Shown here: one piece after another, positions 1 through 64,000 of the stretch
Layout of the letters: each line of letters begins with the position of its first letter
Position numbering within the stretch: the first letter of the stretch is position 1
From: Psammoneis japonica
Lineage: Eukaryota
DNA length: 64,000 nucleotides
Direction: 5' to 3'
NCBI GenBank assembly: GCA_008632985.1
Contig: QPGO01000004.1
Span: 186,001 to 250,000, forward strand
Translations under genes and position numbers: made by a program
The notes under the pieces: generated by a model
The model's database searches: none
What the model was told of the DNA's origin: nothing
Seen by the model: only the letters and a program-made list of their open reading frames with translations

Positions 1-3000
1 ACTGCAACATTGTTGGATCACCCAAAGGCACTTCTGACAAGCCAAACTTCTCTTTCGTGCATGTTTTGAGAACAAGTTGTTTCCATGAGTTGAGAAGTTG
101 TTGGCTGCCCCCAGTGGACCACATGAGGGAACATGTTTTCCAGCTCTGGCTGAGACTCCATGAGTGATGCTGGGGGCCTGCAGAGTTTGGTGTGCACAAG
201 CTCTGCATCAAAGTCATTGGGTGATGAACAAATCAATGACTGTCAACAGCAAAAAAAAAGAGGCAGTTGTGCAATTGCACAAAATCGCTCGTGCTTGAAG
301 CACATTGTTTCTGGTTTGCCTCAGTGTGCTGCTCTTCAGATGTCAAAAAACACACCCAACCCACCATTTTTGTTCTTAGAAACAGCAAAAACAAAACACA
401 AATGGCTTCACAAAGTGGGGAGCAATGAAAAATTTTGCAAAGGAACTCTCATGTAGAAACACACATGTGTGACGTGCAGTGCATGATGAAAAAATGTTTG
501 AGTGATGGTGAAGTGCTGCGGGGCCCCACCCCTTGAGCTGGAGAGGAGCACATTGGATGTGTTTGCCAAGGTGATGGCTCCACTTTCTGCCAAGACAAAG
601 CATTTGCAGAGTGGGGCGGGCCCACCAAGGAGGTTTGGAGTGAACTCCCAAGTGCTTGCAGTTTTTTGTTCTTGCAAGTGCTTTGTCCCAGCACTGCTGC
701 TGCATGTTTTGGGGGCTCCTGCAGGACAGCTGTGAATGTCTCTGTTGCCCCTGTGCATGACCAACTTTTTTGTGTGCCTCTGTCATGGCAAATCAAGACT
801 CCAAAAAGGGCACAGCCAGTGCTCTCCTCATGGACATTGCTGTGTGGTGCTCCAACAACATCCTCATCCCTGAAGTTGCAAAACACCTGGACAGCACTTG
901 TGCGGCAATGTCCCTGTCAAGCTGGGTGAAATTTCTTAGGATGAACACATGCAATCCAATGGTTGGTTTGTTAAAATGTCACTGGACATGCCCTCAATGA
1001 ACCCACCTAGCTGGAAACCAGCAGCCCTGCCAGCACATCACCTGTTTTGCTCCTCTTCAAGAAAGAGACATTCAAGGCAATGACTTCACACTGGGTGACA
1101 ACACTTTGACTTGTCTTTCATGACAGATGTTGGGATGCAACAAGATCCAACTTGCTCTCTCAAGGCTTGCCTCACAAGAGCAAACGTTGCAGTTGGCACG
1201 GTGCATGTCTTCTTTAACCAAGATGCACAGCACTCTTGCAGGAGCTGTGGAACAAGTTCTTGGACCCCCATTTCCTGCCCAAGCACCATCTGCCAAATCA
1301 GGCTCAATCAACATCTTCAATTCTGTTGATGCACTGAGCAACAGCTGTGCACACTTTGAACAGCAAGACACCTGCACTGTCTTTGCAATCAAGCTAAAAG
1401 TGCCTGTTCAACCACCATCATTTTGATCAGAAGAAGGTCTCCAACAAAGCAGTGCTCCAGATGTTGCTTGTGTGCCATTTGCCAGCAGCAATCAGTGCCA
1501 TTTGGACTGAACCAACCACCTTGTGCTGGCTGATGGAGATTGCTGCTCATCGTCAGTGCAGCAACAGGTCACAAAGCTTTGCTTTGTGAACCAAGTTTGT
1601 GCTGTGATGTTTTTGCTACATGGCACTGCTGCTGACCAGTGGCACCTCAATTTTCAGCAGTGTGCAGCTGACTGTGGATGCTGTGTTCATCCATTGTGAC
1701 ATTTCTTTTGCAACTGTGGTGAAGACTGGGGTTTCACCATCAGAAATGACCCCACTGACAACTTGCTGCAACAGATGCACACTCATTGGCTCAAGTCATT
1801 GTGCATGATTCACAAGCTGCTGCTGTGATCCCACACATTCCCCCAAAGAACAGCAGACTCCACTGTGTTGTTGCTTCTTCTTGCTGAAGCAGCAGCTGCA
1901 GCACACTGAAGCAGATTCTTTTCCAAGTGCATCCAGCATTCTGCAAGAAAGTGCACCAGGCCCAGTGGACTCTCACCCAAAACAGGGAAATCTGTCAATT
2001 GCCAGGCCACTTCTTTGTTCCATTCAAGGATTGTTTTTGCAGCTCTGAGCTTTCATTTTTGACACTGACCAGTTGTTGAATGACAACCAAGAGACACAAC
2101 TCTGTCTTTGCCAAGAGTGCAAAGCACTTGAAGTTCTTGACAAGGGCATTGAAGAATGAACAAGCACACCCAGCTTGTGAGCTCAAGTGCTTTGAAAAGG
2201 AGATTGTGGAGTGTGCTTGGCACATGCATTCCTCAGTCAGGCTGACAGCCCCCAGTTGCTGCAGATGTCTCATCCAATCAGGGGAACCCATGTCACAAGC
2301 GGGGATGATGTGTCAGCACTGGTGTCAATGAACTCAGCAGTGCAGAGCCACCCACTCAAGACCCCACTCTAGACAATGCTTTGGCTCCATGTGACAATGC
2401 TTTTGCAAGCCCATGTGAGGAACTGGATGCTCTCTTCATGGACCTGCTGTGGATGATGACTGTCTCCTGCATTGTGCCTGCATGGCATCTGTTCCCCCAA
2501 GAAGCTCAATGTTTTTCTGAGTGAGGCTGCCAAACATCAATGGTGTTTGGTCTGCACTGGTGACCATGTTTTGATGATTGCCCTGCCCTCCTGAAGAACA
2601 GTTCCCACATCAAGGGTTTTCACATTTGCTTCTGCCAGCAGTTCTTGAAATGAGAGGATGTGTGGTGTGCAGCCACCTGGCATCCCAACCCTGGGAAGCT
2701 TGCCAACTGTGACAGAATGGACACCAGCAGCTTGCCCTTCCACTCACTCCTCTCTGCTTTCAAATTTTCAATCAGACCATCACAGCTGGTTTTGGATCTA
2801 AGACACAGCCCTTTCCCCACCATGTGACCAAGATGCTCAAGATGATTGTTGCACACAATGATGAAAGAGGGGCTCAGCACCAGTGCCGTTGTTTTCTGCA
2901 GACAAGTGCATCTTTCTCCAGACAACAACATGGTGTCTGTCCACGACTCTACAACAATGCCCACAATGTCTCTCTGACAATGATCCAATGGCATCCGTCA

Positions 3001-3339
3001 ATGACAGCAGGAGGGGCCAACATCTGGGGAGGGCTGAGGAAATGACTGACCTGCCATTGGACCTTTTGAGCTGGGTGGAGCCAAGCATCACAAGAGATGA
3101 CTTCAGCACTGCTGCCCTCAACTCTGTGCACATTTCAACAAATGTGCCATCCTTGGTTTCTCTGTCTGCTTTTGAGGTCAACACTGTGCAGTTCAGTGCT
3201 GATGAACATTGTGCACAGCTCAGTGTGGGTGCCCATGCACTGCATGCCAGTGGCTGAGACCTGCTCTGCTGCTGCCACCTGTTTTCACCAGCCAACTTGC
3301 ACCCCATCCAGCTCATTTCCGAGTGTCACCTCAACCTTC

Positions 3340-6300
3340 CATGGAAGACCTGGCTCCTAGATTGCAGCATGACGACCAACTCTGGTGTGACTTGCTCAAT
3401 GCCAGTGGGCATGAACTTGAACTTCCCAAGTGCTCCTTTCACACTGCAGAGTGGGACGACTTCTCTGAGTTCAGTGAGCCAAGTCTCCAGCCATGCAATC
3501 AAGACTTCTCCATGGAAATCTTTTTGGCCAACTGCTCCACCTCTAGATGCAGCACATGCAATTGTCTGCCTTTGAACCTCACAAAATCTTGGGACACTGT
3601 TCTTCCCCTGCTGGGACTTTGAAGAAACAGCAACAAGTGTTTGAAGCTGAGAGTGACGGGAAAGCATCATTTGTGCATGCAGCTCCACTCAACCACACTG
3701 AATCATGGAGATGTTGCCATGTGTGCTGTTTGCCATTGATGACCTTCGTCCTGGCTGGCTCTCACTTTGCCTCCAAAGTGCTGTTGCAGATCCAGCAACA
3801 TGCCATGTGAGTGATTTTTGCTGAATGTGGACACAATCAGAAAACACCAAGCTTCTAATTCTGTGCGGCCCACAATCTCTTGGAGGGGGCGGATTTTGTT
3901 CTTTGGATGTTGAGCAGGGCATTGCGCAACTGCAACAGTTTCTCAGGCACTCTCGTGGTGCTCAGCACATGTCACCAGATGACCAACCACATGCCGCAGT
4001 GCACATTGCCATTGCTTGGCATCAGCTGCATTTGGGTGCAGGAATCAGTTTCCTCAAAGATGTCAGCACCAGACGACATCCACATTGTGAGTCACTGTGG
4101 TTTGCATCAGTTCGCTCTTTCCCACATTGCATGGGAGGCACTGTTGCCATGTCCCAGGATGGGGTGTTGCCTCCACAATGTGACAATGATCAGTTCTCAA
4201 TGGATGTTGCATTGGAGTTGGTGGAATTTTTGTCCCGATAAATTCAGCAGATCAACTGTTGTCAGTTGTGCCTCAAGGTGCTCATGGTTTCAGACATTGC
4301 CTTGGTGGATGGTTGCCATCTGGATGAGTCCAAAAAGTCTTTGGTGACCCTGTTCACCTCAGCAGTGTTGGCACTCTCCACAATGTTGAACAGACCAAAA
4401 CCTTGTCACAAGGCATGGGGTCCCTGGACACGCTCTTGTGAAAAGTTGTGTCATGATGGATCCACCAGACTGCATGCTCCTCTGGGAGATTGGTTGGTGC
4501 CTCCTTTCAAAATGCAAATGCAAGCCTCTGCTTGTTGGTCTCCAGATGAATTGTGCTCACATGCAAGGTCTCCATCCGGTTTCAACATGTTTCTGGCCCA
4601 GGACACAGTTGCGACATCATTGCATCAAATCAAAATGGTTCCAGCTCCATCTGACTCATCTTTCCTGGCAGAGATTGACTCCATCAATGATGGACGTTGG
4701 CAATGCATCCCTCACAGGTCGAACCTGACAGCAGAAATGATGCCTCCTCCACCACCCAAGTTCTTCAACAATCATCTGCAAGCACTGCCCCTCATTGGGA
4801 TTCTGCCCTTTTCTCCGAGATGGAATTCCACATCTCCCTTGGAGAACTGGCAGATTGCTTTGCATCAAATCACCTGACATCAGGAAGCAACGGGTCCTTG
4901 ATCCTCCAGAATGCTGCTTTTGGGTGGACCATTGCATTCAATGGACGACCTTTGGTTGACTGTGCCAGACTGGTGTTTGGTCGAATGCCTTCCTCTTGCC
5001 AAGCTGAAGCACGTGGCTTTCTGTCCTTGACATGGTTTGTTTTCCACCTGCTGGAGTTTTGCAAAATGTCCTCTTGTGAGGGTGTTGACAACTGGTGTGA
5101 CAACAAGGCTCTAGCTAGACTTCTTTCTCACCCAACACACAGCCGTCCTTCCACAGATCCCTCTCTTCACGTGCACCCCGAGCTTGATTTTCATCTCCGC
5201 AAGCACAGTGCCAATGTCTTGTCATCAGATTGGGATGTTCTCAACAAAATTTGTCAGACCTTTGAGGCCATCAAAGCTGTTCTCAATCCTTCTTCCCTTG
5301 ACCATGCTCCCACTCTTGAGTGGGTAAAAGGACATCAAGACAGACATTCTCTGGTGGAAACTCTGCCTCTTAACGCCCAGATTAACATGCATGCTGACAA
5401 GCTGGCAGGTTGACATCAAGGTCAACATGACATCAACATGACAGCGGTGATCCCCTTTCCCCACTGCCAGTCCTGCCTCAGTCTTCAAGATGGGGCCATT
5501 GCAGCAGGGCTTAAATCTGCTGTCCAACATGCAGCTGCGGCTCCTGCCCTCCTTGAATGCATTTGGGAGAGAAACGAATGGGACAAATCCACCACAGAAA
5601 AGATGGATTGGAAAGTGCATGCCATGGTGGTGCATCGGCACTCTACGAAGCATGTGTCCACCATCAAATTGACCCATGAGCTGCTTCCTGTGAGTGAGAT
5701 TGCTTGCTGTTACAATCCAGTCAGACCTCATCATTGCCTGTCTTCTTGCAAACATCCTGTGGAAGATTGTGATTGCATCTTACGGTGTCTGGCCAATGAA
5801 CCTTGGCGACGCAAATTTCTGCAAGGCCTGCAAAAATGCTGCAACAACATTGACACAATGCCTCCTCTTTGGGATCTTCTCTTGTTCTCTGTCGAAGCAT
5901 GGTTCCAAGGTGAGATGACATGCAATGATGACATTTGCCCAATGTTGCATTCTTTGTGGAGAGCCCAGTCAAAAACAGGGTGGCAACAAGTGTTCAACGG
6001 TCACCATTCCACCCTCTGGAGCACTTTTCAGGAGATGCATCTTCACAACACAGAGGACTGCTGGAACATTGTAGAAAGGAGAACTGCCCACCTCTGGCAT
6101 GGGTGGTGCAGACAGGAACAACCTGCATTTGGAAATCCTGGTGGGAGTTGTGGGAGGAGCACAATCAAGAGGTTCACAGTCATGATGTGGACACAAGGAA
6201 GTCATCTCTGCGAAGACATGCTGAAGCCAAACTCACGGTGACACACAACAAAAAACAGCATCTTGCCAAAGACAGGGACATGCTGCTGGACTTGGCAGAA

Positions 6301-6470
6301 GAGCACCAGTCCCACTCCACTTTGCAGACAATGAACTGGGTTGCCATGGCAAAACCAAGACTCAGAGACAGTCTCAAGAAAGCAAAGTGCTCCATGCTTT
6401 GCGGCACTTGCTCTGTGGCCAGTTATTTTGGCAGGGCATTGCCTTCATGTGATGCCTGTTCTGGCTGATC
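3340..6470 (+). mobile_element. Degenerate 5'-truncated non-LTR retrotransposon (LINE): C-terminal part of RT, RNase H, Cys/His knuckle
   Basis: Motifs across shifting frames: LQHDDQLWCDLLNASGHELELPKC, HKILGHCSSPAG, ILCGPQSLGGGGF..EQG. RNase H: SNGS..AAFGW..SCQAEARG..WCDN..DWD..WVKGHQD..NMHADKLA. Then C..CKHPVEDCDCILRC, QSKTGWQQVFNG and WWELWEEHNQEVH. Many stops and frameshifts. Confidence 0.85.
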
Positions 6471-7297
6471 CAGGCAAGCTTCTGCCACACTGAAAGGTGT
6501 GCTGGAAGTGTGGGTCAGCCGGTGCTGGCCTGGCTGACAAAGGAGTGACAGCACTCAAAATGCAGATCTGTTTTTTTTTTACATCCCACCCAGCTCCCTG
6601 GCAAAGGTGCTACCCCCTGTGGGTTTGGTTGTTCTTGTGTTCCTCCTGCAGAAACCAAAAAAGGTCACACTCACCTGCTGTTGTCCTCAGCTCCAGCCTG
6701 CCTTCTTGGTTGATGAGCATGCTTTCTACACTGCACCAAAAGCAGCAACAAGAAAGACTTCTCAGTCAATTGTCTTTTGAAAACTCATGACCACAGGACT
6801 TGCAAGCATGTTGCTGAACACTGTCTTCAACCTGGCCAAGATGTGGTTGTCAAGCTGCTTGCAGAATGGCTGAAGAGGCTTTTTGCTCTAAGTTCAGCCA
6901 GCAAGAACAAGGGGCAAAGCAGTTGCTGAGCAACTTGGGCCATTTGTTGGTGGCCAGGAGTCACTTCTGTGAAGAGAGCAGCACACAACAGACAGGAGCT
7001 CAGAAGGGTCTTGGCCCAACAAACAACCCCCCCTGAGGAGCTTCTTGACTGAGGCAGGGGATCTAAACTGAAAAGCCAGAGCTGGCAGAGTCAAAAGGGT
7101 GCAAGAAGTTGTGGACAGTTCAGAGCAGTGTGCAGTGCACACCTGGTGGTTCATGCAACACAATCTGCTGCCTTGGGCTGCCCCCAGAATTAAGTCTTCA
7201 ACAAAAACTTCAGCGGTGGTTGGCACATGAGGAATCACACCACGTTGGCTGCAGAGACAGGTGCACAGTTGCTCCAGTGATCAACCACAGCAGCAGT

Positions 7298-7359
7298 TGA
7301 GCCAGCCAGCAAGTGTGGTGGTGACTTTTGAGCTAGCCAGCAAGTGTGGTGGTGACTTG
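7298..7359. repeat. 31-bp direct tandem repeat x2
   Basis: tgagccagccagcaagtgtggtggtgacttt vs tgagctagccagcaagtgtggtggtgacttg. The internal difference is CA vs TA. Confidence 0.85.
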
Positions 7360-7574
7360 TTGGTCCAGCCCACTCACAGTGCTGGCTGCATTGTTGCCAC
7401 AAGGGGTTGCTCACCATGTGGACTGGTGCTGGGAGCAAGACCTAAGTTTTGAGGCATCTGGCATTTGTGTGGAGATGACATGTGCCAAATGAAAGATGAA
7501 ATTTGTGCACTCTGAGAAGCTGAAAGATGTTGAGCTGATGCAAGAACATGGCGATTGACCAACCTTGTGTTCAG

Positions 7575-9150
7575 TCACCAGAGCCCTGTTTTCATCAGTG
7601 AGCATGGCACTGAAGCTTTGGCAAAGTCACTTGCCAAGCTGATTTTGACACCAGTCCTGAATTGTGTGGCAACTTTGAGAGCTGAGTGTGTGTGACATTG
7701 CCAAAGGAGGTGCAAAAAGGTGGAGTGCAGCAGCTCCAGTTGTCCAAGCAGAGCACACTGTGGCCTCTTTTGAGACCAGGCTGGCACTGGAATCACGAGT
7801 TTAATTTGTGCTGTGCTCAATCCACTGCTCATGCTGCTGATGGTGGGAAAGTGTGTTTGTTTTAACAGCCTCTCATGAGAAGCACAGAGACAGATGTGTC
7901 TGACTCTCAGCAGAGGCAAAAGAGCACACTGCCAACTCTCCTGCTGACAATGTCATCCAAACAACAAACACATGTTCTTTTAGAGCTTAACTCCCTCAAA
8001 GAACCAACAGCACTGTTGGCCTCTTTGTTCAGCTCACTTTATTTTCTCCACATTTGACAAGCTCTGGAGAGAATCTAGCTTGAGTTGAAGCTGTGGACAG
8101 GGCAGCAGCTCTTTTTCCAGTGCGTGTGTTGAGAGCAGCACATGAACAGTTGTCTTCTTGGTTTGTGGGGGGCTGCCAGCCATTGACACACACAGCACAA
8201 GCAAAGCCAGAGGCTCAAGACTGCCACGGACATCCATCTTCTCATGCTGGTAAAGACATTGGACACCAAATCACAATTGATGACCTCCAATGTCACATCA
8301 TGTTCACAAAAGAGATAAAAAGAGACATGACATTGGCACCATTCATTTCCTCATGACTCCTCCTCATTTGTCACCAGTGCCCTGTTTTTGTCTGTGAGCG
8401 CGGCACCACTGAAGCTTTGGCAAAGTCACTTGCCAAGTTGATTTCGACACCAGCCCTGGATTTTTTGGCAACTTTGAGTGCTTCATGTGCATGACTCTGC
8501 CAGAGGAGGTGCAAAAAGGTCAAGTGCAGCAAAGCTCCAATTGTCCCAGCAAAGCACACTGTTGCCCCCCTGTTTTGACCAGGCCGAGCATGAGTTTAAT
8601 TTTTGCTGTGTGCTCAGTCCACTGCTCATGCAGATGATGGCAGGAAAGCATGTTTGTCTCAATGGCCTCTCTTGAGAAACACAGAGGCAGATGTGTCCAA
8701 CCCCCAGCAGAGGCACAAGAGCACACCACCTGCTCCCAGCTGATGTCTCCCAAAGAATGAGCGTGCCTTTTTTCCCCCTTCAGAGCTCAACTCCCTTAAA
8801 GAAGAACCAACAGCGCTGTTGGCCTCTTTGTTCATTTCATTTTTTCCACATTTGACAAGCTCTGGAGAGAAGCTGGCTTGAGCGTCAGCTGCACGCGGGT
8901 GGGGCAGCTCTTTCTCTGGCATGTGTTTTGAGCAGCAGCAGTGCATCGACAGCCTTGTTGGTTTGCCAGCCATGGACACACAGCACATTTGCAAAGCCAG
9001 AGGCCAGAGGTTCAAGACTGTCAGGGACATCCATCTTCTCAAAAGCCATTGAACACCAAATCACAATTGATGACCTCTCACGTCACATCATGTTCACAAA
9101 GAGACAAAATGAGACATGACATCGCGGCGCCCTTCATTTTTTGACTCAGG
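7575..9150. repeat. Diverged tandem duplication of a ~0.8-kb unit (copy 1 ~7575-8365, copy 2 ~8371-9150)
   Basis: Collinear shared blocks: ctgaagctttggcaaagtcacttgccaag, ccacatttgacaagctctggaga, caccaaatcacaattgatgacctc, gtcacatcatgttcacaaa. Confidence 0.9.
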
Positions 9151-9417
9151 AAGAATGATCACACCTTAGGCCCTACAGTGCTCGCCTCCTCATGACTGCA
9201 GCTGCGCATGCGCACGCACAACGCACAAAAGCAAGAAAAGAATGATGATTGATGATGAGTCATGATGATTCGGAGAGTAGACACTATCTTATCAAGATCC
9301 TCCATGACGTTCTATGATGTTCGATTTGGGTGAGATAAGAACATCGTGTGCTACTTCTCGGATGAGTCAGGGCGAAACGAAGCCTTTTGTACCATGCCCA
9401 CTTTGAATCTTGACAAA

Positions 9418-10323
9418 ATGAACAAGTTCGCAGTTACCGCATTAAGAATATACCGATCGCCGACGTCGCGAACCATGAAGCTCCGATCTTTCTCGTCCCC
9501 CGTTTCGTTGACAGATCCACCGACGCTAGCGCTGACTCCTCCTGGAAACTGTCAGTTCAATGAAGACTTTCAGTCAGTACCACTGCTGGAGAAATTTCCT
9601 GTGTCGGAAACGACCGCAGTGTTCCGTTTTGGCTTGCCCGACTCCAACACTCCTCTGAATCTGAGCACGTGTGCATGTGTCCTAGCTGGGGCTCATTGTG
9701 ATAACGCGGACGAACTTGTCGTGAGACCCTACACGCCAATTTCGACAAACGAACAAGTTGGTCACTTTGATTTGTTGGTGAAAAACTACGGTGAAAACGG
9801 CCGCATGTCGAAAAAGATGCATTCTCTTGGTCCTGGTGACACCATTCAATTCAAGCACATCGATTTCAATGTCAAAATCCAAGCCCCATTCGCTCAAAAA
9901 CGCATTGGAATGCTGGTTGGAGGAACTGGCATTGCCCCTATGATCCAGGCGCTTCACGCAGTTCTGGGAGATTCGAAGAGCCAAACGCAAGTGTCCATGC
10001 TGTACGGCAGTCAGGTATCGTCCGACATTCTCGGTAAAGATTTGCTTGATAAATGGTGTGAGTTGCACAGTGATCGGTTGACTGTGACCCATGTCTTATC
10101 TCAAGAAGATGAAAATTCAAACTGGAACGGAGAACGAGGATTCATTAGTGAATCTTTGATCAAGAAGCACATGCCGCCTCCATCATTGGGTGACGACGCA
10201 ATCATCTTTGTTTGTGGTCCTCCTCCAATGTATGACGCATTGTGCGGGGCTCGTGATTACAAGGACCTGAAAGGTACTTTGAAGGATCTAGGATACGATG
10301 TTTCTCAAGTTTACAAATTTTGA
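9418..10323 (+). CDS. NADH-cytochrome b5 reductase, possibly with a mitochondrial presequence
   Basis: RPYTPIS (FAD binding), GxMS, GGTGIAPM and VCGPPPM motifs. ATG 9418 chosen; 9394 is also possible. Confidence 0.92.
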   Translation: MNKFAVTALRIYRSPTSRTMKLRSFSSPVSLTDPPTLALTPPGNCQFNEDFQSVPLLEKFPVSETTAVFRFGLPDSNTPLNLSTCACVLAGAHCDNADELVVRPYTPISTNEQVGHFDLLVKNYGENGRMSKKMHSLGPGDTIQFKHIDFNVKIQAPFAQKRIGMLVGGTGIAPMIQALHAVLGDSKSQTQVSMLYGSQVSSDILGKDLLDKWCELHSDRLTVTHVLSQEDENSNWNGERGFISESLIKKHMPPPSLGDDAIIFVCGPPPMYDALCGARDYKDLKGTLKDLGYDVSQVYKF

Positions 10324-11139
10324 GCTCGCGCGAGATTTGATTTGAAGAAGAGAAACTTCGTATCGTATAAGTAGAAAGGAAAATAGTGATTTGAATCTTC
10401 CATTTTTTAAAACAAAAGTTGCACGACGCGACAGATAGTACAAACTTCCACGTTGTTGTTCCTCGCTTCATGTACCGGTAGAGTGTAATGCACCGATTTC
10501 TGGCGTCTCGAGGTACCACAGAAGCCTTGAGAATCGAAAACTCTCTTCTGGTGATCGCTTAGCACTCTATCAGAAGATAGAAGATGGCATTTTAGCTCTC
10601 AGCTAGATTTTTAAAGCATCAGACAAATCATAAATCCCCTGCATTATGAAGTCCTACCCTGTCTCGCTAGCTAGAGGCGTACTTTCTTGAGGAACATGGC
10701 AGTCGCGAGAGGAGTCCTGGATGTCCCCAATCCCGTATCTTTTCAATCACGATGGATTGCAGACGTGTAGCGCGACCACATCGCAGTGCGACTGCGACGT
10801 GGCTCAATGACAGGTTCAGCACGGCAAGGCCCTTCGCATCCACTTGGACGTCATCTCAACCGTGCATTTGCAGCAAACGTCGTCTTCTCCCGCAATCAGA
10901 AAGTCTATTTAGGTGAAACGAGATTGTTACTCGTCACGCTGTCCTTCGATGATGTCCAAAAAGCCTAAGTTCGAGTATGAATACGTAGCAAAATGAGGGA
11001 AGCTTGTCATTGGCCAACCCGAAGAAGCGAACAGCTGCTTTTGTGTGGCGCGATTTCCAAAATCGAGAACAATTGACATTGTCACGCTTGCCCGCACATT
11101 GCTTCCAACTTATTGTATTGAAATTTTAAATTTGGCCAC

Positions 11140-11290
11140 GATGACGTCAAAGCTATTCTGTGTTTCAGATTCTGTTCCTTCCCTAGTACTATCACGTAGA
11201 ATTTGACGGTCATGATGATGTCAGGCGTCCCTAAAGAACCGGTGTTTCAAACTGACGTGTCCCTTTGATGATGTCACCAACGTCAGCCTG
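11140..11290. promoter_or_regulatory. Cluster of TGACGT / TGA(C/T)GTCA bZIP-type motifs upstream of the 11370 gene
   Basis: atgacgtca 11141, tgatgtca ~11216 and ~11269, tgacgt 11253, acgtca 11280, all within 230 bp of the ATG. Confidence 0.45.
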
Positions 11291-11369
11291 AACCAAAATA
11301 TCAAAAAACAATTCTTTCTCCCGCCGAGGCGGTGCACCTTTCTCACAATAGTGCCCACCCAGAACGACA

Positions 11370-12455
11370 ATGAAGCTTTCCGCCAACGCACTCCTGGCAA
11401 TCTGTGCCTACCCTATTGTTGGAACCGATGGATTCTTGGCTCCTGCACCAAAGGCCGCGACAACTGAGCTTTACTCCACTCGTCCGGATCTTGTAAGTGA
11501 CATCAACGGCGCATCTCAGCTCAAAATGCATTAATTTCCAAGTGAGAAACCGCTTTCCTCACAAGCTGACTTCTTTCTTGTCATGTTTTAGAGATCGTAC
11601 GATGGTCGTGTTGATCAGTTTGAGCGGGACCAAGGTTACTACGGACGGGGGCGCATGATGGAACCTTACCAAAGGCGGGGATACGGCTCAAACTACCGCT
11701 ACGGAGACTCTCAAGGCTACGGCAACTACAACGGAGATCTTCAATTAGTTCAGGGAGGATCCCTCAAGACATGGTCGTTCGAGGATGACTTTACCGAGAG
11801 CGTGCAGGTCAGCTTGGAAACCGAGGGACGTCCCTTGGAAGCACTTGTCGAGTTGTGGCAAGGCCCGGACAACACACCACACAAGTTGAAGGTTTACTCT
11901 GAAGATGGGTATGTTCGACCCTTCCAGTGCGTGATCGACACGCCCAGCAACCCCAACACCATCTGCATTCGTAACCAGGCTCAGCTTGAGTTCCCTCTTG
12001 CCGCCCGCGTCGTCGACAATGGTATGAGCGGAGGCTACCAACCAAGTGCCGCCATGAAGGCCATGGACATGAGAGAGCCTCCCAGGACAATCCAGGGAGG
12101 ATCCCTCAAGACATTCGACTTTGATACATCTGTTGAAAGTGTGCAAGTCCTGATGGAAACCGATGGACGTCCTCTGAATGCAAGAGTTGAATTGTTGCAG
12201 GGACCCAACAACAAGAAGCAGGTGATTGATATCTACACCGACGATGGCAACTACCGTCCATTTTACCTTATCTTTGACACACCAGGAAGCGGAAACGTTG
12301 TGAGAATCGTCAACACTGCCACTGTTGAGTTCCCATTGACGGCATGGGTTGAGCCATACACTTTCGGTGAACGCGGATACTCACCGCAATACCGCTCACA
12401 ATACAGCAACCGGGGCGCGAGCGGATACGGAAGAGGTGGAACCTGGTACGAGTAA
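11370..12455 (+). CDS. Algal protein of unknown function with an internally duplicated ~90-aa domain and a signal/plastid-type presequence; 2 exons (11370-11492, 11592-12455)
   Basis: Exon 1 MKLSANALLAICAYPIVGTDG-FLAP. The gtaagt..tttag intron keeps frame. The unit QGGSLKT..ESVQV..T[ED]GRPL.A.VEL.QGP.N..EFPL occurs twice. Confidence 0.85.
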
Positions 12456-14107
12456 ACATATCACAATGCTTACTTCATATTTTTATGCAATCTAAAATAA
12501 TATCTTTCTACGTGCAGCTTCGACACAAAACTCGTTAATCAGCACTCAAGCAAAAGTCCTCTCCAGCGACCTCTAGCTAGGTAGCGAATCCTTGTCTTTT
12601 CTCTCTCTGTTTCACGCGACCCATCGAATACGCCAAGTCGCGTCGACCTTTGGGCAGGCGGTGATGCAGTCGAAAATATGGCGGCTTTGGAGCTGTCACG
12701 AGCCGTTCACATAACAAAACCCAAAGTCTAATTTTAAGTGCTGCTACGCTTCCACCCTGCAACTCCGGCAACAAGCTAACCCACACTCCCAGTACACAGT
12801 GGGAAGGGGTTGTCAGCGGTGTTATCTTGCTTTGATGTACACAGCGTGAGATACGAAAGCGTTCTATTGCGGTGTTGCACCGTCTGCTAGTCGGAACAAC
12901 CACTCACTCGCACGCCTTTGTCGCATTGAGAATCCCGGGTTAGCAACATGCTACCCCGAGTGATTTTGAATTAGGACGGAGGCGACTACGCGACTTGCTA
13001 GAGCGGACTTTGACTTCCTCTGTTTAAGAGTCTCTAGTGGTTAGCTTCATCTTCTCGTTTTTAATGACGAACGTTGTATGCCACATTAAAAAATTTAATA
13101 CTGCTTATGTAGTAGTGTGAGCCCTCTAGCTTTAAGCTAGATTGGCATTTGTTCTATCTGCACTTAAATGTTCCATTTTTGTCGGTTGGAAGGTGCCAGG
13201 AGTCTTTTGTTGTAATATCTCAGTTCATAAAGAAGGTAACGAGGATGTCACTAGCGACGCGACAAGCACACAATGACTACCACAGTTGTGTTGTACACGA
13301 GTACGTGTTAAGAACTTCGTGTGCTCTGCCGTATGTAGAGTTCCTCTCAAATTGCTTTCACTCGCTCACCTCTCTCTGTCTTTCCCGCGCTCCTGTTACA
13401 TTGAGCGTTGGTCCTTTCTACTAGAGGAGTAGTACAAAATAGTACATTGCATAGAAGAGAAGATGCTTTGAACAGTTGATGAGGGGAATGACTTCTTTCA
13501 AATTCGAAAAAAAATGTGATGGCGGAGAATTTTCCGGCGGGATTCGAACGGAAATGTATCGGAAAAATCAAACTGTGAGCGTCTCGTGTGATGTCTTATT
13601 ACTTTATGCGCAAATGAAGATTATATGCAATATTCAATTCTTCCCACATATATAAGTGTCTCAAAAGTAGTAAAATGTCATTGTCGTTAAGTATTCAATT
13701 GGTTCATTTATGAGGGGCTCGATTGTATCAGAGTTTTAGAAAGATTTTCGTTAAGTGTTTCGAAACACAAAGTCTTTTTCACTTAACATTCTTTGTTAAT
13801 TGGGAGTCATTCCAATTCATTCCGACATTTTAGGAGGTCATGATCGGTATTGCAACACTGTGTAAAAGACATTTTTGATCGTCGTTATTTTTTCTTGTTT
13901 TCGTGTCGGCACGCTCGCTCGCATACGTAGCGCTGTGTACATTTCCTACGACAATTGCGCAACATGCCAATTCCGCGACCGCAAGTTCAGCGAAAGTGCT
14001 CGTGTTCGTCGCACTCACTCGAACAAAGCAGGCGCAGCAGTGTCGAGGTGGTCAATGTTTGTTGGAGTGTTCTATCGACACGATTCCTTTTCTCCATGTT
14101 GCTTCCC

Positions 14108-15234
14108 ATGAGTCATATGAATAAGGACACGGATGATAATGATCCGTTGCTATCAGAAGACCCCGCTGCATCCAGCACAGCCACTTTACTCGAGGTCCGA
14201 ATCAAGTCCACCATGGGCGATGAAACCCTCGAAGTTTCCAGTCATTCTAATATTTCCACCATCAAGCAGCAAGTACTGACTGCGTTGGGTCCATCCGCTC
14301 AGGACCGTTATATACGATTGATTTGTAAGGGCCGATTATTGGCCCCAGACTCGGCGCTCTTGAAAGAATTCGGAGTTGCCGATGGTGATGTCATGCACGC
14401 GGTTTTAGCTGCGAGCGGAGTGCGGTGAGTTTTTATGAGAAGAGTTAGGTGATGTAAGTTGTACTGAAGCTTCTTATAACTTAAAACTCCTGCGCTTTTT
14501 ATTATAGTGGTGGTCAGCAAGCAGCACTGTCTCGCGGAGCTTCTACAAGACGCTATCGCGGTGCTGGTGTGGGTCCTCTAGGTAGAGTGGTGCGTCACAC
14601 ACGAGGAACCATCGAGGACGACGATTCTGATTCGGAGGATGAACAAATGGAAGAAGGACGCGAACGCATCGGTTTTGATCGATTAAGGACGGTAAGTTCA
14701 ATAATAGTAATCGTTATGATTAATTTCAAATGATGGGGCTTACGGTATGCTCACGTACTGTACGTGTCCTTGCAATCCTTTTTTCGAAAACATCAGAGTG
14801 GCATGAGTCGCAGCGAAGTGACTGCGATTCGATCTTACTTTTCACGTCAAGTGGATCGATATGTACAACAAAACCCCAATGTCGCCTCGGATGAACAGGA
14901 CTTGTTGCGAAGGCGTTTGCTTCAGGAGGATGCGTGGATGCAAGCTCAGGGACCAACGAGTGAGTTCCGGCTAAATCTCAACCAAACCAATCCCTTGCTT
15001 CCGTCATCCACTGTATGGATGAGGACATCGGTCGGGACGGATCGTGACTTTTTGTGGGGTTTCCTCTTGGGTTTCTTTGTTGGATTTCTCATGCTGGTGT
15101 GGGTTTGGATGCCCACGGTGCCTCATAAGCAAAAGCTTGGAATATTGACTGGAATTTCGTTGCAGTTGGCCCTGAGTTTGTTGAGGAATTCGGGTTCGGA
15201 CGATGCTAGTTTGGCCTTTGATGGAGGTAATTAA
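14108..15234 (+). CDS. Ubiquitin-like domain membrane protein, DSC3/DUF2407-like; 3 exons
   Basis: UBL domain (IRLICKGRLL..GVADGDVMHAV), GFDRL..GMSRSEV, and C-terminal GTDRDFLWGFLLGFFVG..KQKLGILTG. Introns start ~14425 (gtgagt) and 14692 (gtaagt). Confidence 0.8.
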
Positions 15235-15415
15235 GCAACAACGATATAAGTAGACTGCTAAAAGTGAACAAAATTCCTGGCGAAGCAAGCATTGTTGTTG
15301 TCCCAGAGCACGCAATTGTAGCGACCGCTGCTAACATAGTTTCAATGCTATTGCAGAAAGGGGATCTCCATTTATCTATTGCAACGTTCACCACCAGTAT
15401 TCGTAACCGGCTGGT

Positions 15416-18400
15416 TTATGAGAGTAAATCCTCCAAATATTCATTCTCCCTTTCTTCGTCGCCATCAAGTCGAGACCACTCCCAATATGGAAGGTGAAGC
15501 AACTTCCATCCCAGATGCGTCAACAATCGTTCCTTCAGGGCTGTTGGTCCATTCATATACTGCCGTGTGTCCAGGAATTGCCACACAAGGCTTCCGTTTA
15601 CCAACTTTGCAAAGCCACGACCGTCTGACTTGTGTTGGTCCTGAGGTTGTTCTTCGTCGAGCACGTGGACAAAGTGAGCAGGCCCGTCCACCTCAATGCC
15701 AATCTTTTTCTCTAGATTGGCAACATCAATGGATAGAATCTCCAACGGTCTGGATGACACCTTGATACCGTGGTTGTGAACTAGCTCCTCCAAACCAATA
15801 GTGTGTTCCTCCACATGGTCAAACCCTATTCGATTCAGAGCGGCACTAACTTCAACCTGCAGCTTGCTGGAGCTGAGAGACATCATGGATGGTGTTTCTG
15901 TACCAGACTCCAAGTATTCCAATGAGTTTTGCGTATCAGAGTCCCAACCGTCTGGAAAGTTTGCTGGCAACACAAGGTCGTTATCGGGCACTTCAACGTC
16001 CATTGCCATTTGAACCTGTTCAAACAACAACGGAGAATGCGGTGAAAACACTCCAGTCAGGCAAAACCAACGAAGCAATTTATGTCAGCCGATCTCTACT
16101 TACGTAAAGGAGACTCATTATTAGTGGTCTTTGCAAGCCATCATCCCCGTAAACCTCATTCAAATACTGGGGAGTTTTCGAAGGGGAGCTTCCGATAAGG
16201 CCCGTGTAAAGTAATCGCATGAGCTCCGGAGGGAAACGTCCGGCAACAGCGCATGACCAAACTGTGTTAGCCAACTCTTGCCTTTTGAACCACTTTGAAA
16301 TGCTTACTTCATCATACTCTCCATCTCTATCGCCATGACGACAAATGTGTAATATGTAAGAAGCGATGGCGTCAACCACATCATGCATCGGGTGATTGAG
16401 CACTGCAAAAGCCCAAACAATGTTGGCGATCTCTTGCCCCTTGAATCTGTCCATATAGTCCGGCATGTTCCCTTTTCTTCCGTTGCGATTCACCAAACGA
16501 GAAGTGCTAGAAAGAAATGGGAATTAAGCTTTTGAGCGCTCGCAATCACGTTGCGTCGAAAGCTGTTATCGCACAGGTGATCCAACTCACCGTTCAATGA
16601 CCTGTTCAGCAGTCAATTCGAAGAACTCCTTATGCCACAGACCAAGAATGCCCATCGCCCACGCCGTGTTACTAATGTCCTGAGGTTTCATCCTAGAAAG
16701 ACGATCTGTCAAGAACATTGAAGTTGATTGTACAGGTAAGTGCAGGCTGGTATCGAGGCACATAAAAATTGACAAAACGTACCGTGCTTTGTAATTGCAG
16801 CATCAGCGAGCGAGCGCATGAGTCTCTGGAGGAGGACTTCACCAAAATCAATACAACTTGTTGAGTAAATCGCCAAACGTCCAGTCTTGCCTGACCCACC
16901 ACCTTCGAGACGCTCAGTTGCAACTTCTACCAATTGAGCTTGCCTTGCAATACTCCAACACAAGTTACCGATTCCTTGCGGTGAAAAATTATCCACACTA
17001 CGGCACTTTGAAAGATTACCGGAATCTTCTTCCCTACCAACCAAATGCTCAGCCGTCAATCTAAAGAGTATAGGATGACGCAAGCCAATCTGTAGTGAAC
17101 AATGGGTAAGAGCAGCGGAACGCAGAACATCAAAAGAAACACTACACAACTTGCTCACCTTGGAGAAACTCCACAAAACATCCTTAATCTCTTGTTCCTT
17201 GAATTCGTATGGCCGCCTCATTAGTTCCTCAGCCCCAACTGCAAAGCACAATGTGACCGGATCGTCTGAGAATTCGGCCAGAGAGGGCCGCTGATTTGAG
17301 TGAAATAGGGTCGTGTCGAACGCATCACGATACTGAGGTACCATTTTGGCCGTTGCAAGCGCCCACAAAGTGTTGCTTATTTCCTGCGGCTTAAACTGCC
17401 CGCATCGTTTCCAAGTGAGTCGCGAACAGATTGACTTGTACACGTCTTCGTTGAAGTATTCTTTTGAAGCAAACGACCAGAGAGTCGATCCAACATCTTG
17501 GGGCGATACGTTGCGCCGCGGATTCTGAAATTCATTCCCAACGCCATTGAATACGTTCACAGCTTCCTCTTGCTCTCCCAATCGAGAAAATGCCCAAGCT
17601 AAATTGTTGAGCTCTTGTGATCGAAAAACCTTCAATCGTGGCACCGCACTCTTGGACACTGCACGAAATGCTTCAGCAACCAGGGCTTGATCACCTTCAG
17701 CATCATCTGTTAACAGTATAATGTAGTCATTGGCATTTCCACCCCGGATGATGGATTCATCGTAACCGAATCCCAATGTTGCAAAAGCCCATAGAGTATT
17801 ACTGACTTCTTGTGATTTAAATTCATCGACGCGGCTTGCAATCCCTTTGGCTACGTGACGACATATTCTCGCAACAACCAAATCTTCCGATTCGTTTTGC
17901 ATATTCTTATCGCCGGATCGTTTATTCGATAAGATTGTTGCGATTCCCCAGATAGTATTACTCAACTCTTGTGGCTTAAACGCAGCGATAAATTCAGGGT
18001 TACTATCCATCAGATCCGCGAGATGTTCCAGTAGACTTTCTTGAGTTGGTCCGTGAAAACCGGCTGTAGCAAAAGCCCAGACGCTGTTACTCAATTCCTG
18101 TGGCTTGATGACGTTGCGACCTTTCTCGAGCTGTTGATTTATTGCCCTAAGCAATTGATTCGCAATATTATCAAACGCCTTCGGATCGGCACGGTCGGCG
18201 GTAGCAAACGCCCAAAGCAAATTTGCCCACTCCTGACTGTTGACATCGGACTTTGCCACCAACAACTGTCGCGAAATCTCATCCATTACTAATCCTGACA
18301 GTTTTGACAACGTTGGTACCCACCGAGAGCTGGAAATATCAGCATTCGCCCCAGTGTTAGACTGCTCCCTCCGTTCCTTTGCCACACTCAGGATCTCGTT

Positions 18401-19159
18401 CCGTAATTGCAGTGAGGACTGAAGCAAATCATCCACAATACTTTCAGATGTATCAACTGGCAACACCGAATTGGGTGGTGCTATTCGTAATTTTGCAATA
18501 GCCCACGCAATATTTGAAACCTCACGCGAACAAAAGTAATCTTTTTTGACTGTTGTTTCTGGTCGCTTGTCTGTTTCTGCTGCAGAGCCCCAAGCGACTG
18601 GGTGTAGTCCATACCACCAAGAGCCTCGCTTAAAGAGCACAAGAAAAGGGCAAATCTTGCATCGCTTAGTGTCTTTGCACGACTTTCTCTATTATAAACA
18701 GCATGCCGCGCAATCCGATGAATGGCGGTCGAAAAGTTGACCGAATTCATGGATCCGCCACCGGCAAGGCCGGTTAGGGCATTCCCCGTCGACGCCAGCA
18801 ACTTGAGCACATCGGCAGAATTTTCGCATGAAACCAGAGCCTTATTTAGTGCTTTGGCTTGAGCGAGGCCTCTTTTGTTTCCGCTTTGTCGTTTTCGTCT
18901 TTGGAACTTTTGCTTGCCTTTCTTTTGAGGTTGTCGAACTGGTTTCGTTTTTGGTTGTTGTTGTTGCTGCTGCTGCTGCTGTTGAGAACCGAAGAGATTT
19001 GTTCTTCTTGTTGCTATGGTGGAGCTGCCGCTCGAGATTTCTTCTTTTCTCTGTTGCGTAGTATGCTTCTGTATACAACCTGAACGAACGACGAAGGAGG
19101 CTGATGGTGCCACGTATATACAAAACAGTAGCACAATCCAATTTGTTCTGGAAGGACAT
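15416..19159 (-). CDS. Plastid-targeted octotricopeptide-repeat (OPR)/RAP-domain RNA-binding protein; multi-exon, with apparent 1-nt indels near 19140 and 18535
   Basis: Many KPQELSNxxWAFA repeats. C-terminal RAP domain (SIDVA..IGIEVDGPAHF..TALKERLL..GWKLLHLPYWEW). Hydrophobic N-terminus ending SAS-F. Confidence 0.88.
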
Positions 19160-20149
19160 ATCGGTGCGGTGGTCGAAAAGTGCCTCGCCGTTGCTGTTTT
19201 CTACTCATTTTTGAGCTCAGCATTCTGATCAATTATTGAGGCCAATAGAGTTATTCTCTGTCTATCTTGCCCTGTCGCTGGGTCCTTCCTTGGAGGTTCT
19301 ATGCTACGATCGCTGAAAGTTGGTTCTGTTGTGATGGGATGTGCGTGGGATGAAGATTGGGATTCAGGATGGTTGATAATATGATGGTTGATGGCATGGT
19401 CGGTTCTGCGGTCGGTGGTGCGACTGCTCCATCCTGAATCCTGAAAAGCGTGCGCATGCACTGACGGACACACACACAGTGGATTGTACCGCGATTGTAC
19501 ATACGCAATTTATTACGACCAAATCCTGTAAAATAATTTCCGTTGTGACGCAACCATGACGTTGCACTATGATATTGCCTCCTCCCTGCCTCCGACAAAG
19601 AAAAGTTTGACCCAAAAATCACCATGGCCACCACCTCGGAACGAAATGCCGTCGCAACGGCGGATTTGTCGGCCCCTACTTGCCCCCTTCCAGAGAACGT
19701 TTCTAAACACTCTCAAGCATCCCCTGATAAAAAGGGGCAAGTAGAGCCCAAGGCTTTGGAGAGGAAACGTGGCTCCAAAGTGAGCTCGTATTTCTATCTC
19801 AATCTGTTGCGGTGGCATCATTATGCTAGATTCAGCAAATACAAATAAATGGCTGTTAGTGCTGTTGTTTCCGGCGGTTCTTTCGATGCAATCATTCTTC
19901 AATAACAACAACGACTTTTTTTGGATTCTGTGATGATCCAAAAAAAGACGTGCAAGAGCCGATGAAAGTGACGAATGTGACGAATGCTGCAATCGTCGCG
20001 TCGATCTGTGCTGGTATCGACTACAGAGGTAGTTGACCAGTTGAGCAAGTACGCCGTGTCAGAAAGCTTAGCAAAACACTCAACAACGTGAACTCTGCGC
20101 TACCCCGTGTCATTGATCCAGTATTAAATGGTACAAGCGATGGTCGGTG

Positions 20150-20603
20150 ACAGGTTGATGCACGCATCCAAACTCACAAGGATGGCAAGTGCACAAGCCT
20201 CAAGCACTGGGCCTGGCATCTTACTGACTTTGATGCCATATACCACACCGATGCAGACGTGTGCTTCAAGCAAAGCCCCGATTCATTTGTTTTAAAGTTT
20301 CTCGAGGATCCAGTGGCCGAGGTCTGTGCCTACTGTGAAGAAGCAGCTCGAGGATGGGTTGGATTCAACACCCACCAAATGATGCTCCGCCCCAGACGAC
20401 GGATTGCTGCAATCCTTCGTGCCAAGGCCGCCACAGGTGACTTTGTGGGATACACAAACACGGAGCAAGGTGTTCTCGAGACCTTCTTTTCAACCTCCAC
20501 TTGGTGCATTGATCACAGACGCGCGGCCGACTATAATATTTCCCAGGACATGTTCACGGCAAATCTTGTAGTAGCGCAGCGCAGATCAAGAAGGTCTCAA
20601 TAA
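20150..20603 (+). pseudogene. Truncated glycosyltransferase family 8-like fragment
   Basis: LKHWAWHLTDFDAIYHTDADVCF (DxD motif), GFN..MMLRP and TEQGVL. An upstream in-frame stop and no ATG. Ends in a 24-bp x3 repeat (~20587-20660). Confidence 0.55.
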
Positions 20604-21210
20604 CGGAGAACAAGACGGTCTCAATATCGGAGAACAAGATGGTCTCCATATCTAAGGACGAGAGTACAGTGGACGGAGCGATGCGTTGATACATATGATA
20701 TGCGTTGCATCATCGATGTGTTGCATGATATAACGTTAAAAAGACGAATCAATGTCTTCGTATCGTACTTCGTTGGCTTACTGTTATTGGTAGTTACCAG
20801 TACTATGCAAGCAAGCTACTGGTTCTGGTTTTTCTACCCCTGTTGTTCTTCTTCACGCTAAGCCGTCGCGCTTGCGCTATAGCGGTTTTGCGCCACAGCG
20901 GACAGCAAAGGCATATTTCCATCAGACTGATTGCCGAATGACGGGAGAAGGACTCTAGAAAGCAAGGAAGGTAGCAGACTTCCCGCATGTGTTTCGACAT
21001 ACCAGGTAGAGACAAAAGAAGACTAGCCTTAACACACTTTGTTCCTACTGACAGGGCCAGGGACACACTAAAAACGAAGTATTCATGTCCCTGGTAGGTA
21101 GGACCCTAACTTTACAATGTTGCCTTCCATGGTGGATTAGATCTCGAGAATAGGGCACAATGCGCATGAACACATCTAAAGATACGCTACAAAGCAATAT
21201 ATCTAACAAA

Positions 21211-21783
21211 CTATCCTTGATGGAAATTTTCCAATACAGTAACAGAATCATCAACAGGCGCCGGTGTGGCTTGATCCTTGTGGACTCGTTTCGGCATGAC
21301 CCAAAACCACGACAACGGAACGGACCAACTCATTTTGGGCTTTTTGATTTCATTGTTCTTCAGAGCATCTCTTCCAATGATTCGAAATCGAACATCTGAC
21401 TGGTTCTCGGAGGGGATCAAGTGGCTGTTGATCATGGCTGAACCCATGGACTGCCCGAGCGTAAACATGGGTGTGTAGCAGCATGTCGAATGGACTCGAT
21501 GGATTTTCGAATTGGGACGAATAATACACGTTTTCAATAGCTCCTTTCCTTCTATCACTTTGATTTCAGTAGGATAAAGTTGTGTCCAATCGACCCCGCC
21601 CCAGCTGTCTAAGGTAGCGTTCTCATTTTGATTGAGCTTCAGGGCCGTTTCGTTTAGCGTCTGGTAGTATCCACGGCAGTCTTTGCAGTAACAGACAAGA
21701 CGTAGTACAGACGGTGAATCAACGGCAAGTTTGACCTTACCGCAGCTACACTGGATCGTTTGGCAAAGCTTCGGAGTGGCCAT
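21211..21783 (-). CDS. GFA/CENP-V-like zinc-binding protein (DUF6151-like)
   Basis: IQCSCGKV..RLVCYCKDC..STCCYTPM motifs; intronless ORF. Confidence 0.75.
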   Translation of the reverse strand: MATPKLCQTIQCSCGKVKLAVDSPSVLRLVCYCKDCRGYYQTLNETALKLNQNENATLDSWGGVDWTQLYPTEIKVIEGKELLKTCIIRPNSKIHRVHSTCCYTPMFTLGQSMGSAMINSHLIPSENQSDVRFRIIGRDALKNNEIKKPKMSWSVPLSWFWVMPKRVHKDQATPAPVDDSVTVLENFHQG

Positions 21784-21928
21784 GGTGATGTTTTGTTCTT
21801 TGAAAAAGTGGCACGGTTCGTTTTGGAGTTCTCATTCTCGCGCGCCAAAGACTGCGCGCGACAATCTTCATGTCGTCTTGCACTCTGCCGTCATCGCCAA
21901 TTCATTTTTTTTTTTGGTGTGATCGACC

Positions 21929-23579
21929 ATGGCGAAAGGACTGCAACGGCGTCGTGGTTCTACCGACAGCGGACCACGAATAGGGGTTCGTCATGGTGTA
22001 TTCTGTGTCATAATTGTTTCAATTTCGACTGTGGGCTGGTTTCAGTTTCATTTCAGTCGCAGCTTGTTTGGGGATGCTGAAATTAGCGGTGCGCCTCTGT
22101 CGCAACGACAAGACACGAAACGAACGGATGCGATGACGGTTAACGCTGACAGAGAACGTGATATACCTTGGGAATGTACCTTTCGGGAATATCCACCTCG
22201 TCGATACTATCATCTCAACGAAAAGATACCCTTTCTCGAGGATTCGGAATACATTTACGGGAGACCGCCCACGTTGTTGGAGGGAACAAAGGACCTGATG
22301 CCTTATGAGGGCAAGATTTGCATAGATCAAACGATAGATAAGGATATGATTCGACCGTTTTCGGATGGAACTAATCCGTCTATTTTGGGCCTTCATCGAT
22401 TGCCTTCAACCCATGTTTTGAATCAAGGACTGGCACAACAGAAACAATTTGCTCTTTTTCTGGGTTCAACCTGTATCACAGACGGTCAGTGTTCCTGGAA
22501 AGATACAGAAGAAGAAAAGCTCAAATATCAAATCTCGCCCTCGCAGAAGCAAACTGCAAAATACACTAAACTTTTGCTACTCGACTCCAAGTTGCACACT
22601 CTGCAGGAAACAACGCTCATGTTGGAGTTGGATGCACCGTGGGGACGAAGGTCGCGACAAGCTAGGCGTGATCCAAAGGCAAAGAACGGCTTTGTGCGAG
22701 AGGCCAAAGCATTTGATGATGCGAGATTGTTTCTTCACAAATCGCAAGTTTGGGTCAGTTACCGTGAGGGTCCTGGGTTTGGCTATGAACAACAGGTGCT
22801 CAATCCGATTCATTTTGAGATCTCTAGCGACAACTCGGTGATGGAGGCACACGTCAAGGCATCTGAAACAACGTCATTTTGCTGTGGACGCAACATGGCG
22901 CTGGTATCAGATGGAGAGGTGAGTGCTCGTGGTGTCGGTTTGTTGCGAAAAGTGACGATATGGATACTCGCTGGTGTGCAACTCTCACTCCGTTCCAATT
23001 TGCTTGCTTCTTCTTTGCCTTCCCTCATTGTTAGCCAAACACAGCATTGCAAAGCCTGACTTGGGTTGATCCTGTAACTATGGTGAATGTTGATGATGGA
23101 ACCAACAAAATGCCGACCGAGAAGCGGAGACGGCAGTTGCGAGAGCGAAAGAGCGACTTTCATGGTACCAACGGTTTTCTCATTCCCCTCGAAACGACAA
23201 ATGAGTATCTCGGTATCGGGCATTTCCACCGACCACCGGGTCGCGATACGTCGGATTATGCACGGCATGGGCACCATTATACTCATGCCTTTTTTACAAT
23301 CACTGCCAAGCCACCACACCGTTTGACACGGCTATCCATGAATTCGTCTTTGAGACCAAGTCAAAGGCTTTTGTGGGAAAGAATGTGACGGACATGATTC
23401 AATTTGCAAGTGGTGCCGAGTTGGTTGGCGATGACACCAAAGGCAAACTTCTAGTCGTTTATGGGATCAATGACTGCGAGGGAGCATCAATCTTTATTGA
23501 CATGAGCGTAGTGCAGAGTATTCTTGTCCCGGTACAGGAAGGGGCGCAAGTGGTGGATGTTATGAAGAAGTTAACTTAA
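21929..23579 (+). CDS. Type II membrane protein with a putative five-bladed beta-propeller glycan-active domain; intron ~22919-23044, indel ~23340
   Basis: N-terminal TM segment. Motifs DDARLF, GRNMAL, FHGTNG, YLGIGHFH, HYTHAFF, IQFASG, VYGINDCE lie across three consecutive ORFs. Confidence 0.6.
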
Positions 23580-23802
23580 ATGTACAAGGATGCGAGACGG
23601 ATTTATGGATTGGCACGTGGCACGGCCCTCCTTCTGCTTATGCAAGTTGGCCGCAGAGATGAGATAAATCGGAAAATGAATGAAGCCCCAGGGAGCGATT
23701 CTCGTACAACATGAACCCGGGCAGATGACGAACGCATGAGCTCTGGTGGACCACTTTATTTAAACTAACTTTCCTATTTATCACGCAATAATATAGCTCT
23801 GC

Positions 23803-24216
23803 CTATTCACTAGCTTCCCGTCTCTGTCGCCTCAACTCTCTATCCAGTCTTTTCATTTCACTTCTAGCGCACCTATCAAACTTTCTCGCTCGTTCAAAAT
23901 CAATCTCTCCTGGTTCTAGCGGATCTTGAGCATAAATATCCTCATGACAGCCTGGTGATATACACTTCGAGACACAGGCTGCGTTCTCTTCAGGCAACCA
24001 CGAAGCACAGTCTTCGCGTTCGCAAAGGAGACGCTTTGACTTGATTCGGTGTTCCACGCGTTTGTTGGTCTTTCTGCCCGGTCTGCTGCGACGACTCTGG
24101 ACAAGCGGAGCTAGCCAAAGAAGAATGATGACCACCAGCAGTATCTTCACAATCAAAACAATATAATAGGTTGGCGTCCTCGCCGTCGGAGGCGCCGCTG
24201 ATTTGACTTGGACCAT
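23803..24216 (-). CDS. DUF4787-like small Cys-rich secreted/membrane protein
   Basis: TM/signal segment followed by C..CVSKCISPGC..IYAQDPLEPGEID..R..F..C. Confidence 0.75.
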   Translation of the reverse strand: MVQVKSAAPPTARTPTYYIVLIVKILLVVIILLWLAPLVQSRRSRPGRKTNKRVEHRIKSKRLLCEREDCASWLPEENAACVSKCISPGCHEDIYAQDPLEPGEIDFERARKFDRCARSEMKRLDRELRRQRREASE

Positions 24217-24505
24217 GGTGAATCAATCGTGTCGTTTATGTGTGTGCTTGTTGCTTCGAGTTCTCGTTTTCACGGTTTTGTTAGAAACAGTCTGATAAAG
24301 GTGAAAACGTAGAAAAGCGAAAATTCACAAAAAGGAAGGAAAACTGACACAAAACTGAGCCTCTAGAGACACGGCTCAATCACGAGCACACTACTTACTT
24401 CGCACTTGACGCATCTCCGTTGCTGTTGCTGCTTTGCATCTGTCCATACAACGAAAGGAAACAAGGAGGTTCCGAGACAACAAACAACTCGAAATTTGAG
24501 AGACC

Positions 24506-24816
24506 ATGACGGGCAAAAGCGAGAGATCGAAAAGACGGGGGCGAAAAGGAGGAGACAGACGAGAAACGACCCAAAATCGATGACACTCCCAACGAGGACG
24601 GAAAACAACACGAGGAGGAGGACGACGAAAGGCCGGTTCCGAGTGACAAGGAGAGGAGGAAGAAGAAAAGAGAAACCTAAAAAGTCTGGGAGATCTCCAA
24701 AACGTCAATGGCTGACTCCAGTGGGCCCCCGGCACACTCGTATCGGAAATTCGTTCCAGGCTACCGAACTCCCCTCTCCCGGGTCGTTCGAGGCATCATC
24801 GAGAGATTCGAACTAA
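24506..24816 (+). CDS. Small charged protein with an ELM2-like C-terminal motif; reading frame uncertain
   Basis: Lys/Glu/Arg-rich purine-biased sequence ending in VGPRHTRIGNSFQATELP. A frameshift is needed from ATG 24506. Confidence 0.4.
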
Positions 24817-26023
24817 GTGCAAGAGAAAGAAGCTTCTTTTCGAAGAAAGGGGGACGCGTGTCTTTCTTCAGCAAGCGTTCAAAATAATGTCTGAAGAAAA
24901 GGAACGTGATGTCATATTGGCTGATTCAATCTGATGAGAGGGACAAAAGTTGTAATGTGAATGTAAATATTAAGGCGGTTCTTAATTGCAGCCTTCTTTA
25001 TGAATATCGCAGTCCTTGTCTCTCTAAAGGCAGTGCTACATAGCTTGCGTATGCTACGATTGCACTAGCGTGAGTCAGGCGATCACGAGGCTCCCCGTCT
25101 CTGACTCTGACAATGAAGCCTGCAGAGAGAAACTAGAACAGTGACGTTAGATACGGTAGATGCATGACATAGAGATGGAACCATTTCCATCAAATTTTCT
25201 CAGTGGACGAATCAGCATTTGCACTCGATAACAACAGAATGAAGGCACACAAGAAATATATGCCATGATTTCAGAAGGAATCCGACGTATTTGGTTCGTG
25301 CTTGAATCTTCATTTTCGTCTTGCGTCAACATGAGCTAGCGATACCAATAGTCTCCTTACCTATAGTATAGGCCTACGGCTCAATTCATTTGAGTCACTT
25401 GCGTTGATTTGGTGCTTGGTGTTCCGACAGTAGTGTCTCTTCGAAATTTTCCGCGTGCCTGTACAAGCTTCACTAGAGTGGACTCGCCGGTTTTCAAAGA
25501 GTTTGAGCTGCCCCATCTTCACATATCCTCCTTGCTCTACATATTTGATTGCTCGATTTGTCATCCCATAAGCTCATGAGCCTGTTTTCATCGTCATTCT
25601 CATTACAACTTGAATCGGGGTGAAGGAAAGAATAGTTGTTGAGGACATCATTTTACCCTGAATCATTTCTCGTCTAGCGCAAAGAGCAAGATGATGGGCT
25701 TGGAAGGACCACTTACTAGCACGATCATCTCACTACGGTACGTCTTTCCGACATAGTCAGCGTGACGAAAAGCAAAATGAGAATCAAGGATCAAACTTCA
25801 GGCTTGCGGAAGAAGACCAGACCAAAAGCGCGCGACAAGAGCGCGCAAAAGTTTGAAAAATGGATCAACGTGCGATTTGTAGGGTGGTCTACACGTCGTA
25901 GAACGTACGTGAAAAGCCAGTACAGACCGCGGCGCCGCCAAACAATGCCGTTGCTTCGAGAGAGGCTCACAATTCGAACAAAGCCTCGATTTGTTACCGT
26001 TCTTCAACAAGCTCATCCGCAAC

Positions 26024-26814
26024 ATGATCTTCTCCATCAAGTCCATTGCCATCCTTTCCCTGGCGACCATCGCCATCTCCGGTACTTCGGCCATCAAAGG
26101 CGGTAAGTGTCGGAGACCATTCGCTCGCGTTCCGTGACGCTTGTGTTGCAAACGAAACGCCTTTTCAAATAGAACCGTTTTTTGCCGTTGCACTTTGCGT
26201 CCTTCTTGTTGTGAGTTTCTCGCTATGAAGCAAGCTGTCCTCTCACCATCTGCACTTGTCTCCCTCCCATGTACACAGGTTCTCGCGACGGAAACGCTTT
26301 GCGTGCCGTTCACAACGAGCGCTCCCTCCACGCGAAGGGTGAAGGGAAGGGCCATCACTTTCCCAAGGGTCATTCCGATCACCGCGAGCTGTTTCTTGAT
26401 GTCAAGCTTGCCGAAGGAGAGACCGAGATCGTTCTCGAGAACGGACCCATGCTTGTCTTTGCCGAGTGCGACGAGAACGGCACCAGCTTGGTTCTCAACA
26501 TGCAGTCAGAGGAAGACCTCTTGGTCTTTGGCGATACAAGCGAGGATAACAACCTTGAAGATCCGCCTCTTGACGACCAGATCCTTCCCGCTGGTACACT
26601 CCTCGCCAGGGAGCTTTGGGCCAAGTCTACCGACGATCAAGGGAATGACGTGAATGACGGAGCGGTGTGGGCGAACGGATACTACATTGGGTGGAACGGC
26701 GATTCCACGATTGGAATCCATCGCTCCAACGCTTCGGACTTGTCTCTTGCCGGAGACAACGTCAACTGCCTCCTTTCGGGGTTGCTCTACTACGTGCATC
26801 CCGATGACTGCTAG
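26024..26814 (+). CDS. Secreted acidic protein of unknown function, copy 1 (exons 26024-26102, 26279-26814)
   Basis: Signal peptide MIFSIKSIAILSLATIAISGTSA. A phase-1 gtaagt..acag intron joins in frame to the 26269 ORF. Confidence 0.85.
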
Positions 26815-27014
26815 ACCGGCAGTAGCAGTCCACAGGCTGGTTTCCAGATCAAAGGAACACGTAGCGTAGTGCTTTAGAAGCATCCCTAATCATCGTAGCA
26901 ATGATTTTGAGAGACTTCCCTTTCACCATGTGTCGATAAACGGTATCCATGTAACCTCCAATAAGAACAATATCGTAGAAAGTCGAGTGCAGGTCCGTAA
27001 CTCGCTCTGGGATA

Positions 27015-27325
27015 CTCTGCGATCTTGTCCAACATGATCACGGACGTGAACGCTTCTCGGGGCACGTTGACTTTGCCCATATTCGCCATTCTTTTCTTGC
27101 CTTTGGCTTGCTTCTGTAAAAGCTTCTTCTTTCGAGACAGATCTCAACCATAGTATTTGGCAAGGACATCCTTACGTATTGTGGACATTACTTCGGAAGC
27201 AATTGGTTTGACTCCAATGCATACTTGGATCGGAACCTTGAAGAGTTGTCTCGGAATAAATTCCTTGAGACTCTTCGTCAGCCTTCGTCAAACTGCTTGT
27301 GCAGCATCTCAGTGAACAATTCACG
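27015..27325 (-). pseudogene. Diverged duplicate of the EF4/GUF1 3' end
   Basis: Matches 29275-29585: [22 protein letters not shown] vs [22 protein letters not shown]. No 5' portion is present. Confidence 0.88.
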
Positions 27326-28280
27326 CCAATGGTTCTTAGTTGCAGCCTTCTTTATGAATATCGCAGACCTTGTCTCTCTAGAGTTTGCGTGGAGCTACCA
27401 TTGCAAGCGTGAGTCAGTCGATCACAAGATACTACGTCTCTCACAGGAAGGCCTGCAGAGAAAAACAAGAACAGGGACGTTAGATACGGTAGGTGCTTGA
27501 ACTAGAGATGGAATCATTTCCATCAAATTTCCTTAATAGTCGAATCAGCATTTGCACTCGATAACAACAGAATGAAGGCACACAAGAAATACTGTATGTG
27601 CCATGATTTCAGAAGGAATCCGACTGTATTTGGTTCGTGCCTGAATCTTCCTTTTCGTCGTGCATCAACATGGGCAAGAGATACCAATAGTCTCCTTACC
27701 ATTAGGCTACGTTTCGACTCATCTGAGTAACTCGTTCTGATTATGTGCGTGGTGTTCCGACGGCAGTGTCTGTTCGAAGTTCGCCGCGTGCGTGTATAAG
27801 GTTCACTACAGTGATATCGCCTGTTTTCAAAGAGTTTGAGCTGCCCCATCTTCACATATCTTCTTCGCTCTACATGTTCGATTGCTCGATTTGTGCTCCC
27901 ATAAGCTCACGAGACAATTTCATCAAGAATCGGGGTACAGAATGGAAGTCGAGGACATCCTTCAACCCTGGATCATTAGTCGTCTAGCTCAAAGAGCACC
28001 AAAATGGGCTTCATCTCACTACGGGACGTCTTTCCACATAGTGAGCTTGATAGACCGGAAAAAAGAGGATCAAACAATAATTGGACCAACCGCGCGCGAA
28101 AAGTGCGCTCAGAAGTTTGAAAAATCAGAGGTACGTAAGATTTGTAGGGCGGTCCACACGTCGTAGAATGTACGTGAAAAAAGCCACTACAAACCAAACA
28201 ATGCCGTTGCTTCGGGAGAGGCTCACAATTCGAACAAAGCCTCGATTTGTTACCGTTCTTCAACAAGCTCATCCTGCAAC

Positions 28281-29071
28281 ATGATCTTCTCCATCAAGTC
28301 CATTGCCATCCTTTCCCTGGTGACCATCGCCATCTCCGGTACTTCGGCCATCAAAGGCGGTAAGTGTCGGAGACCATTCGCTCGCGTTCCGTGACGCTTG
28401 TGTTGCAAACGAAACGCCTTTTCAAATAGAACCGTTTTTTGCCGTTGCACTTTGCGTCTTTCTTGTTGTGAGTTTCTCGCTATGAAGCAAGCTGTCCTCT
28501 CACCATCTGCACTTGTCTCCCTCCCATGTACACAGGTTCTCGCGACGGAAACGCTTTGCGTGCCGTTCGCAACGAGCGCTCCCTCCACGCGAAGGGTGAA
28601 GGGAAGGGCCATCACTTTCCCAAGGGTCATTCCGATCACCGCGAGCTGTTTCTTGATATCAAGCTTGCCGAAGGAGAGACCGAGATCGTTCTCGAGAACG
28701 GACCCATGCTCGTCTTTGCCGAGTGCGACGAGAACGGCACCAGCTTGGTTCTCAACATGGAGTCGGAGGAAGACCTCTTGGTCTTCGGCGATACAAGCGA
28801 GGATAACAACCTTGAAGATCCGCCTCTTGACGACCAGATCCTCCCCGCTGGTACACTCCTCGCCAGGGAGCTTTGGGCCAAGTCTACCGACGATCAAGGG
28901 AATGACGTGAATGACGGAGCGGTGTGGGCGAACGGATACTACATTGGGTGGAACGGCGATTCCACGATTGGAATCCATCGCTCCAACGCTTCGGACTTGT
29001 CCCTTGCCGGCGATAATGTCAACTGCCTCCTTTCGGGGTTGCTCTACTACGTGCATCCCGATGACTGCTAG
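28281..29071 (+). CDS. Secreted acidic protein of unknown function, copy 2
   Basis: Offset 2257 nt from copy 1, with the same exon/intron structure and only a few amino-acid differences. Confidence 0.85.
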
Positions 29072-29272
29072 ATTGGCAGTAGCAGTCGACAGGCTGGTTT
29101 CCATTTCAAAGGAACACGTAGCATAGTGCTTTAGAAGCATTCCTAATCATCGTAGCAATGATTTTGAGAGACTTCCCTTCGATCATGCGTCGATAAAAAA
29201 TGGTATCCATGTAACCTCCAATAAGAACAATATCGTAGAAACGTGGAGGGCAGATGCGTAACTCGCTCTAGG

Positions 29273-31457
29273 TTACTCTGCGCTCTTGTCCAACTTGATC
29301 ACGGCCATGAATGCTTCTTGGGGCACGTTGACTTTGCCCATATTCGCCATTCTTTTCTTGCCTTTGGCTTGCTTCTGTAAAAGCTTCTTCTTTCGAGACA
29401 GATCTCCACCATAGCATTTCGCAAGGACATCCTTACGCATTGGAGATATTACTTCGGAAGCAATTGGTTTGACCCCAATGCATGCTTGGATCGGAACCTT
29501 GAAGAGTTGTCTGGGAATCAATTCCTTGAGACTCTTTGTCAGCCTTCGTCCCACTGTTTGTGCAGCATCTCTGTGAACAATGCAAGCCAGGGGTGGAGCG
29601 ATCTCTCCGTTGATCTTGATGTCTAAACGAATCAAGTCGCTCTCTCTGTAGTCAATGATTTGGTATTCCATGGAGGCGTAGCCTTTGGTTCTAGACTTGA
29701 GCTGATCGAAGAAATCAGTAATTACCTCACCCAATGGAAGCTCGTACACAATGGTGGAGCGCGTAGGTGTCAAGAACTTGATATCAATGAGATTACCTCG
29801 TCTCTCTTGCCCCAGTTCCATTACCTTACCGTTGTATTCACTCGGTGTCAAAATCTCCATTCGGACATACGGTTCCAAGGTGATATCATCACGTCCAATA
29901 TCAGGCATCTTCGACGGCGAGTCCACAATTAGCTCTTCGTCTTTCTTCTTGTGGGCGACTTTGTAAACCACGCTTGGTGCTGTTACAATTAGATCAATAC
30001 CGTACTCTCTCTGCAAACGTTCTTGAACGATTTCCATATGCAACAAACCCTTCAGAAACAAAATCGGAAAAACGTGAGCAAAAGGTGGAAAAAAGGAAAC
30101 AAAGAGAAAAGTGTAGATCATACTCACAAGGAAACCCGCTCGGAATCCAAAGCCCAAGGCGCCCGAATTTTCTGGCTCGTATGAGAGTGCAGCGTCATTG
30201 AGACGCAGTTTCCCCAAAGCGTCTCGGAGACTCTCGTATTGGTCGGCATCAATTGGGAACAGCCCACAGTAGACCATTGGAACTGAATCACTGTATCCGG
30301 GCAATGGCACAATTTCTTTAGCACCATCAACTCCCTTTGCTGCTGCCTTGTATTCGCTTGCAAGGCAGATTGTGTCACCGACACGTGCATCAAGCACGTC
30401 TTTGATACTTCCGCACAAATAGCCGACTTCGCCAGCGCGCAGCTCATCAACCTGCACCTGCGTAGGCGTCATGACACCCACTTCAGTTACCTCATGTTCG
30501 GCTTGGGACGCCATGAAGCGACATTTTTCACCTTTCTTAACGGCTCCATCGACAACGCGGAAAAATACTATTACACCACGGTAGGCATCATAGTACGAAT
30601 CGAAAATCAGGGCCCGAAACGGTTGGTCTGGGGTAATTTCTGGTGGTGGGACGTACTCCACAATTGATTCCAAGATATCGTCAATCCCGATACCCGACTT
30701 CGCACTGGCCTTGACAATATTCGACGTGTCCAAACCTATTGTTGTCTCGATTTCCTCTTTTACACGATCTGGATCTGCAGCTGGCAAATCAATCTTGTTG
30801 AGAATGGGAATTATTTCAAGGTCATTCTCAAGCGCCAAATAAACATTTGCAAGAGTCTATGCAATGGCAGAAGAACCAAATATGAGAGGGAAATCATAGA
30901 ACATTTTTGCAGTCGAGAAACCCATCACATAAACATACCTGCGCCTCGATGCCTTGAGAAGCGTCGACAACAAGGAGAGCACCCTCGCACGCCGCTAGAC
31001 TTCTAGAAACTTCGTAGGAGAAATCTACGTGACCAGGAGTATCAATCAGATTCAGAGTGTAAACTTTGCCATCCTTTTTCGAAGTGTAGAGTACCCGAGC
31101 TGCCTGTAACTTGATTGTGATTCCTCGTTCTCGTTCGATGTCCATGTTGTCCAACAACTGTGCCTCCATGTCTCGTTGCGCCACCGTTTCTGTTGTTTCC
31201 AACAGACGATCAGCCAGAGTAGACTTTCCATGATCGATGTGTGCAATGATACTGAAATTCCGAATCCGAGTTGCATCGTATTCTAACCCACTCGAAGTTG
31301 TTGACTTTTTCGTAGAAGTGTCGGCCATGTAACGAGACGTTGATGATCTTTTGAACGCCATTTGTCTTGCGGCGCGAGGAACCAATGCGCAGCCATTTTG
31401 TACTAGCAATAGAATAAACGGCACCAAACAGTAGCTTTTTCGACCAAGAGGCAACAT
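29273..31457 (-). CDS. GUF1: Translation elongation factor 4 (LepA/GUF1), likely plastid-targeted; introns ~30858-30938 and ~30054-30128
   Basis: [53 protein letters not shown] and [19 protein letters not shown]-terminal signal peptide. Confidence 0.96.
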
Positions 31458-31644
31458 GATAAGGCTACTCTCTCCAATAGGCTTGCTTCTGTGGAGAACG
31501 GTGCAACAAATATAAAGAATATAAAATATGCAGTGTTGAGTGTTGCCGAAAGAAGAATGGCGGGAAAGGTGTGTGCGTCAGTTCAAAATGCAAGGCGCGC
31601 GTCGAACAAGACCCGCATCGCGCGACCCGCTCGCAACACTGCTG

Positions 31645-31892
31645 CACGACTACGGTATGGCACCCTCTACTCCTAGAGTAGAGAGTAGCTAGCTACTCTA
31701 GCTAGAGGGCCTACCCTCTCTCTACTCTAGCTAGTGTAGAGTACTGTAGCTAGTAGCCAGGTTCCTACCATACCGGTAACCCTTCTATTAATGTTACCCT
31801 CTCTCTACTCTACCGGTAGCTAGAGTAGCTCTAGTAGCCAGGTTTCTACCGTACGGTACCGGTAACCCTTCTATTAATGTCTCTTTCTACAG
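31645..31892. repeat. TpA-rich low-complexity tract (CTAG/TAG/CTAC/TACCGGTA words) with an internal ~55-bp direct repeat
   Basis: 10 TA in 31681-31740. The unit tagtagccaggtt..taccggtaacccttctattaatgt occurs twice. Confidence 0.85.
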
Positions 31893-31934
31893 GTAGTCGC
31901 AGTTTTAATTTTTCTACTTGAGCAATCCTCTTGC

Positions 31935-33073
31935 ACTCACTTTTGCTCCGACGGAACGGCTCTAGCATTATGAATATCAAATAATCATACGATCAGTTTT
32001 GTATGGCTTGAGTCCCGTTGCTTTCAATTCCTTCGCTAGCTTCAGTTCCTCCTTGGATTGAACAAAGAAATGTTTTCAGGGAGACCAGGCGTACTTCTTC
32101 CGCGGATTAGATCCAGAAATATTTCAAGCAAATCAACAACTTTCACCCTTGGAGCAACCTGATCACCCTTTTGAGTTTTCCACTCGGCCACAAGATCTTT
32201 TTTGGAGAAGTAGAGAGGAGTGCTGCCCCCGTCACTTCCTGGAACCGTCAGACCTTCATAGAAAAAGAGTGGGACTTTCCCCTGATCTGAGTAGCTCTTG
32301 TCATATTGCAGAGCTTCATCTCTATTTTCCTATTATACCCGAACGAAGGAAAAGGCAATCGCACACAGTTTGTCAGAAAGCCTTCGCAACGGAAACCGCG
32401 TCTTTTTTACTCGAACAAAAGGCGCGACGAGTGCAACACCACGTGTTTTACATTACTCACAATTGCTGGAATGAGATCGTAGGTGGTATCAAGTGTCTGG
32501 TCCCTCCTGTTCTTGCGCTCGATTTTTTGAAGGGCTAATCTCATTGCTACATCGCCTGGAATCAGAGTAATCGTAGCATCTTCCCAAACTTCACCGTACC
32601 CACCTGATTCAGCAGCGCGTTTCGCATCTGCAAGAACAGCCTGTACAGTAATTACATCAAATACCATAAATACAAAGAGCAGTTTGTAAGGAGGGCAACA
32701 ATCTCTCGTCCTTGGATTGACGGTGATTCCAACTCACCAGCCCACCCTCAAATGACATGAAGGCGTAACCTTTCGCCAATCTCTCATCTCTATTGATTTT
32801 CATATATGGAACTCCCTCTGGGTTCACAATACAGTACGTTGGAATGGGCCTTAATCTCGCCAACAACTCATTCAGTGACTTTGACGCCTCGTTTTGGCCC
32901 GACCATGCCGTTTCTGGCTGCGACATGATTCCCGCCATTATACCGGCGGATGAAAGGATAAAATGTCTCCTTTCGATGCCATGAGTTCCTTGCAATGTCG
33001 AGAGCGCAGAAGCACCGTTGAAGAGGCGACAAAGAGCCAAAGCGAGAACGAGGACCCTCATCGTACAAGCCAT
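31935..33073 (-). CDS. Tic22-like plastid protein, multi-exon; 3' end approximate
   Basis: Signal peptide and RRHF..AWS presequence. RLRPIPTYCIVNPEGVPY..AFMS..A..VL..ITLIP resembles Tic22-family N-termini. Confidence 0.55.
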
Positions 33074-33348
33074 CTGATGGATGAGCACGATTTTGACGAT
33101 CTTTCAAACTTGAACTCTTCCGCGCGCGCGCCGCATGCAAACTCTGGCGCCGCCGTCAGCCCGTCGGCGGGAGACCAACGGTAATCAAAATGTCAGGAGC
33201 GAGCAGGAAGCCTGCGAATCATCCGATAGATCCAGCTAAGGTTACAGTATGAATACTCTACTCTATAGAGAGAGAGAGAGCAAAGACTTTCTAGCTAGAG
33301 CTGTTCAAAGAATAATTCAAGCGTTTGTGAGGGTGCAAATGAAGTAGT

Positions 33349-36157
33349 TTATCGAGGCCGTGTTCTCCTGTGGCGCACGAGCACCGACAAGACTACAGTT
33401 AAGATGACAATCAAGACAGACTCCCAACTGACAATGTGCGACAACACGACATCCCATGCCTTTCGTCTTTTTCCTGGCCTCTTTGAGTTCTGCGTCTCGG
33501 CCGGACCCGAAGATTCTCGTGCTCTTTCTGTTTCGTCTTTGTTTCTGTTGTGCCACTCGTCCCACGCGTTCAATAACCTCACAACTTTTTCGTGCAAGCT
33601 CAGGAACACCAACGCAATCTGAACAGGCGTTTCACCTTCTCGGATTTGAGAATGGGGAGGCGCTGCCAAATCGTAGTGTCGTTTTGCAAGCGGGAAGTCT
33701 TGAGACAAGCCCAATCCCCATTCATGCATAAATCCTAAATTGAAGTTGGCTCGTTGGCTCTTGTGCTCTTCGGCTGCCATGCGATAGTAATGCGCCGCAT
33801 TCGCCAAGTCACTTGCAACGCGGCTTTTCCTCTTGTCCGGGTTCGCGTCATCGTCAACGGCACAAGTTCCGTCTTCATCGCGAGCTTCGCATTGCTTGGC
33901 TGGAGGGTCTTTTATGGATGGCGTTGATTGTTTCTTGAGTACCATGGATTGGAAGAGCTGGACGGCATCATTGACGGATTTACTGACAGACTTTTCAATG
34001 TGTGGAAGCAATCTCTCAGGATATACAAGGTAGTGAATCCAGGGAAATGGTCCCATCACGGGAGTCAAGCCCGGTGATCTAAAGATGGAGAGTTCGGCCG
34101 CATCATTGTCTTGTGCTTCTTCTTGACGCAATCGCCCGTAATAGTAAAAGTCTCCGACACGTAGGCAAGCTTCGGCGTTACCCTGATGCGCGGCGGCCTT
34201 CCAATATCGTACCGACGCTCTTGCACAATCCAAAGGCGACAGGTTCAGACAAACACCACGTTCCAACAAGAAGGCTGCATTGACTTGAGCTACTTCACTG
34301 CCAGTTTCGGCTGCAGCCATGTAGTTGCGTAAGCTCTCCTCATAGTTTCCCGCCATGTATTGCTTGTACGCGTGTCGAGTGCGTCGAGAGAGGGAGAGAG
34401 AGGCGTTGTCGACGACATACTTGAATTGATTTAGGGCCCGTGTACAATCCTTGTTCACAACCTTCAAATCCTTATTGTTTCCTTCAACGTTCTTCATCAC
34501 CACACCGTGGGAGTACATCATTCCTAATCGATGACGAGCTTGAATGTGACCCATGTTGGCTGCCGCGATCAAATCACTTGCAGCGTGTTGATAGTTCACT
34601 TTCGATGGACCGTTGTAGGGCTTTTTATACCCGCCTGCCTTGAGGGGATCTATCATTGTCATTGGGCTGCCGGCCCGCCACTGATAGAATCATGAGGTTC
34701 CTCATCCTCGTCTAGCTCTATGAATTTCTCTTTGAGTCCCAAATTCATCATGGCCAGATTGTAGCTAGCATCCATGTTTCCCATTTGCTTGGATAGTTTG
34801 AAGAAGTTTCGGGCCAAATCATAATTCACAGGCAGCATGTGCGGGATTCCATACAAGTGAAGAAGACCCATGCCATTGAGCGACGGGTGATCACAAAGAG
34901 AATCATCTCCATCGTCATCCTCATTATTTTTCTTCTTCTTTTTTGATCGCTTCAATCGCTCGTTGCATCCTGGGTACCCCCCAGGAGTACCCACGCGAAA
35001 GAAGTTATACGCCTTGGTCAAATCACGCTGCTCATAGTCCATACCCAAGGCCCAAAAGTAGAATTTCCCAGCTTGTCCAGCCGCTTCGGCGTGATCGTGA
35101 TTGGCAGCGATTTCGTAGTACTTGAGAGCCAAGGTCATGTTTTGTGGAACACCGCGAACACCGTAGTGATACAAATGACCAAGGGTGTAGGCGGCATTCA
35201 AATCTGGATCGACCGGTTGAGTAGCACGAATGTGATAGTACTGCAACGCTTCTGGTTGCTCGTCGGGCTTGTTGTTCACTTGCAGCCGTGAACTTGTGCC
35301 GCCGTGCAAGTGAACCTGCGCTAGTACATGCTTGTCCATGGGTGGCTGGATCTTCCCTCGATGCTGAGGGGATGCCTCCAATTCATCCATGACACCATGT
35401 GCTGCGGCCTCATAAAACGGCAGGGCCATCTTACAGTTGTGATTATGATGGTGCTCCAGAGACGAAGAGGCTTCTGAATAGTGAAAATACCGATAACCCA
35501 GAGCAACACTACTATCCACGTTTCCGTCGATCGCAGCCATTCGATACAAGAGTTGGGATTCGATAATCTGGTCGTCTTCTTCTTTATGATCTTTGTGGTC
35601 ATCGCTATTTTGACTGGGCATCATGTCCTGTGTAACTCGCAAAGACCGCGTTGCTTCTGAATCATCCTCAATGGGCCAGATACCGGAAGCCAACGCATTG
35701 GCAACCTGATATTGCGCATCCGAGTTTCCCAGTTCCGCCGCCTTTTCAAGCGAAAGCAAGGCATAGGTCTTGTTGATGGGTCGGTTCAGACGAAATGACT
35801 CGTCCACGCCGTGCAGTGCAGCGTCCCATTCCTGAATTGCTGTTTGAGCCAGCCTCCAATAGGCTTTTGCAGCCGTCACTATATCATTCGAGAGGGGTGA
35901 ATATTGCCTCCACAGGCGAATGTAATCCTCGTCTAAGGGAACACTTGGGTTTTTGGTTTCAAAGGATAAAGGGGAAATATCTTCTTCTTTCGTCTTCTTA
36001 CGACTGGGACGATGTCTTCTAATTCCGCCTGCTTTTTCCAGTTGGTGTTCGTAGTGTACCACCATGAGCTGCAACGTGACAACGACTGTACCGAGAAAAC
36101 GGCAGTGGCACCCAAGAGAGCAACTAGTAGCAATTTCTTTATAGGAAAAGTCGCCAT
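33349..36157 (-). CDS. Sel1-repeat ER membrane protein (SEL1L/Hrd3 ERAD component); apparent indels ~36075 and ~34660
   Basis: Signal peptide; Sel1 repeats (AAYTLGHLYHYGVRGVPQN, GSEVAQVNAAFLL, VGDFYYYG, ANFNLGFMHEWGLGLSQDFPLAKRHYD); C-terminal TM. Confidence 0.9.
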
Positions 36158-36391
36158 TGTGATGTGTTTTGTGGGGAGGACAGTGTGAAGAGCGGTGTAT
36201 ACAACAACGCCATTGGATGTCTCGTGAGAAAAAATGCCTCTCCAGGAATCAACACGAGGAACGAAGCACGAAGGATTTGTACGTTAGCGTCTATACGTGA
36301 TCTACGTACGTAAGGTTTTAGTATCAGCCTACGTACCAATTGCGAGCTCTTTTTTATGTCTTATTTTCGCTTTGGCACGGTGGTCTTCCAG

Positions 36392-36732
36392 AGCTACTCT
36401 CTAGGGCCCTACTCTCTACTCTAGAGTAGAGAGAGTAGCTAGTCTCTACATAGAAGTAGCTAGCTAGAGACGGTAGTACGGTAGCTACTTTCTAGAGAGT
36501 AGCCCTACCTCTAGAGCTAGCTAGAGTAGAGTAGGACCCTACTCTAGGCCTAGTAGAGAGTAGGAGTAGTGCCGGTACAGCTCTACCGGTAGTAGAAGCA
36601 CCTCTCTACCTATAGCTAGTAGAGCCTACTCCAAGGATCTATAAGTCTGTCAGGCTAGCTACCGGTACAAGAGAGGAGAATATCGTGCCGGTAGGTAGGG
36701 CCCTAGTTCACTAGAAAGAGACAAGTACTGTC
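36392..36732. repeat. TpA-rich low-complexity tract
   Basis: 11 TA, 1 CA and 0 TG in 36421-36480. Same vocabulary as the 31645 tract. Confidence 0.85.
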
Positions 36733-36733
36733 T

Positions 36734-38097
36734 CTATTTTGAATTTTGATCCATGTCTCGAAAGAATCGTTTCCATCGTTTCTCTTTTCTCGCCAGTGCA
36801 TCATCGACATCAATGGAGCAAAATTTGTATTCGTCGATAGCTTCTTGAAATTGTTGTCTCAATTGAACTTCTCCCATGGGCGACGCGAAGAAGTCTGGTA
36901 CCAATTGTTCCTCGAGTTGCAAGGACAAATCCAACAGTTGCTGCGTTTGCTCTTTTGAAGGACACTTCATTTTGCCAAAGTCGGTTGGTTTTGTAAGATT
37001 TAGCTCTTGGTGGGCGTATTGAAGAATAGCATGCTGTGCTGATGGCCTTGTGATGTCTTTCGTTTTCAACCATCCTCGTTTGTAGCCCTCCAGCAGCAAC
37101 ATGTCTAAATGCAACGCCTTTGAGGAAGATTTGTTCTTTGTCGTGGTTTCGTTAACGTTTTCATTCTTGACGAAATTACAAAAGGAGGGAGCTTCCGGTA
37201 TCATGCTGCAAAAGAAGGTGACTTGAACCAGTACATCCTTGGGATCCACCTGGTTTTCTTTTTGCTGGTGGTGCATGTTGAATATCCAGACGGTGCTGTT
37301 TGGAAAGTGGTTTGACCATTTGCGTTTCGAACTTGAAAGCTGATTGAACGAGATAGTTGCAATATCACTGCTTTCCATGTACTCTGTAAAAGTGGGAAGG
37401 TACCGTCCACCCTCGTGTGGCCAAACCTTGAGACTATTGATTTTGTTTGGCTGATTCATCTGAGCATACCAAGATGGTGCCCATTCGAAATAGCGACGAT
37501 AGCCAACAATGATGCGTACATTCCACTTTTCTAACATTGGACCAAATAGCGGAATAGATACTGTTTCTCATGTCTTTCACTGTTGTAATTTGAAAAGATC
37601 TCTTCGGACATGAACACATTGTGGCCCTTGTCATAATGCTCCTGTACTGACCGACCGAGGTCTTTCCACGCTCGTCGGCACTCTCGCTTCTTTTTCTGCT
37701 TGCATGCATAAGACAAAGGATGCAGTTTCTGGTGGGCATGCTTGCCATAATGGCCTAAATAGTATATGTTGTGCTTGTTGAGCTGCTTTTCATGATTGGC
37801 TGCATACCATTGAATCGTTGTAGTTCCGGTCTTTGGCGGGCCCACGTGCAAGATGAACAGTGGCGCAGCGTCGGCTTTCTTAGTGTCTTGTATTTTGTCA
37901 GGTTCACGAATCGATAAATTTGTCTGGGTATGCTGGAGAGCTGTATCAGCGACGCTTCCTGTGTCCAATGTGTTTATCAAAGAAAGCGTGGTTGATGTTG
38001 CTTGTTTCAAAACTCCGTCATCTATCCAAAGAGCTATTGACAAGAGAAAAACCAGAATCCAAGTGCAATTCTTGGTCTGTAAGCATCGGCATTTCAT
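36734..38097 (-). CDS. Diatom-type P-loop/sulfotransferase-like type II membrane protein; indel ~37535
   Basis: N-terminal TM, then ILHVGPPKTGTTTIQ, SEEIF and YRRYFEWAPSWY. Paralog of 40889-42409. Confidence 0.75.
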
Positions 38098-38792
38098 TTT
38101 ATGATTTCAGATTTGCGATGAGTCAGTCACGTCCTATTACAAATTGTTCGCTTCCCTTGAAATCGTGAGACAGTACAGTGTTACGATCCTTGATGAGGCA
38201 CCAGATCGCTGTGTAGATGATGAGTCGCTTACTCTTCGGTCAAAACCTTCCAAACTTGAAAAAGTGGCGGAGTTCCGAGTCATAGTCATTCGATGACTTT
38301 GGCGCATGACCTTTCTTTTAAAATATACTCATCAGAATCTAACAAATAATAGGAGTATTTGTCATATCTCCTAAGTGTCGTTTGCCTGCATGTCGCAAGG
38401 TCATCAATGACGTTATGTCGCACCAACACCACTTTTTTCTGACGGAGCTCAACATTTTGCTTGTTATGGCGCCACGCCAGCTGAGTCAGAGGCTTCGGAG
38501 CTGACAAGGAAAGGTCGCGGAAAAGAAATATTTAACCTAATACCGGCTTCTACATAAGGGAAAGACAAAAGTGTGATCCCGTGCGCTGTCCCTTTGATAA
38601 GAGGATGCCAAGTACGACCCAGACCACAATAAGTAGAAACTGGGAAGTGACTAGTTCGGGCGGTGACTCAGCCAGGTTCGGGATTTGATCGGCGCACGAT
38701 TTCAAAAACACCAGTGATGTTGTCGCCCTCACAAAATAAAAATCGGCCTTTTCGGTTGGCAAAAAGTACTTTGGAGCAAACGCAAAATTCCA

Positions 38793-40634
38793 ATGATGAA
38801 GCTGCCGTTCCTTTTGTTGGGGGCATTGTGTCTCTCGTTCTCTACAGCTTCAACTGTTGGCGAAGCCACAGACGAAGAACGACAACTACGAAGAAACCGA
38901 CTCCCGATTCTGGACATTGCAAAGTCCAACGGGTTCAACACTCTTGTTGCCGCCCTCGGGATTGCTGGACTTGACTCGGAGTTTGGCTGTACATGGAAAA
39001 CAAACAGAGCCAGATGTCCGCTCTACACGGTCTTCGCTCCAACGGATCAAGCGTTTTCCGCTTTGGACAGGGGGTTGGTGGAAAAGTTGACGACCGACAG
39101 CTCATACATTGAGCACCTACGGGGGTTACTCAAGTACCACGTTGTGCCGGGCAAAGTTAAGGCTAAGGCAGGGGCCATTGAAAATAATGCCCAAATTAAG
39201 ACTCTTCTTGGAGATAGCCTTGTTACTACAAAGAGGGGCCGAAATGTCAAGATCAACAACGCCAACGTAGTGAAACCCAACGTTAGAGCGACCAATGGGA
39301 TTGTGAACATTGTGGATTCCGTTCTGGTACCTCCGTTCTTAACGAAAGATGTTGTTGATGTAGCCATTGGCAGCCCGTCCATGTTCTCGACGCTTGTTAA
39401 AGCGGCCCAAGCGGCCGGTTTGGTAGATGCGCTGAGAGGTGGGCCACTGACTGTACTCGCTCCGACCAATGAAGCATTTGCCAAGCTTGGTATGACGACT
39501 CTTTCTGACCTTCTCAAACCCGAAAACAAATCTACACTTGCAGACATTCTGAAGTATCACGTGCTGCCTGGCATTGTTGTGGACAAAGAACTTAAAGACG
39601 GACCCATCAAGACGTTGCTTGGAAAAGAGATCGATGTGGACGTGCAGAGCGACAAGGTTGTTCTTAATGACAAGGTCAAAATCACTGACGTCAATATTTT
39701 GGCAAACAATGGAATCATTCACGTGATCGACACCGTCCTCATTCCTCCAGAACCCAAGACTGACAAGAAGCCAGACATTGTTGATGTTGCCAGTTCCGTC
39801 AAAGACTTTTCCACTCTTGTAAAGGCTGTGTCGACGGCTGGCTTGGTTGATACTCTTCGAGGTGGCCCATTCACCGTATTTGCGCCCACAAACGAAGCTT
39901 TCACACGGACCCTGAAGCAGCTCGGCCTCACCTTGGATGAACTACTTAAGGAAGCCAACAGAGAAACCCTTACGAACATCCTCCTATACCACGTCGTTCC
40001 TGGAGTAGTCACCCGTCATGACCTTCGAGATGGCTCAGTAGCTACAGCGCTGAAAGAACGAAGCATTGAGGTCGACGTCAAGTACTTCTTCGGGCATTTC
40101 AGGTATGCGACACTCAACGGTGACACGCGCATCACCAGCTTTGATACGAAAGCTTCGAATGGCATTATTCATGTCATCGACAAGGTTTTGATTCCTCCAG
40201 AACCCCTTCCAGACATTGTGGAAGTAGCCAGCTCGAACAAAGACTTCTCCACGCTTGTTGCAGCTGTGAAGGCAGCAGGTTTGGTGGAAACACTCCAATC
40301 GGATGGACCCTTTACCGTATTTGCCCCAACCAATGACGCCTTCGGCAGACTTTTGAAGAAGCTTGACACCACCCTCGATGCTGTCGTTGCCGACACCGAA
40401 ACCCTTAAAAAGATTCTTCTTTATCATGTCGTCCCGGGCAAGGTCAGGTTTCGCGATTTGATGGCAGGTTCGGTTGATACGGCTCTTAAGGGTGAAGCCC
40501 TTCACGTCAGTATTCATTATGGTTGGTGGTTCAGGCGAGTCGGTGCGACTATCAATGGCATTAACGTTATCACTACTGACATTGAAGCAAGCAATGGCAT
40601 TGTCCATGTCATTGACGACGTCCTTTTGCCGTGA
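38793..40634 (+). CDS. Secreted fasciclin protein with four FAS1 domains
   Basis: Signal peptide. Four repeats of TV[FL]APT[DN].AF..L.YHV.PG..A.NGI[IV]H.ID.VL.P. Confidence 0.95.
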   Translation: MMKLPFLLLGALCLSFSTASTVGEATDEERQLRRNRLPILDIAKSNGFNTLVAALGIAGLDSEFGCTWKTNRARCPLYTVFAPTDQAFSALDRGLVEKLTTDSSYIEHLRGLLKYHVVPGKVKAKAGAIENNAQIKTLLGDSLVTTKRGRNVKINNANVVKPNVRATNGIVNIVDSVLVPPFLTKDVVDVAIGSPSMFSTLVKAAQAAGLVDALRGGPLTVLAPTNEAFAKLGMTTLSDLLKPENKSTLADILKYHVLPGIVVDKELKDGPIKTLLGKEIDVDVQSDKVVLNDKVKITDVNILANNGIIHVIDTVLIPPEPKTDKKPDIVDVASSVKDFSTLVKAVSTAGLVDTLRGGPFTVFAPTNEAFTRTLKQLGLTLDELLKEANRETLTNILLYHVVPGVVTRHDLRDGSVATALKERSIEVDVKYFFGHFRYATLNGDTRITSFDTKASNGIIHVIDKVLIPPEPLPDIVEVASSNKDFSTLVAAVKAAGLVETLQSDGPFTVFAPTNDAFGRLLKKLDTTLDAVVADTETLKKILLYHVVPGKVRFRDLMAGSVDTALKGEALHVSIHYGWWFRRVGATINGINVITTDIEASNGIVHVIDDVLLP

Positions 40635-40888
40635 AGTCTCTAGAAGTTTTCTTAACATAGATCAGTTTTGTATTTCTATAGAGAAGGCATTGCCACGCTT
40701 TAACTGTAAGAACGATCTCCATGTGAATCAAACTCTCGCCTCTGAAGACGCTTTCAAAGCTTGCGTGGGCGGTTCTCGTCTTGAATAGCGGAGACGTTGC
40801 CAATTGCGCCCATGCCATGCTTAGAAATAACGAGTTCAAAGTGTTGAGGAATTGAATGCCGCCTGCTGCGCAACGAACGTTTTATTCG

Positions 40889-42409
40889 TCATCTCTCTGC
40901 TTTCTCCTTTTGTCTTTTGGCTAGGCCTTGGAAGAAAATTTTCCATTTCTTTTCTTTGAGGGTATTGTTGACGTGAATAGAGCAGAACTTGCGCTTTTCG
41001 TCTGCAAGCTTGAAATTTCGTTGGAGCATCGTCTTGCCTCGCGCAGATGTAAAGAACTCCGGTAGGAGTGTGGACTCAAGCTGCAAGGACCAATCTAAAA
41101 GCTGCTTTGATTCATTGGGGGATAGACAATCCAAGTCGTAGTCCTCCAACTGGGAAATGCCGAGCTTGTTTGTTGCGAAGTCCTCGAGTGCGGTCCGTGT
41201 CTCGTGTCGTGTTACGAGCTTGCCTTGATTCTTCGTTGACGTTCTGGATGCAGTTGAGTTACCATTGATCCATCCTCGATTGTTTGCTTCCACCGCAAGC
41301 AAGTCATAATGCAGGTGCTTGGAAGAAGATGGGTTCATCGAGATTGTAGAATTGCGTTGTCGAATAAACTCACAAAATTCCTTCGCTTCTGGTAGCATTT
41401 CACAAAAGAAGTCCTTCTCCAGTGTTCCAGGGATGCTCGCGTAATCCTTTTGATGCATGTTGAAAATATGCACATCAGTTGATTCGTTGTGGAGAGTTGA
41501 TTTCAGCATGGCTCGCCACTTCTCTGGATTGCTACGGAGCTGGTCAAAACGCTTTTCTCCGTCCTTCTCAAAGTACTCACGAATGGTTGGAATAATGACT
41601 CCTCCATGGTTCTGACCTTTGGAATCAACGTCGGGCCATCGCAATAACGTTGCGTGTCCACTAGTCGGTTGAAAGATCTGAGTATACCAAGATGGAACCC
41701 ATTCGAAAAACCTGCGGTAAGATAGGAGGACTCGCACTTTCCATTTGGCCAACATTGGCGCTAAGTACTGAACCAGAAATTCTTTCTCCGCCTGTGGTTT
41801 AAAATCGGCAAATATTTCTTCCGACAAAAACACATCGTGATTTGCTTCAAAGTGAGCATCCAAGATCTTTTCTAACTCTCTCCACTTGTCTTTGCATTCG
41901 GGTGTCTTCTTTTGTCGACAAGCGTAACATAGGTCATGTGTGTTGAATTCTCCTTGCTTTTTGTTGATGTAAAAACCGACGTAATAGATGTTGTTCTTTC
42001 GAAGCTTTTCAGCAAATGCTCCTGCATACCACTGAATTGTTGTCGTTCCAGTCTTGGGCGGACCCACGTGAAGTGTCAATACGGGTCGTCTTGATTTTGT
42101 GCCCTGAGGTGGTGGTTCTTTGCCTTTTCGCAGTTCCTTCGTTGTTGGTTTTGGACTGGAAGATGGGGTATTTTTTTCTTCTGGTTCATCGTGGTTGTGC
42201 CCATAATTATCAAGCTCACGGGTTGGTAGCGCTGCGTGCCGCTCCAATTTCGATTCTTGTCTCTCGAATTCTTTGGCCAGTCTGTTCTCGGTCACGTTTT
42301 TCGCAGACGAGAAAGCAGTAGTTGTCACTACTTCTTTTAACATTCCATCATCAAGCCAAAGAGTTACTGGTAAAATGACAAATAGCAACCAGGGAGTGTA
42401 CCGCCTCAT
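40889..42409 (-). CDS. Diatom-type P-loop/sulfotransferase-like type II membrane protein
   Basis: Intact 506-aa ORF with TLHVGPPKTGTTTIQWY, FLSEEIF, YRRFFEWVPSWY and KFCSI. Confidence 0.8.
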   Translation of the reverse strand: MRRYTPWLLFVILPVTLWLDDGMLKEVVTTTAFSSAKNVTENRLAKEFERQESKLERHAALPTRELDNYGHNHDEPEEKNTPSSSPKPTTKELRKGKEPPPQGTKSRRPVLTLHVGPPKTGTTTIQWYAGAFAEKLRKNNIYYVGFYINKKQGEFNTHDLCYACRQKKTPECKDKWRELEKILDAHFEANHDVFLSEEIFADFKPQAEKEFLVQYLAPMLAKWKVRVLLSYRRFFEWVPSWYTQIFQPTSGHATLLRWPDVDSKGQNHGGVIIPTIREYFEKDGEKRFDQLRSNPEKWRAMLKSTLHNESTDVHIFNMHQKDYASIPGTLEKDFFCEMLPEAKEFCEFIRQRNSTISMNPSSSKHLHYDLLAVEANNRGWINGNSTASRTSTKNQGKLVTRHETRTALEDFATNKLGISQLEDYDLDCLSPNESKQLLDWSLQLESTLLPEFFTSARGKTMLQRNFKLADEKRKFCSIHVNNTLKEKKWKIFFQGLAKRQKEKAER

Positions 42410-42799
42410 TGTTGCTTCGTCTCGTCGTCAAGCACTTGTGGTTGAAATGGCAGAGAAAACATCAGACGAGCTGTATGAAAAAAGTGAGGCGGTCGTGGTA
42501 CAATCTCCTTAGTTTGTACGTAGACGGTCATCGACGACATATGCCAGTCATTTTGCTTCAAGAATGACCTCCCAAGTTCCCGCGCGTTTTCTCGTTCGGG
42601 GACGCGCATTCGAACGATGCGCCACAAAAAACGCCACGCGCCACGCACCTATGTACCAGTCGGTGGTCGGTGGTCGGTGCGGTGGTGGGTCGAAGGCGGT
42701 CGGAGCTTGCCAAACGCAAACATGCCCGACGGCATTTCAAAGATAACGCTAAACTCACAAAAGGCTCTGACGCGATACGCTAGCTTCAGATAAAGACAT

Positions 42800-43941
42800 A
42801 TGGCTCCATCGGCTTACATTGAGGCTCGTCAAAATGATCAAGGCGAGGAAACTGCGCGTTTCCTGGTAGACGGCGAACCTTACATGCCCTTTCTGACGGT
42901 TGACCCTTCGACGTGGAATCGGTCAAGCGTGCTGTTTCGCTCATGCTTAATCTCAAAGATACTCAAAGCATGGAAGTAAAGACTGTTTCTGGCGGTATCA
43001 CCAATGCACTATTCTGTGTTTCTTTTGACCGAGACGGCGACAGCAAAAAGTCCGTCTTGGTCCGCGTGTTTGGGGCAGAGGGAATGATTAACCGAGATAT
43101 TGAAAATTCAACCTTTGCTGCTCTTCAAAAGGCAGGAATTGCTCCTGGCTACTTGGGTCGGTTTGGAAACGGACGTTTGGAGCAATACTTGGAGAATGGA
43201 TTCCGCCCACTGGAGGTTGAAGAGCTAAGTCAACCCAAAGTTTCTCACGAAATTGCGGTTCAAATGGCGTTGCTGCACGCAAAGTTTCAAATCCCAGATC
43301 ACTTGGAAGAACACTACGATGTTTCAAAACCATCCGTATGGGACCAATTGTCGAGCTGGATGGAACAAGCCTTGAATGCAACTTTTCAAACGAACGAGGA
43401 TGAGACTCGAGCGAAGGAACTCGACCTACCGCAGGTGAAAAAGGAAGTGCAATGGCTGCAGAACAAGGTCGCTCCGAAAACTGCTGCTGTAGCCTTTTGT
43501 CATAACGACCTATTGGCAGCCAATATAATGTGGAATGGCACAGAAATTCATTTGATTGACTTTGAGTACGGTGGAGTCAACTATTGCAGCTTTGACATTG
43601 CGAACCATTTCAACGAATATGCCGGTGGCACGGATGATGGGGTTCCGAATTATGATTTGCTTCCCACTGAAGCACAGCAGATGGAGTTTGTAAAGACCTA
43701 TATTGAAACAATTGAAAAGCATTCAGACAAAGGTGCTTCGAATGTTACAGTAGAGCAGCTCTTTGAACAAGTCCAAGCCTTTGTCATGGTCAATCACTTG
43801 TATTGGGGACTATGGGGTGTCAATCAAGCGTCGACCGAAGGATGCGGTGACTTTGACTACTTACTCTATGCAACCAATCGGATCGGCCAATACTTCGTGT
43901 GCAAGGATAAATGGACTCAGGGACATTCTACCAAGGCATAG
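42800..43941 (+). CDS. Choline/ethanolamine kinase; indel ~42910
   Basis: SGGITN, VLVRVFG, FCHNDLLAANI, IDFEYG, FDIANHFNEYAG and HLYWGLW. Confidence 0.92.
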
Positions 43942-44091
43942 CGTTGCAGTTTTGTACATCTAAGAATTTTAAATCTCTAGTTGATTTACATTGATGACGC
44001 CGATAATTACACCGGTCGACGTGTGCACTTGCTCGAGTTCTACCAGTTGATAGGAGTCGACAGTCGACAGGCGCCCAGAAGAATTGTTTCG

Positions 44092-45872
44092 TCATTCTGA
44101 TCCAGAATCCTCTTCATTCTTTTCGCCAGAGCCCTTTTTCTTTCTAGTGGCCTGACTGTCGGTTGTCTTTGTCTCCGCCGCGCCATCGCTGGTGCTCGTT
44201 TCTTTCCCTGTCGATTTTGCTTCGCCATTGCCATGCTTAGATGCTGAATCGTCTTTGTTGTTTGATGGCTCGTCTTTTTTTTCTGCAGCGGCTTTGGTCT
44301 TCTCTGTCTTTTCCTTCTTTGTATGTCCCCCCTCGTGTTTGGAGGGTTGGTCCTTCTCCGTGCCGTTATCTTTCGTGGTCTCATCTTGCCCACCCTCACC
44401 GTCGCTGTTCTTGTCGCTTCCAGCATTGCCTTTCGCAGCGTCCGCCTTTTCTTCTGCCTCGCTGTCACCACCAGTTTCTTGCGGAGGGGGTGAATCGTTT
44501 TTACCCATACTCTTGCTTTCAGATTCGCCATTCTGCTTCTTTTCATCTGGCTTGTCAGGCTCTTCTTCAGGTTGATGTTGTTCTTCCTCCTGACCGCTGC
44601 TTGCCTCGTCTTCTTCATCGTCGTTGATATCGTCTCTACTGTTTCCGTTCTTGTTTGTATCGAGATCGTCGTCCTCATCACCAACACTTTCTATCTCGTC
44701 ATCCACAATGGTGTCAACACTAAAGTCATCTTCCGTGAATTCCTCTGGTATGATGTTCCATTTTTTATAACCAATCATGTCTTCGACACTCCAGTCCACA
44801 TGAGCATTCATCCAATCGACATAGTCTTGGGTTAAACCCTTGGTATGCAGCGGAGGAGCAAGACCCTCTTTCGTTTCGTCGCTGTTAAAAATGAGATCCG
44901 TACAAGTGTAGTTGAGACCGGTGTATTCCACAATATGTTCCAAGACATGCCACAAACCCGGGACCGTCTTTCCATCATGATGATGCATCTCCACGAGTGA
45001 TTCGTACGTGATGTTTAGAACCCGAGTCACGTTGTAGAACTGTGACGTGGTCTCGATAAAGTTACGAATTTTGTCGGCACGTAGACCCAAAATGCTCGGA
45101 TAAGGCTTGCCAGCTCCGTTGACTTGCAACTCATACACAGCATGGTTCTTGTCGTTGCTTTTGTCTTTTGGACCTGAACACGGGATGACACGTTTGTATT
45201 CGAAATGGTATTGACAAACGGGTCCCTTTTCAGTTGAAATCGCTCATCTTCCTTTGGTCGTTCGTTTGTCGTCCAGGGTTTGGTGACAAAGGTTTCCCAA
45301 GGTAGTGACGAATTGTGTTGAGGAGAGTACATTGGATGTTTTCTCATTCGTTCAACCCAATCATACACGTTCAGAAACACTGGAATCACCAACGTTGTTG
45401 GGAAATCGTCTGGAACAGAGTCCTGAAAGAAGTAACCGTTTCGTTGTAGCGAAGATGTGATTTCCACGTTTGGAAGACATTCGCGCAATTTTGATTCCAA
45501 CCAATCTGCGCCAGAGTTTCGTTCTCCCAAGACTGCAATTCGTTGCACCGGCAACATCGGCATGATTTCATTTTCATCGCGAGAGGAAGCCACTGTCGTG
45601 AGCGTAAGAATAAATACAATCAACAGACAGCCAACTAGGATGCAGCCACGTTGGGAAAATGCGGTTTCTTCCTCATACCAATCGTCCTTATCGTCGGAAT
45701 ACCTTCTTGATCTCCTCCCATTTCCACGATTGTTGTTGCCCCAATCATCGTTGTCGAGCAAGTCGTCCGTATCCTTGTAATTCCATTCCTCGTCATACTG
45801 GTATTCGTCCCCATTATTCTGGTTGGGTTCAATGTAGAAGGGATTCACCTGAGGAGGCGATGGGGTCATCAT
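44092..45872 (-). CDS. Diatom-type membrane-anchored sulfotransferase-like protein with an acidic/charged C-terminal tail; indel ~45230
   Basis: TM segment, then RIAVLGERNSG, NVYDWVERM..P, FVTKPW, YEL..GKPYPSIL.LR.DKI.NF and VDW.VE..IGY. Confidence 0.7.
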
Positions 45873-46329
45873 CTTGGCTCACACTTTTTGACCTTGTGTT
45901 GAGTGTTGAGTGTTGAATTGTTGGTTGTTGGCCCTTCGATTTTCAATTTGCGGTGTCGGGTGTCGGGTGCTCGGTCGGGCTCATGCTCGCGCGTTTTGCG
46001 CATTTTTGCGCGGGACAAGCTCATCTAGTTTGTATCGATTAATCATACCGTGATAAATAGAATTATGTTAATGATTGTATTAGTTCCTGAATTTATTTAT
46101 GTCGGTCGATGACGTAGGCACAACGAACAGCTCACAAAATGCGGAGGCGAACTGCGAACTTCAACACAAACACACTTGTGGGGCCGCAGTCGTAGTTACC
46201 CTCAAGTAGATTCATTCCACCGGTGGCCAACGCCGATTGGTTACTTTCTTGATTTGCTTTTCAGAGTGTGTGGCGTTCACACGCGTTGTGCTTGTTATTG
46301 TGCGGTCTAAAACGACTTCAAAACCCACG

Positions 46330-47563
46330 ATGAACATTCGTGTTGCTGCTGTAACATGCCTTTTTCCCATGCTGGTGTGCACGGTGCTCTCTTTTGGTGT
46401 CCCAGTCAATCAAGCGAGAACACATGCCGTTGCGTCCTCATTCCGAAGAGACCAATCCTTGTTGGTGTTGAATGCCATGAAGCTGTCCGATTTGCCGACG
46501 GGCATTTCCCCTTTTGAAAAGTCAATGTCCAAGAATATAGACATTCAAGGAGACTTTCGTTCCCGTGCCTTGTTGGCCGTGCAAGCTGCTACAAGAGACG
46601 GTGTTCGGTTGCAAGAAGTGGAGTTTCCGCCATTAATTGGCGGGGACAAATCAAAATCGCAGTTTGATGATTTCGATAATGTACAAGAACTCAATCAGAA
46701 TCGAGATTGGTGTATTCAGTGGCTTCCGCAATTGTCCACCAGCTTTGGAAAGAAAAAGATTTGGTTTGTCTTGCCCGATTTGAAGGAATGTGAATTGGCC
46801 AAGGAAGAGTGGACCGGGCAAAGATATCGAGAGCCGGCGGTGTGGACATCCATCGAAGCGGCGACTAAACAATACTCCGAAAATGAATACTCAAAACCCT
46901 GGGGAGCGACGATTGCTTCTACAGTCAACAAAGCATTGGCAGGTGGAGAAGGCAAGAGTGCTGGTTTATTGGGGAACGAGGCTGCTCTAGATGATCTTTC
47001 GGGTCCCCCACCCTCTTGTCATGTAATATGCCAACCAGGCAACGGCGGTCCAGTCGAAGATTGGATCAATTGCGAAATCATTCATAAGCAATCCATTGAC
47101 GACACCGCAACAACAATAATCGTGAATGGTGCTCTTGACAAAGTCAGAGATGGCTACTATCCGGGCGTGTTCTTTCCGAAGCTTGCTTCAACTGTAGATC
47201 GGTTTTACAAGAAGTTTACGAGCGTGTTCTACCTCAAACCAATATCTGACAAAGGGTTATACGGCTGGCTCTATCGCGTTTACCCCGAGGTACGTTGAAG
47301 AAACTATATGCACGCAACCTCCTAGAGAGTGGCTGCTTTGATACTTTTTTGTTGTGTTTCTAAGCCCTTTCCATATTGTTCTTTTTCTTGGTATATGTGG
47401 AATAATGCGACAAAAGCCATGGCAAGTCGTGCTGCAGACGGTCAAGGAAAAGTCAAACAACCGCAAATACGTCGAAAACACTGTTGTTTACACGTCAGAT
47501 GAGCGACCGAGCTTTGCTGAGGCAGTAGAAAAGCTTGTGGTGGGAGCTTCTGCACTACGGTAA
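46330..47563 (+). CDS. Plastid-targeted DUF1995 (LPA3-like) protein; intron ~47290-47416
   Basis: Signal peptide + SF. EVEFPP, NGALD..R.GYYP..FFPKL, FYLKP..GWLYRVYPE/PWQV. Confidence 0.85.
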
Positions 47564-47951
47564 ACTAAGTTCTCGTTTCCATCCCATCCGCTGCCTCGTC
47601 TCATGTGTCGATTCACTGGTACGGAAGTATGATATCCAGCATAAGACAAGGAGCTTCTGCTCTCAAACAACTACTCGTCATGCCCTGCATCGCTGTTTCA
47701 CCTCAGGTGTCAATGCAACGTCACTCAAGGAGCTTTTGTACTATAATAGCTAATTGTGTTACCCTCACACCCTGCATCGCTGCCTCGTATCATTTGTGTC
47801 GATACACTTGTACATCTTAAAGAGGCAAGACATTACATAATATGTATGTTCACTCATTTAATGTTATACTTTTATGAGTAATAAAGAGACATTTTGCTGA
47901 CGCGCCTGTTTGACGCTTTATGCGATTCTGGCTTGTGCGTGGATATGGTTT

Positions 47952-48908
47952 TTAAACTCCAGAGAGATCTACGTGATCATGGTAGTCCTCGTCGGCTGAA
48001 ACGTCATCAGACAGAGCGTCTAGCTCCCTCTTGTGGACCTTGGCATGAAACGACTCGTAAAGATTTTCTTGAAAGTACGGCGATTCTTGGGGCAACTCTG
48101 CTTCAAAAGAAGCGTCTTCATGCTCGTGTTCGAAAAGGTAAGGTCCCGCCATTCGCTGCGGTGGTCCTCGTTTGCCATGGCTTTGGTGGTGGTGACTCCG
48201 ACTGCTTGTGTGGCTTCTACGTGTTCGAATAAAAGGGATTGTGACGGGCGAGTTACTGTCGCAGAAAAGTCTCATTTCTTCTTCGTAGAGGCTCAAAATT
48301 GCGTGATGATCCCGTAAGAAGTCCAACCCCAGCAACAAATCCACTCCTTCAGTGCCTGTAGACTCTAACACAGTAATAGCAGGCCCCTCAACCAAAGCAT
48401 CTCCCATGTGGATCAAAAGTGTCTTGGCCGGAATACGCCCCAAAACGCGACATTGCCCGACACCTGTGGCATGCCCAGCGTACCGCCGGTCCAACAAGTG
48501 GAGCAGCCCGGCTCTTGCGGCAGCTCCCTTCGAAAGAACTGTGACTTGAGCGCCTGTATCAACAAAGGCTGACACTGTAGATATCTTGGTGTCAAAATCT
48601 TCTTCGTGTTGTTGTTGTAGAGCGCACGGGACTTGAAGTAGACTGGTTTGAGATGCCGAAGCGGTACACTGAGGTTCTTGTAGACCATCCCATGTGCCAC
48701 TGCTTTCCAGATTTTCCCAATCATTTTGAGCGTCGTAATCGAGTACTTCAGAAAAAGGATCTTCATTGGGATGAAGTTCTTCTGATGGCCCGTCATGACG
48801 TGGAGGTTTCAAGCCGAAGCCATTTTTTGATGGATTTCGAGGCACCGCAAGGACTACGCACAACGTCAACAAGACAGCGATGAACCATTTTGGTACAGCA
48901 AAAGCCAT
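47952..48908 (-). CDS. Signal-peptide-bearing Ddi1-like retropepsin aspartyl protease domain protein
   Basis: AFVDTGAQVT, LLDRRYAGHATGVG..LGRI and DLLLGLDFL. No UBL or UBA domain seen. Confidence 0.8.
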   Translation of the reverse strand: MAFAVPKWFIAVLLTLCVVLAVPRNPSKNGFGLKPPRHDGPSEELHPNEDPFSEVLDYDAQNDWENLESSGTWDGLQEPQCTASASQTSLLQVPCALQQQHEEDFDTKISTVSAFVDTGAQVTVLSKGAAARAGLLHLLDRRYAGHATGVGQCRVLGRIPAKTLLIHMGDALVEGPAITVLESTGTEGVDLLLGLDFLRDHHAILSLYEEEMRLFCDSNSPVTIPFIRTRRSHTSSRSHHHQSHGKRGPPQRMAGPYLFEHEHEDASFEAELPQESPYFQENLYESFHAKVHKRELDALSDDVSADEDYHDHVDLSGV

Positions 48909-49320
48909 TGTCTTACTAGGCACCGTCGAGGCCTTTGATATTGATAGCTTAAAGTCAATAGCAACAGCCAAGGCCAAGACAAAGATGAATACCCACTATC
49001 TAAAAGAACAGCAAAACACTCAACAAAAGCGACGACTTCGAGTGATGGGTGATGGCTCGGGCTCGGCGCTTTTGATCTTCTCACGCGGAAATCCCTACAG
49101 CGCTTCCAGTATTTGCTGTACATACGTGAATTCTTCGTGGTGGAATAGTACTTCACTGACGTTTATGCAGATAGATCGACGTCACTAAAAAGGAATCATA
49201 AATAATGATGCGAACTCCGAACCATTTCACTTAGTAATGTTCCACATATCCGTTGCAGTTTCCTTAAGATATTTAAGGACCAACGGTTTCCGTTTTCGTT
49301 CAAAATACATTCTAAGAATT

Positions 49321-49506
49321 CTTAAAAGCGGAGCTCGTTCAAGCCGACGTCATCCAACGGTCGGCACGGAAAACCGTTAGCCGTTAGCACATGAATCGCC
49401 AATCGCTAACGGTTTCCCTGTCTCTCGCCACATTTTTCCTTCCACCACGAGAGAACAGCTCATAATCTAGACGATCACTCGCTTTTCACGCCGCTCCACT
49501 TTTGAG
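49321..49506 (+). repeat. 5' LTR
   Basis: 176/186 identical to 57957-58142 by manual alignment, no indels. Confidence 0.95.
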
Positions 49507-49533
49507 TGGTGCTTCGACACGTTATTCGAACAC
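49507..49533 (+). other. tRNA primer-binding site
   Basis: TGGTGCTTCGACACGTTATTCGAACAC lies directly after the LTR. Its reverse complement ends in ACCA and contains GTTCGAAT (T-loop-like). Confidence 0.8.
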
Positions 49534-49555
49534 ATCATCTTCCGTCAACATAACC

Positions 49556-52500
49556 ATGGCCGATCAACCGCCGGCCAAACGCGCCAAAACGCAATCCACC
49601 GACGAACACCTCGCCAATCCCCTGTCCAAAACTTTCATCCCGAAACAGCGCATGTCCTGCACGCATGGACGAATCACCTTCTCTTCTTGTCCCCCCATCA
49701 CCGCCGAAATGGGCGATGCCGAACGATGCTCAGCATTCAACATCAATGAAAATGCCGTCAATGGCACGTCCGGACTCACTCATGCCAACCGTCTCACAAT
49801 CATGGGCAATCTAACGAACACCATCAGCCTCGTCGAAGTTAAAACCAACGAATTCAAGACAACGGGCAAATCCTGCCTCAAGCAACCGGCCAACCTGACA
49901 GTGCTGTCCCACCACAACGCAGCAGGCAACCTCATCCAAAATTGCCTTGACGACGAAGGGCAACTCAAGCCGATCCAAGACGGACCCGTGGCAAATTGCC
50001 GCCCCGACGGAATCATGTGCGCCAAAATCAGAGGCATCATCAACCTTACGTCCCTCAGCGAATCAGTCAGGAATCCCACAATCACATTCTTTATTCGTTT
50101 GCCTGTGGAGAACGCAAACGCAACCAACGCCGCCGGAAACCAAGTGAATCTGTTCACCTTTGGTGGCCCAAGCAACTGCATCACATTGGACAATCAAGCT
50201 CATCAGGATGTCATCCACAACAATGACGATGACGCCATCCAAGAGCCATTCGATCTCCAAGCACCTGATTTCACTGACCCCGACGAAGCAACTGTCTCCA
50301 CCGAAGCAAAAGGCATGAGGATTGACGCTCTCATCACCCAAGCAGGGTGCGAGACCATCCCAAATGACGTTTTTACGTCCATCGCGCCCACATTCGTGGA
50401 CGACCCATTCAAAATGCTCAGCCGAGTCCATCAAACCACTGCCCAGTCAGACGGGACAACCATCTCATCGACAGCACAAGAATGTCGCGACAATTGCAAT
50501 GTCGCACTCAGTGCCCTCCCCAATCACCCAGACTCCGAATGGCAGTCCAATCCTCTTCGCACATTCGTGGACAATCTCGATCCCCAGATTCGTCAAAAGA
50601 TGGAGTCGGACGGATTCCGACGTCATGTGGAAACGGTGTCACTCCGTTGTTCCAACCAAACGAACCTCATCCAGGAGGCGTTCTCAGCCGCCAAGAAAGC
50701 AGAATCAGCTCTTGCGGCGAATCGTCTCTTCATTCAAGGCGAACTCCATAAGACTCACGGCTTCGCTGCCGTTGTTCAGCAATCCCCGGCGTCCTCATCC
50801 CTTACATCCATGAATGCTCCCACTCAACAGCAAGCCACAGTCAATCACAGCGCAGCCGAAACTGCTCTCAATCGCTGCAAGACCGCAGGCAAAGGCTGTT
50901 GGGGCTGCGGATCAACCGATCATCTGCATTGTGAAGCCAAAACCAAAACCATCACTTGTCCCAGGGGTGCAGAACCAGAAATCCAGAAGAACGCAGAAAT
51001 CGTCCACAAGGACTTTGTTGAACGCATGAAAAAGCGCCGAAACGGAAACCGTCGCCGTGCCCAAGGACAATCCAACGCAGGCAATCTTCTACTGTCAGCC
51101 TTGCTTTCCCCTCAATCTCGGACCGGAGGGAACGATGAAATCACGAAGCTCATGCTCAGCTCCATCAAACAGTTGCCACTTGGAAAGGACAACGGTGAGG
51201 AGGAGAAGGAAAAAGAAGTGTTCACGTTCCACTCCTGCGTCCTCCAATCATCCACTCCGAGCAATCTACCGCAGCTGCCGATCCCGGTCAACAATGCGCT
51301 TCCCCACATCGTCCTCCAGCTGGGATCACCCGACGCTACATTCAACCCCGGCGTTCATGCCATCGTGGACAGCGCCGCTGCCCTAGTCTGTGGGAACAGC
51401 GACTGCTGGATGCCTGTCGCCAAGGCTTGTCCCGAGCTCGTCAAGAGCACCTGTCACGCGAAGGATCATCATTCGCCCATTGTCCTCTCCGGCGTCGTTC
51501 AGAAGGATGACAAAACGAAAGTTGACGCATCTACCAACCTTCCCGCAGTTCTAGAATTTTTCATGCCATGCATGACGAAGAACGGTCAGCCTACGTCACT
51601 GAAGATCGCAGTCGGGAAGAGCGTCTCAGTAAACTGCATCATCGGAATGAGCTTCATCTCGACAGCTCAACTCGTCATGGATTTCTCCAACAATGTCATC
51701 GAGTCCAAACTTCTGGAATGCGAACCATTTCCAGTCGAATGTCGCACCCCATCATGCTCGACACCGAAGATCATCCCTCGCACGGAACCGGTGTCCACAC
51801 CGAGCTTGATTTCGATCAAGCAACAACTTTCCGATGTTGACAGGTTCATCACGAACTGCTCATACGATGACAAACCTCGTGCAGAAATCCTCACCAACTC
51901 GACTTCATCACGAGTCAAGTTCAACCTCGGTCCATCAACGGCCACACTTTCTGGTCAGTGCTGTCCTGTGCCCAAACCTCTGTCGCATTCCATGATGTCG
52001 AATCAACACATCAAGCCAATCAGTTGCATCATGCAAATCACTAAAATTGCTTGCTCACTGTTGACGTTTCAAACACCATCTGCAGGTCATCAAGCACCTA
52101 CATCCCGCAAACGTCATCAAATCATCATCCCCAAACCTCCCCATCGAGCCAAGAAGCCAAATCTCTTCGAAGGACAGAACCCACCTGACGTCCAGAGTAA
52201 CTTCCAATTCCTTCATGAATCAAGAGTCGGAAAAGTCATCAGGAAGAATGCACGGCCGGCTAGGACCGACGACGACATCGATCAGAAATTTACATCTCGC
52301 GTTTACGAACACGACAGAGACTGTCAAGAGCTCCAGAAACTAAAATTCGATGACAACACACCAGAGCGAATCAAAACACGAGTCATCGAACTAGTCAAGG
52401 AATGCTGGTGCTGTTTCTGCCAAGAAAACGTCAAGATTCCAATCCAAGATTATGAGTGCGTTGTCGACACAGGGGATTCAAAACCAACCGTGGCCAAGAA

Positions 52501-55500
52501 CATCCGATGCGGTCTCCACGAAACCCCGATTGTGAACAAAGCCATCGACGCGCTCCTTGAAAACGGACAGATCGTCCCAGACACAAGCAGCGAATGGCTC
52601 TCTCGCATCGTTCTCGCTCCCAAACCTCATCAAGAAGACGTTACGGACATCAACGAGTTCGCACGGCGATTTTGCATCAGCTGCATCAACTTGAATCAAG
52701 TCACCAAAGTCGTCTCATGCTACATTCCACGCTGCAACGATGCCGTCGAGCATGGTTTTGGATCACCCAAATGCTTTTTCCTTTTGGACGCATGCAGTGG
52801 CTACCATCAGATCAAAATGGAAGAACTGTCCGCCGCTAAGACAGCCTTCGCCGCCCCTCAAGGCAGAAAATGTCGACACACAGTCATGCCCTTTGGAGCA
52901 GTCAACGGACCCACCACATGCGTCATCATGGCCTACGACCTCAAGGACAACTGGGACCATGAAGCAAAACAGATGGGCATCAAACTAGACGACAGCAACG
53001 GGTCAACCATCATCATAGATGACAACTTCGGATTCACAGAGAGCTGCGAAATCGGCCTCAAATGTGTCGAGGCAATTCTTCGCGTCGCTCGTCGTTGCAA
53101 CCTCTCATGGAAGCTATCCAAATGCTTGTTCTTCCCGGACTCAGTGGAATTCGTAGGGCATGACTTAACGCGCCAAGGTAATCTGCCAGCAGACTCGAAA
53201 AGCGGACTCCTAAAACGATGGAAACGACCAACGACTGTCCGCGACGCATCCAGTTTTGTCGGTTTTGGGAACTTCTGTCAAAGATGTGTTCCCTGCTTTT
53301 CGGACAGAGTCGAACACATGCGCAACCTTGTCAAAGACAACGAATTCGATCATAAGATGCTACCGTCCGAATGGACAAAAGAACTCGACGACGAATTCGA
53401 GGACATCAAATCCGCCATCCTCTCTAAACCCCCATTGCGTCGCATCGACCGCAACAAACGGCCGCACCTCCGCACCGATTTCTCAGGAAAGGGCATGGGC
53501 CATGCACTTCTCCAGCCCGGAGACGACAAAGAATCCCTCGCAGCCATGGAACGGGAAGATGCAGGAGGCAAATGCGAATTCGACATCACGTTGAGCGGTC
53601 TCCGACTACTTCCATGCACTTTCGGATCTAGATTGTGCAAAGGCATCGAACGCTGTCTTCACTCCTGCATGGGAGAGGGTGCAGCCCTTCGCTGGGCGAT
53701 CCACAAAAACTCTCACACAGTGCACGGCCGTCCATTTACGAACATCGGCGACTGCTTCGGTCTCCGATGGATCATGTTTTATGACGGATGCAACCCAGCA
53801 ATCACACGCCTCCAAATGGAGCTCGTTTCATGGTGGTTCACAATCGTCCACCGCCCCAATCGCATGGTTGTCGACGCCGACTACTTTTCCAGATGAGGAC
53901 AGGAAATTGACCTGGACCCACCACTCACAAAATGCATGACCATCGCTCAACAACAGCTCACGTCGAATCCTCCGGCAGCCACCGGAGAAGAAATGCAAGC
54001 TGAGAACATGCCAGGCTGTCGACGAAACACCAAAGCTTTGGCTAATGTTTTGACAGCCATCAAGCCCTGCACTGTCAAGAAAGGCGAAATCGAAGACTCT
54101 GTCATGCTCGAAAACATGCCAATCCTTTTCGGAGTTTCGAATGACGTGACACCAAAGTCTATGATCCAATGCAGTGGAGCAACGCATGCATCGTTTCAAT
54201 TGCTCACATGCTGCTGGGCCATGTGCGGATTCTCCTCGGGACACTTCTTCTCATCTTGTGAGGAACATCAATTTCCGCTCACAGTTGTGGTCGCCGCCGA
54301 TTGCGACATGCTAGGACGCAACCTCATGCAAGAGATCGGCAAGGTTCCAACCATCTTGTCGTCAGCGAACCATCTCTTGAACCATGTCAAGCGAAATGTT
54401 GTACAGGACCTTGAAGGGTGCTGCATCACGTCACCGCATCTGCCGGACGCATCATCACAACTGGCGTTTGCAAGAACGCAAGCTGCCATCATAGCGGAAA
54501 TGCGGAATCGATGCCAACTCAAGTGCTTTGCACTCCAAACAACGCCATTTTTTAAACGAACCATCCCATCGCAATTCAAGAAATCGTGTGCAATGGATGG
54601 GTGGCATGTCGAAGAAGACGAGATCCGATTTGCTGAAATGGGTGACGCGATCGACGACTCAGCGACATTTCTGTTCGGCTTCCACATCGGTGTCACAGGA
54701 CAGAAAGTTTCAGTTCAAATCGTCCGGCCACCCCCGACCCGTTCGTCCATCTCACAATTTATCCACAAACCCTTCAACTCCAAGAGCTGCGCGATCACCG
54801 CTCTGCCCGACACTGCAACCGATGAAGCCGAGGATGACAGATTTATGCTTGAAAAAGTGGTGCCTGCTCAACCACCAAAGCAGTCGGACGCACTCATCGT
54901 CAGTCATCTGATCGAAAGAGGACCCAGACCAGCGAATCTGTGCGGCACAGCAACACACGACGTGGATCACCCCGCTCCCCCCATCGGTCACTACAACTCC
55001 AACCCCTTCAGTCAAGTCTTTGGAATGTTTTTCCAAGATGAAGACTCTGAGACAAGAATCCGCTGCATTTCAGCGTGCGAATGCATGTCGTGTTGGGGGC
55101 TGGAAAGAAATCTCATGCACAGGATGTGCACGGACCCCCGCCAATTGAACCTGCTCACAAACGGAGTCCCAGGCAAGACAAGCCACGCTGTGCTGCAAAC
55201 CATGCACGACAAACTCACAGATGTCAGACCATCATCCACGGAACTCATTGATGCGTCACAGCAAACGGCTCCTGCAGCAACCGCTCAAGCATTTCTAAAT
55301 GGTTCCACAACGACCCGACTGCCCAATCGAGAAACCTGGATCCAAGAGCACTCACGTGACCAAGAAACAAACCTCATGATCAGAATGATCAACAACCCCG
55401 CCTTGATCAACAAAGAGCAATTGCAAAACATCCACTGCTGCTGTCGACAACTGATGCGAGCAGGCAACATCCGAATCGAGGACGAAATGCTCGTCATCCG

Positions 55501-57712
55501 TGAATCGGTCGATTCAATCGGCAATTTCGCCAAACCACGCATCGTCCCATCATCTCTTCGCAACATCATCTTCATTGCTTTTCACACGAATCCCATTGGA
55601 AGCCACTTTAGCGTGTGCTGCACCTTTCACAGGATCCGACTTCACTTTTTCTGGCCGACCATGTACAAGCACGTCGCCGACCTCATCAGCAAATGCCCGG
55701 GATGCACCCTCGCGAATGCTCGATGCAGACAAAAATCGGAACTAGTGTGCTCTTTCCCCGTCGATGAGCCATTCAAGCTGATGCACGTGGACGCATGCAT
55801 GGTCAGACGTCATCAAGGTTTCCAAGGTGAAAAATGCCACATGAACGTCGTTGACGGCATGAGCACTTTTGCAGCATCAGAGGAAATCTGCGGCGAAGTC
55901 AACGCCGAATCATTCAGCAAAGCCATCATGAAGATTCTCCTCAACCATGGACTATGTCATGCAATCGTGATCGACAAAGACTCGAAATTCCGTGGAGTGT
56001 TCATCCAAGCCATCAACCTGCTCGGACTCAACTTGCATCAAGCATCCGGAGGAAACCACGACCCTGTCCTCACAGAACGACATCACGCTTTCTTGAACAA
56101 ATCTTTGCGCATTTTTTGCAATGAACGCGACTCCGTCCGGACAGCCACAGAAGGCATTCAATTGTCGGCCCATGCATGGAACTCAGCCCCAGTCGCAGGT
56201 GCAGATGTCAGCCGATCTCTCGTCGCCATCGGCCGTGAGTGCCGATTTCCCATCGATTGCACGGACTCCAGTCATGTCAACCTGCGGCCAACAACAACAT
56301 CAGTCGAGAATTACGCCGAACATCTACGCCGTTTACTTCCCAAGTGCCAGGAAGTTTTTCGAGTGCTCATCCAAGAGCACAGAGCAATGCACCGCGAATG
56401 TGTCAACAGCAACTGACCAGAACCTTTGGTTTGCTCTGTCGGAGACTTCGTTTTCATTCGAAGAGCGGCAAAATCTGATGCTCAACGCAGCCGAGTTGAC
56501 AAGATCATGCATCGCCATGCAGGCCCATGGAAAATAACTGAGAAGCCACCAGGAGCTTCCTGCCGAATCCGTCACTGCAAGACCAACGCAGAAGACAAAA
56601 AGCATGCTTCGCACATGACCCCATGTCCCACTGAACTAATTCCATTTCCACCTCTCACAGGACCTGACAACGCACACGGACAAATCAATCGACAAATCAA
56701 GAAGCATCCATTTTCGGAGGCTGGCATTGACTCCTGCACGCCACTCCAACCCTGGAGCGTTCAACGCGACAATGAAACGCAAACATCTCAGTCACTGCTG
56801 TCAACAGCCAACATGGCATGTGTCGAATCTGCTGTGCATTTTCCCACACTCGCTGAACTCAACGATGAACTCGACGGGGTGCACACCGAAGACGGATTCT
56901 TGCCAGCGACGATGGATCATCTTAAACCCTCATCGAACGAAGTGTTCATCGAGGCACTCGAAGGCAGCATGTCGAGCACAAATGACAGTGCGGACTCGAC
57001 TGGCCCCCAGTCCAACATCGGAGCGCCCACAGCACAGCAAAACCACAAACAATCACACTCGGTGCCGAATCTCAATCAGCTCATGGCCCGCATCATCCAA
57101 AGCGACCACAAGTTGTTCTTCATGTCGTGTCGAGCACCAGGCACAACTCGCACCGAATGGAATCTTGTTCAAGTTAACCTTGAGCGAACTGTGGCGGAGA
57201 ATCCCAACGCTTTCTCCGACGGCAAAATCTGCATCGACTTCTACGCACGGCATCCGCATGATGCGCAATTCAATGCCCCAAACCAGCGACATTGGAAGGA
57301 ATGTCACGAGCTAAATGGACGACACGTTCTCCACAATGACTTTCATCTGCTCAAACCTTCCCCGAATGAAACCAGTTGTGCACGTGACAAACGATTGATC
57401 GTTTTCTCCCAATGGGTGCACATCCATCACCCAGACGTATTTCTTCATGGACCGTTCAATTTTGCAATGATCAACGGACGCCAAACACGCGATCGCATGT
57501 CAGCTCACGACTGGAAAACATTGTCATCGTCATCCGAACACTGCGACAATGAGTCACCAAGCCCCAACCTCTCCCATCCATCGCACTCATGTCACGTGAA
57601 TGCACAGTTTCATGCTGTCCATCAAGACCCTGCCATCGAAGCCCGGCTGTCTGCTCTCCTCACATGCGAGCACACGTGTGACAATTGGTCCCAACTGCTG
57701 ATCAACGTTTAA
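49556..57712 (+). pseudogene. Gag-Pol polyprotein in one continuous frame, interrupted by two TGA stops (53894-53896, 56414-56416)
   Basis: Zn knuckle CWGCGSTDH; protease IVDSAA; RT LDACSGYHQI..MPFG..NGP..IIIDD; RNase H TDFS..GE..DC..DADYFSR; integrase H..H..CPGC, HVD..IDKDSKF..TER. The three listed ORFs are all in the same frame. Confidence 0.92.
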
Positions 57713-57956
57713 CGGCAATCCCTGCCGCACTACACTCAAACCATTCCAAAATGGAATTGGCGCCAAAATCAATCTCAGGCTCAAAACGAACCACCCCCTT
57801 CTTTTTCTTTTTCTTTTTCCAATCGGGTTTTTGCATTCAAGCCTTTTTCCCGAATCATCACTCATCTCCCATCACAATCCTCGTGGTTCCACGTTCCGCT
57901 TTCATCCTCATCTTGTCAGAAGCTCAAGATTGGCCTCTGCCATCTTTTTTGGGTGG

Positions 57957-58142
57957 CTTAAAAGCGGAGCTTGTTCAAGCCGACGTCATCCAACGGTCGG
58001 CACGGAAAACCGTCAGCCGTTGGCACATGAGTCACCAATCGCTGACGGTTTCCCTGTCTCTCGCCACATTTTTCCTTCCACCACGAGAGAGCAGCTCATG
58101 ATCTAGACGATCACTCGCTTTTCACGCCGTTCCACTTTTAAG
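57957..58142 (+). repeat. 3' LTR
   Basis: Direct repeat of 49321-49506, ending CTTTTAAG and followed by AATT. Confidence 0.95.
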
Positions 58143-58977
58143 AATTGATGAAAAAGATAAAATGCCGTTGAAACAACACACAGAGAGAATTAAAGCAAAC
58201 TGCTGGGGCCCAGTGTTTTTGGATGTTTTCGATGACTTTGAAACTGTGGAACACTTGGGGGTCGCGATTTGGAGTTTTTGACCCCCAGACCTATTTTAAT
58301 GCACGCCCACATGTCTGTAGAATGCATTAAAATACCAACGGTCCAAATCAGGTCGTGTTCCACAATTTCGGTTGCTCGCCAATCAAAGAAATGAGGCACA
58401 ACATTAATTATTTTAATAATTATATATATTTCAATGATCACACCCAAAACTCATACCTCATCTTCCGAAAAAACCGCCAGAGCTTACCCCCCCATTCCCC
58501 CCCCACGGAATGAGCAGACTCTCAGCTTTCCATCGATGTATCGCATGTGGGGTAACTGTGCGTACAAAATTTCAACTCATCATAAATACTCAAGTGCACG
58601 GTATGCGTTGTGATGACAACATGGAAATACAGTGCTTGTAGGTCGTGGGTCAGCGTGGGTCAGTGACCAAGCTACGGACAGATCCCGTGAGATTATACTG
58701 CAGTATAAAAGCTACACATGTGTTATGTAGGATTCTCTAGGAACGTTCATCGCGCGACTATGAAGCCTTTTACTTCAAGGTTTGTCTTTTAAATAAAATG
58801 GAGGTAGCAGCTGGTACAATTCATTACGTACCAAGGGCTCAGGCGCCTCATTCAGCAGCAGCACCGCGAGAACAACATCAGCATTACTACTACTGATTTA
58901 CTCGTTGGGATAGGTTGTACATCGGCAAAAGAGAAGAGTAAGTAATGTGCACGATAGATTATGTATGTAAAGTATAT

Positions 58978-59015
58978 CATATTTATCACCTGTCATCATA
59001 TTTATCACCTGTCAT
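58978..59015. repeat. Perfect 19-bp tandem repeat x2
   Basis: catatttatcacctgtcat occurs twice, just past the stop codon of the recombinase gene. Confidence 0.8.
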
Positions 59016-59020
59016 ACTCA

Positions 59021-61092
59021 CTACATGTGCAGTTTCCTAATCCCCAGACGATCCGGTACAGTACAGGGTTCATTGGCTTTTCCCTTGCAAGGGAACTTGG
59101 TGTGTTGGAGTGTTGGCCACTTGCGGCAGAACCGTTCCGCGTTGGAGTTACAGTGGTTTTGGAAGCAACCAACGATTGGTGGAGCCTGCTGCTGGATGAA
59201 TTTTCGGGCTCCCTCTGTCACTGATGGCTGGCCTTGCTCATGGTACTGCTCCCAAATCTTGACAACAACACCCAGCTTTTCTGCCGTCTCCGTTTTTCTC
59301 TTCTTCAGCTTGTGACGGTCTTCAAGGTCATTCCCATCCGATCCTCTCTTTTTTTTGTTCGACGATTTTGATTTGACAAGCAAACTCTCACCCGCAGCAA
59401 CACCACCAGTGAGTACACTAGCAGCTGTAGGTGCAACAATGTACTCGCTCACACTTGCAATTTCGTTGAGTTTCATTTTCCAGGCTTGTCGTACTTGAGA
59501 GGCTTGTTCGATCGGTAGTTTCGAGAGAACATCTTCCAGCGTAGCATTGGAGTCTCCCGCCCTGCGCCACTTCATTGCTTGATCAACCAAAAAAGTAATA
59601 TCCATTGCGCCCGGATGATTTGGAGGGATCATTAACTTTCGAAAAATAAAATCATAGGTGAGTTGTCCGATCGGTTTTTGGAATGGAACTGCAGGGGCAT
59701 TTATCTGACTCAAGTTGCCTTCGCTTTCTCGTAGGACACACTTCCACTTGGAAGGGACGTACTCCATAGGATCGTCATGAATAGCACCGATATCCTTTAG
59801 CGATAACGCGTCCATACGATATTTTTCGGCGTGCTTCAGGGTCTTGTAGCCCATACGCAGAAAAGGTAAGCCGTCTTGCGAAAGCTGTGTGTTCCAAGCT
59901 TGACGTTGGGGTTGTTCAATACTGTGCGAAACATTTTCTGGAGAGTGTCCATCACTTTCCAATATTCTATCTTGGTTTTGCTCACCCCATCCTCTGGCAT
60001 GTTTGCCAGCTCTTTTTCACTTGGAAACAGGTGTCCACCCTTTATGCCGCTCACATGGAGATAAATCCACAAATGACGAAGTGGGCAAAATTCAGGAAAC
60101 TCTTCCTCCTCCCACAATGTAAGTCGAACTGGATGTGGATCAGACTTTCCTTGAATTTCAGCAACTAACCCATGCACGCCCGTTGCTGTCACGACGGTCA
60201 GGGTGGTGAGGAAATCGGATATCTCTATGTCACTGAACTCATCTTGACGGAGGAAGAGGCGGATAGCAATGAGCATTATCACGAATAACTGGAGGCCTTG
60301 TGTCGTGTTGCTTGAGAGGAGGTGGTTTCGGAGCAGGCGTGTGTCCTTAGGTAAGAATTGTTCGCAACCATGGCTCTTGTACTTCGCCCCGTCCTTCTTA
60401 TTTTGTATGCGATAATTGTTCCACACCTCAGAGAATACGGGACTTCCTTTGCGGCGGAGCTTCGGATGGCCCGAATGTGCATCGCAGCCCTTGAATCGGT
60501 CCTCTGGTGGAAGACGAATACAGTCAGCGCAATGATTCTGGAGTTTGCCGCACTGATCGTGAATCTCGTGGAGCGTATTTACTGCGGTGCGCAAGCCGGC
60601 GACACAATCTGGATCCTTCCACTCACCCGTACATTCGATGGGAGTACCGTGCACATCTTTCACAATCTCATCATTGTCTCCACGTAAAAGAACGCCTTTC
60701 TCGTTACGCTTGTACTTGCAGAAAAGCACGATACTCTTTGGGTCCATTGAAACGCAGTTTTTTGGTGCATGCTCGTGCAGCATCAACAAAGAATCGTAGT
60801 CGCCAATAAGAATAAGGAAACGGCCAAGATTGCCTAGTATTCCATTGTACTTTTGCTTGCTCTTCTTTTCGTAGCACCTGGTGCCAAGCCATTTTTCAGC
60901 CTTCTCGTTGGACATCGTCAGTCCCATCTTTTCAGCCGCCTCGACTGTCTTTTCCTTTGCCATTGCCATGGCAGTAGCACTAGGAAGCGGCATTCCATGC
61001 TTGATTTTGAAACGACTGTTGTCATTGTCAGCATAAGTGCGATCAAAGCAACGGTTGCTGTGTGAGAAGGGGACCAGAACTCGTGTTGCCAT
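59021..61092 (-). mobile_element. Crypton-like tyrosine recombinase gene, frameshifted at ~59850
   Basis: LFLRQDE (catalytic R), QGKSD (K), FCPLRHL..GGHLFP and LGTHSFRKTAY (HxxR). In the next frame, KT..AEKYRMDA (Y). C-terminal C..NHC..F..W motif. No RT associated. Confidence 0.8.
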
Positions 61093-61404
61093 GGTGATTC
61101 TGGGCTTTTGTTTCGACTCGTTGTGCTCTCGAGGAAACTTTGTTTGCTTTTTCACACATTTCAAACCTTGGTCGATGGCGCAATTCGGCTGGAGTTTACA
61201 TGAACTTGTTAAATAAAAGTTATGATTATTTTCAGTTATGCACTTAAAACATTAGTTTCCCACAAGTGGGTCAGTTTGGGGCAAGAAGGATTGCTTGACA
61301 ACGGCCATTTCAAACTCGTGGATGGGTTGGGTCAGTTGCGGGGCAGGCGCCATGTATTTGACCGGGGAGGATCCTGTGTTCCCCTTGTTGTTACGGTCTA
61401 CAGT

Positions 61405-64000
61405 ACAGCACATGCATCATGCAGCACACACCTCGCTCAGGGGATCACGCATCCCTTCGTCCCAGATCAGCTCTAGCTGGCAGCTGGACGTCCTCAATGG
61501 GCGGAGGATGGCGCTGGTCTGTCCCCATGCAAGCATTAAAAAGTGTGCCAACCCACCACTCACGGAGACCACCGACACCACGCCGAGAAGACAAAAACCT
61601 GGCAACACACTGACAACGGCACCAGAATCGACTCGGATCTCCACGCACAGCCTGCGAAAACTGCACGTGACAACTGCCCCTCACTCGTGCGACTGTGTCA
61701 ACCACATGACATCCACCTTTTCCCCTTTTTTTAAACATCATGTTTGAAGGACAGACAGGAATGGGCACAAGCACGCACTCCAGAGCAACAGATCATGAAC
61801 ACGGCGGTCGCCTTCGCGTTCGACAAAATCAGCCGAACCCTGACGTCATGAGGAAAAAGGAGGAATCTTTCGAGGTGGATTCAATGGGATTTGCATCGCG
61901 CTCGAATTTCAAGTCATTTGAGTCAGTGTGAACAGCAAAGAACCATCGCGATGGTGGCAACCAAGCTGTTTTCAATGCAGTGTTCTTCTTTCCTTGATGC
62001 TCTCATGAATTTTTCATGAGAGTGCGGCACATTGAAAAGAGTGAAATTTTGAATGTGTTCTACAGAAATTGTGGTCAGCAAAGCAGTGCAACAACACAGA
62101 ACACAGCAACACAGTTGTTGACTTCATGTGTTGGTTTTTAGGATTTGCTGAGGGCACTGAACAGCCCAAAAAGGACAAGAAGCAATGTTGAACAAAAACC
62201 GCAGCTGCGCAGTTTGTGGGTAAGAGCATCTCGTGTTGTTGCCGCTTTGGTCAACAAATGGTGTGAATGATGACATTGTTCATGATGTGTGCTCTCCTCT
62301 TGTCGAGTTGATTCCATTTGATGGAATGTTGTGGTGTGAAGACCTGTGGCACGTTGTTTGCGTGGATTTCTGCACTGCGTTCACTGAGGAAAAAGCGGAG
62401 TGAAGCCAAAACAGCACATGAATGTGGGTTCACTGCTTGTGTTCACCAACGTCATCACAGAAAGCATGCATGCCAGCATGACATGGTGAACATGAAGGCG
62501 GTTGTCTTCACTTGTGATCTGTCACTTTGCTGCAACTGCCTGCCTGCCAGCAACTGCCAACTGCAGTGCACTGAGATGAGAAACACCACCTCCATCGTCA
62601 GTGCAAAGAGAGCAGATCCCAGCCCCTGCGATTTTTGTAACTCTCTCACACCGCTCCTCTGCCCCCCAATCCCAGGCCTCTCAAATCCTCAGTCAGTCTC
62701 AAGAACTTTCTTGGCATCACCCTCTCCAACCACCACCTCTCTCTTCTTCTTCTTTTGCCAACCCTTCCCTTCCCAACTCTCTCTGCTCCCACTGCCCACC
62801 TGTCTGTGCTGTCAGCCTCCCTTTCTCCCCTCACCCCCAGCCCCCTGCCCCTGCTGCTCTCTGTGCATTGTGTTGCCTGCCACCTGCACCAGCCACCCCC
62901 ATTTCTTCCCCACCCCAGCTGCCATTGTTGTGTCTGCTTCTGAGTTTCAAAATGACTTGATTTCACACTCAATGCTTGTCAAACTTTCTTGACTCTGCTG
63001 TTTCAGTGCTGGCACACAATCAACTCAGAACTCCCCCTTGCACAGGTCAACAAAACAGCTGATCTTTGAGACAACTGATTGTGCACAAAGTGCACATGTG
63101 AAGTCAGCTGCTCCAATTTTTCTTGAAAAAAAAAGGAACTGGAGCACCCTGGTTTTTCTCTTTAAAAAAGGAGTTGGAGCACCCTGTTTTTTTGTGGCAG
63201 TGTGAACTCATCACGACAGTGTGAAGGACATGCGCAATTGTTGAAAACAGCCAAACAACTTGATGAAAGAAACAAAAAAAGCAGCTCAAAGGTGCATCTG
63301 AAAGGCTGTGTGCAGGTTTCCATTGTTTTCTCATTAAAAATAAGTGCTCCCCAAAATGTTTTGTGTTTGTTGGTTGCTTGTGCCACCCTCCAAGCAACAT
63401 GGAGACAACAGCCGGCACTGCAAAACAACCAGATCTGAGAAAAAATGCAACAGAAATTGGGGGGAAGTCCACAAAGATTCACTTGCACAAAACACACAGT
63501 GAGACAGAAGAAGAGCAGGCTCAGTGCAGTGCCCCAGCACCTCAGCAGCACACGTGTGTCTCAATGTTAGAAAGTTGGGGTTTGACACCGTTTTTGGAGC
63601 ACAGACAGACAATGTTCAAGTGAAAGCAACAACACTGACAATTGTTGGCAACATGGTGAGTTCAGACAACTCAAAATGAAGTTGGGTCTCTTGCTTGCTT
63701 TTTTAGCTTCTGCACTTGGGCAACACAGCAATCAGCACAGAGTGGTGTTTGCAATCCACAGGGTGAGTTTAGGGATCAGCAAAACCAGCACAGATTGGTT
63801 GGCAGTGAGCCATGAAATTCCAACACTCACCTTGGATGAAAACACATGCCCAGGACAACATCAGCAACAGCGCCTTCTCTTCTCATTCTGTGCTCACCCC
63901 CCCACCCCCCACCCCCTCTCCCAGCTGCACAGCCAAAGTTCCAGAAGCAAGCCTCTTGTTCTCAATGGGGATGAGGAGTGCTTTCAAAAAAAAAACACAA
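61405..64000. repeat. TpA-depleted repeat-like block; CpG retained to ~61950, then also depleted
   Basis: TA is lost abruptly after ttacggtctacagtacag (~61390-61407). CA/TG-rich, with no recognisable coding motif. Confidence 0.8.

Follow-up and report, generated by a model that had tools for sequence, protein, structure and literature searches.

Hypermutation of TpA dinucleotides has been described in Bigelowiella natans, where it strikes integrated viral DNA (Mettrop et al., bioRxiv 10.64898/2026.01.13.699255). According to the accessible part of that preprint, the de novo rate is raised ~1000-fold per generation in a line-dependent manner; the system is a direct precedent for de novo mutation of TpA to TpG or CpA. 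The same part of the text holds no rule for flanking bases and does not treat diatoms; its Fig. 2B or Table S2 may show flanks (Mettrop et al.). As far as that source reaches, the process found here in the diatom Psammoneis japonica resembles the Bigelowiella system in changing TpA to TpG or CpA on both strands, in being confined to foreign or silent DNA, and in an end state that is poor in TpA and rich in TpG and CpA, with transposon domains among the depleted sequences. It differs in belonging to another supergroup and in acting on retrotransposons and repeats, often to near saturation, with CpG loss in old blocks. Moreover, de novo mutations, 231 of them, were measured in Bigelowiella, whereas the diatom case is known from the comparison of sequence copies. 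In fungi, repeat-induced point mutation (RIP) likewise consists of dinucleotide-specific transitions that erode chromosomal transposons and spill into their flanks. The present process shares these traits, but RIP creates TpA (C>T at CpA) while the process here removes it. A literature search, to which most subscription papers were outside, found no report of TpA hypermutation in diatoms.

The window analyzed here is a stretch of 64,000 nucleotides (contig QPGO01000004.1). It opens within an old repeat block depleted of TA and CG (positions 1..9150, no strand assigned) that starts ~7 kb upstream of base 1. The block contains a decayed interspersed repeat (3300..6600, plus strand) to which many relatives across the genome are 66-83% identical. 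It is presumably LINE-like given an RNase H-like motif; Pfam gave no match, either for its own frames or for those relatives that are least mutated. It also contains a tandem duplicate (7574..9139, no strand assigned) whose copies, 7574-8348 and 8370-9139, are 76.7% identical and TG/CA-discordant at 11 positions, as separate mutation of the two copies would predict. At the block edge (9150..9300), TA and CG both regain genic levels within ~200 bases, and the adjoining host gene for an FAD- and NAD-binding oxidoreductase (9334..10323, plus strand) is unaffected. The ratio of observed to expected TA per kb is 0.02-0.14 in the block versus 0.36-1.09 at 10001-50000. Genes are thus spared: genic TA is normal and the depleted regions are sharply edged.

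The few TA sites left in the block had been described, by eye, as mostly YTAR, with some YTAY or RTAR and almost no RTAY. Counting bears this out. The 44 survivors comprise 28 YTAR (TTAA 11, CTAG 8, CTAA 6, TTAG 3), 10 YTAY, 6 RTAR and 0 RTAY, against 283, 391, 447 and 478 in the genic DNA at 9300-49300 (χ2 64.1, df 3, p 7.7e-14). Given genic proportions, the chance of finding no RTAY among them is 1.6e-7, and the survivor contexts also depart from the flanks of the block's own TG and CA (p 1.6e-8). A second block depleted of TA and CG (61600..64000, no strand assigned), which extends past the window end, retains 11 TA, of which 7 are YTAR, 3 RTAR, 1 YTAY and 0 RTAY. At other loci, 273 de-duplicated 500-bp windows selected by CpG loss alone hold 483 TA, including 292 YTAR and 10 RTAY. 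Across the ten strand-collapsed contexts of these windows, survival is unequal and follows the order YTAR > RTAR/YTAY > RTAY with no exceptions.

Survivors alone cannot separate a pyrimidine at +1 from a purine at -2, so what decides is which way asymmetric sites have changed. This was measured in transposon families, with most weight on Copia family A, for which 24 copies were examined, leaving out the long matches C22, C293, C2 and C556 and 50 unscored candidates. At 343 decided asymmetric TA sites, pooled over copies of common ancestry so that the events are not independent, the changed A lies on the TAY strand 272 times and on the other strand 71 times. The preference for TAY on each strand, proposed in the preliminary description, is thereby supported. 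Rates, with site-bootstrap intervals, were fitted by comparing 17 copies with 3-4 intact ones at 233 sites; C27 was excluded because its insertion site is shared with C334. Relative to A at +1, the fitted rates are 3.64 (2.67-5.71) for C, 3.28 (2.56-5.08) for T and 1.33 (0.86-2.37) for G. T at -1 gives 20-30 times the rate of A or C and G is worst, while A at -2 and -3 raises the rate and a pyrimidine at -2 lowers it. In 14 young copies, A>G changes number 88/1263 at TAC, 72/1298 at TAT, 16/648 at TAG and 13/879 at TAA, as compared with ~0.002 for A>G elsewhere, ~0.009 for CpG C>T and 26/46497 for transversions. The changes are almost exclusively TpA>TpG and TpA>CpA, with TA struck 20-30 times as often as other A. 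The +1 effect is also visible in hot zones where the 5′ base is not T (CAY 54/2180 versus CAR 17/2613; AAY 51/1696 versus AAR 31/2148), at rates of 0.025 for CAY and 0.030 for AAY against 0.5-0.6 for TAY. These counts point to a target preference of roughly A-A-T-[A]-Y-Y when centered on A, although by sequence either the A or its paired T may be the base attacked. In a LINE-like subfamily related to the repeat at 3300..6600 the rates rank alike, but the copies that serve as its reference are partly mutated themselves, and Copia family A is therefore relied upon.

Applied to positions 1..9150, the Copia rates predict 21, 9, 10 and 3 survivors as YTAR, YTAY, RTAR and RTAY, where 28, 10, 6 and 0 are seen (p 0.053). 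YTAR sites would be the slowest to mutate, and the only ones kept once blocks are old. The ancestor of most of the block is not in hand, and YTAR slightly exceeds what the model predicts, with TTAA deviating most; the survivor pattern could in principle reflect ancestral composition, or new TA arising from CpG or CpA decay or slippage. As the main cause such an artefact is contradicted, and its probability is negligible, since the rates obtained by comparison with intact copies fall in the same order and those copies hold more RTAY (75) than YTAR (38) sites. It may account for the slight surplus of YTAR.

Loss of TA can be separated from CpG decay, as an LTR retrotransposon in the window shows. 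This element (49321..58142, plus strand; LTRs 49321-49506 and 57957-58142), with reverse transcriptase (RT), RNase H and an integrase zinc finger, has lost TA (observed/expected 0.08-0.25) and kept CG (~1.0). Compared with its copy on C81, it shows 432 transitions, 18 transversions and 95 TG/CA-discordant sites, with the TAY strand struck 24 times and the other strand 8 times. Among the sequencing runs listed none holds RNA; one DNA run contains both the empty site at this position and many TG/CA differences, in which strains and copies are inseparable, and it is given no weight here.

Both strands are struck equally. In the Copia fit the ratio of coding to template strand is 0.94 (0.82-1.10), and no per-copy strand excess was detected (p 0.19). 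Hits show no same-strand correlation in any of six distance bins (z within 1.1), and neighboring private hits fall on the same strand 23 times and on opposite strands 33 times. Processive tracts of the APOBEC type, with same-strand neighbors and per-copy strand bias, were thus not found, apart from a weak same-strand correlation (0.11, s.e. about 0.04) that one of two tests shows at 2-15 bp.

The burden of TA loss spans 0-100% among near-identical copies, and its distribution bears on timing. Among the LTR pairs of 19 copies, TA was lost in the 5′ LTR alone 77 times (32 to TG, 45 to CA) and in the 3′ LTR alone 18 times. In 13 of 15 copies the 5′ part of the Copia element is more mutated than the RT/RNase H part, and in the other 2 the parts are about equal. 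This polarity could be flattered because copies were found via their RT half; in families B-F the 5′-3′ gradient is weak. The first open reading frame of family A has no Pfam match, its ‘gag’ label deriving from position. One might suppose that transposon RNA or cDNA is edited before it integrates, as every well-measured family is a retroelement and ADARs favor a 5′ U, or that a homology-triggered, RIP-like mutation operates. Both are already contradicted and hardly credible: the strands are equally struck, the two LTRs of a copy are identical at the start yet unequally treated, two records of a single insertion are set apart by 76 versus 6 TA losses, and the flanks of several copies are TA-poor as well. 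The unequal treatment of identical LTRs further indicates that repeat pairing is not the trigger, unlike in RIP.

An error-prone polymerase of the eta or iota type could produce similar changes by inserting G opposite T, with T in RTA as the target, while silenced DNA is repaired or replicated. Five Y-family polymerase loci and cytosine methyltransferases are present in the genome, CpG loss is likewise raised in hot zones (0.04-0.07 versus 0.006-0.009), and single-site hits on both strands fit. Pol eta has a bias for WA. However, AA is struck ~20 times less than TA, hot zones contain 84/33419 transversions of which 15 lie at TA, and TA loss is near-complete where CG is intact. In Bigelowiella, all AT>GC changes in hypermutable regions lie at TpA, according to the part of the preprint at hand (Mettrop et al., bioRxiv 10.64898/2026.01.13.699255). 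The polymerase model is accordingly unlikely. Chemical modification of the TpA thymine, for instance oxidation to 5-formyluracil, followed by mispairing with G would presumably leave an identical T>C/A>G footprint on the two strands, free of clusters. It is nevertheless highly improbable, given that the AAY and CAY leak carries the same +1 bias and requires no T beside the A; no Tet_JBP match was found in the genome, a weak absence in a draft.

Among adenine deaminases, a TadA or ADAT2-ADAT3-type enzyme editing single-stranded DNA at replication forks, R-loops or hairpins has also been suggested by Mettrop et al. The preliminary description had linked its TAY-preferring enzyme to TadA; the TAY preference stands, but the link to TadA finds no support in its details, with neither a UACG preference nor a hairpin effect seen. 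TadA and the derived editor ABE7.10 do share A>G change, T at -1 and a pyrimidine at +1 with the process here, and ABE7.10 prefers YAY and disfavors AAA in the portion of the source available (PMC10188366), resembling the +1 rule. By contrast, TadA requires YTACGAA in a stem-loop, and C>T at +1 abolishes editing (PMC12255301, as far as accessible). Here, no UACG or YTACGAA preference is seen: TAT is struck nearly as fast as TAC, TACG (0.33) is not preferred over TACT (0.35), and A rather than a pyrimidine is favored at -2, as at -3. A 5′ C is ~20 times weaker than a 5′ T and no better than a 5′ A; the +1 part of an ABE7.10-type preference is present. Strand choice does not depend significantly on how unpaired a site is predicted to be (rho 0.09, p 0.17, n 218), folding predictions being a weak test, and the strand bias and same-strand runs expected of a single-strand deaminase are absent. 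Genes of both kinds are present in the genome, one TadA-like (C38) and one ADAT2-like (C26), the latter with N at the position stressed in the accessible text of Mettrop et al. No ADAT3 was picked out in the searches of the genome for deaminases. A hydrophobic leader characterizes the TadA-like protein, whose residue at what we take to be the equivalent of TadA position 108 is D, and N is the normal state of eukaryotic ADAT2 at the position in question. The remaining zinc-dependent deaminases presumably resemble dCMP deaminase, RibD and base deaminases, with one decayed copy. On this evidence a TadA-type editor is rather doubtful, if less so than a polymerase.

A different deaminase is put forward tentatively as the lead candidate, namely a diatom-wide putative deaminase of ADAR-like type lacking a dsRNA-binding domain (G000:C79:344.5 kb). 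ADAR-like proteins without this domain are known from protists (PMC11946409); in Table S8 of that study Phaeodactylum has one, Ostreococcus is listed as well, and Bigelowiella has one in the initial set only. ADARs act on duplexes and, in the parts of the sources available, 5′ U is their best and 5′ G their worst neighbor, as in the Copia fit for T and G (PMC11334849). On the other hand, human ADARs favor a 3′ G and not a 3′ pyrimidine (PMC11334849), while G at +1 is slow here relative to C, and ADARs need an RNA strand, their substrates being RNA duplexes or DNA/RNA hybrids (PMC5389660). Hybrids with sense transcripts would yield a strand bias, the absence of which argues against an ADAR acting on DNA/RNA hybrids. 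The candidate, with HAE and PC motifs, is the second PF02137 gene of the genome besides an ADAT1-like one; it has relatives in centric and pennate diatoms, its homologs carry PF02137 only, and the best solved match of the Seminavis homolog is an ADAR. We know of no such mutation in Ostreococcus, which counts against the candidate, nor of any activity of protistan ADAR-like proteins on DNA.

Taken together, the data show that a mutator targeted to particular loci changes TA to TG or CA in the chromosomal DNA of transposons once they have integrated. It hits single sites on both strands equally and far ahead of CpG decay, with onset in the 5′, gag-position part of the Copia element and outward extension thereafter. 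The balance of evidence leans modestly towards adenine deamination to hypoxanthine as the chemistry and genome defense as the role. Such an enzyme would be recruited to silenced domains and would work distributively on DNA that is duplex or transiently open. A more specific possibility, offered tentatively, is a double-stranded DNA adenine deaminase of diatoms, and perhaps other protists, possibly the ADAR-like protein, providing a heritable transposon defense that is seeded 5′, spreads through chromatin and follows the rule AAT[A]YY. The footprint occurs in only 3 of 120 foreign Copia homologs, from a list ranked to favor intact proteins, and the survivor pattern was seen in none of five loci of Copia relatives in a metagenome scan.

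Editing of chromosomal A to G as a defense has so far been supported by one preprint in another lineage. The present data supply a fingerprint for any candidate enzyme to reproduce, comprising TAY struck ~3 times as fast as TAR, a T at -1 at least 20-fold better than the other bases, action on both strands, no clusters and 5′ polarity. Plain models of the TadA or RIP kind are already disfavored by it. A natural editor with these properties, if real, would be directly useful for base editing. For the diatoms themselves, the process converts Tyr to Cys or His and makes no stops, so that dead transposons appear open, and the loss of TpA distorts the dating of their transposons.

Gene content and the named relatives of one encoded protein indicate a diatom. 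By dinucleotide content, two stretches of the window are depleted of both TA and CG (1-9150 and 61600-64000), and an LTR retrotransposon at 49321-58142 is depleted of TA while retaining CG. The 44 TA that survive at 1-9150 are distributed, with Y for C/T and R for A/G in the flanking bases, as YTAR 28, YTAY 10, RTAR 6, and RTAY 0, which is the opposite of the order in genic DNA (283, 391, 447, and 478, respectively; p 7.7e-14). The bias also holds against the flanks of TG/CA inside the same block (p 1.6e-8). In a pooled set of 273 de-duplicated windows, selected solely for CpG loss, RTAY accounts for 10/483 and YTAR for 292/483 surviving TA. The context bias and near absence of RTAY claimed in the preliminary description therefore stand, and equal depletion of all NTAN contexts, its refuting outcome, was tested and rejected. 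Adjoining the depleted block at 61600 is a 471-aa frame with normal TA (59836-61251, minus strand), which presumably carries a tyrosine-recombinase-like motif and found no match in Pfam or NCBIfam.

Since the -2 base of one A in the duplex complements the +1 base of the other, survivors cannot separate a +1 pyrimidine rule from a -2 purine rule, whereas the direction of change at asymmetric sites can. At 438 such sites in Copia retrotransposons, the A was more often changed on the TAY strand in 272 and on the other strand in 71, with 95 ties, and the TAY-strand excess is seen in every family. Six Copia families were used (64 copies), of which family A includes near-intact copies. Taking the majority state among its copies as reference, A>G in family A occurs at 0.070 in TAC, 0.055 in TAT, 0.025 in TAG, and 0.015 in TAA, against about 0.002 for other A, about 0.009 for CpG C>T, and transversions at 26/46497. 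In hot zones the A>G values rise to 0.60, 0.47, 0.31, and 0.24, respectively, and the +1 bias leaks to sites lacking a 5' T (AAY about 0.03, CAY 0.025, GAY 0.01). Copies are related by descent, so that pooled counts exceed the true number of events and site-level and bootstrap figures are the reliable ones.

Rates were fitted on full-length elements of family A, using 233 sites in 17 copies and 3-4 intact references, with exposure per copy and 400-bp bin and intervals by bootstrap over sites. Relative to A = 1, the +1 rates are C 3.64 (2.67-5.71), T 3.28 (2.56-5.08), and G 1.33 (0.86-2.37); those at -2 are C 0.63, G 0.50, and T 0.56, at +2 C 1.76, T 1.71, and G 1.27, and at -3 C 0.50, G 0.69, and T 0.32. 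Applied to genic hexamers, they predict YTAR/YTAY/RTAR/RTAY of 21/9/10/3 in the window, where 28/10/6/0 are seen (p 0.053), and so account for most of the survivor pattern, leaving a small YTAR excess. TA hypermutation is thus real, and the preference for TAY on each strand, previously proposed from the surviving TA, is now measured rather than inferred.

The window LTR element differs from a copy on contig C81 by 432 transitions and 18 transversions. At 95 positions TG in one element stands against CA in the other, indicating that the same TA was lost independently in each. Long frames persist in the element because TA loss creates no stops. Its termini are CTTAA...TTAAG, AATT is its probable target duplication, and its insertion site appears empty in one DNA sequencing run (X1).

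The LTR pair of a retrotransposon copy is identical at insertion. Among 19 copies, two of which share one insertion, 77 TA are lost in the 5' LTR only (32 to TG, 45 to CA) and 18 in the 3' LTR only; the process therefore works on elements already integrated into the chromosome, and its trigger is not sequence identity. Nor does duplication alone set it off, as a tandem duplicate of ~2.3 kb at 24977-29589 (87% identical) has roughly normal TA and CG. Near-identical family A copies (e.g., L179-L198 and L101-L125) show TA loss at every stage from none to complete, and CG loss is 0-15% in most copies from which TA is gone. Two records of one insertion, on C334 and C27, have 6 and 76 private TA losses, respectively, so mutation continued after they separated. 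Both strands of family A are affected alike (coding/template ratio 0.94, 0.82-1.10). Within the subset of family A copies covered, which were found via their 3' half, loss is maximal at about 0.6-2.5 kb from the 5' terminus, declining toward the 3' end: the 5' part exceeds the RT/RNase H part in 13/15 copies and about equals it in 2/15, and none of the 15 shows a reversed gradient in which the 5' part escaped. Saturation along the full length is seen in two further copies. The other families show only a weak gradient.

Strand tests speak against a processive run on exposed single strands. A site-centred test across six families and six distance bins found no same-strand correlation (z within 1.1), neighbouring private hits in young copies fall on the same strand in 23 cases and on opposite strands in 33, and no strand excess per copy was detected (p 0.19). 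A second test picked up a weak correlation of 0.11 at 2-15 bp (s.e. about 0.04), absent at longer distance. The mutated state itself is clustered within copies (0.2 at 10 bp, falling to 0.09 at 300 bp). The process is local and distributive.

The suggested link to TadA fails its specific tests. TadA requires its target to lie in a stem-loop with the motif YTACGAA, and editing is lost when the +1 C is changed to T (PMC12255301). Here, in contrast, TAT about equals TAC, TACG (0.33) is no better than TACT (0.35), a pyrimidine at -2 lowers the rate, and predicted unpairing has no significant effect on strand choice (p 0.17). ABE7.10 favours YAY (PMC10188366), agreeing at +1 but not at -1, where C is here no better than A, while ADARs favour 5' U and 3' G (PMC11334849), agreeing at -1 but not at +1. 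None of the enzymes compared fits the whole rule.

The P. japonica assembly (91.4 Mb) contains a gene for a TadA-like protein bearing a leader peptide, another that is ADAT2-like, housekeeping deaminases, five Y-family polymerase loci, and 27 cytosine methyltransferase matches, several of them clustered and stop-interrupted (C297, C301, C10, C28) and possibly transposon-borne; no Tet_JBP match was found. Of its two PF02137 genes, the second is ADAR-like (C79:344558-345390; L176, L177), with no dsRNA-binding domain seen in three exons. Both centric and pennate diatoms have close relatives of it, every one of which carries PF02137 only and shares a conserved basic N-terminal motif, and the homologue from Seminavis aligns with ADARs of solved structure, the ADAR1 'RAICCR' stretch included. 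Yabuki et al. (PMC11946409) describe protistan ADAR-likes without a dsRBD, and their Table S8 credits Phaeodactylum with an ADAR-like as well as an ADAT and places Bigelowiella in an initial, inconclusive ADAR-like set. The C79 gene is at most a candidate mutator and a lead only, Ostreococcus also being among the listed ADAR-like carriers (PMC11946409). Elsewhere, a single frame at locus L091 (319-1791, minus strand) joins a zinc deaminase domain with a 2-oxoglutarate/Fe(II) oxygenase. A decayed frame resembling this deaminase lies within TA-poor DNA (L172; C151:67565-67717) and may be a host-type gene copy also struck by TA loss.

Judging from Copia proteins, at least one other organism probably bears the footprint. 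Among 120 foreign homologues, Cys/His occupies 7-14 of 19 conserved Tyr columns in 3, one in 21, and none in 96. One cluster from other sources (P0138, P0132, P0186) has Cys/His at most conserved Tyr positions. In one Cys/His-rich cluster, members differ in C vs H at the same columns and no close match exists in the P. japonica assembly (best 58%), which together place the footprint probably in another organism. The literature search found no report of TpA hypermutation in diatoms. In Bigelowiella natans, Mettrop et al. (bioRxiv 10.64898/2026.01.13.699255) describe de novo TpA>TpG/CpA mutation of viral inserts and propose ADAT2; mutation in P. japonica works alike, a likeness in mode of action that need not reflect shared ancestry. 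TA hypermutation here is thus a variant of a barely described process, one whose TAY rule has now been measured.

Follow-up and report, generated by a model that had tools for sequence, protein, structure and literature searches.

TpA depletion by transition to TpG and CpA in transposon-derived DNA of the diatom Psammoneis japonica

Why should the dinucleotide TpA be almost absent from some stretches of a diatom contig and present at ordinary frequency immediately beside them? The window analysed here is a 64-kb stretch of Psammoneis japonica nuclear DNA (assembly GCA_008632985.1, contig QPGO01000004.1, positions 186,001 to 250,000). A preliminary description had reported TpA to be nearly absent from a Gypsy element and from 1–9150 and 61405–64000, but normal elsewhere. 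Measurement bears this out, with TpA observed/expected ratios (O/E) of 0.07–0.15 in those stretches against 0.58 outside them. The features referred to below are as follows.

1–9139: domain depleted in TpA and CpG, truncated at the left edge of the window (O/E: TpA 0.07, CpG 0.14, TG 1.84, CA 1.78)
3317–6429, + strand: non-LTR (LINE-like) retrotransposon remnant (tblastn with 11 polyproteins; frames 2, 1, 3, 2, 1)
7574–9139, + strand: two tandem copies of a ~775-base repeat (7574–8348 and 8370–9139; blastn 77% identity over 810 columns)
25105–29539: tandem 2.2-kb gene duplicate (25105–27278 and 27438–29539; 92% identity), the negative control
49321–49506, + strand: 5′ LTR of the Ty3/Gypsy element (186-base direct repeat, 95% identical; AATT target-site duplication; inverted 8-base termini)
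49466–57712, + strand: Gypsy polyprotein in one reading frame (ORFs, Pfam, homologues)
49504–58099: TpA-hypermutated interval of the Gypsy element (TA positions, LTR alignment, TpA O/E 0.15)
57957–58142, + strand: 3′ LTR of the Ty3/Gypsy element (LTR alignment)
61405–64000: third domain depleted in TpA, truncated at the right edge of the window (TpA O/E 0.08, 200-base bins)

Distribution of TpA and CpG loss

Three stretches of the window have lost about 75–90% of their TpA through transitions to TpG or CpA; nearby genes, intergenic DNA and the tandem gene duplicate are untouched. In 1-kb windows TpA O/E is 0.02–0.14 across 1–9000, 0.08–0.25 across 50001–58000 and 0.06–0.08 across 62001–64000, against 0.38–1.09 in host DNA (10001–49000 and 58001–61000); the border-straddling windows at 9001, 49001 and 61001 give 0.30, 0.47 and 0.25. 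Pooled values are 0.07 for 1–9139 (44 TA), 0.15 for the Gypsy interval at about 49500–58100 (74 TA) and 0.08 for 61405–64000 (13 TA), compared with 0.58 for the remaining 43.4 kb (1748 TA). Against 342, 284 and 99 TA expected at the host O/E, the three stretches hold 44, 72 and 13 (Poisson P = 2.5e-92, 3e-51 and 2e-27). TG and CA rise in parallel, to O/E of 1.33 and 1.33 in the Gypsy element and 1.84 and 1.78 in 1–9150. The borders are as sharp as first described, the change being confined to tens of bases at each domain edge (within 9139–9167, 49464–49504 and 58099–58139, and at ~61405).

CpG is normal in the Gypsy element (O/E 1.03), where it had been noted as still common, and depleted in 1–9150 (0.14). 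Since TpA was lost from the Gypsy element while CpG stayed normal, ordinary 5mC decay does not explain the loss, as had been argued. CpG decay, presumably through 5mC, affects the same domains as TpA loss but is far slower.

The 1–9139 domain is a composite of degenerate retroelement DNA. Its LINE-like remnant, broken by frameshifts, spans reverse transcriptase through RNase H to the C-terminus, and its relatives carry Exo_endo_phos and RVT_1 (Atlas RNase H lead score 0.94). Only 1 of 11 conserved Tyr and 5 of 19 conserved Arg are kept, with Arg read as Gln (5), His (3), Trp (1) and Cys (1). The remnant is a second element with TpA loss, here combined with CpG decay, and it replicates the Gypsy result. 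The ~775-base repeat pair ends exactly at the end of the depleted domain; in global alignment its copies differ by 84 transitions and 49 transversions, among which are 13 adjacent double differences of TG versus CA. In the 61405–64000 domain, CpG is normal to about 62000 and 0.0–0.26 in most 200-base bins from there onward; none of three ORFs there has a Pfam match, and the domain is unclassified.

The DNA at 58.3–61.4 kb, between depleted domains, is TA-normal yet may be partly multi-copy, as read from summed depth, which is not copy number.

The Gypsy element, its LTRs and its relatives

The 4-bp target-site duplication (AATT) marks the Gypsy element as a genuine insertion. Its polyprotein comprises a zinc knuckle, reverse transcriptase, RNase H, an integrase zinc finger and a conserved C-terminal region, with Pfam matches to RVT_1, RT_RNaseH_2, RT_RNaseH and Integrase_H2C2. 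Two in-frame TGA codons interrupt the frame, at 53894 and 56414, where homologues have Leu and Arg.

The LTRs of one element are both copied from one template and are identical at insertion. Those of this element now differ by TA loss, so the mutation took place after integration. The pair differs at 10 of 186 positions, by transitions only, five of them TA against TG or CA and two CpG against TG or CA. In the 5′ LTR bases 1–143 are unmutated, every TA being kept, and base 184 is mutated from TA to TG (position 49504 is G in the window and A in other copies in an independent run, X1). Of the six TA sites in the 3′ LTR, four (at LTR positions 58, 65, 87 and 143) have become CA or TG and the one at 183 is kept; two CpG are mutated as well. 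This asymmetry comes from one element and 10 sites, for which perfect separation by chance has a probability of ~0.02 with any boundary allowed. The hypermutated stretch runs from late in the 5′ LTR (left edge within 49464–49504) to the equivalent point in the 3′ LTR (right edge within 58099–58138), and is one transcript length. The depleted interval had been equated with the whole element, 49321–58142, but it falls short of it on both sides, leaving out 143 bases at the start of the 5′ LTR and the final bases of the 3′ LTR.

Tyrosine makes up 0.47% of the whole 2749-codon frame, against a mean of 3.44% in 90 homologues (range 1.16–4.61). The recount gave three Tyr in the 826-aa ORF and one in an ORF measured as 431 aa, in agreement with the preliminary description, and the four motifs in which it had read Cys or His for Tyr (RKCRHTVMPFG, RCLHSCMGE and NQRHWKECH among them) were located at 52865, 53264, 53651 and 57281. 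Tyr is shared by at least 60% of 37 homologues at 29 columns; of these, the element reads Cys or His at 22 (Cys 16, His 6), Tyr at 6 and Phe at 1, whereas each of the 37 homologues has 0–1 Cys and 0–1 His there. Other conserved residues are retained at 72–100%, with the exception of Thr (54%). Across 545 conserved columns there are 98 substitutions, 36 of which are single TA to TG (26) or TA to CA (10) changes on the coding strand; the rest include six cases of CpG decay, and other single transitions number only five. A to G changes after T outnumber those not after T by 26 to 1. Together with the divergence of the LTRs after integration, the two classes of TA change on the coding strand uphold the earlier claim of a DNA-level, double-strand process.

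Relatives of the element are not equally poor in TA and Tyr. All 67 related metagenome loci are TA-normal (TpA O/E 0.46–0.82), 33 of them averaging 44.0 TA per kb of coding strand, where the element has 9.1, and copies of the family in run X1 differ from one another in TA, TG and CA.

Mutability depends on sequence context, being about fourfold higher for TA before a pyrimidine than for TA before a purine. Compared with relatives, surviving TA are represented 0.21-fold in RTAY and 2.34-fold in YTAR (chi-square P = 2.8e-5), and comparison with the host background gives the same trend (ATAT at 0 of 131 survivors; TTAA 3.6-fold). A purine precedes 16 of the 22 mutated Tyr codons and one of the six surviving ones. 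Preference for TAT is at least as strong as for TAC, and TA resists mutation most when G or A follows (TAG, TAA). Three of the four mutated 3′ LTR sites are YTAR, so the preference is graded rather than absolute.

Taken within the window, these data support a TpA loss that occurred in DNA, on both strands, after integration, and that is limited to transposon-derived sequence.

The process and its competing explanations

The preliminary description knew of no such process, but TpA to TpG/CpA hypermutation has already been measured in mutation-accumulation lines of Bigelowiella natans (Mettrop et al., bioRxiv 10.64898/2026.01.13.699255, 2026). According to the main text of that preprint, two viral inserts carried 231 mutations, of which 230 were A to G or T to C, every one of them at TpA. 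Our literature search for TpA hypermutation in diatoms found no report. Because the mutational signature is the same, we consider it likely that a host genome-defence-like process, as in B. natans, operates in diatoms too, and rewrites TpA to TpG or CpA in transposable elements after their integration.

The adenine in 5′-T-A-Y-3′ would be deaminated enzymatically to inosine, which would be read as G. An adenine deaminase is our leading guess for the enzyme, which may be TadA/ADAT2-like or another DNA-acting deaminase. Targeting would depend on the element's own silenced or transcribed unit, acting in cis, and not on homology, since the two LTRs carried the same sequence and yet only the 3′ copy is mutated where the 5′ copy is spared. 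The gene at 47952–48995 adjoins the 5′ LTR and is oriented away from it; protection of that LTR could come from an adjacent host promoter and have nothing to do with whether the element is transcribed. The main hypermutated region in B. natans is called transcriptionally silent in the preprint's text (10.64898/2026.01.13.699255), which sits badly with a transcription-coupled model.

Other chemistry with the same targets and outcome is conceivable but unlikely: the thymine of TpA might be modified (for example by a TET/JBP-type dioxygenase, to 5hmU or 5fU) or the adenine methylated, with mispairing or error-prone repair giving T to C. 5-Formyluracil mispairs with G, and sequence alone cannot separate A to G on one strand from T to C on the other. 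An enzyme recognising a duplex site would fit both the equal TG and CA enrichment (both 1.33) and the palindrome-like preference for RTAY; however, an additive per-strand TAY model fits survival over the four context classes (0.21, 0.86, 1.09 and 2.34) about as well. The text of the B. natans preprint proposes an ADAT2-like deaminase, an ADAT2 homologue, and not a thymine-directed route (10.64898/2026.01.13.699255).

It is improbable that the process differs from fungal RIP in chemistry alone, with duplicated DNA sensed by homology and any repeat mutated. The three depleted domains are all derived from transposable elements, the Gypsy family is present many times over in run X1, and the RIP analogy is made in the B. 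natans preprint (10.64898/2026.01.13.699255). Nevertheless the tandem 2.2-kb gene duplicate is not hypermutated despite its 92% identity: its copies differ by 91 transitions to 81 transversions, with one TG-versus-CA double difference in 2088 aligned columns, and its TpA O/E is 0.40–0.66. The sparing of one LTR also argues against a homology trigger, as does the NCLDV insert of B. natans, described in the preprint as single-copy yet hypermutated (10.64898/2026.01.13.699255).

Editing before integration, whether ADAR-like A-to-I conversion of element RNA or deamination of cDNA during reverse transcription, is very unlikely, even though retroelements go through RNA and single-stranded cDNA. It would leave the LTRs identical, and their five TA-versus-TG/CA differences largely refute it. 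One-stranded RNA editing fits neither these differences nor the involvement of both strands, in line with the preliminary description. ADAR favours a 3′ G, whereas here TAG and TAA resist mutation most. According to the preprint the 5′ U/T preference is common to ADAR, but the B. natans mutations arise in integrated DNA during culture (10.64898/2026.01.13.699255).

We give very little credence to a sequencing or assembly artefact, in which a modified TpA base in transposon chromatin is miscalled G or C and the true DNA is TA, although this would likewise yield Tyr to Cys/His changes and sharp borders. With 9 differences from the window in 3820 unique bases, run X1 is not the window's own data; taken by inference as accurate-read data, it too is TA-poor, its contigs matching the TA-poor sequence at 94–99% identity, and one contig spans 62388–64000 with 13 differences. 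It contains many diverged copies of the Gypsy element. Their differences from the window (590 transitions, 75 transversions) are roughly symmetric in direction (A to G 144, T to C 174, C to T 131, G to A 141) and are not dominated by the TA-restoring G to A or C to T. Among X1 copies, TG-versus-CA and TA-versus-TG/CA states occur at the same sites, and in the window TA is read in the 5′ LTR where identical 3′ LTR sequence reads otherwise. The two checks that the preliminary description had set against itself, on orthogonal reads and on related family members, both favour it.

A native composition of the families, through selection (for example, escape from a UA-cutting nuclease) or a TA-poor donor, has next to no probability and is ruled out for the Gypsy element: TpA is mildly under-represented everywhere (0.58 in the host, 0.46–0.82 in relatives), but none of the 67 TA-normal related loci falls below 0.46, the Tyr losses would be intolerable to a functional element, and the LTRs have diverged by TA loss in an element with two in-frame stops.

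Comparison with known systems

Fungal RIP converts C to T at CpA, creating TpA, and is triggered by duplication. The process described here resembles it: in both, a burst of transitions at a particular dinucleotide strikes the two strands of the DNA, transposons are ruined and the change in composition has sharp borders. The process here differs in that TpA is destroyed, GC rises (0.516 in the Gypsy element against 0.45–0.48 in its closest relatives) and a tandem 2.2-kb duplicate is spared.

AID mutates both strands of a transcribed unit, with an onset slightly downstream of the promoter, and APOBEC3 acts on one strand, the minus-strand cDNA, before integration. Both produce motif-specific deaminase hypermutation of defined DNA, and the interval affected by AID resembles the one seen here; both are, however, cytosine deaminases (C to U), and neither yields A to G at TpA. 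ADAR, which is metazoan, shares with the present process A to G change, a 5′ U/T preference and repeat-derived targets, but it edits RNA on one strand and has the opposite 3′-neighbour preference.

TadA/ADAT2 and the TadA-derived DNA base editors likewise deaminate adenine after U/T. The natural TadA site is U-A-C in tRNA-Arg, and we know of no natural ADAT that hypermutates chromosomal transposons. For the TadA-8e A48E editor a preference for a 'YAC' context has been described (PMC13109818), whereas here the preference for TAT is at least equal to that for TAC.

The closest parallel is with B. natans. As reported in the main text of the preprint (10.64898/2026.01.13.699255), there too the changes are TpA to TpG and TpA to CpA only, on both strands of integrated DNA and in foreign or mobile sequence only. 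Long-term TpA depletion is likewise accompanied by CpA and TpG enrichment, and TpA-poor coding sequences are enriched for reverse-transcriptase and DDE domains. B. natans is a chlorarachniophyte (Rhizaria) whereas P. japonica is a diatom (Stramenopila), in which the targets are an LTR retrotransposon and a LINE-like element. Depletion here is near saturation (O/E 0.07–0.15, against 0.45 in the NCLDV insert), with CpG decay superimposed in older elements. The evidence here is read from sequence, and from mutation accumulation there. Relative to the preprint's main text, from which the words 'trinucleotide', 'flanking', 'retrotransposon' and 'diatom' are absent, the TAY over TAR context effect, the LTR asymmetry with its LTR-bounded interval, and the spared tandem duplicate are new. 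With this rare pattern of TpA rewriting found in transposable elements of a diatom and also in an unrelated alga, it may be a widespread genome defence.

TpA depletion across the window

TpA is strongly depleted in three domains of the window, and the signature is real and striking. In pooled counts the observed/expected ratio (O/E) of TpA drops to 0.07 in 1–9150 (44 TA), to 0.15 inside the Gypsy element (74 TA) and to 0.08 in 61405–64000 (13 TA), against 0.58 (1748 TA) in the ~43 kb of genes and spacers outside these domains. The host ratio would predict 342, 284 and 99 TA in the three domains, respectively (Poisson P 2.5e-92 to 2e-27). Sliding-window analysis, together with the pooled counts, bears out the depletion noticed in the preliminary description, whose quoted motifs and Tyr counts are also correct. 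The borders of the domains are sharp to within tens of bases. TG and CA are raised together (O/E 1.33/1.33 in the Gypsy element and 1.84/1.78 in 1–9150), and the GC content of the Gypsy element is raised to 0.516. CpG O/E is normal in the Gypsy element (1.03), falls to 0.14 in 1–9150, and CpG is nearly gone beyond ~62000; the Gypsy value agrees with the earlier argument that ordinary 5mC decay does not cause the TA loss. Within this one 64-kb window the depletion is limited to mobile-DNA domains, Gypsy and LINE-like, with host genes spared.

Features of the Gypsy element
49321–49506 and 57957–58142: LTRs, 186 bases each, 95% identical
49466–57712 (+): polyprotein reading frame, with RVT_1, RT_RNaseH and Integrase_H2C2 in that order (Pfam)
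53897–55540 (residues ~1477–2026): ~550 residues between RNase H and the integrase zinc finger, conserved family-wide, without a Pfam match
56417–57712: 431-aa C-terminal region past the integrase, conserved in the family, without a Pfam match

Both LTRs carry inverted termini of 8 bases, and the element sits between the two copies of an AATT target-site duplication; these features, with the order reverse transcriptase, RNase H, integrase, are those of a Ty3/Gypsy LTR retrotransposon. Two TGA codons interrupt the frame, at positions where homologues carry Leu and Arg, respectively; the second stop is accordingly consistent with CGA>TGA. Stop triplets in the element comprise 35 TAA and TAG against 103 TGA. 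An open frame was considered as a sign of activity and rejected, since TA>TG/CA turns no sense codon into a stop and abolishes TAA and TAG. The same loss of TAA and TAG stops accounts for the long spurious ORFs that overlap one another in several frames and on both strands of the depleted domains (e.g. 100–275 aa); gene predictions are inflated by such false ORFs, which predictors over-call.

Features between the depleted domains
9460–10323: cytochrome b5 reductase gene; best matches are diatom (59–65% identity), among them Asterionellopsis, Coscinodiscus, Cylindrotheca and Seminavis
11592–12455: gene matching the diatom pyrenoid shell protein family PF25192 (E = 7e-88); it lies 2.4 kb from a depleted domain and its composition is normal
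25105–29539: tandem 2.2-kb unit, 82–99% identity by segment; its ORFs 25798–26505 and 28250–29146 have no Pfam match
58833–60763 (+): spliced contig of sequencing run X2, with five GT..AG introns, antisense to the following ORF
59836–61251 (−): 471-aa ORF without a Pfam match, resembling the tyrosine recombinases of Crypton-like elements (Atlas scores 0.94–0.97; a lead only)

The remaining genes between the domains are unremarkable and encode, among others, a LepA-like GTPase, a choline kinase, a fasciclin protein, Sel1-repeat proteins, FAST/RAP proteins and a DDI1-like protease. No deaminase is found among the genes between the domains, and none had been seen in the window in the preliminary description. 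Short GT..AG introns are shown by spliced contigs of X2, which, being spliced, look RNA-derived; none lies over 49438–57679, a gap with no bearing on expression. TpA is normal in 58833–61251, though the summed depth of contigs from a second run, X1, is ~5x the single-copy level there. At 58314–58947 summed X1 depth, which is not equivalent to copy number, is ~14x that of unique DNA and TpA O/E is ~0.77; this may be a short repeat escaping hypermutation. TpA O/E reaches 1.01 in 31001–32000 and 1.09 in 36001–37000 against the host value of 0.58, with CA and TG below 1.

Mutation after integration

The Gypsy frame was aligned with 37 homologues longer than 1500 aa, drawn from the first 50 of 120 listed. 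Tyr is present in at least 60% of the 37 homologues at 29 columns; there the element has Cys at 16, His at 6, Tyr at 6 and Phe at 1, while each homologue has at most one Cys and at most one His. Across all conserved columns 447 of 545 are identical. The 98 substitutions comprise 36 that are single TA>TG (26) or TA>CA (10) changes, 6 attributable to CpG decay, 5 other single transitions, 28 transversions and 23 needing more than one change; TA>TG/CA thus makes up 36 of the 47 single-transition substitutions. At the conserved columns A>G follows T in 26 cases and another base in 1, and T>C precedes A in 10 cases and another base in 2. The excess of Cys over His (16 vs 6) and of TA>TG over TA>CA (26 vs 10) is not claimed as a coding-strand bias of A>G, since TG and CA have the same O/E (1.33), Tyr codons are TAY on the coding strand and synonymous changes are invisible to the test.

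Whether family members are equally TA-poor, an outcome that the preliminary description held would count against it, was looked at in 67 related metagenome loci; all 67 are TA-normal, with TpA O/E of 0.46–0.82. Coding-strand TA averages 44.0 per kb in 33 relatives and 9.1 per kb in the Gypsy element, a loss of ~79%. Sibling copies of the element were not found in the protein collection, where the best identity among 19 matches is 62%. In one relative at 40% identity, P0182 (JGI metagenome, 1117 aa), Tyr makes up 1.16% and Cys 4.3% of residues. Of the Tyr-consensus columns 16 lie within P0182, which has Cys at 3 of them and His at 4, against 0–1 of each in the 37 controls; it may represent a copy from a different organism that is partly hypermutated.

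The two LTRs of an element are identical at the time of insertion. Those of the Gypsy element now differ at 10 sites, all of them transitions (7 A/G, 3 C/T); at five, one LTR has TA where its partner has TG or CA, and at two, CpG stands against TG/CA. A further two are A/G at ApA, and the restriction to TpA is therefore not absolute. Divergence of the LTR pair by TA loss, in an element with a target-site duplication, indicates action on integrated chromosomal DNA.

Over 3820 unique bases, contigs of X1 show 9 differences from the window and hence form a separate data set, probably from a related strain. The run holds many diverged copies of the Gypsy family, and its differences from the window comprise 590 transitions and 75 transversions, with directions roughly symmetric. 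Site states were read from 40 of ~670 difference rows, 23 of these in the Gypsy element. Among the 23, TG-versus-CA doublets are present at 49607/8, 49658/9, 49902/3 and 50151/2, TA-versus-TG/CA states at 49504, 49523 and 49585, and CpG-versus-TG/CA states also occur; the copy-to-copy TA/TG/CA polymorphism to which the preliminary description had pointed is therefore present.

The LTR divergence, the loss of Tyr, the TA-normal relatives and run X1 agree that the TA loss is mutation. A native TA-poor composition is refuted by the divergence of the LTRs through TA loss, the replacement of conserved Tyr by Cys and His, and the 67 TA-normal loci. Editing of RNA or cDNA before integration is contradicted by LTRs that have diverged and by outcomes on two strands. 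An artefact of base-calling is unlikely on the evidence of X1, a run whose platform is not on record.

The left domain holds an older, LINE-like remnant. Its frame 4691–5413 finds 247 relatives, the long ones carrying an AP-endonuclease domain and RVT_1, which assigns it to the non-LTR retrotransposons; this identity comes solely from the search of representative proteins, Pfam giving no usable match for 8 ORFs of 1–9150 or for 3 ORFs of 61256–63999. The third domain, 61405–64000, was accordingly assigned to no class of element. By tblastn 11 relatives map onto 3317–6429 of the + strand across several frameshifts. Conserved Tyr is kept at 1 of 11 positions (replaced by Cys 3, His 1, Phe 2 and four others) and conserved Arg at 5 of 19 (replaced by Gln 5, His 3, Trp 1, Cys 1 and four others). 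By these replacements, the remnant carries the TpA signature and appears to show CpG decay as well. The domain stops at 9139, the exact end of a tandem 775-base repeat pair whose copies show 13 adjacent TG-versus-CA double differences.

CpG decay, putatively 5mC-driven, appears to form a second, slower layer on the depleted domains. Its signs are the CpG O/E of 0.14 in 1–9150, two of the ten LTR differences, the replacement of Arg by Gln, His, Trp or Cys at 10 of 19 positions, and one CGA>TGA stop. TpA loss must be much the faster of the two, because in the Gypsy element ~79% of TA is gone while CpG is little reduced.

Sequence context and extent of the mutated interval

Surviving TA by context in the Gypsy element, relative to the coding strands of relatives
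RTAY: 0.21x
RTAR: 0.86x
YTAY: 1.09x
YTAR: 2.34x

Survival of TA differs between the four context classes (chi-square P = 2.8e-5). In a per-strand model, which gives an approximate fit, TA is roughly four times as mutable before a pyrimidine as before a purine; by 3′ base, mutability falls in the order T, C, A, G. When 131 survivors are compared with the host background, ATAT is seen 0 times and ATAC twice, and TTAA is enriched 3.6-fold. A purine precedes 16 of 22 mutated Tyr codons and 1 of 6 surviving ones. The TAY preference is one of degree only, since YTAR accounts for three of the four mutated sites of the 3′ LTR. ADAR prefers a 3′ G, opposite to the order of 3′ bases at TA here; the site of TadA is U-A-C, which the TAY preference recalls. 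The chemistry would most likely be adenine deamination at TAY in DNA, and a thymine- or methyl-adenine-based chemistry acting at TpA is a less likely alternative.

Between LTR positions 16 and 143 all eight differences are derived in the 3′ LTR (direction assumed for two): four TA losses, two CpG losses and the two A/G differences at ApA, whose direction is the one assumed. At position 183/184 it is the 5′ LTR that has lost TA, which the 3′ LTR and other X1 copies retain; the one difference at position 174 is not polarised. The mutated interval runs from 49464–49504 to 58099–58138, one LTR-to-LTR unit extending from ~150–184 of the 5′ LTR to the same position of the 3′ LTR, with the CpG differences inside. 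From its coordinates, this interval would match the expected extent of the Gypsy R-to-R transcript. The asymmetry comes from one element, the chance of perfect separation with any boundary allowed being ~0.02.

It is unlikely that homology alone is sensed, since of two copies of the same LTR sequence one is mutated and the other spared. A trigger by duplication is disfavoured both by this asymmetry and by the tandem 2.2-kb gene duplicate (92% identity), which is spared: it has 91 transitions against 81 transversions and normal TpA, arguing that the process is not duplication-triggered. The favoured explanation is a cis-acting domain, either linked to transcription or formed by a silenced chromatin block that the neighbouring, divergent host promoter excludes from the 5′ LTR. 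The data show the signature, when it arises, what it strikes and its sequence context; the targeting route, like the chemistry, is one that we infer, and it would act in cis on silenced mobile DNA.

Comparison with known systems

The preliminary description knew of no account of such a process, a statement overtaken by the description of TpA hypermutation in Bigelowiella natans in 2026 (10.64898/2026.01.13.699255). In mutation-accumulation lines of this alga two integrated viral regions mutate ~1000x faster than the rest of the genome, the raised rate being intermittent between lines, and A>G or T>C changes, each of them at a TpA, make up 230 of 231 mutations (10.64898/2026.01.13.699255). TpA-poor coding sequences are enriched for reverse-transcriptase and DDE domains, and the preprint draws the analogy with RIP and nominates an ADAT2 homologue as the enzyme (10.64898/2026.01.13.699255). 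The words 'diatom', 'retrotransposon', 'trinucleotide' and 'flanking' are absent from its main text (10.64898/2026.01.13.699255). The phenomenon is thus already described, so far only in B. natans, and is not categorically new; no report of TpA hypermutation in diatoms turned up in the literature searched.

Targeted A:T>G:C hypermutation of DNA, only just reported in one alga, now has a saturated signature in a diatom, on a different branch of the supergroup. New here are the extension to diatoms, the near-saturated retrotransposon targets and, as clues to mechanism, the TAY context and the transcript-length interval. The process is probably widespread in marine protists, and both GC content and the decay of transposons are shaped by it. 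Diatoms have genetic tools and could serve for its study; the TAY preference and the LTR asymmetry offer handles for finding the enzyme and the targeting route. A natural DNA adenine deaminase would be of interest to the base-editing field.

The best reading is that the host process in the diatom would be the same as that of B. natans. A broader proposal, possible though doubtful, is that of an old genome-defence system common to distant SAR lineages (diatoms and chlorarachniophytes), in which a 5′-TAY-3′ adenine deaminase acts in cis on a silenced transcription unit and not by homology. If true, this would be an equivalent of antibody somatic hypermutation that is directed at transposons and relies on adenine chemistry.

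ADAR-type editing before integration would be one-stranded and leave the LTRs identical, whereas here both TG and CA arise and the LTRs differ at five TA sites. Fungal RIP converts C to T at CpA, makes TpA and lowers GC; the signature here is the opposite, with TpA O/E at 0.07–0.15 and CA, TG and GC raised. RIP is also triggered by duplication, in contrast to the unaffected 2.2-kb duplicate and the unequally treated LTRs of the diatom. With the B. natans type, by comparison, four characters are shared: mutations are almost only A:T>G:C transitions; they are restricted to TpA, giving TpG or CpA according to strand, though not absolutely here, given the differences at ApA; they act on integrated DNA; and, in this one window, foreign or mobile DNA is hit and host genes are spared.

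Follow-up and report, generated by a model that had tools for sequence, protein, structure and literature searches.

Long terminal repeats (LTRs) of retrotransposons in the diatom Psammoneis japonica differ from each other predominantly by transitions at TpA dinucleotides, and the damage lies in sharp patches that usually affect just one of an element's two ends, accompanied by CpG decay. The best explanation, and one considered probable, is a TpA-specific A:T>G:C mutator that acts after integration, on kilobase patches of silent chromatin. Such patches usually stop before host promoters, yet can damage host genes. The observation originated in a 64,000-nucleotide stretch of contig QPGO01000004.1 (positions 186,001 to 250,000), hereafter the window, and was followed through the assembly (91.4 Mb in 597 contigs). 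That the host is a diatom is also borne out by a neighbouring kinase, whose named matches are from Ditylum, Seminavis, Cylindrotheca and Fistulifera. A targeted A:T>G:C mutator has so far been known from one preprint, concerning one unrelated alga, and LTR pairs provide a map of where such an activity has operated.

The window element (Table 1) is a Ty3/gypsy LTR retrotransposon, as evidenced by the order of its reverse transcriptase (RT), RNase H and integrase domains, together with its LTRs and target-site duplication. The interior consists of a single reading frame, interrupted by TGA at 53894 and 56414; stops within RT matches genome-wide are mostly TGA. Both in this element and in a sister copy described below, the LTR termini form an 8-nt inverted repeat, CTTAAAAG...CTTTTAAG (49321-49328 and 58135-58142), rather than TG...CA, which is the usual but not universal form of LTR ends; AGT...ACT ends were seen in two copia families. 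No tRNA gene was found in the 64-kb window.

Table 1. Features of the window (positions counted from its first nucleotide; TpA and CpG as fractions of expectation)
Feature	Position	Strand	Details
Near-complete TA-loss block	1..8000		TpA 0.05-0.11, CpG 0.06-0.24; TG/CA about 1.8-2.0
Host aspartyl-protease gene (PF09668)	47952..48995	-	5' end faces spared 5' LTR; TpA normal
Target-site duplication AATT, left	49317..49320	+	4 nt, flanks 5' LTR
5' LTR	49321..49506	+	186 nt; direct-repeat search; ends CTTAAAAG...CTTTTGAG
Presumed primer-binding-site-like sequence	49507..49524	+	Starts TGG; abuts 5' LTR
Ty3/gypsy element interior	49507..57956	+	TpA 0.15, CpG 1.02
RT (PF00078) and RNase H (PF17919, PF17917)	52763..53824	+	Pfam domains
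Integrase zinc-binding domain (PF17921)	55544..55720	+	Pfam; 3' of RT-RNase H, the gypsy order
3' LTR	57957..58142	+	186 nt; direct repeat of 49321-49506
Target-site duplication AATT, right	58143..58146	+	4 nt, flanks 3' LTR
395-nt dispersed repeat	58211..58605		44 matches in genome; 68 nt from 3' LTR
Second TpA-dead block	61501..64000		TpA 0.04-0.09; CpG 0.89 falling to 0.10

The initial annotation, whose coordinates covered the 3' LTR alone, had counted 10 differences from its 5' partner in 186 bp, all of them transitions, and had classed five as TpA, two as CpG and three as other changes; re-alignment returned the same figures. The differences lie at LTR positions 16, 58, 66, 75, 78, 88, 135, 144, 174 and 184, with TA opposed to TG or CA at 58, 66, 88, 144 and 184, CpG affected at 16 and 78, and other changes at 75, 135 and 174. 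Seven TA sites exist in either LTR (3, 58, 65, 87, 143, 148 and 183), of which five differ, again as annotated, and the probability of at least five of 10 differences falling on 14 TA bases of 186 is 0.0002. Four TA losses (58014, 58022, 58044 and 58100) and both CpG losses (57972 and 58034) are in the 3' LTR; the 5' LTR retains six of its seven sites, having lost one at its inner end (position 184; TA>TG at 49504). By itself the 4:1 split is not significant (p = 0.375). Half of the differences are at TA, and three other transitions among 134 bases are more than the pooled rate given below would predict.

A second full-length copy, on contig C81 (locus L020), is 95% identical to the window element and carries its own duplication, TCTT. 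Its LTRs polarise nine of the 10 sites, placing seven changes in the window 3' LTR and two in the 5' LTR (135 and 184). Two TA sites have become TG in the window 3' LTR and CA in the sister 5' LTR, and were therefore hit independently. The sister's split is the opposite of the window's, with three losses in its 5' LTR and one in its 3' LTR. Between the whole elements there are 450 differences, including 61 single TA changes, 95 TG/CA doublets and 12-18 transversions (depending on classing); these pairwise counts, assuming independent hits, give an estimated 71-78% of TA sites hit in the window element and 85-89% in the sister. Set against those estimates, one hit in seven is a significant deficit for both the window 5' LTR (p 0.001-0.003) and the sister 3' LTR (p < 0.0001). 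At LTR position 174 (window 49494 and 58130), neither TA nor CpG, both copies have C in the 5' LTR and T in the 3' LTR, a pattern unexpected if every copy started with identical LTRs.

Loci for a genome-wide comparison were drawn from 40 of the 150 listed copia RT matches and 20 of the 150 listed RVT_1 matches, together with relatives of the window LTR; because the matches were picked for long open frames, old elements are under-sampled. A first 53 loci yielded 44 repeat pairs, three of which were dropped as not LTR-like (L030, L041 and L069), and a further 20 loci yielded 18. The 59 pooled pairs, a few with imperfectly trimmed ends, include L106, probably no LTR pair, and L031, whose orientation is unknown, both being left out of some later tests. 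Their 807 differences comprise 433 single hits among 863 TA sites, 113 TG/CA doublets, 94 changes at 1111 CpG sites, 38 other transitions and 14 transversions, such that 94% are at TpA or CpG and 52 (6%) lie elsewhere. The per-base rate is 0.25 at TA and 0.0028 at other bases, an excess over other transitions of about 90-fold for TA and 15-fold for CpG, with TA about 6-fold above CpG. At TA bases, one of 274 changes was a transversion, and among changes private to single copies of copia family A, A>G occurred at 0.0046 in AA and 0.077 in TA.

The changes are distributed equally between strands (208 A>G and 225 T>C), and at palindromic NTAN sites, where the context is equal on both strands, TG accounts for 379 of 765 hits, so there is no strand bias. 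Neither an ordinary TpA rate nor a one-stranded pattern, the outcomes that the initial annotation had named as contrary to its reading, was found across these pairs; its statement that A>G and T>C occur on the same strand draws its support from the pooled pairs, and not from the window pair, in which just one of the five TA changes is T>C. Hits favour TAC over TAT, followed by TAG and TAA, and an excess of TG in coding regions follows this preference for TAC; with context matched, no transcription-strand bias was detected, and with respect to codon position synonymous hits were not consistently in excess. Strand-coordinated tracts were mostly absent in run tests over LTR hits and copy comparisons. 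Same-strand neighbours made up 180 of 334 adjacent LTR hits, against 167 +/- 9 (p = 0.09), and runs were clear in one of 26 comparisons, the 51 private TA hits of the sister copy (14 runs versus 26 expected, p = 0.0002), which in this respect is unlike most other copies.

The direction of change is from TA. Interior TpA is 0.71 of expectation in copies with 0-1 LTR differences and 0.14-0.5 in heavily hit copies, and declines with rising LTR divergence (rho -0.36, p = 0.02); within families rho ranges from -0.54 to -0.68, reaching significance in family C only. Of 2746 residues encoded by the window element's frames, 13 are Tyr, 114 are Cys and 115 are His, compared with 40, 28 and 35 in 1674 residues of four host frames. 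Copies were hit separately, as in family A 287 of 702 doubly hit comparisons pair TG in one copy with CA at that site in the other. Host sequence was also affected: beside copy L037, a conserved single-copy diatom gene ends at the hit 5' LTR, and at the nine columns where at least half of 52 homologues have Tyr it has three His (CAT), three Cys (TGT/TGC), two Phe and one Tyr. The assembly contains no second haplotype of this flank. Since host DNA never goes through reverse transcription, the mutator acts on the chromosome, which, with the normal TpA of young copies and the independent hits among copies, bears out the proposal in the initial annotation that mutation followed integration. TA loss spills 200-800 nt past the hit LTR and then recovers (L037, L038, L047, L099, L113 and L114). 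A glycosyl hydrolase 47 fragment adjoining the sister's hit 5' LTR (L019:9272-10000, TpA 0.12) probably represents another host gene that the mutator has eroded.

The LTR asymmetry is real and general across the elements of this genome: among pairs with at least eight hits, 23 of 26 have at least 85% of them on one side, and 10 of 26 lean 5'. The unit of damage is a kilobase-sized patch, almost saturated inside and almost intact outside. In four independent copies of family A, TA loss is 70-99% in the first 2.8 kb and 0-19% past 3.6 kb, and in one gypsy family adjacent 500-nt bins show 0/50 and 45/50 losses, with the patch located elsewhere in another copy. CpG decay follows the same geography, as in the window pair; 31 one-sided pairs have 37 CpG changes in the TA-hit LTR and 13 in the spared LTR, and in family A the respective frequencies are 3.1% and 0.9% (p = 0.006). 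In Phaeodactylum, DNMT5-dependent CG methylation is described on transposons along with H3K9me2/3 and H3K27me3 (PMC9998398), and C5 methyltransferase genes are present in this assembly. As CpG decay, the sole proxy here, occurs in the same places as TA loss, it is a fair inference that the patches correspond to silenced, CpG-methylated chromatin. Of the annotated claim that mutation follows a chromatin domain, the domains are seen directly, as patches, and their chromatin state is suggested through this proxy. Some C5 methyltransferase genes (L089:1069-2163 on C301, and matches on C297) themselves lie in TA-dead DNA (TpA 0.07), several being broken, and are possibly carried by mobile or viral DNA.

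What determines the damaged side is more complex than first annotated, where the part facing the neighbouring gene promoter was described as spared. In the window the description is accurate: the 5' LTR faces the aspartyl-protease gene (presumably DDI1-like), over which a spliced-type transcript contig spans 47897-49031. In the sister the side flips with the host gene, as the spared LTR is the 3' one, which faces a HIT-family gene whose start is 339 nt away, and the hit LTR borders a TA-dead block. A tally by hand of the window, the sister and 18 one-sided elements with screened flanks (short ones only for L067, L060 and L114; promoter orientation at L048 and L050 left out) found six LTRs that face, at no more than 1 kb, the 5' end of a gene with a Pfam name, of which five are spared (window, sister, L037, L052 and L112) and one is hit (L067), giving p of about 0.2. 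Promoter sparing as a single rule is rejected, given L067 and two families with a fixed side regardless of neighbours. Across 15 copies of copia family C there are 7 hits in the 5' LTR and 99 in the 3' LTR, the 5' LTR being spared even where both flanks are TA-dead, and the seven copies of family A have 52 hits at the 5' end against 2, irrespective of flanks. Comparison of flanks gave weak agreement, with 10 pairs for and 7 against among an initial 41 (p = 0.63), 17 for and 9 against among 58 (p = 0.17; rho -0.32, p = 0.035), and 11 for and 3 against among pairs with at least eight hits (p = 0.057); it is confounded because a hit LTR spills into its own flank. Both element-borne and neighbour-borne influences are needed; the side appears to be set partly by the element, in a family-fixed manner, and partly by the neighbourhood, with a tendency to stop before an active host promoter. 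One idea, in which patches are halted wherever a promoter, the host's or the element's own, keeps chromatin open, covers most cases; family A, whose own 5' end is hit, is a misfit unless a further assumption is added.

In the window, the 395-nt repeat beside the 3' LTR mostly retains TA despite being a repeat, and alleles vary in whether they carry it (a joint in run X1 skips it). A tandem duplication at 24977-29539, of about 2.3 kb and 82-99% identical, keeps normal TpA, so duplication alone does not attract the mutator. At 58833-60763, a deep, multiply spliced plus-strand contig (run X2, GT..AG introns) is antisense to two long minus-strand frames (59021-61251), which have no Pfam match. No RNA run was listed as containing the element, and its missing cover in X2 was given no weight. 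Because TAA and TAG disappear, TA-dead DNA contains long open frames that are spurious and will misdirect gene prediction.

These findings have consequences for the dating of elements. With just 6% of differences outside TpA and CpG, LTR dating overestimates age, as the initial annotation anticipated, and on the best explanation LTR divergence is therefore a measure of how much mutator exposure an element has had, more than of its age. In run X1, a joint from 49315 to 58140 (30 letters on the short side, likeness 90) bypasses the whole element at a depth of 20, versus 60 in the flank, and an empty allele therefore exists. Between the X1 flank contig and the window, 9 bases in 3820 (0.24%) are different, compared with 5.4% between the LTRs. 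This comparison is qualified in that X1 could be the very sample that was assembled, that contig building retains a single allele of each bubble, and that part of the flank is coding sequence. Should the insertion postdate the divergence of the two alleles, its age would be overstated by LTR divergence about tenfold or more. Of the 12 flank differences listed, three are TA in X1 and TG/CA in the window, too few for use, and setting aside TA and CpG sites reduces the divergence of the window pair only to 3 of 134 bases. Gene conversion is a known distortion of LTR dating in the opposite direction (PMC7251063). Diatom element ages have been derived from sequence identity and one genome-wide rate (bioRxiv 10.1101/2025.10.24.684338), and would be too old wherever the TpA process runs.

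A mechanism can be proposed in which integration of a mobile element would expose kilobase patches of the inserted copy to the mutator; the position of the patches would be set partly by element family and partly by neighbourhood, and they would tend to halt short of an active host promoter. Within a patch, T-A steps become T-G or C-A on both strands equally, and the resulting loss of Tyr codons and TA-containing signals disables the element, which may represent a selected defence. The chemistry is, on balance and by a modest preference, adenine deamination by a TadA/ADAT2-type enzyme, in which adenine would become hypoxanthine and be read as G on replication. Pure A:T>G:C transitions at TA, with TAC the best context, fit adenine deamination, and this context resembles the UACG preference described for TadA (PMC8052359). 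Deaminase searches of the assembly gave 9 and 5 matches, including a TadA-like gene (L077, C38) and an ADAT2-like gene (L080, C26), together with two ADAT1-type loci (C40 and C79). The first two look like ordinary tRNA enzymes, and no dedicated mutator deaminase, nor any expanded or unusual set, was found among these genes, so no candidate stands out. A zinc deaminase fused to a 2-oxoglutarate dioxygenase (L079:313-1785; PF14226, PF03171), a base-modifying pair, probably functions in nucleobase salvage. If a deaminase worked on single-stranded DNA, hits would be expected to cluster in same-strand runs; those observed are weak, as would suit numerous small episodes or a base mark that is symmetric. 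A bolder and distinctly speculative proposal is that of a natural adenine base editor for diatom genome defence, a TadA/ADAT2-family enzyme steered by CpG-methylated repressive chromatin, repelled by active promoters of host or element, and common to Rhizaria as an old SAR immune system.

The main rival, which seems unlikely though it merits serious attention, is that thymine, and not adenine, is altered: silent DNA would be marked at TpA by a modified or oxidised T, of the 5-hydroxymethyl- or 5-formyluracil type, which would mispair with G. Oxidised T is prone to such mispairing, in a manner like the decay of 5-methylcytosine at CpG. The letters left behind would be identical to those of adenine deamination, as sequence looks alike whether A or T was altered, and a symmetric mark on a palindromic dinucleotide explains both the strand symmetry and the weak runs. 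Near-saturation within the young life of an element would, however, require a very mutagenic mark, and a TET/JBP family search of the assembly was blank, though uninformative because its control was blank too; an MT-A70 search with a blank control was uninformative in the same way. Repair offers a different route, in which gaps filled at T:G mismatches from 5-methylcytosine deamination would be copied by an error-prone, polymerase-eta-like enzyme with a WA motif. TA loss and CpG decay in the same LTR and zone would follow naturally, but TA hits exceed CpG hits about 5 to 1, and polymerase-eta-like enzymes leave a looser, transversion-rich signature that is difficult to reconcile with the scarcity of both AA changes and transversions noted above, making this route improbable.

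Other alternatives accept less of the preferred reading, or place the process elsewhere. The mutator may be real and the sparing of promoter-facing LTRs a matter of survivorship, selection having removed alleles with a patch over a host promoter. Patches do spill into and harm host genes, and surviving insertions alone are visible; in family C, however, the 5' LTR and leader stay spared within TA-dead blocks that have no gene close by (9 versus 94 hits in 15 elements with both flanks below 0.15 TpA), a setting in which no host promoter could be under selection, and survivorship is given a small chance, hardly above that of the repair route. Editing of element RNA or cDNA before integration, by an ADAR- or APOBEC-like enzyme, gains some credit from the family-fixed gradients, which resemble editing gradients. 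ADAR also favours U before A (as cited in bioRxiv 10.64898/2026.01.13.699255). Against this, the two LTRs within a copy are not alike, A>G changes are interspersed with T>C changes, and single-copy host DNA beside an insertion is hit, leaving such editing very improbable. Most implausible of all is that the polarity is reversed, with CA/TG gaining TA as in repeat-induced point mutation (RIP), or that base-calling or assembly failed at modified bases. An LTR pair alone is directionless, and X1 may be no independent sample, but TA falls with LTR divergence, Tyr codons are lost, TG/CA doublets require a TA or CG start, and 27 of the 28 places listed within the element carry the sister copy's letter in X1 contigs.

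A post-integration TpA mutator, the preferred reading, can be set beside several known systems. APOBEC3 and ADAR edit retroelement intermediates on one strand and before integration, leaving flanks untouched. The process seen here similarly involves deamination-type, context-specific transitions in retroelements, but affects both strands, after integration, flanks included. The decay of 5-methylcytosine at CpG, associated in diatoms with DNMT5 methylation, is a secondary and weaker signal in the same patches (94/1111, 15-fold); it cannot yield A:T>G:C, and TA loss runs ahead of it, as in the window element interior, where CpG is 1.0 and TpA 0.15.

RIP of ascomycetes converts C:G to T:A, mostly at CpA, and so creates TpA (PMC2621366). 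The likeness lies in dense, dinucleotide-specific transitions in repeats and in dead elements; the direction is opposite, as TpA is destroyed here. RIP leaks into adjacent single-copy DNA, and a similar spill occurs here; it takes place between mating and meiosis and requires RID. Unlike RIP, which is triggered by duplication, the diatom process leaves one LTR of a near-identical pair spared in 23 of 26 cases, and spares half of a seven-copy family. Homology alone is not what sets the target, because near-identical LTRs of one element are treated differently. The process works like RIP in reverse, yet fails RIP's defining features.

The closest parallel is the chlorarachniophyte Bigelowiella natans, in which TpA hypermutation of integrated NCLDV and virophage DNA has been described (Mettrop et al., bioRxiv 10.64898/2026.01.13.699255); no account of such a process in diatoms was found in the literature searched, subscription journals being mostly beyond the reach of that search. 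According to the preprint, the signature was measured de novo in vegetative lines, at a local rate raised ~1000-fold and in some lines only; TpA-poor, CpA/TpG-rich clusters include reverse-transcriptase and DDE domains; and ADAT2 is proposed as the enzyme, unproven (10.64898/2026.01.13.699255). Shared with that system are the almost exclusive change of TpA to TpG/CpA (433 single hits and 113 doublets of 807 differences, 52 lying outside TA and CpG), the equal use of both strands, and the confinement to foreign or mobile DNA, the element and TA-dead blocks here having TpA of 0.04-0.3 compared with 0.4-1.0 in genic stretches of the window, with spill into one host gene. ADAT2-like and TadA-like genes are present here, the B. 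natans candidate being ADAT2/3, and may be ordinary tRNA enzymes. The systems differ in that the hosts belong to separate supergroup branches, in that the B. natans targets described are viral inserts, whereas in the diatom they are gypsy and copia LTR elements, often near saturation, and in that a rate was measured in B. natans, the 90-fold figure here being a relative excess and not a rate. Kilobase patches, family-fixed sides, spill into a host gene and coupling to CpG decay are described here and not in the main text of the preprint, in which neither 'LTR' nor 'diatom' occurs. A natural DNA adenine deaminase, if true, would matter for base editing, and the LTR-pair map offers a direct route to both the guiding mark and the enzyme. 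The signature seen in B. natans is thus now found on ordinary diatom transposons, to which the geometry of the patches is added here.
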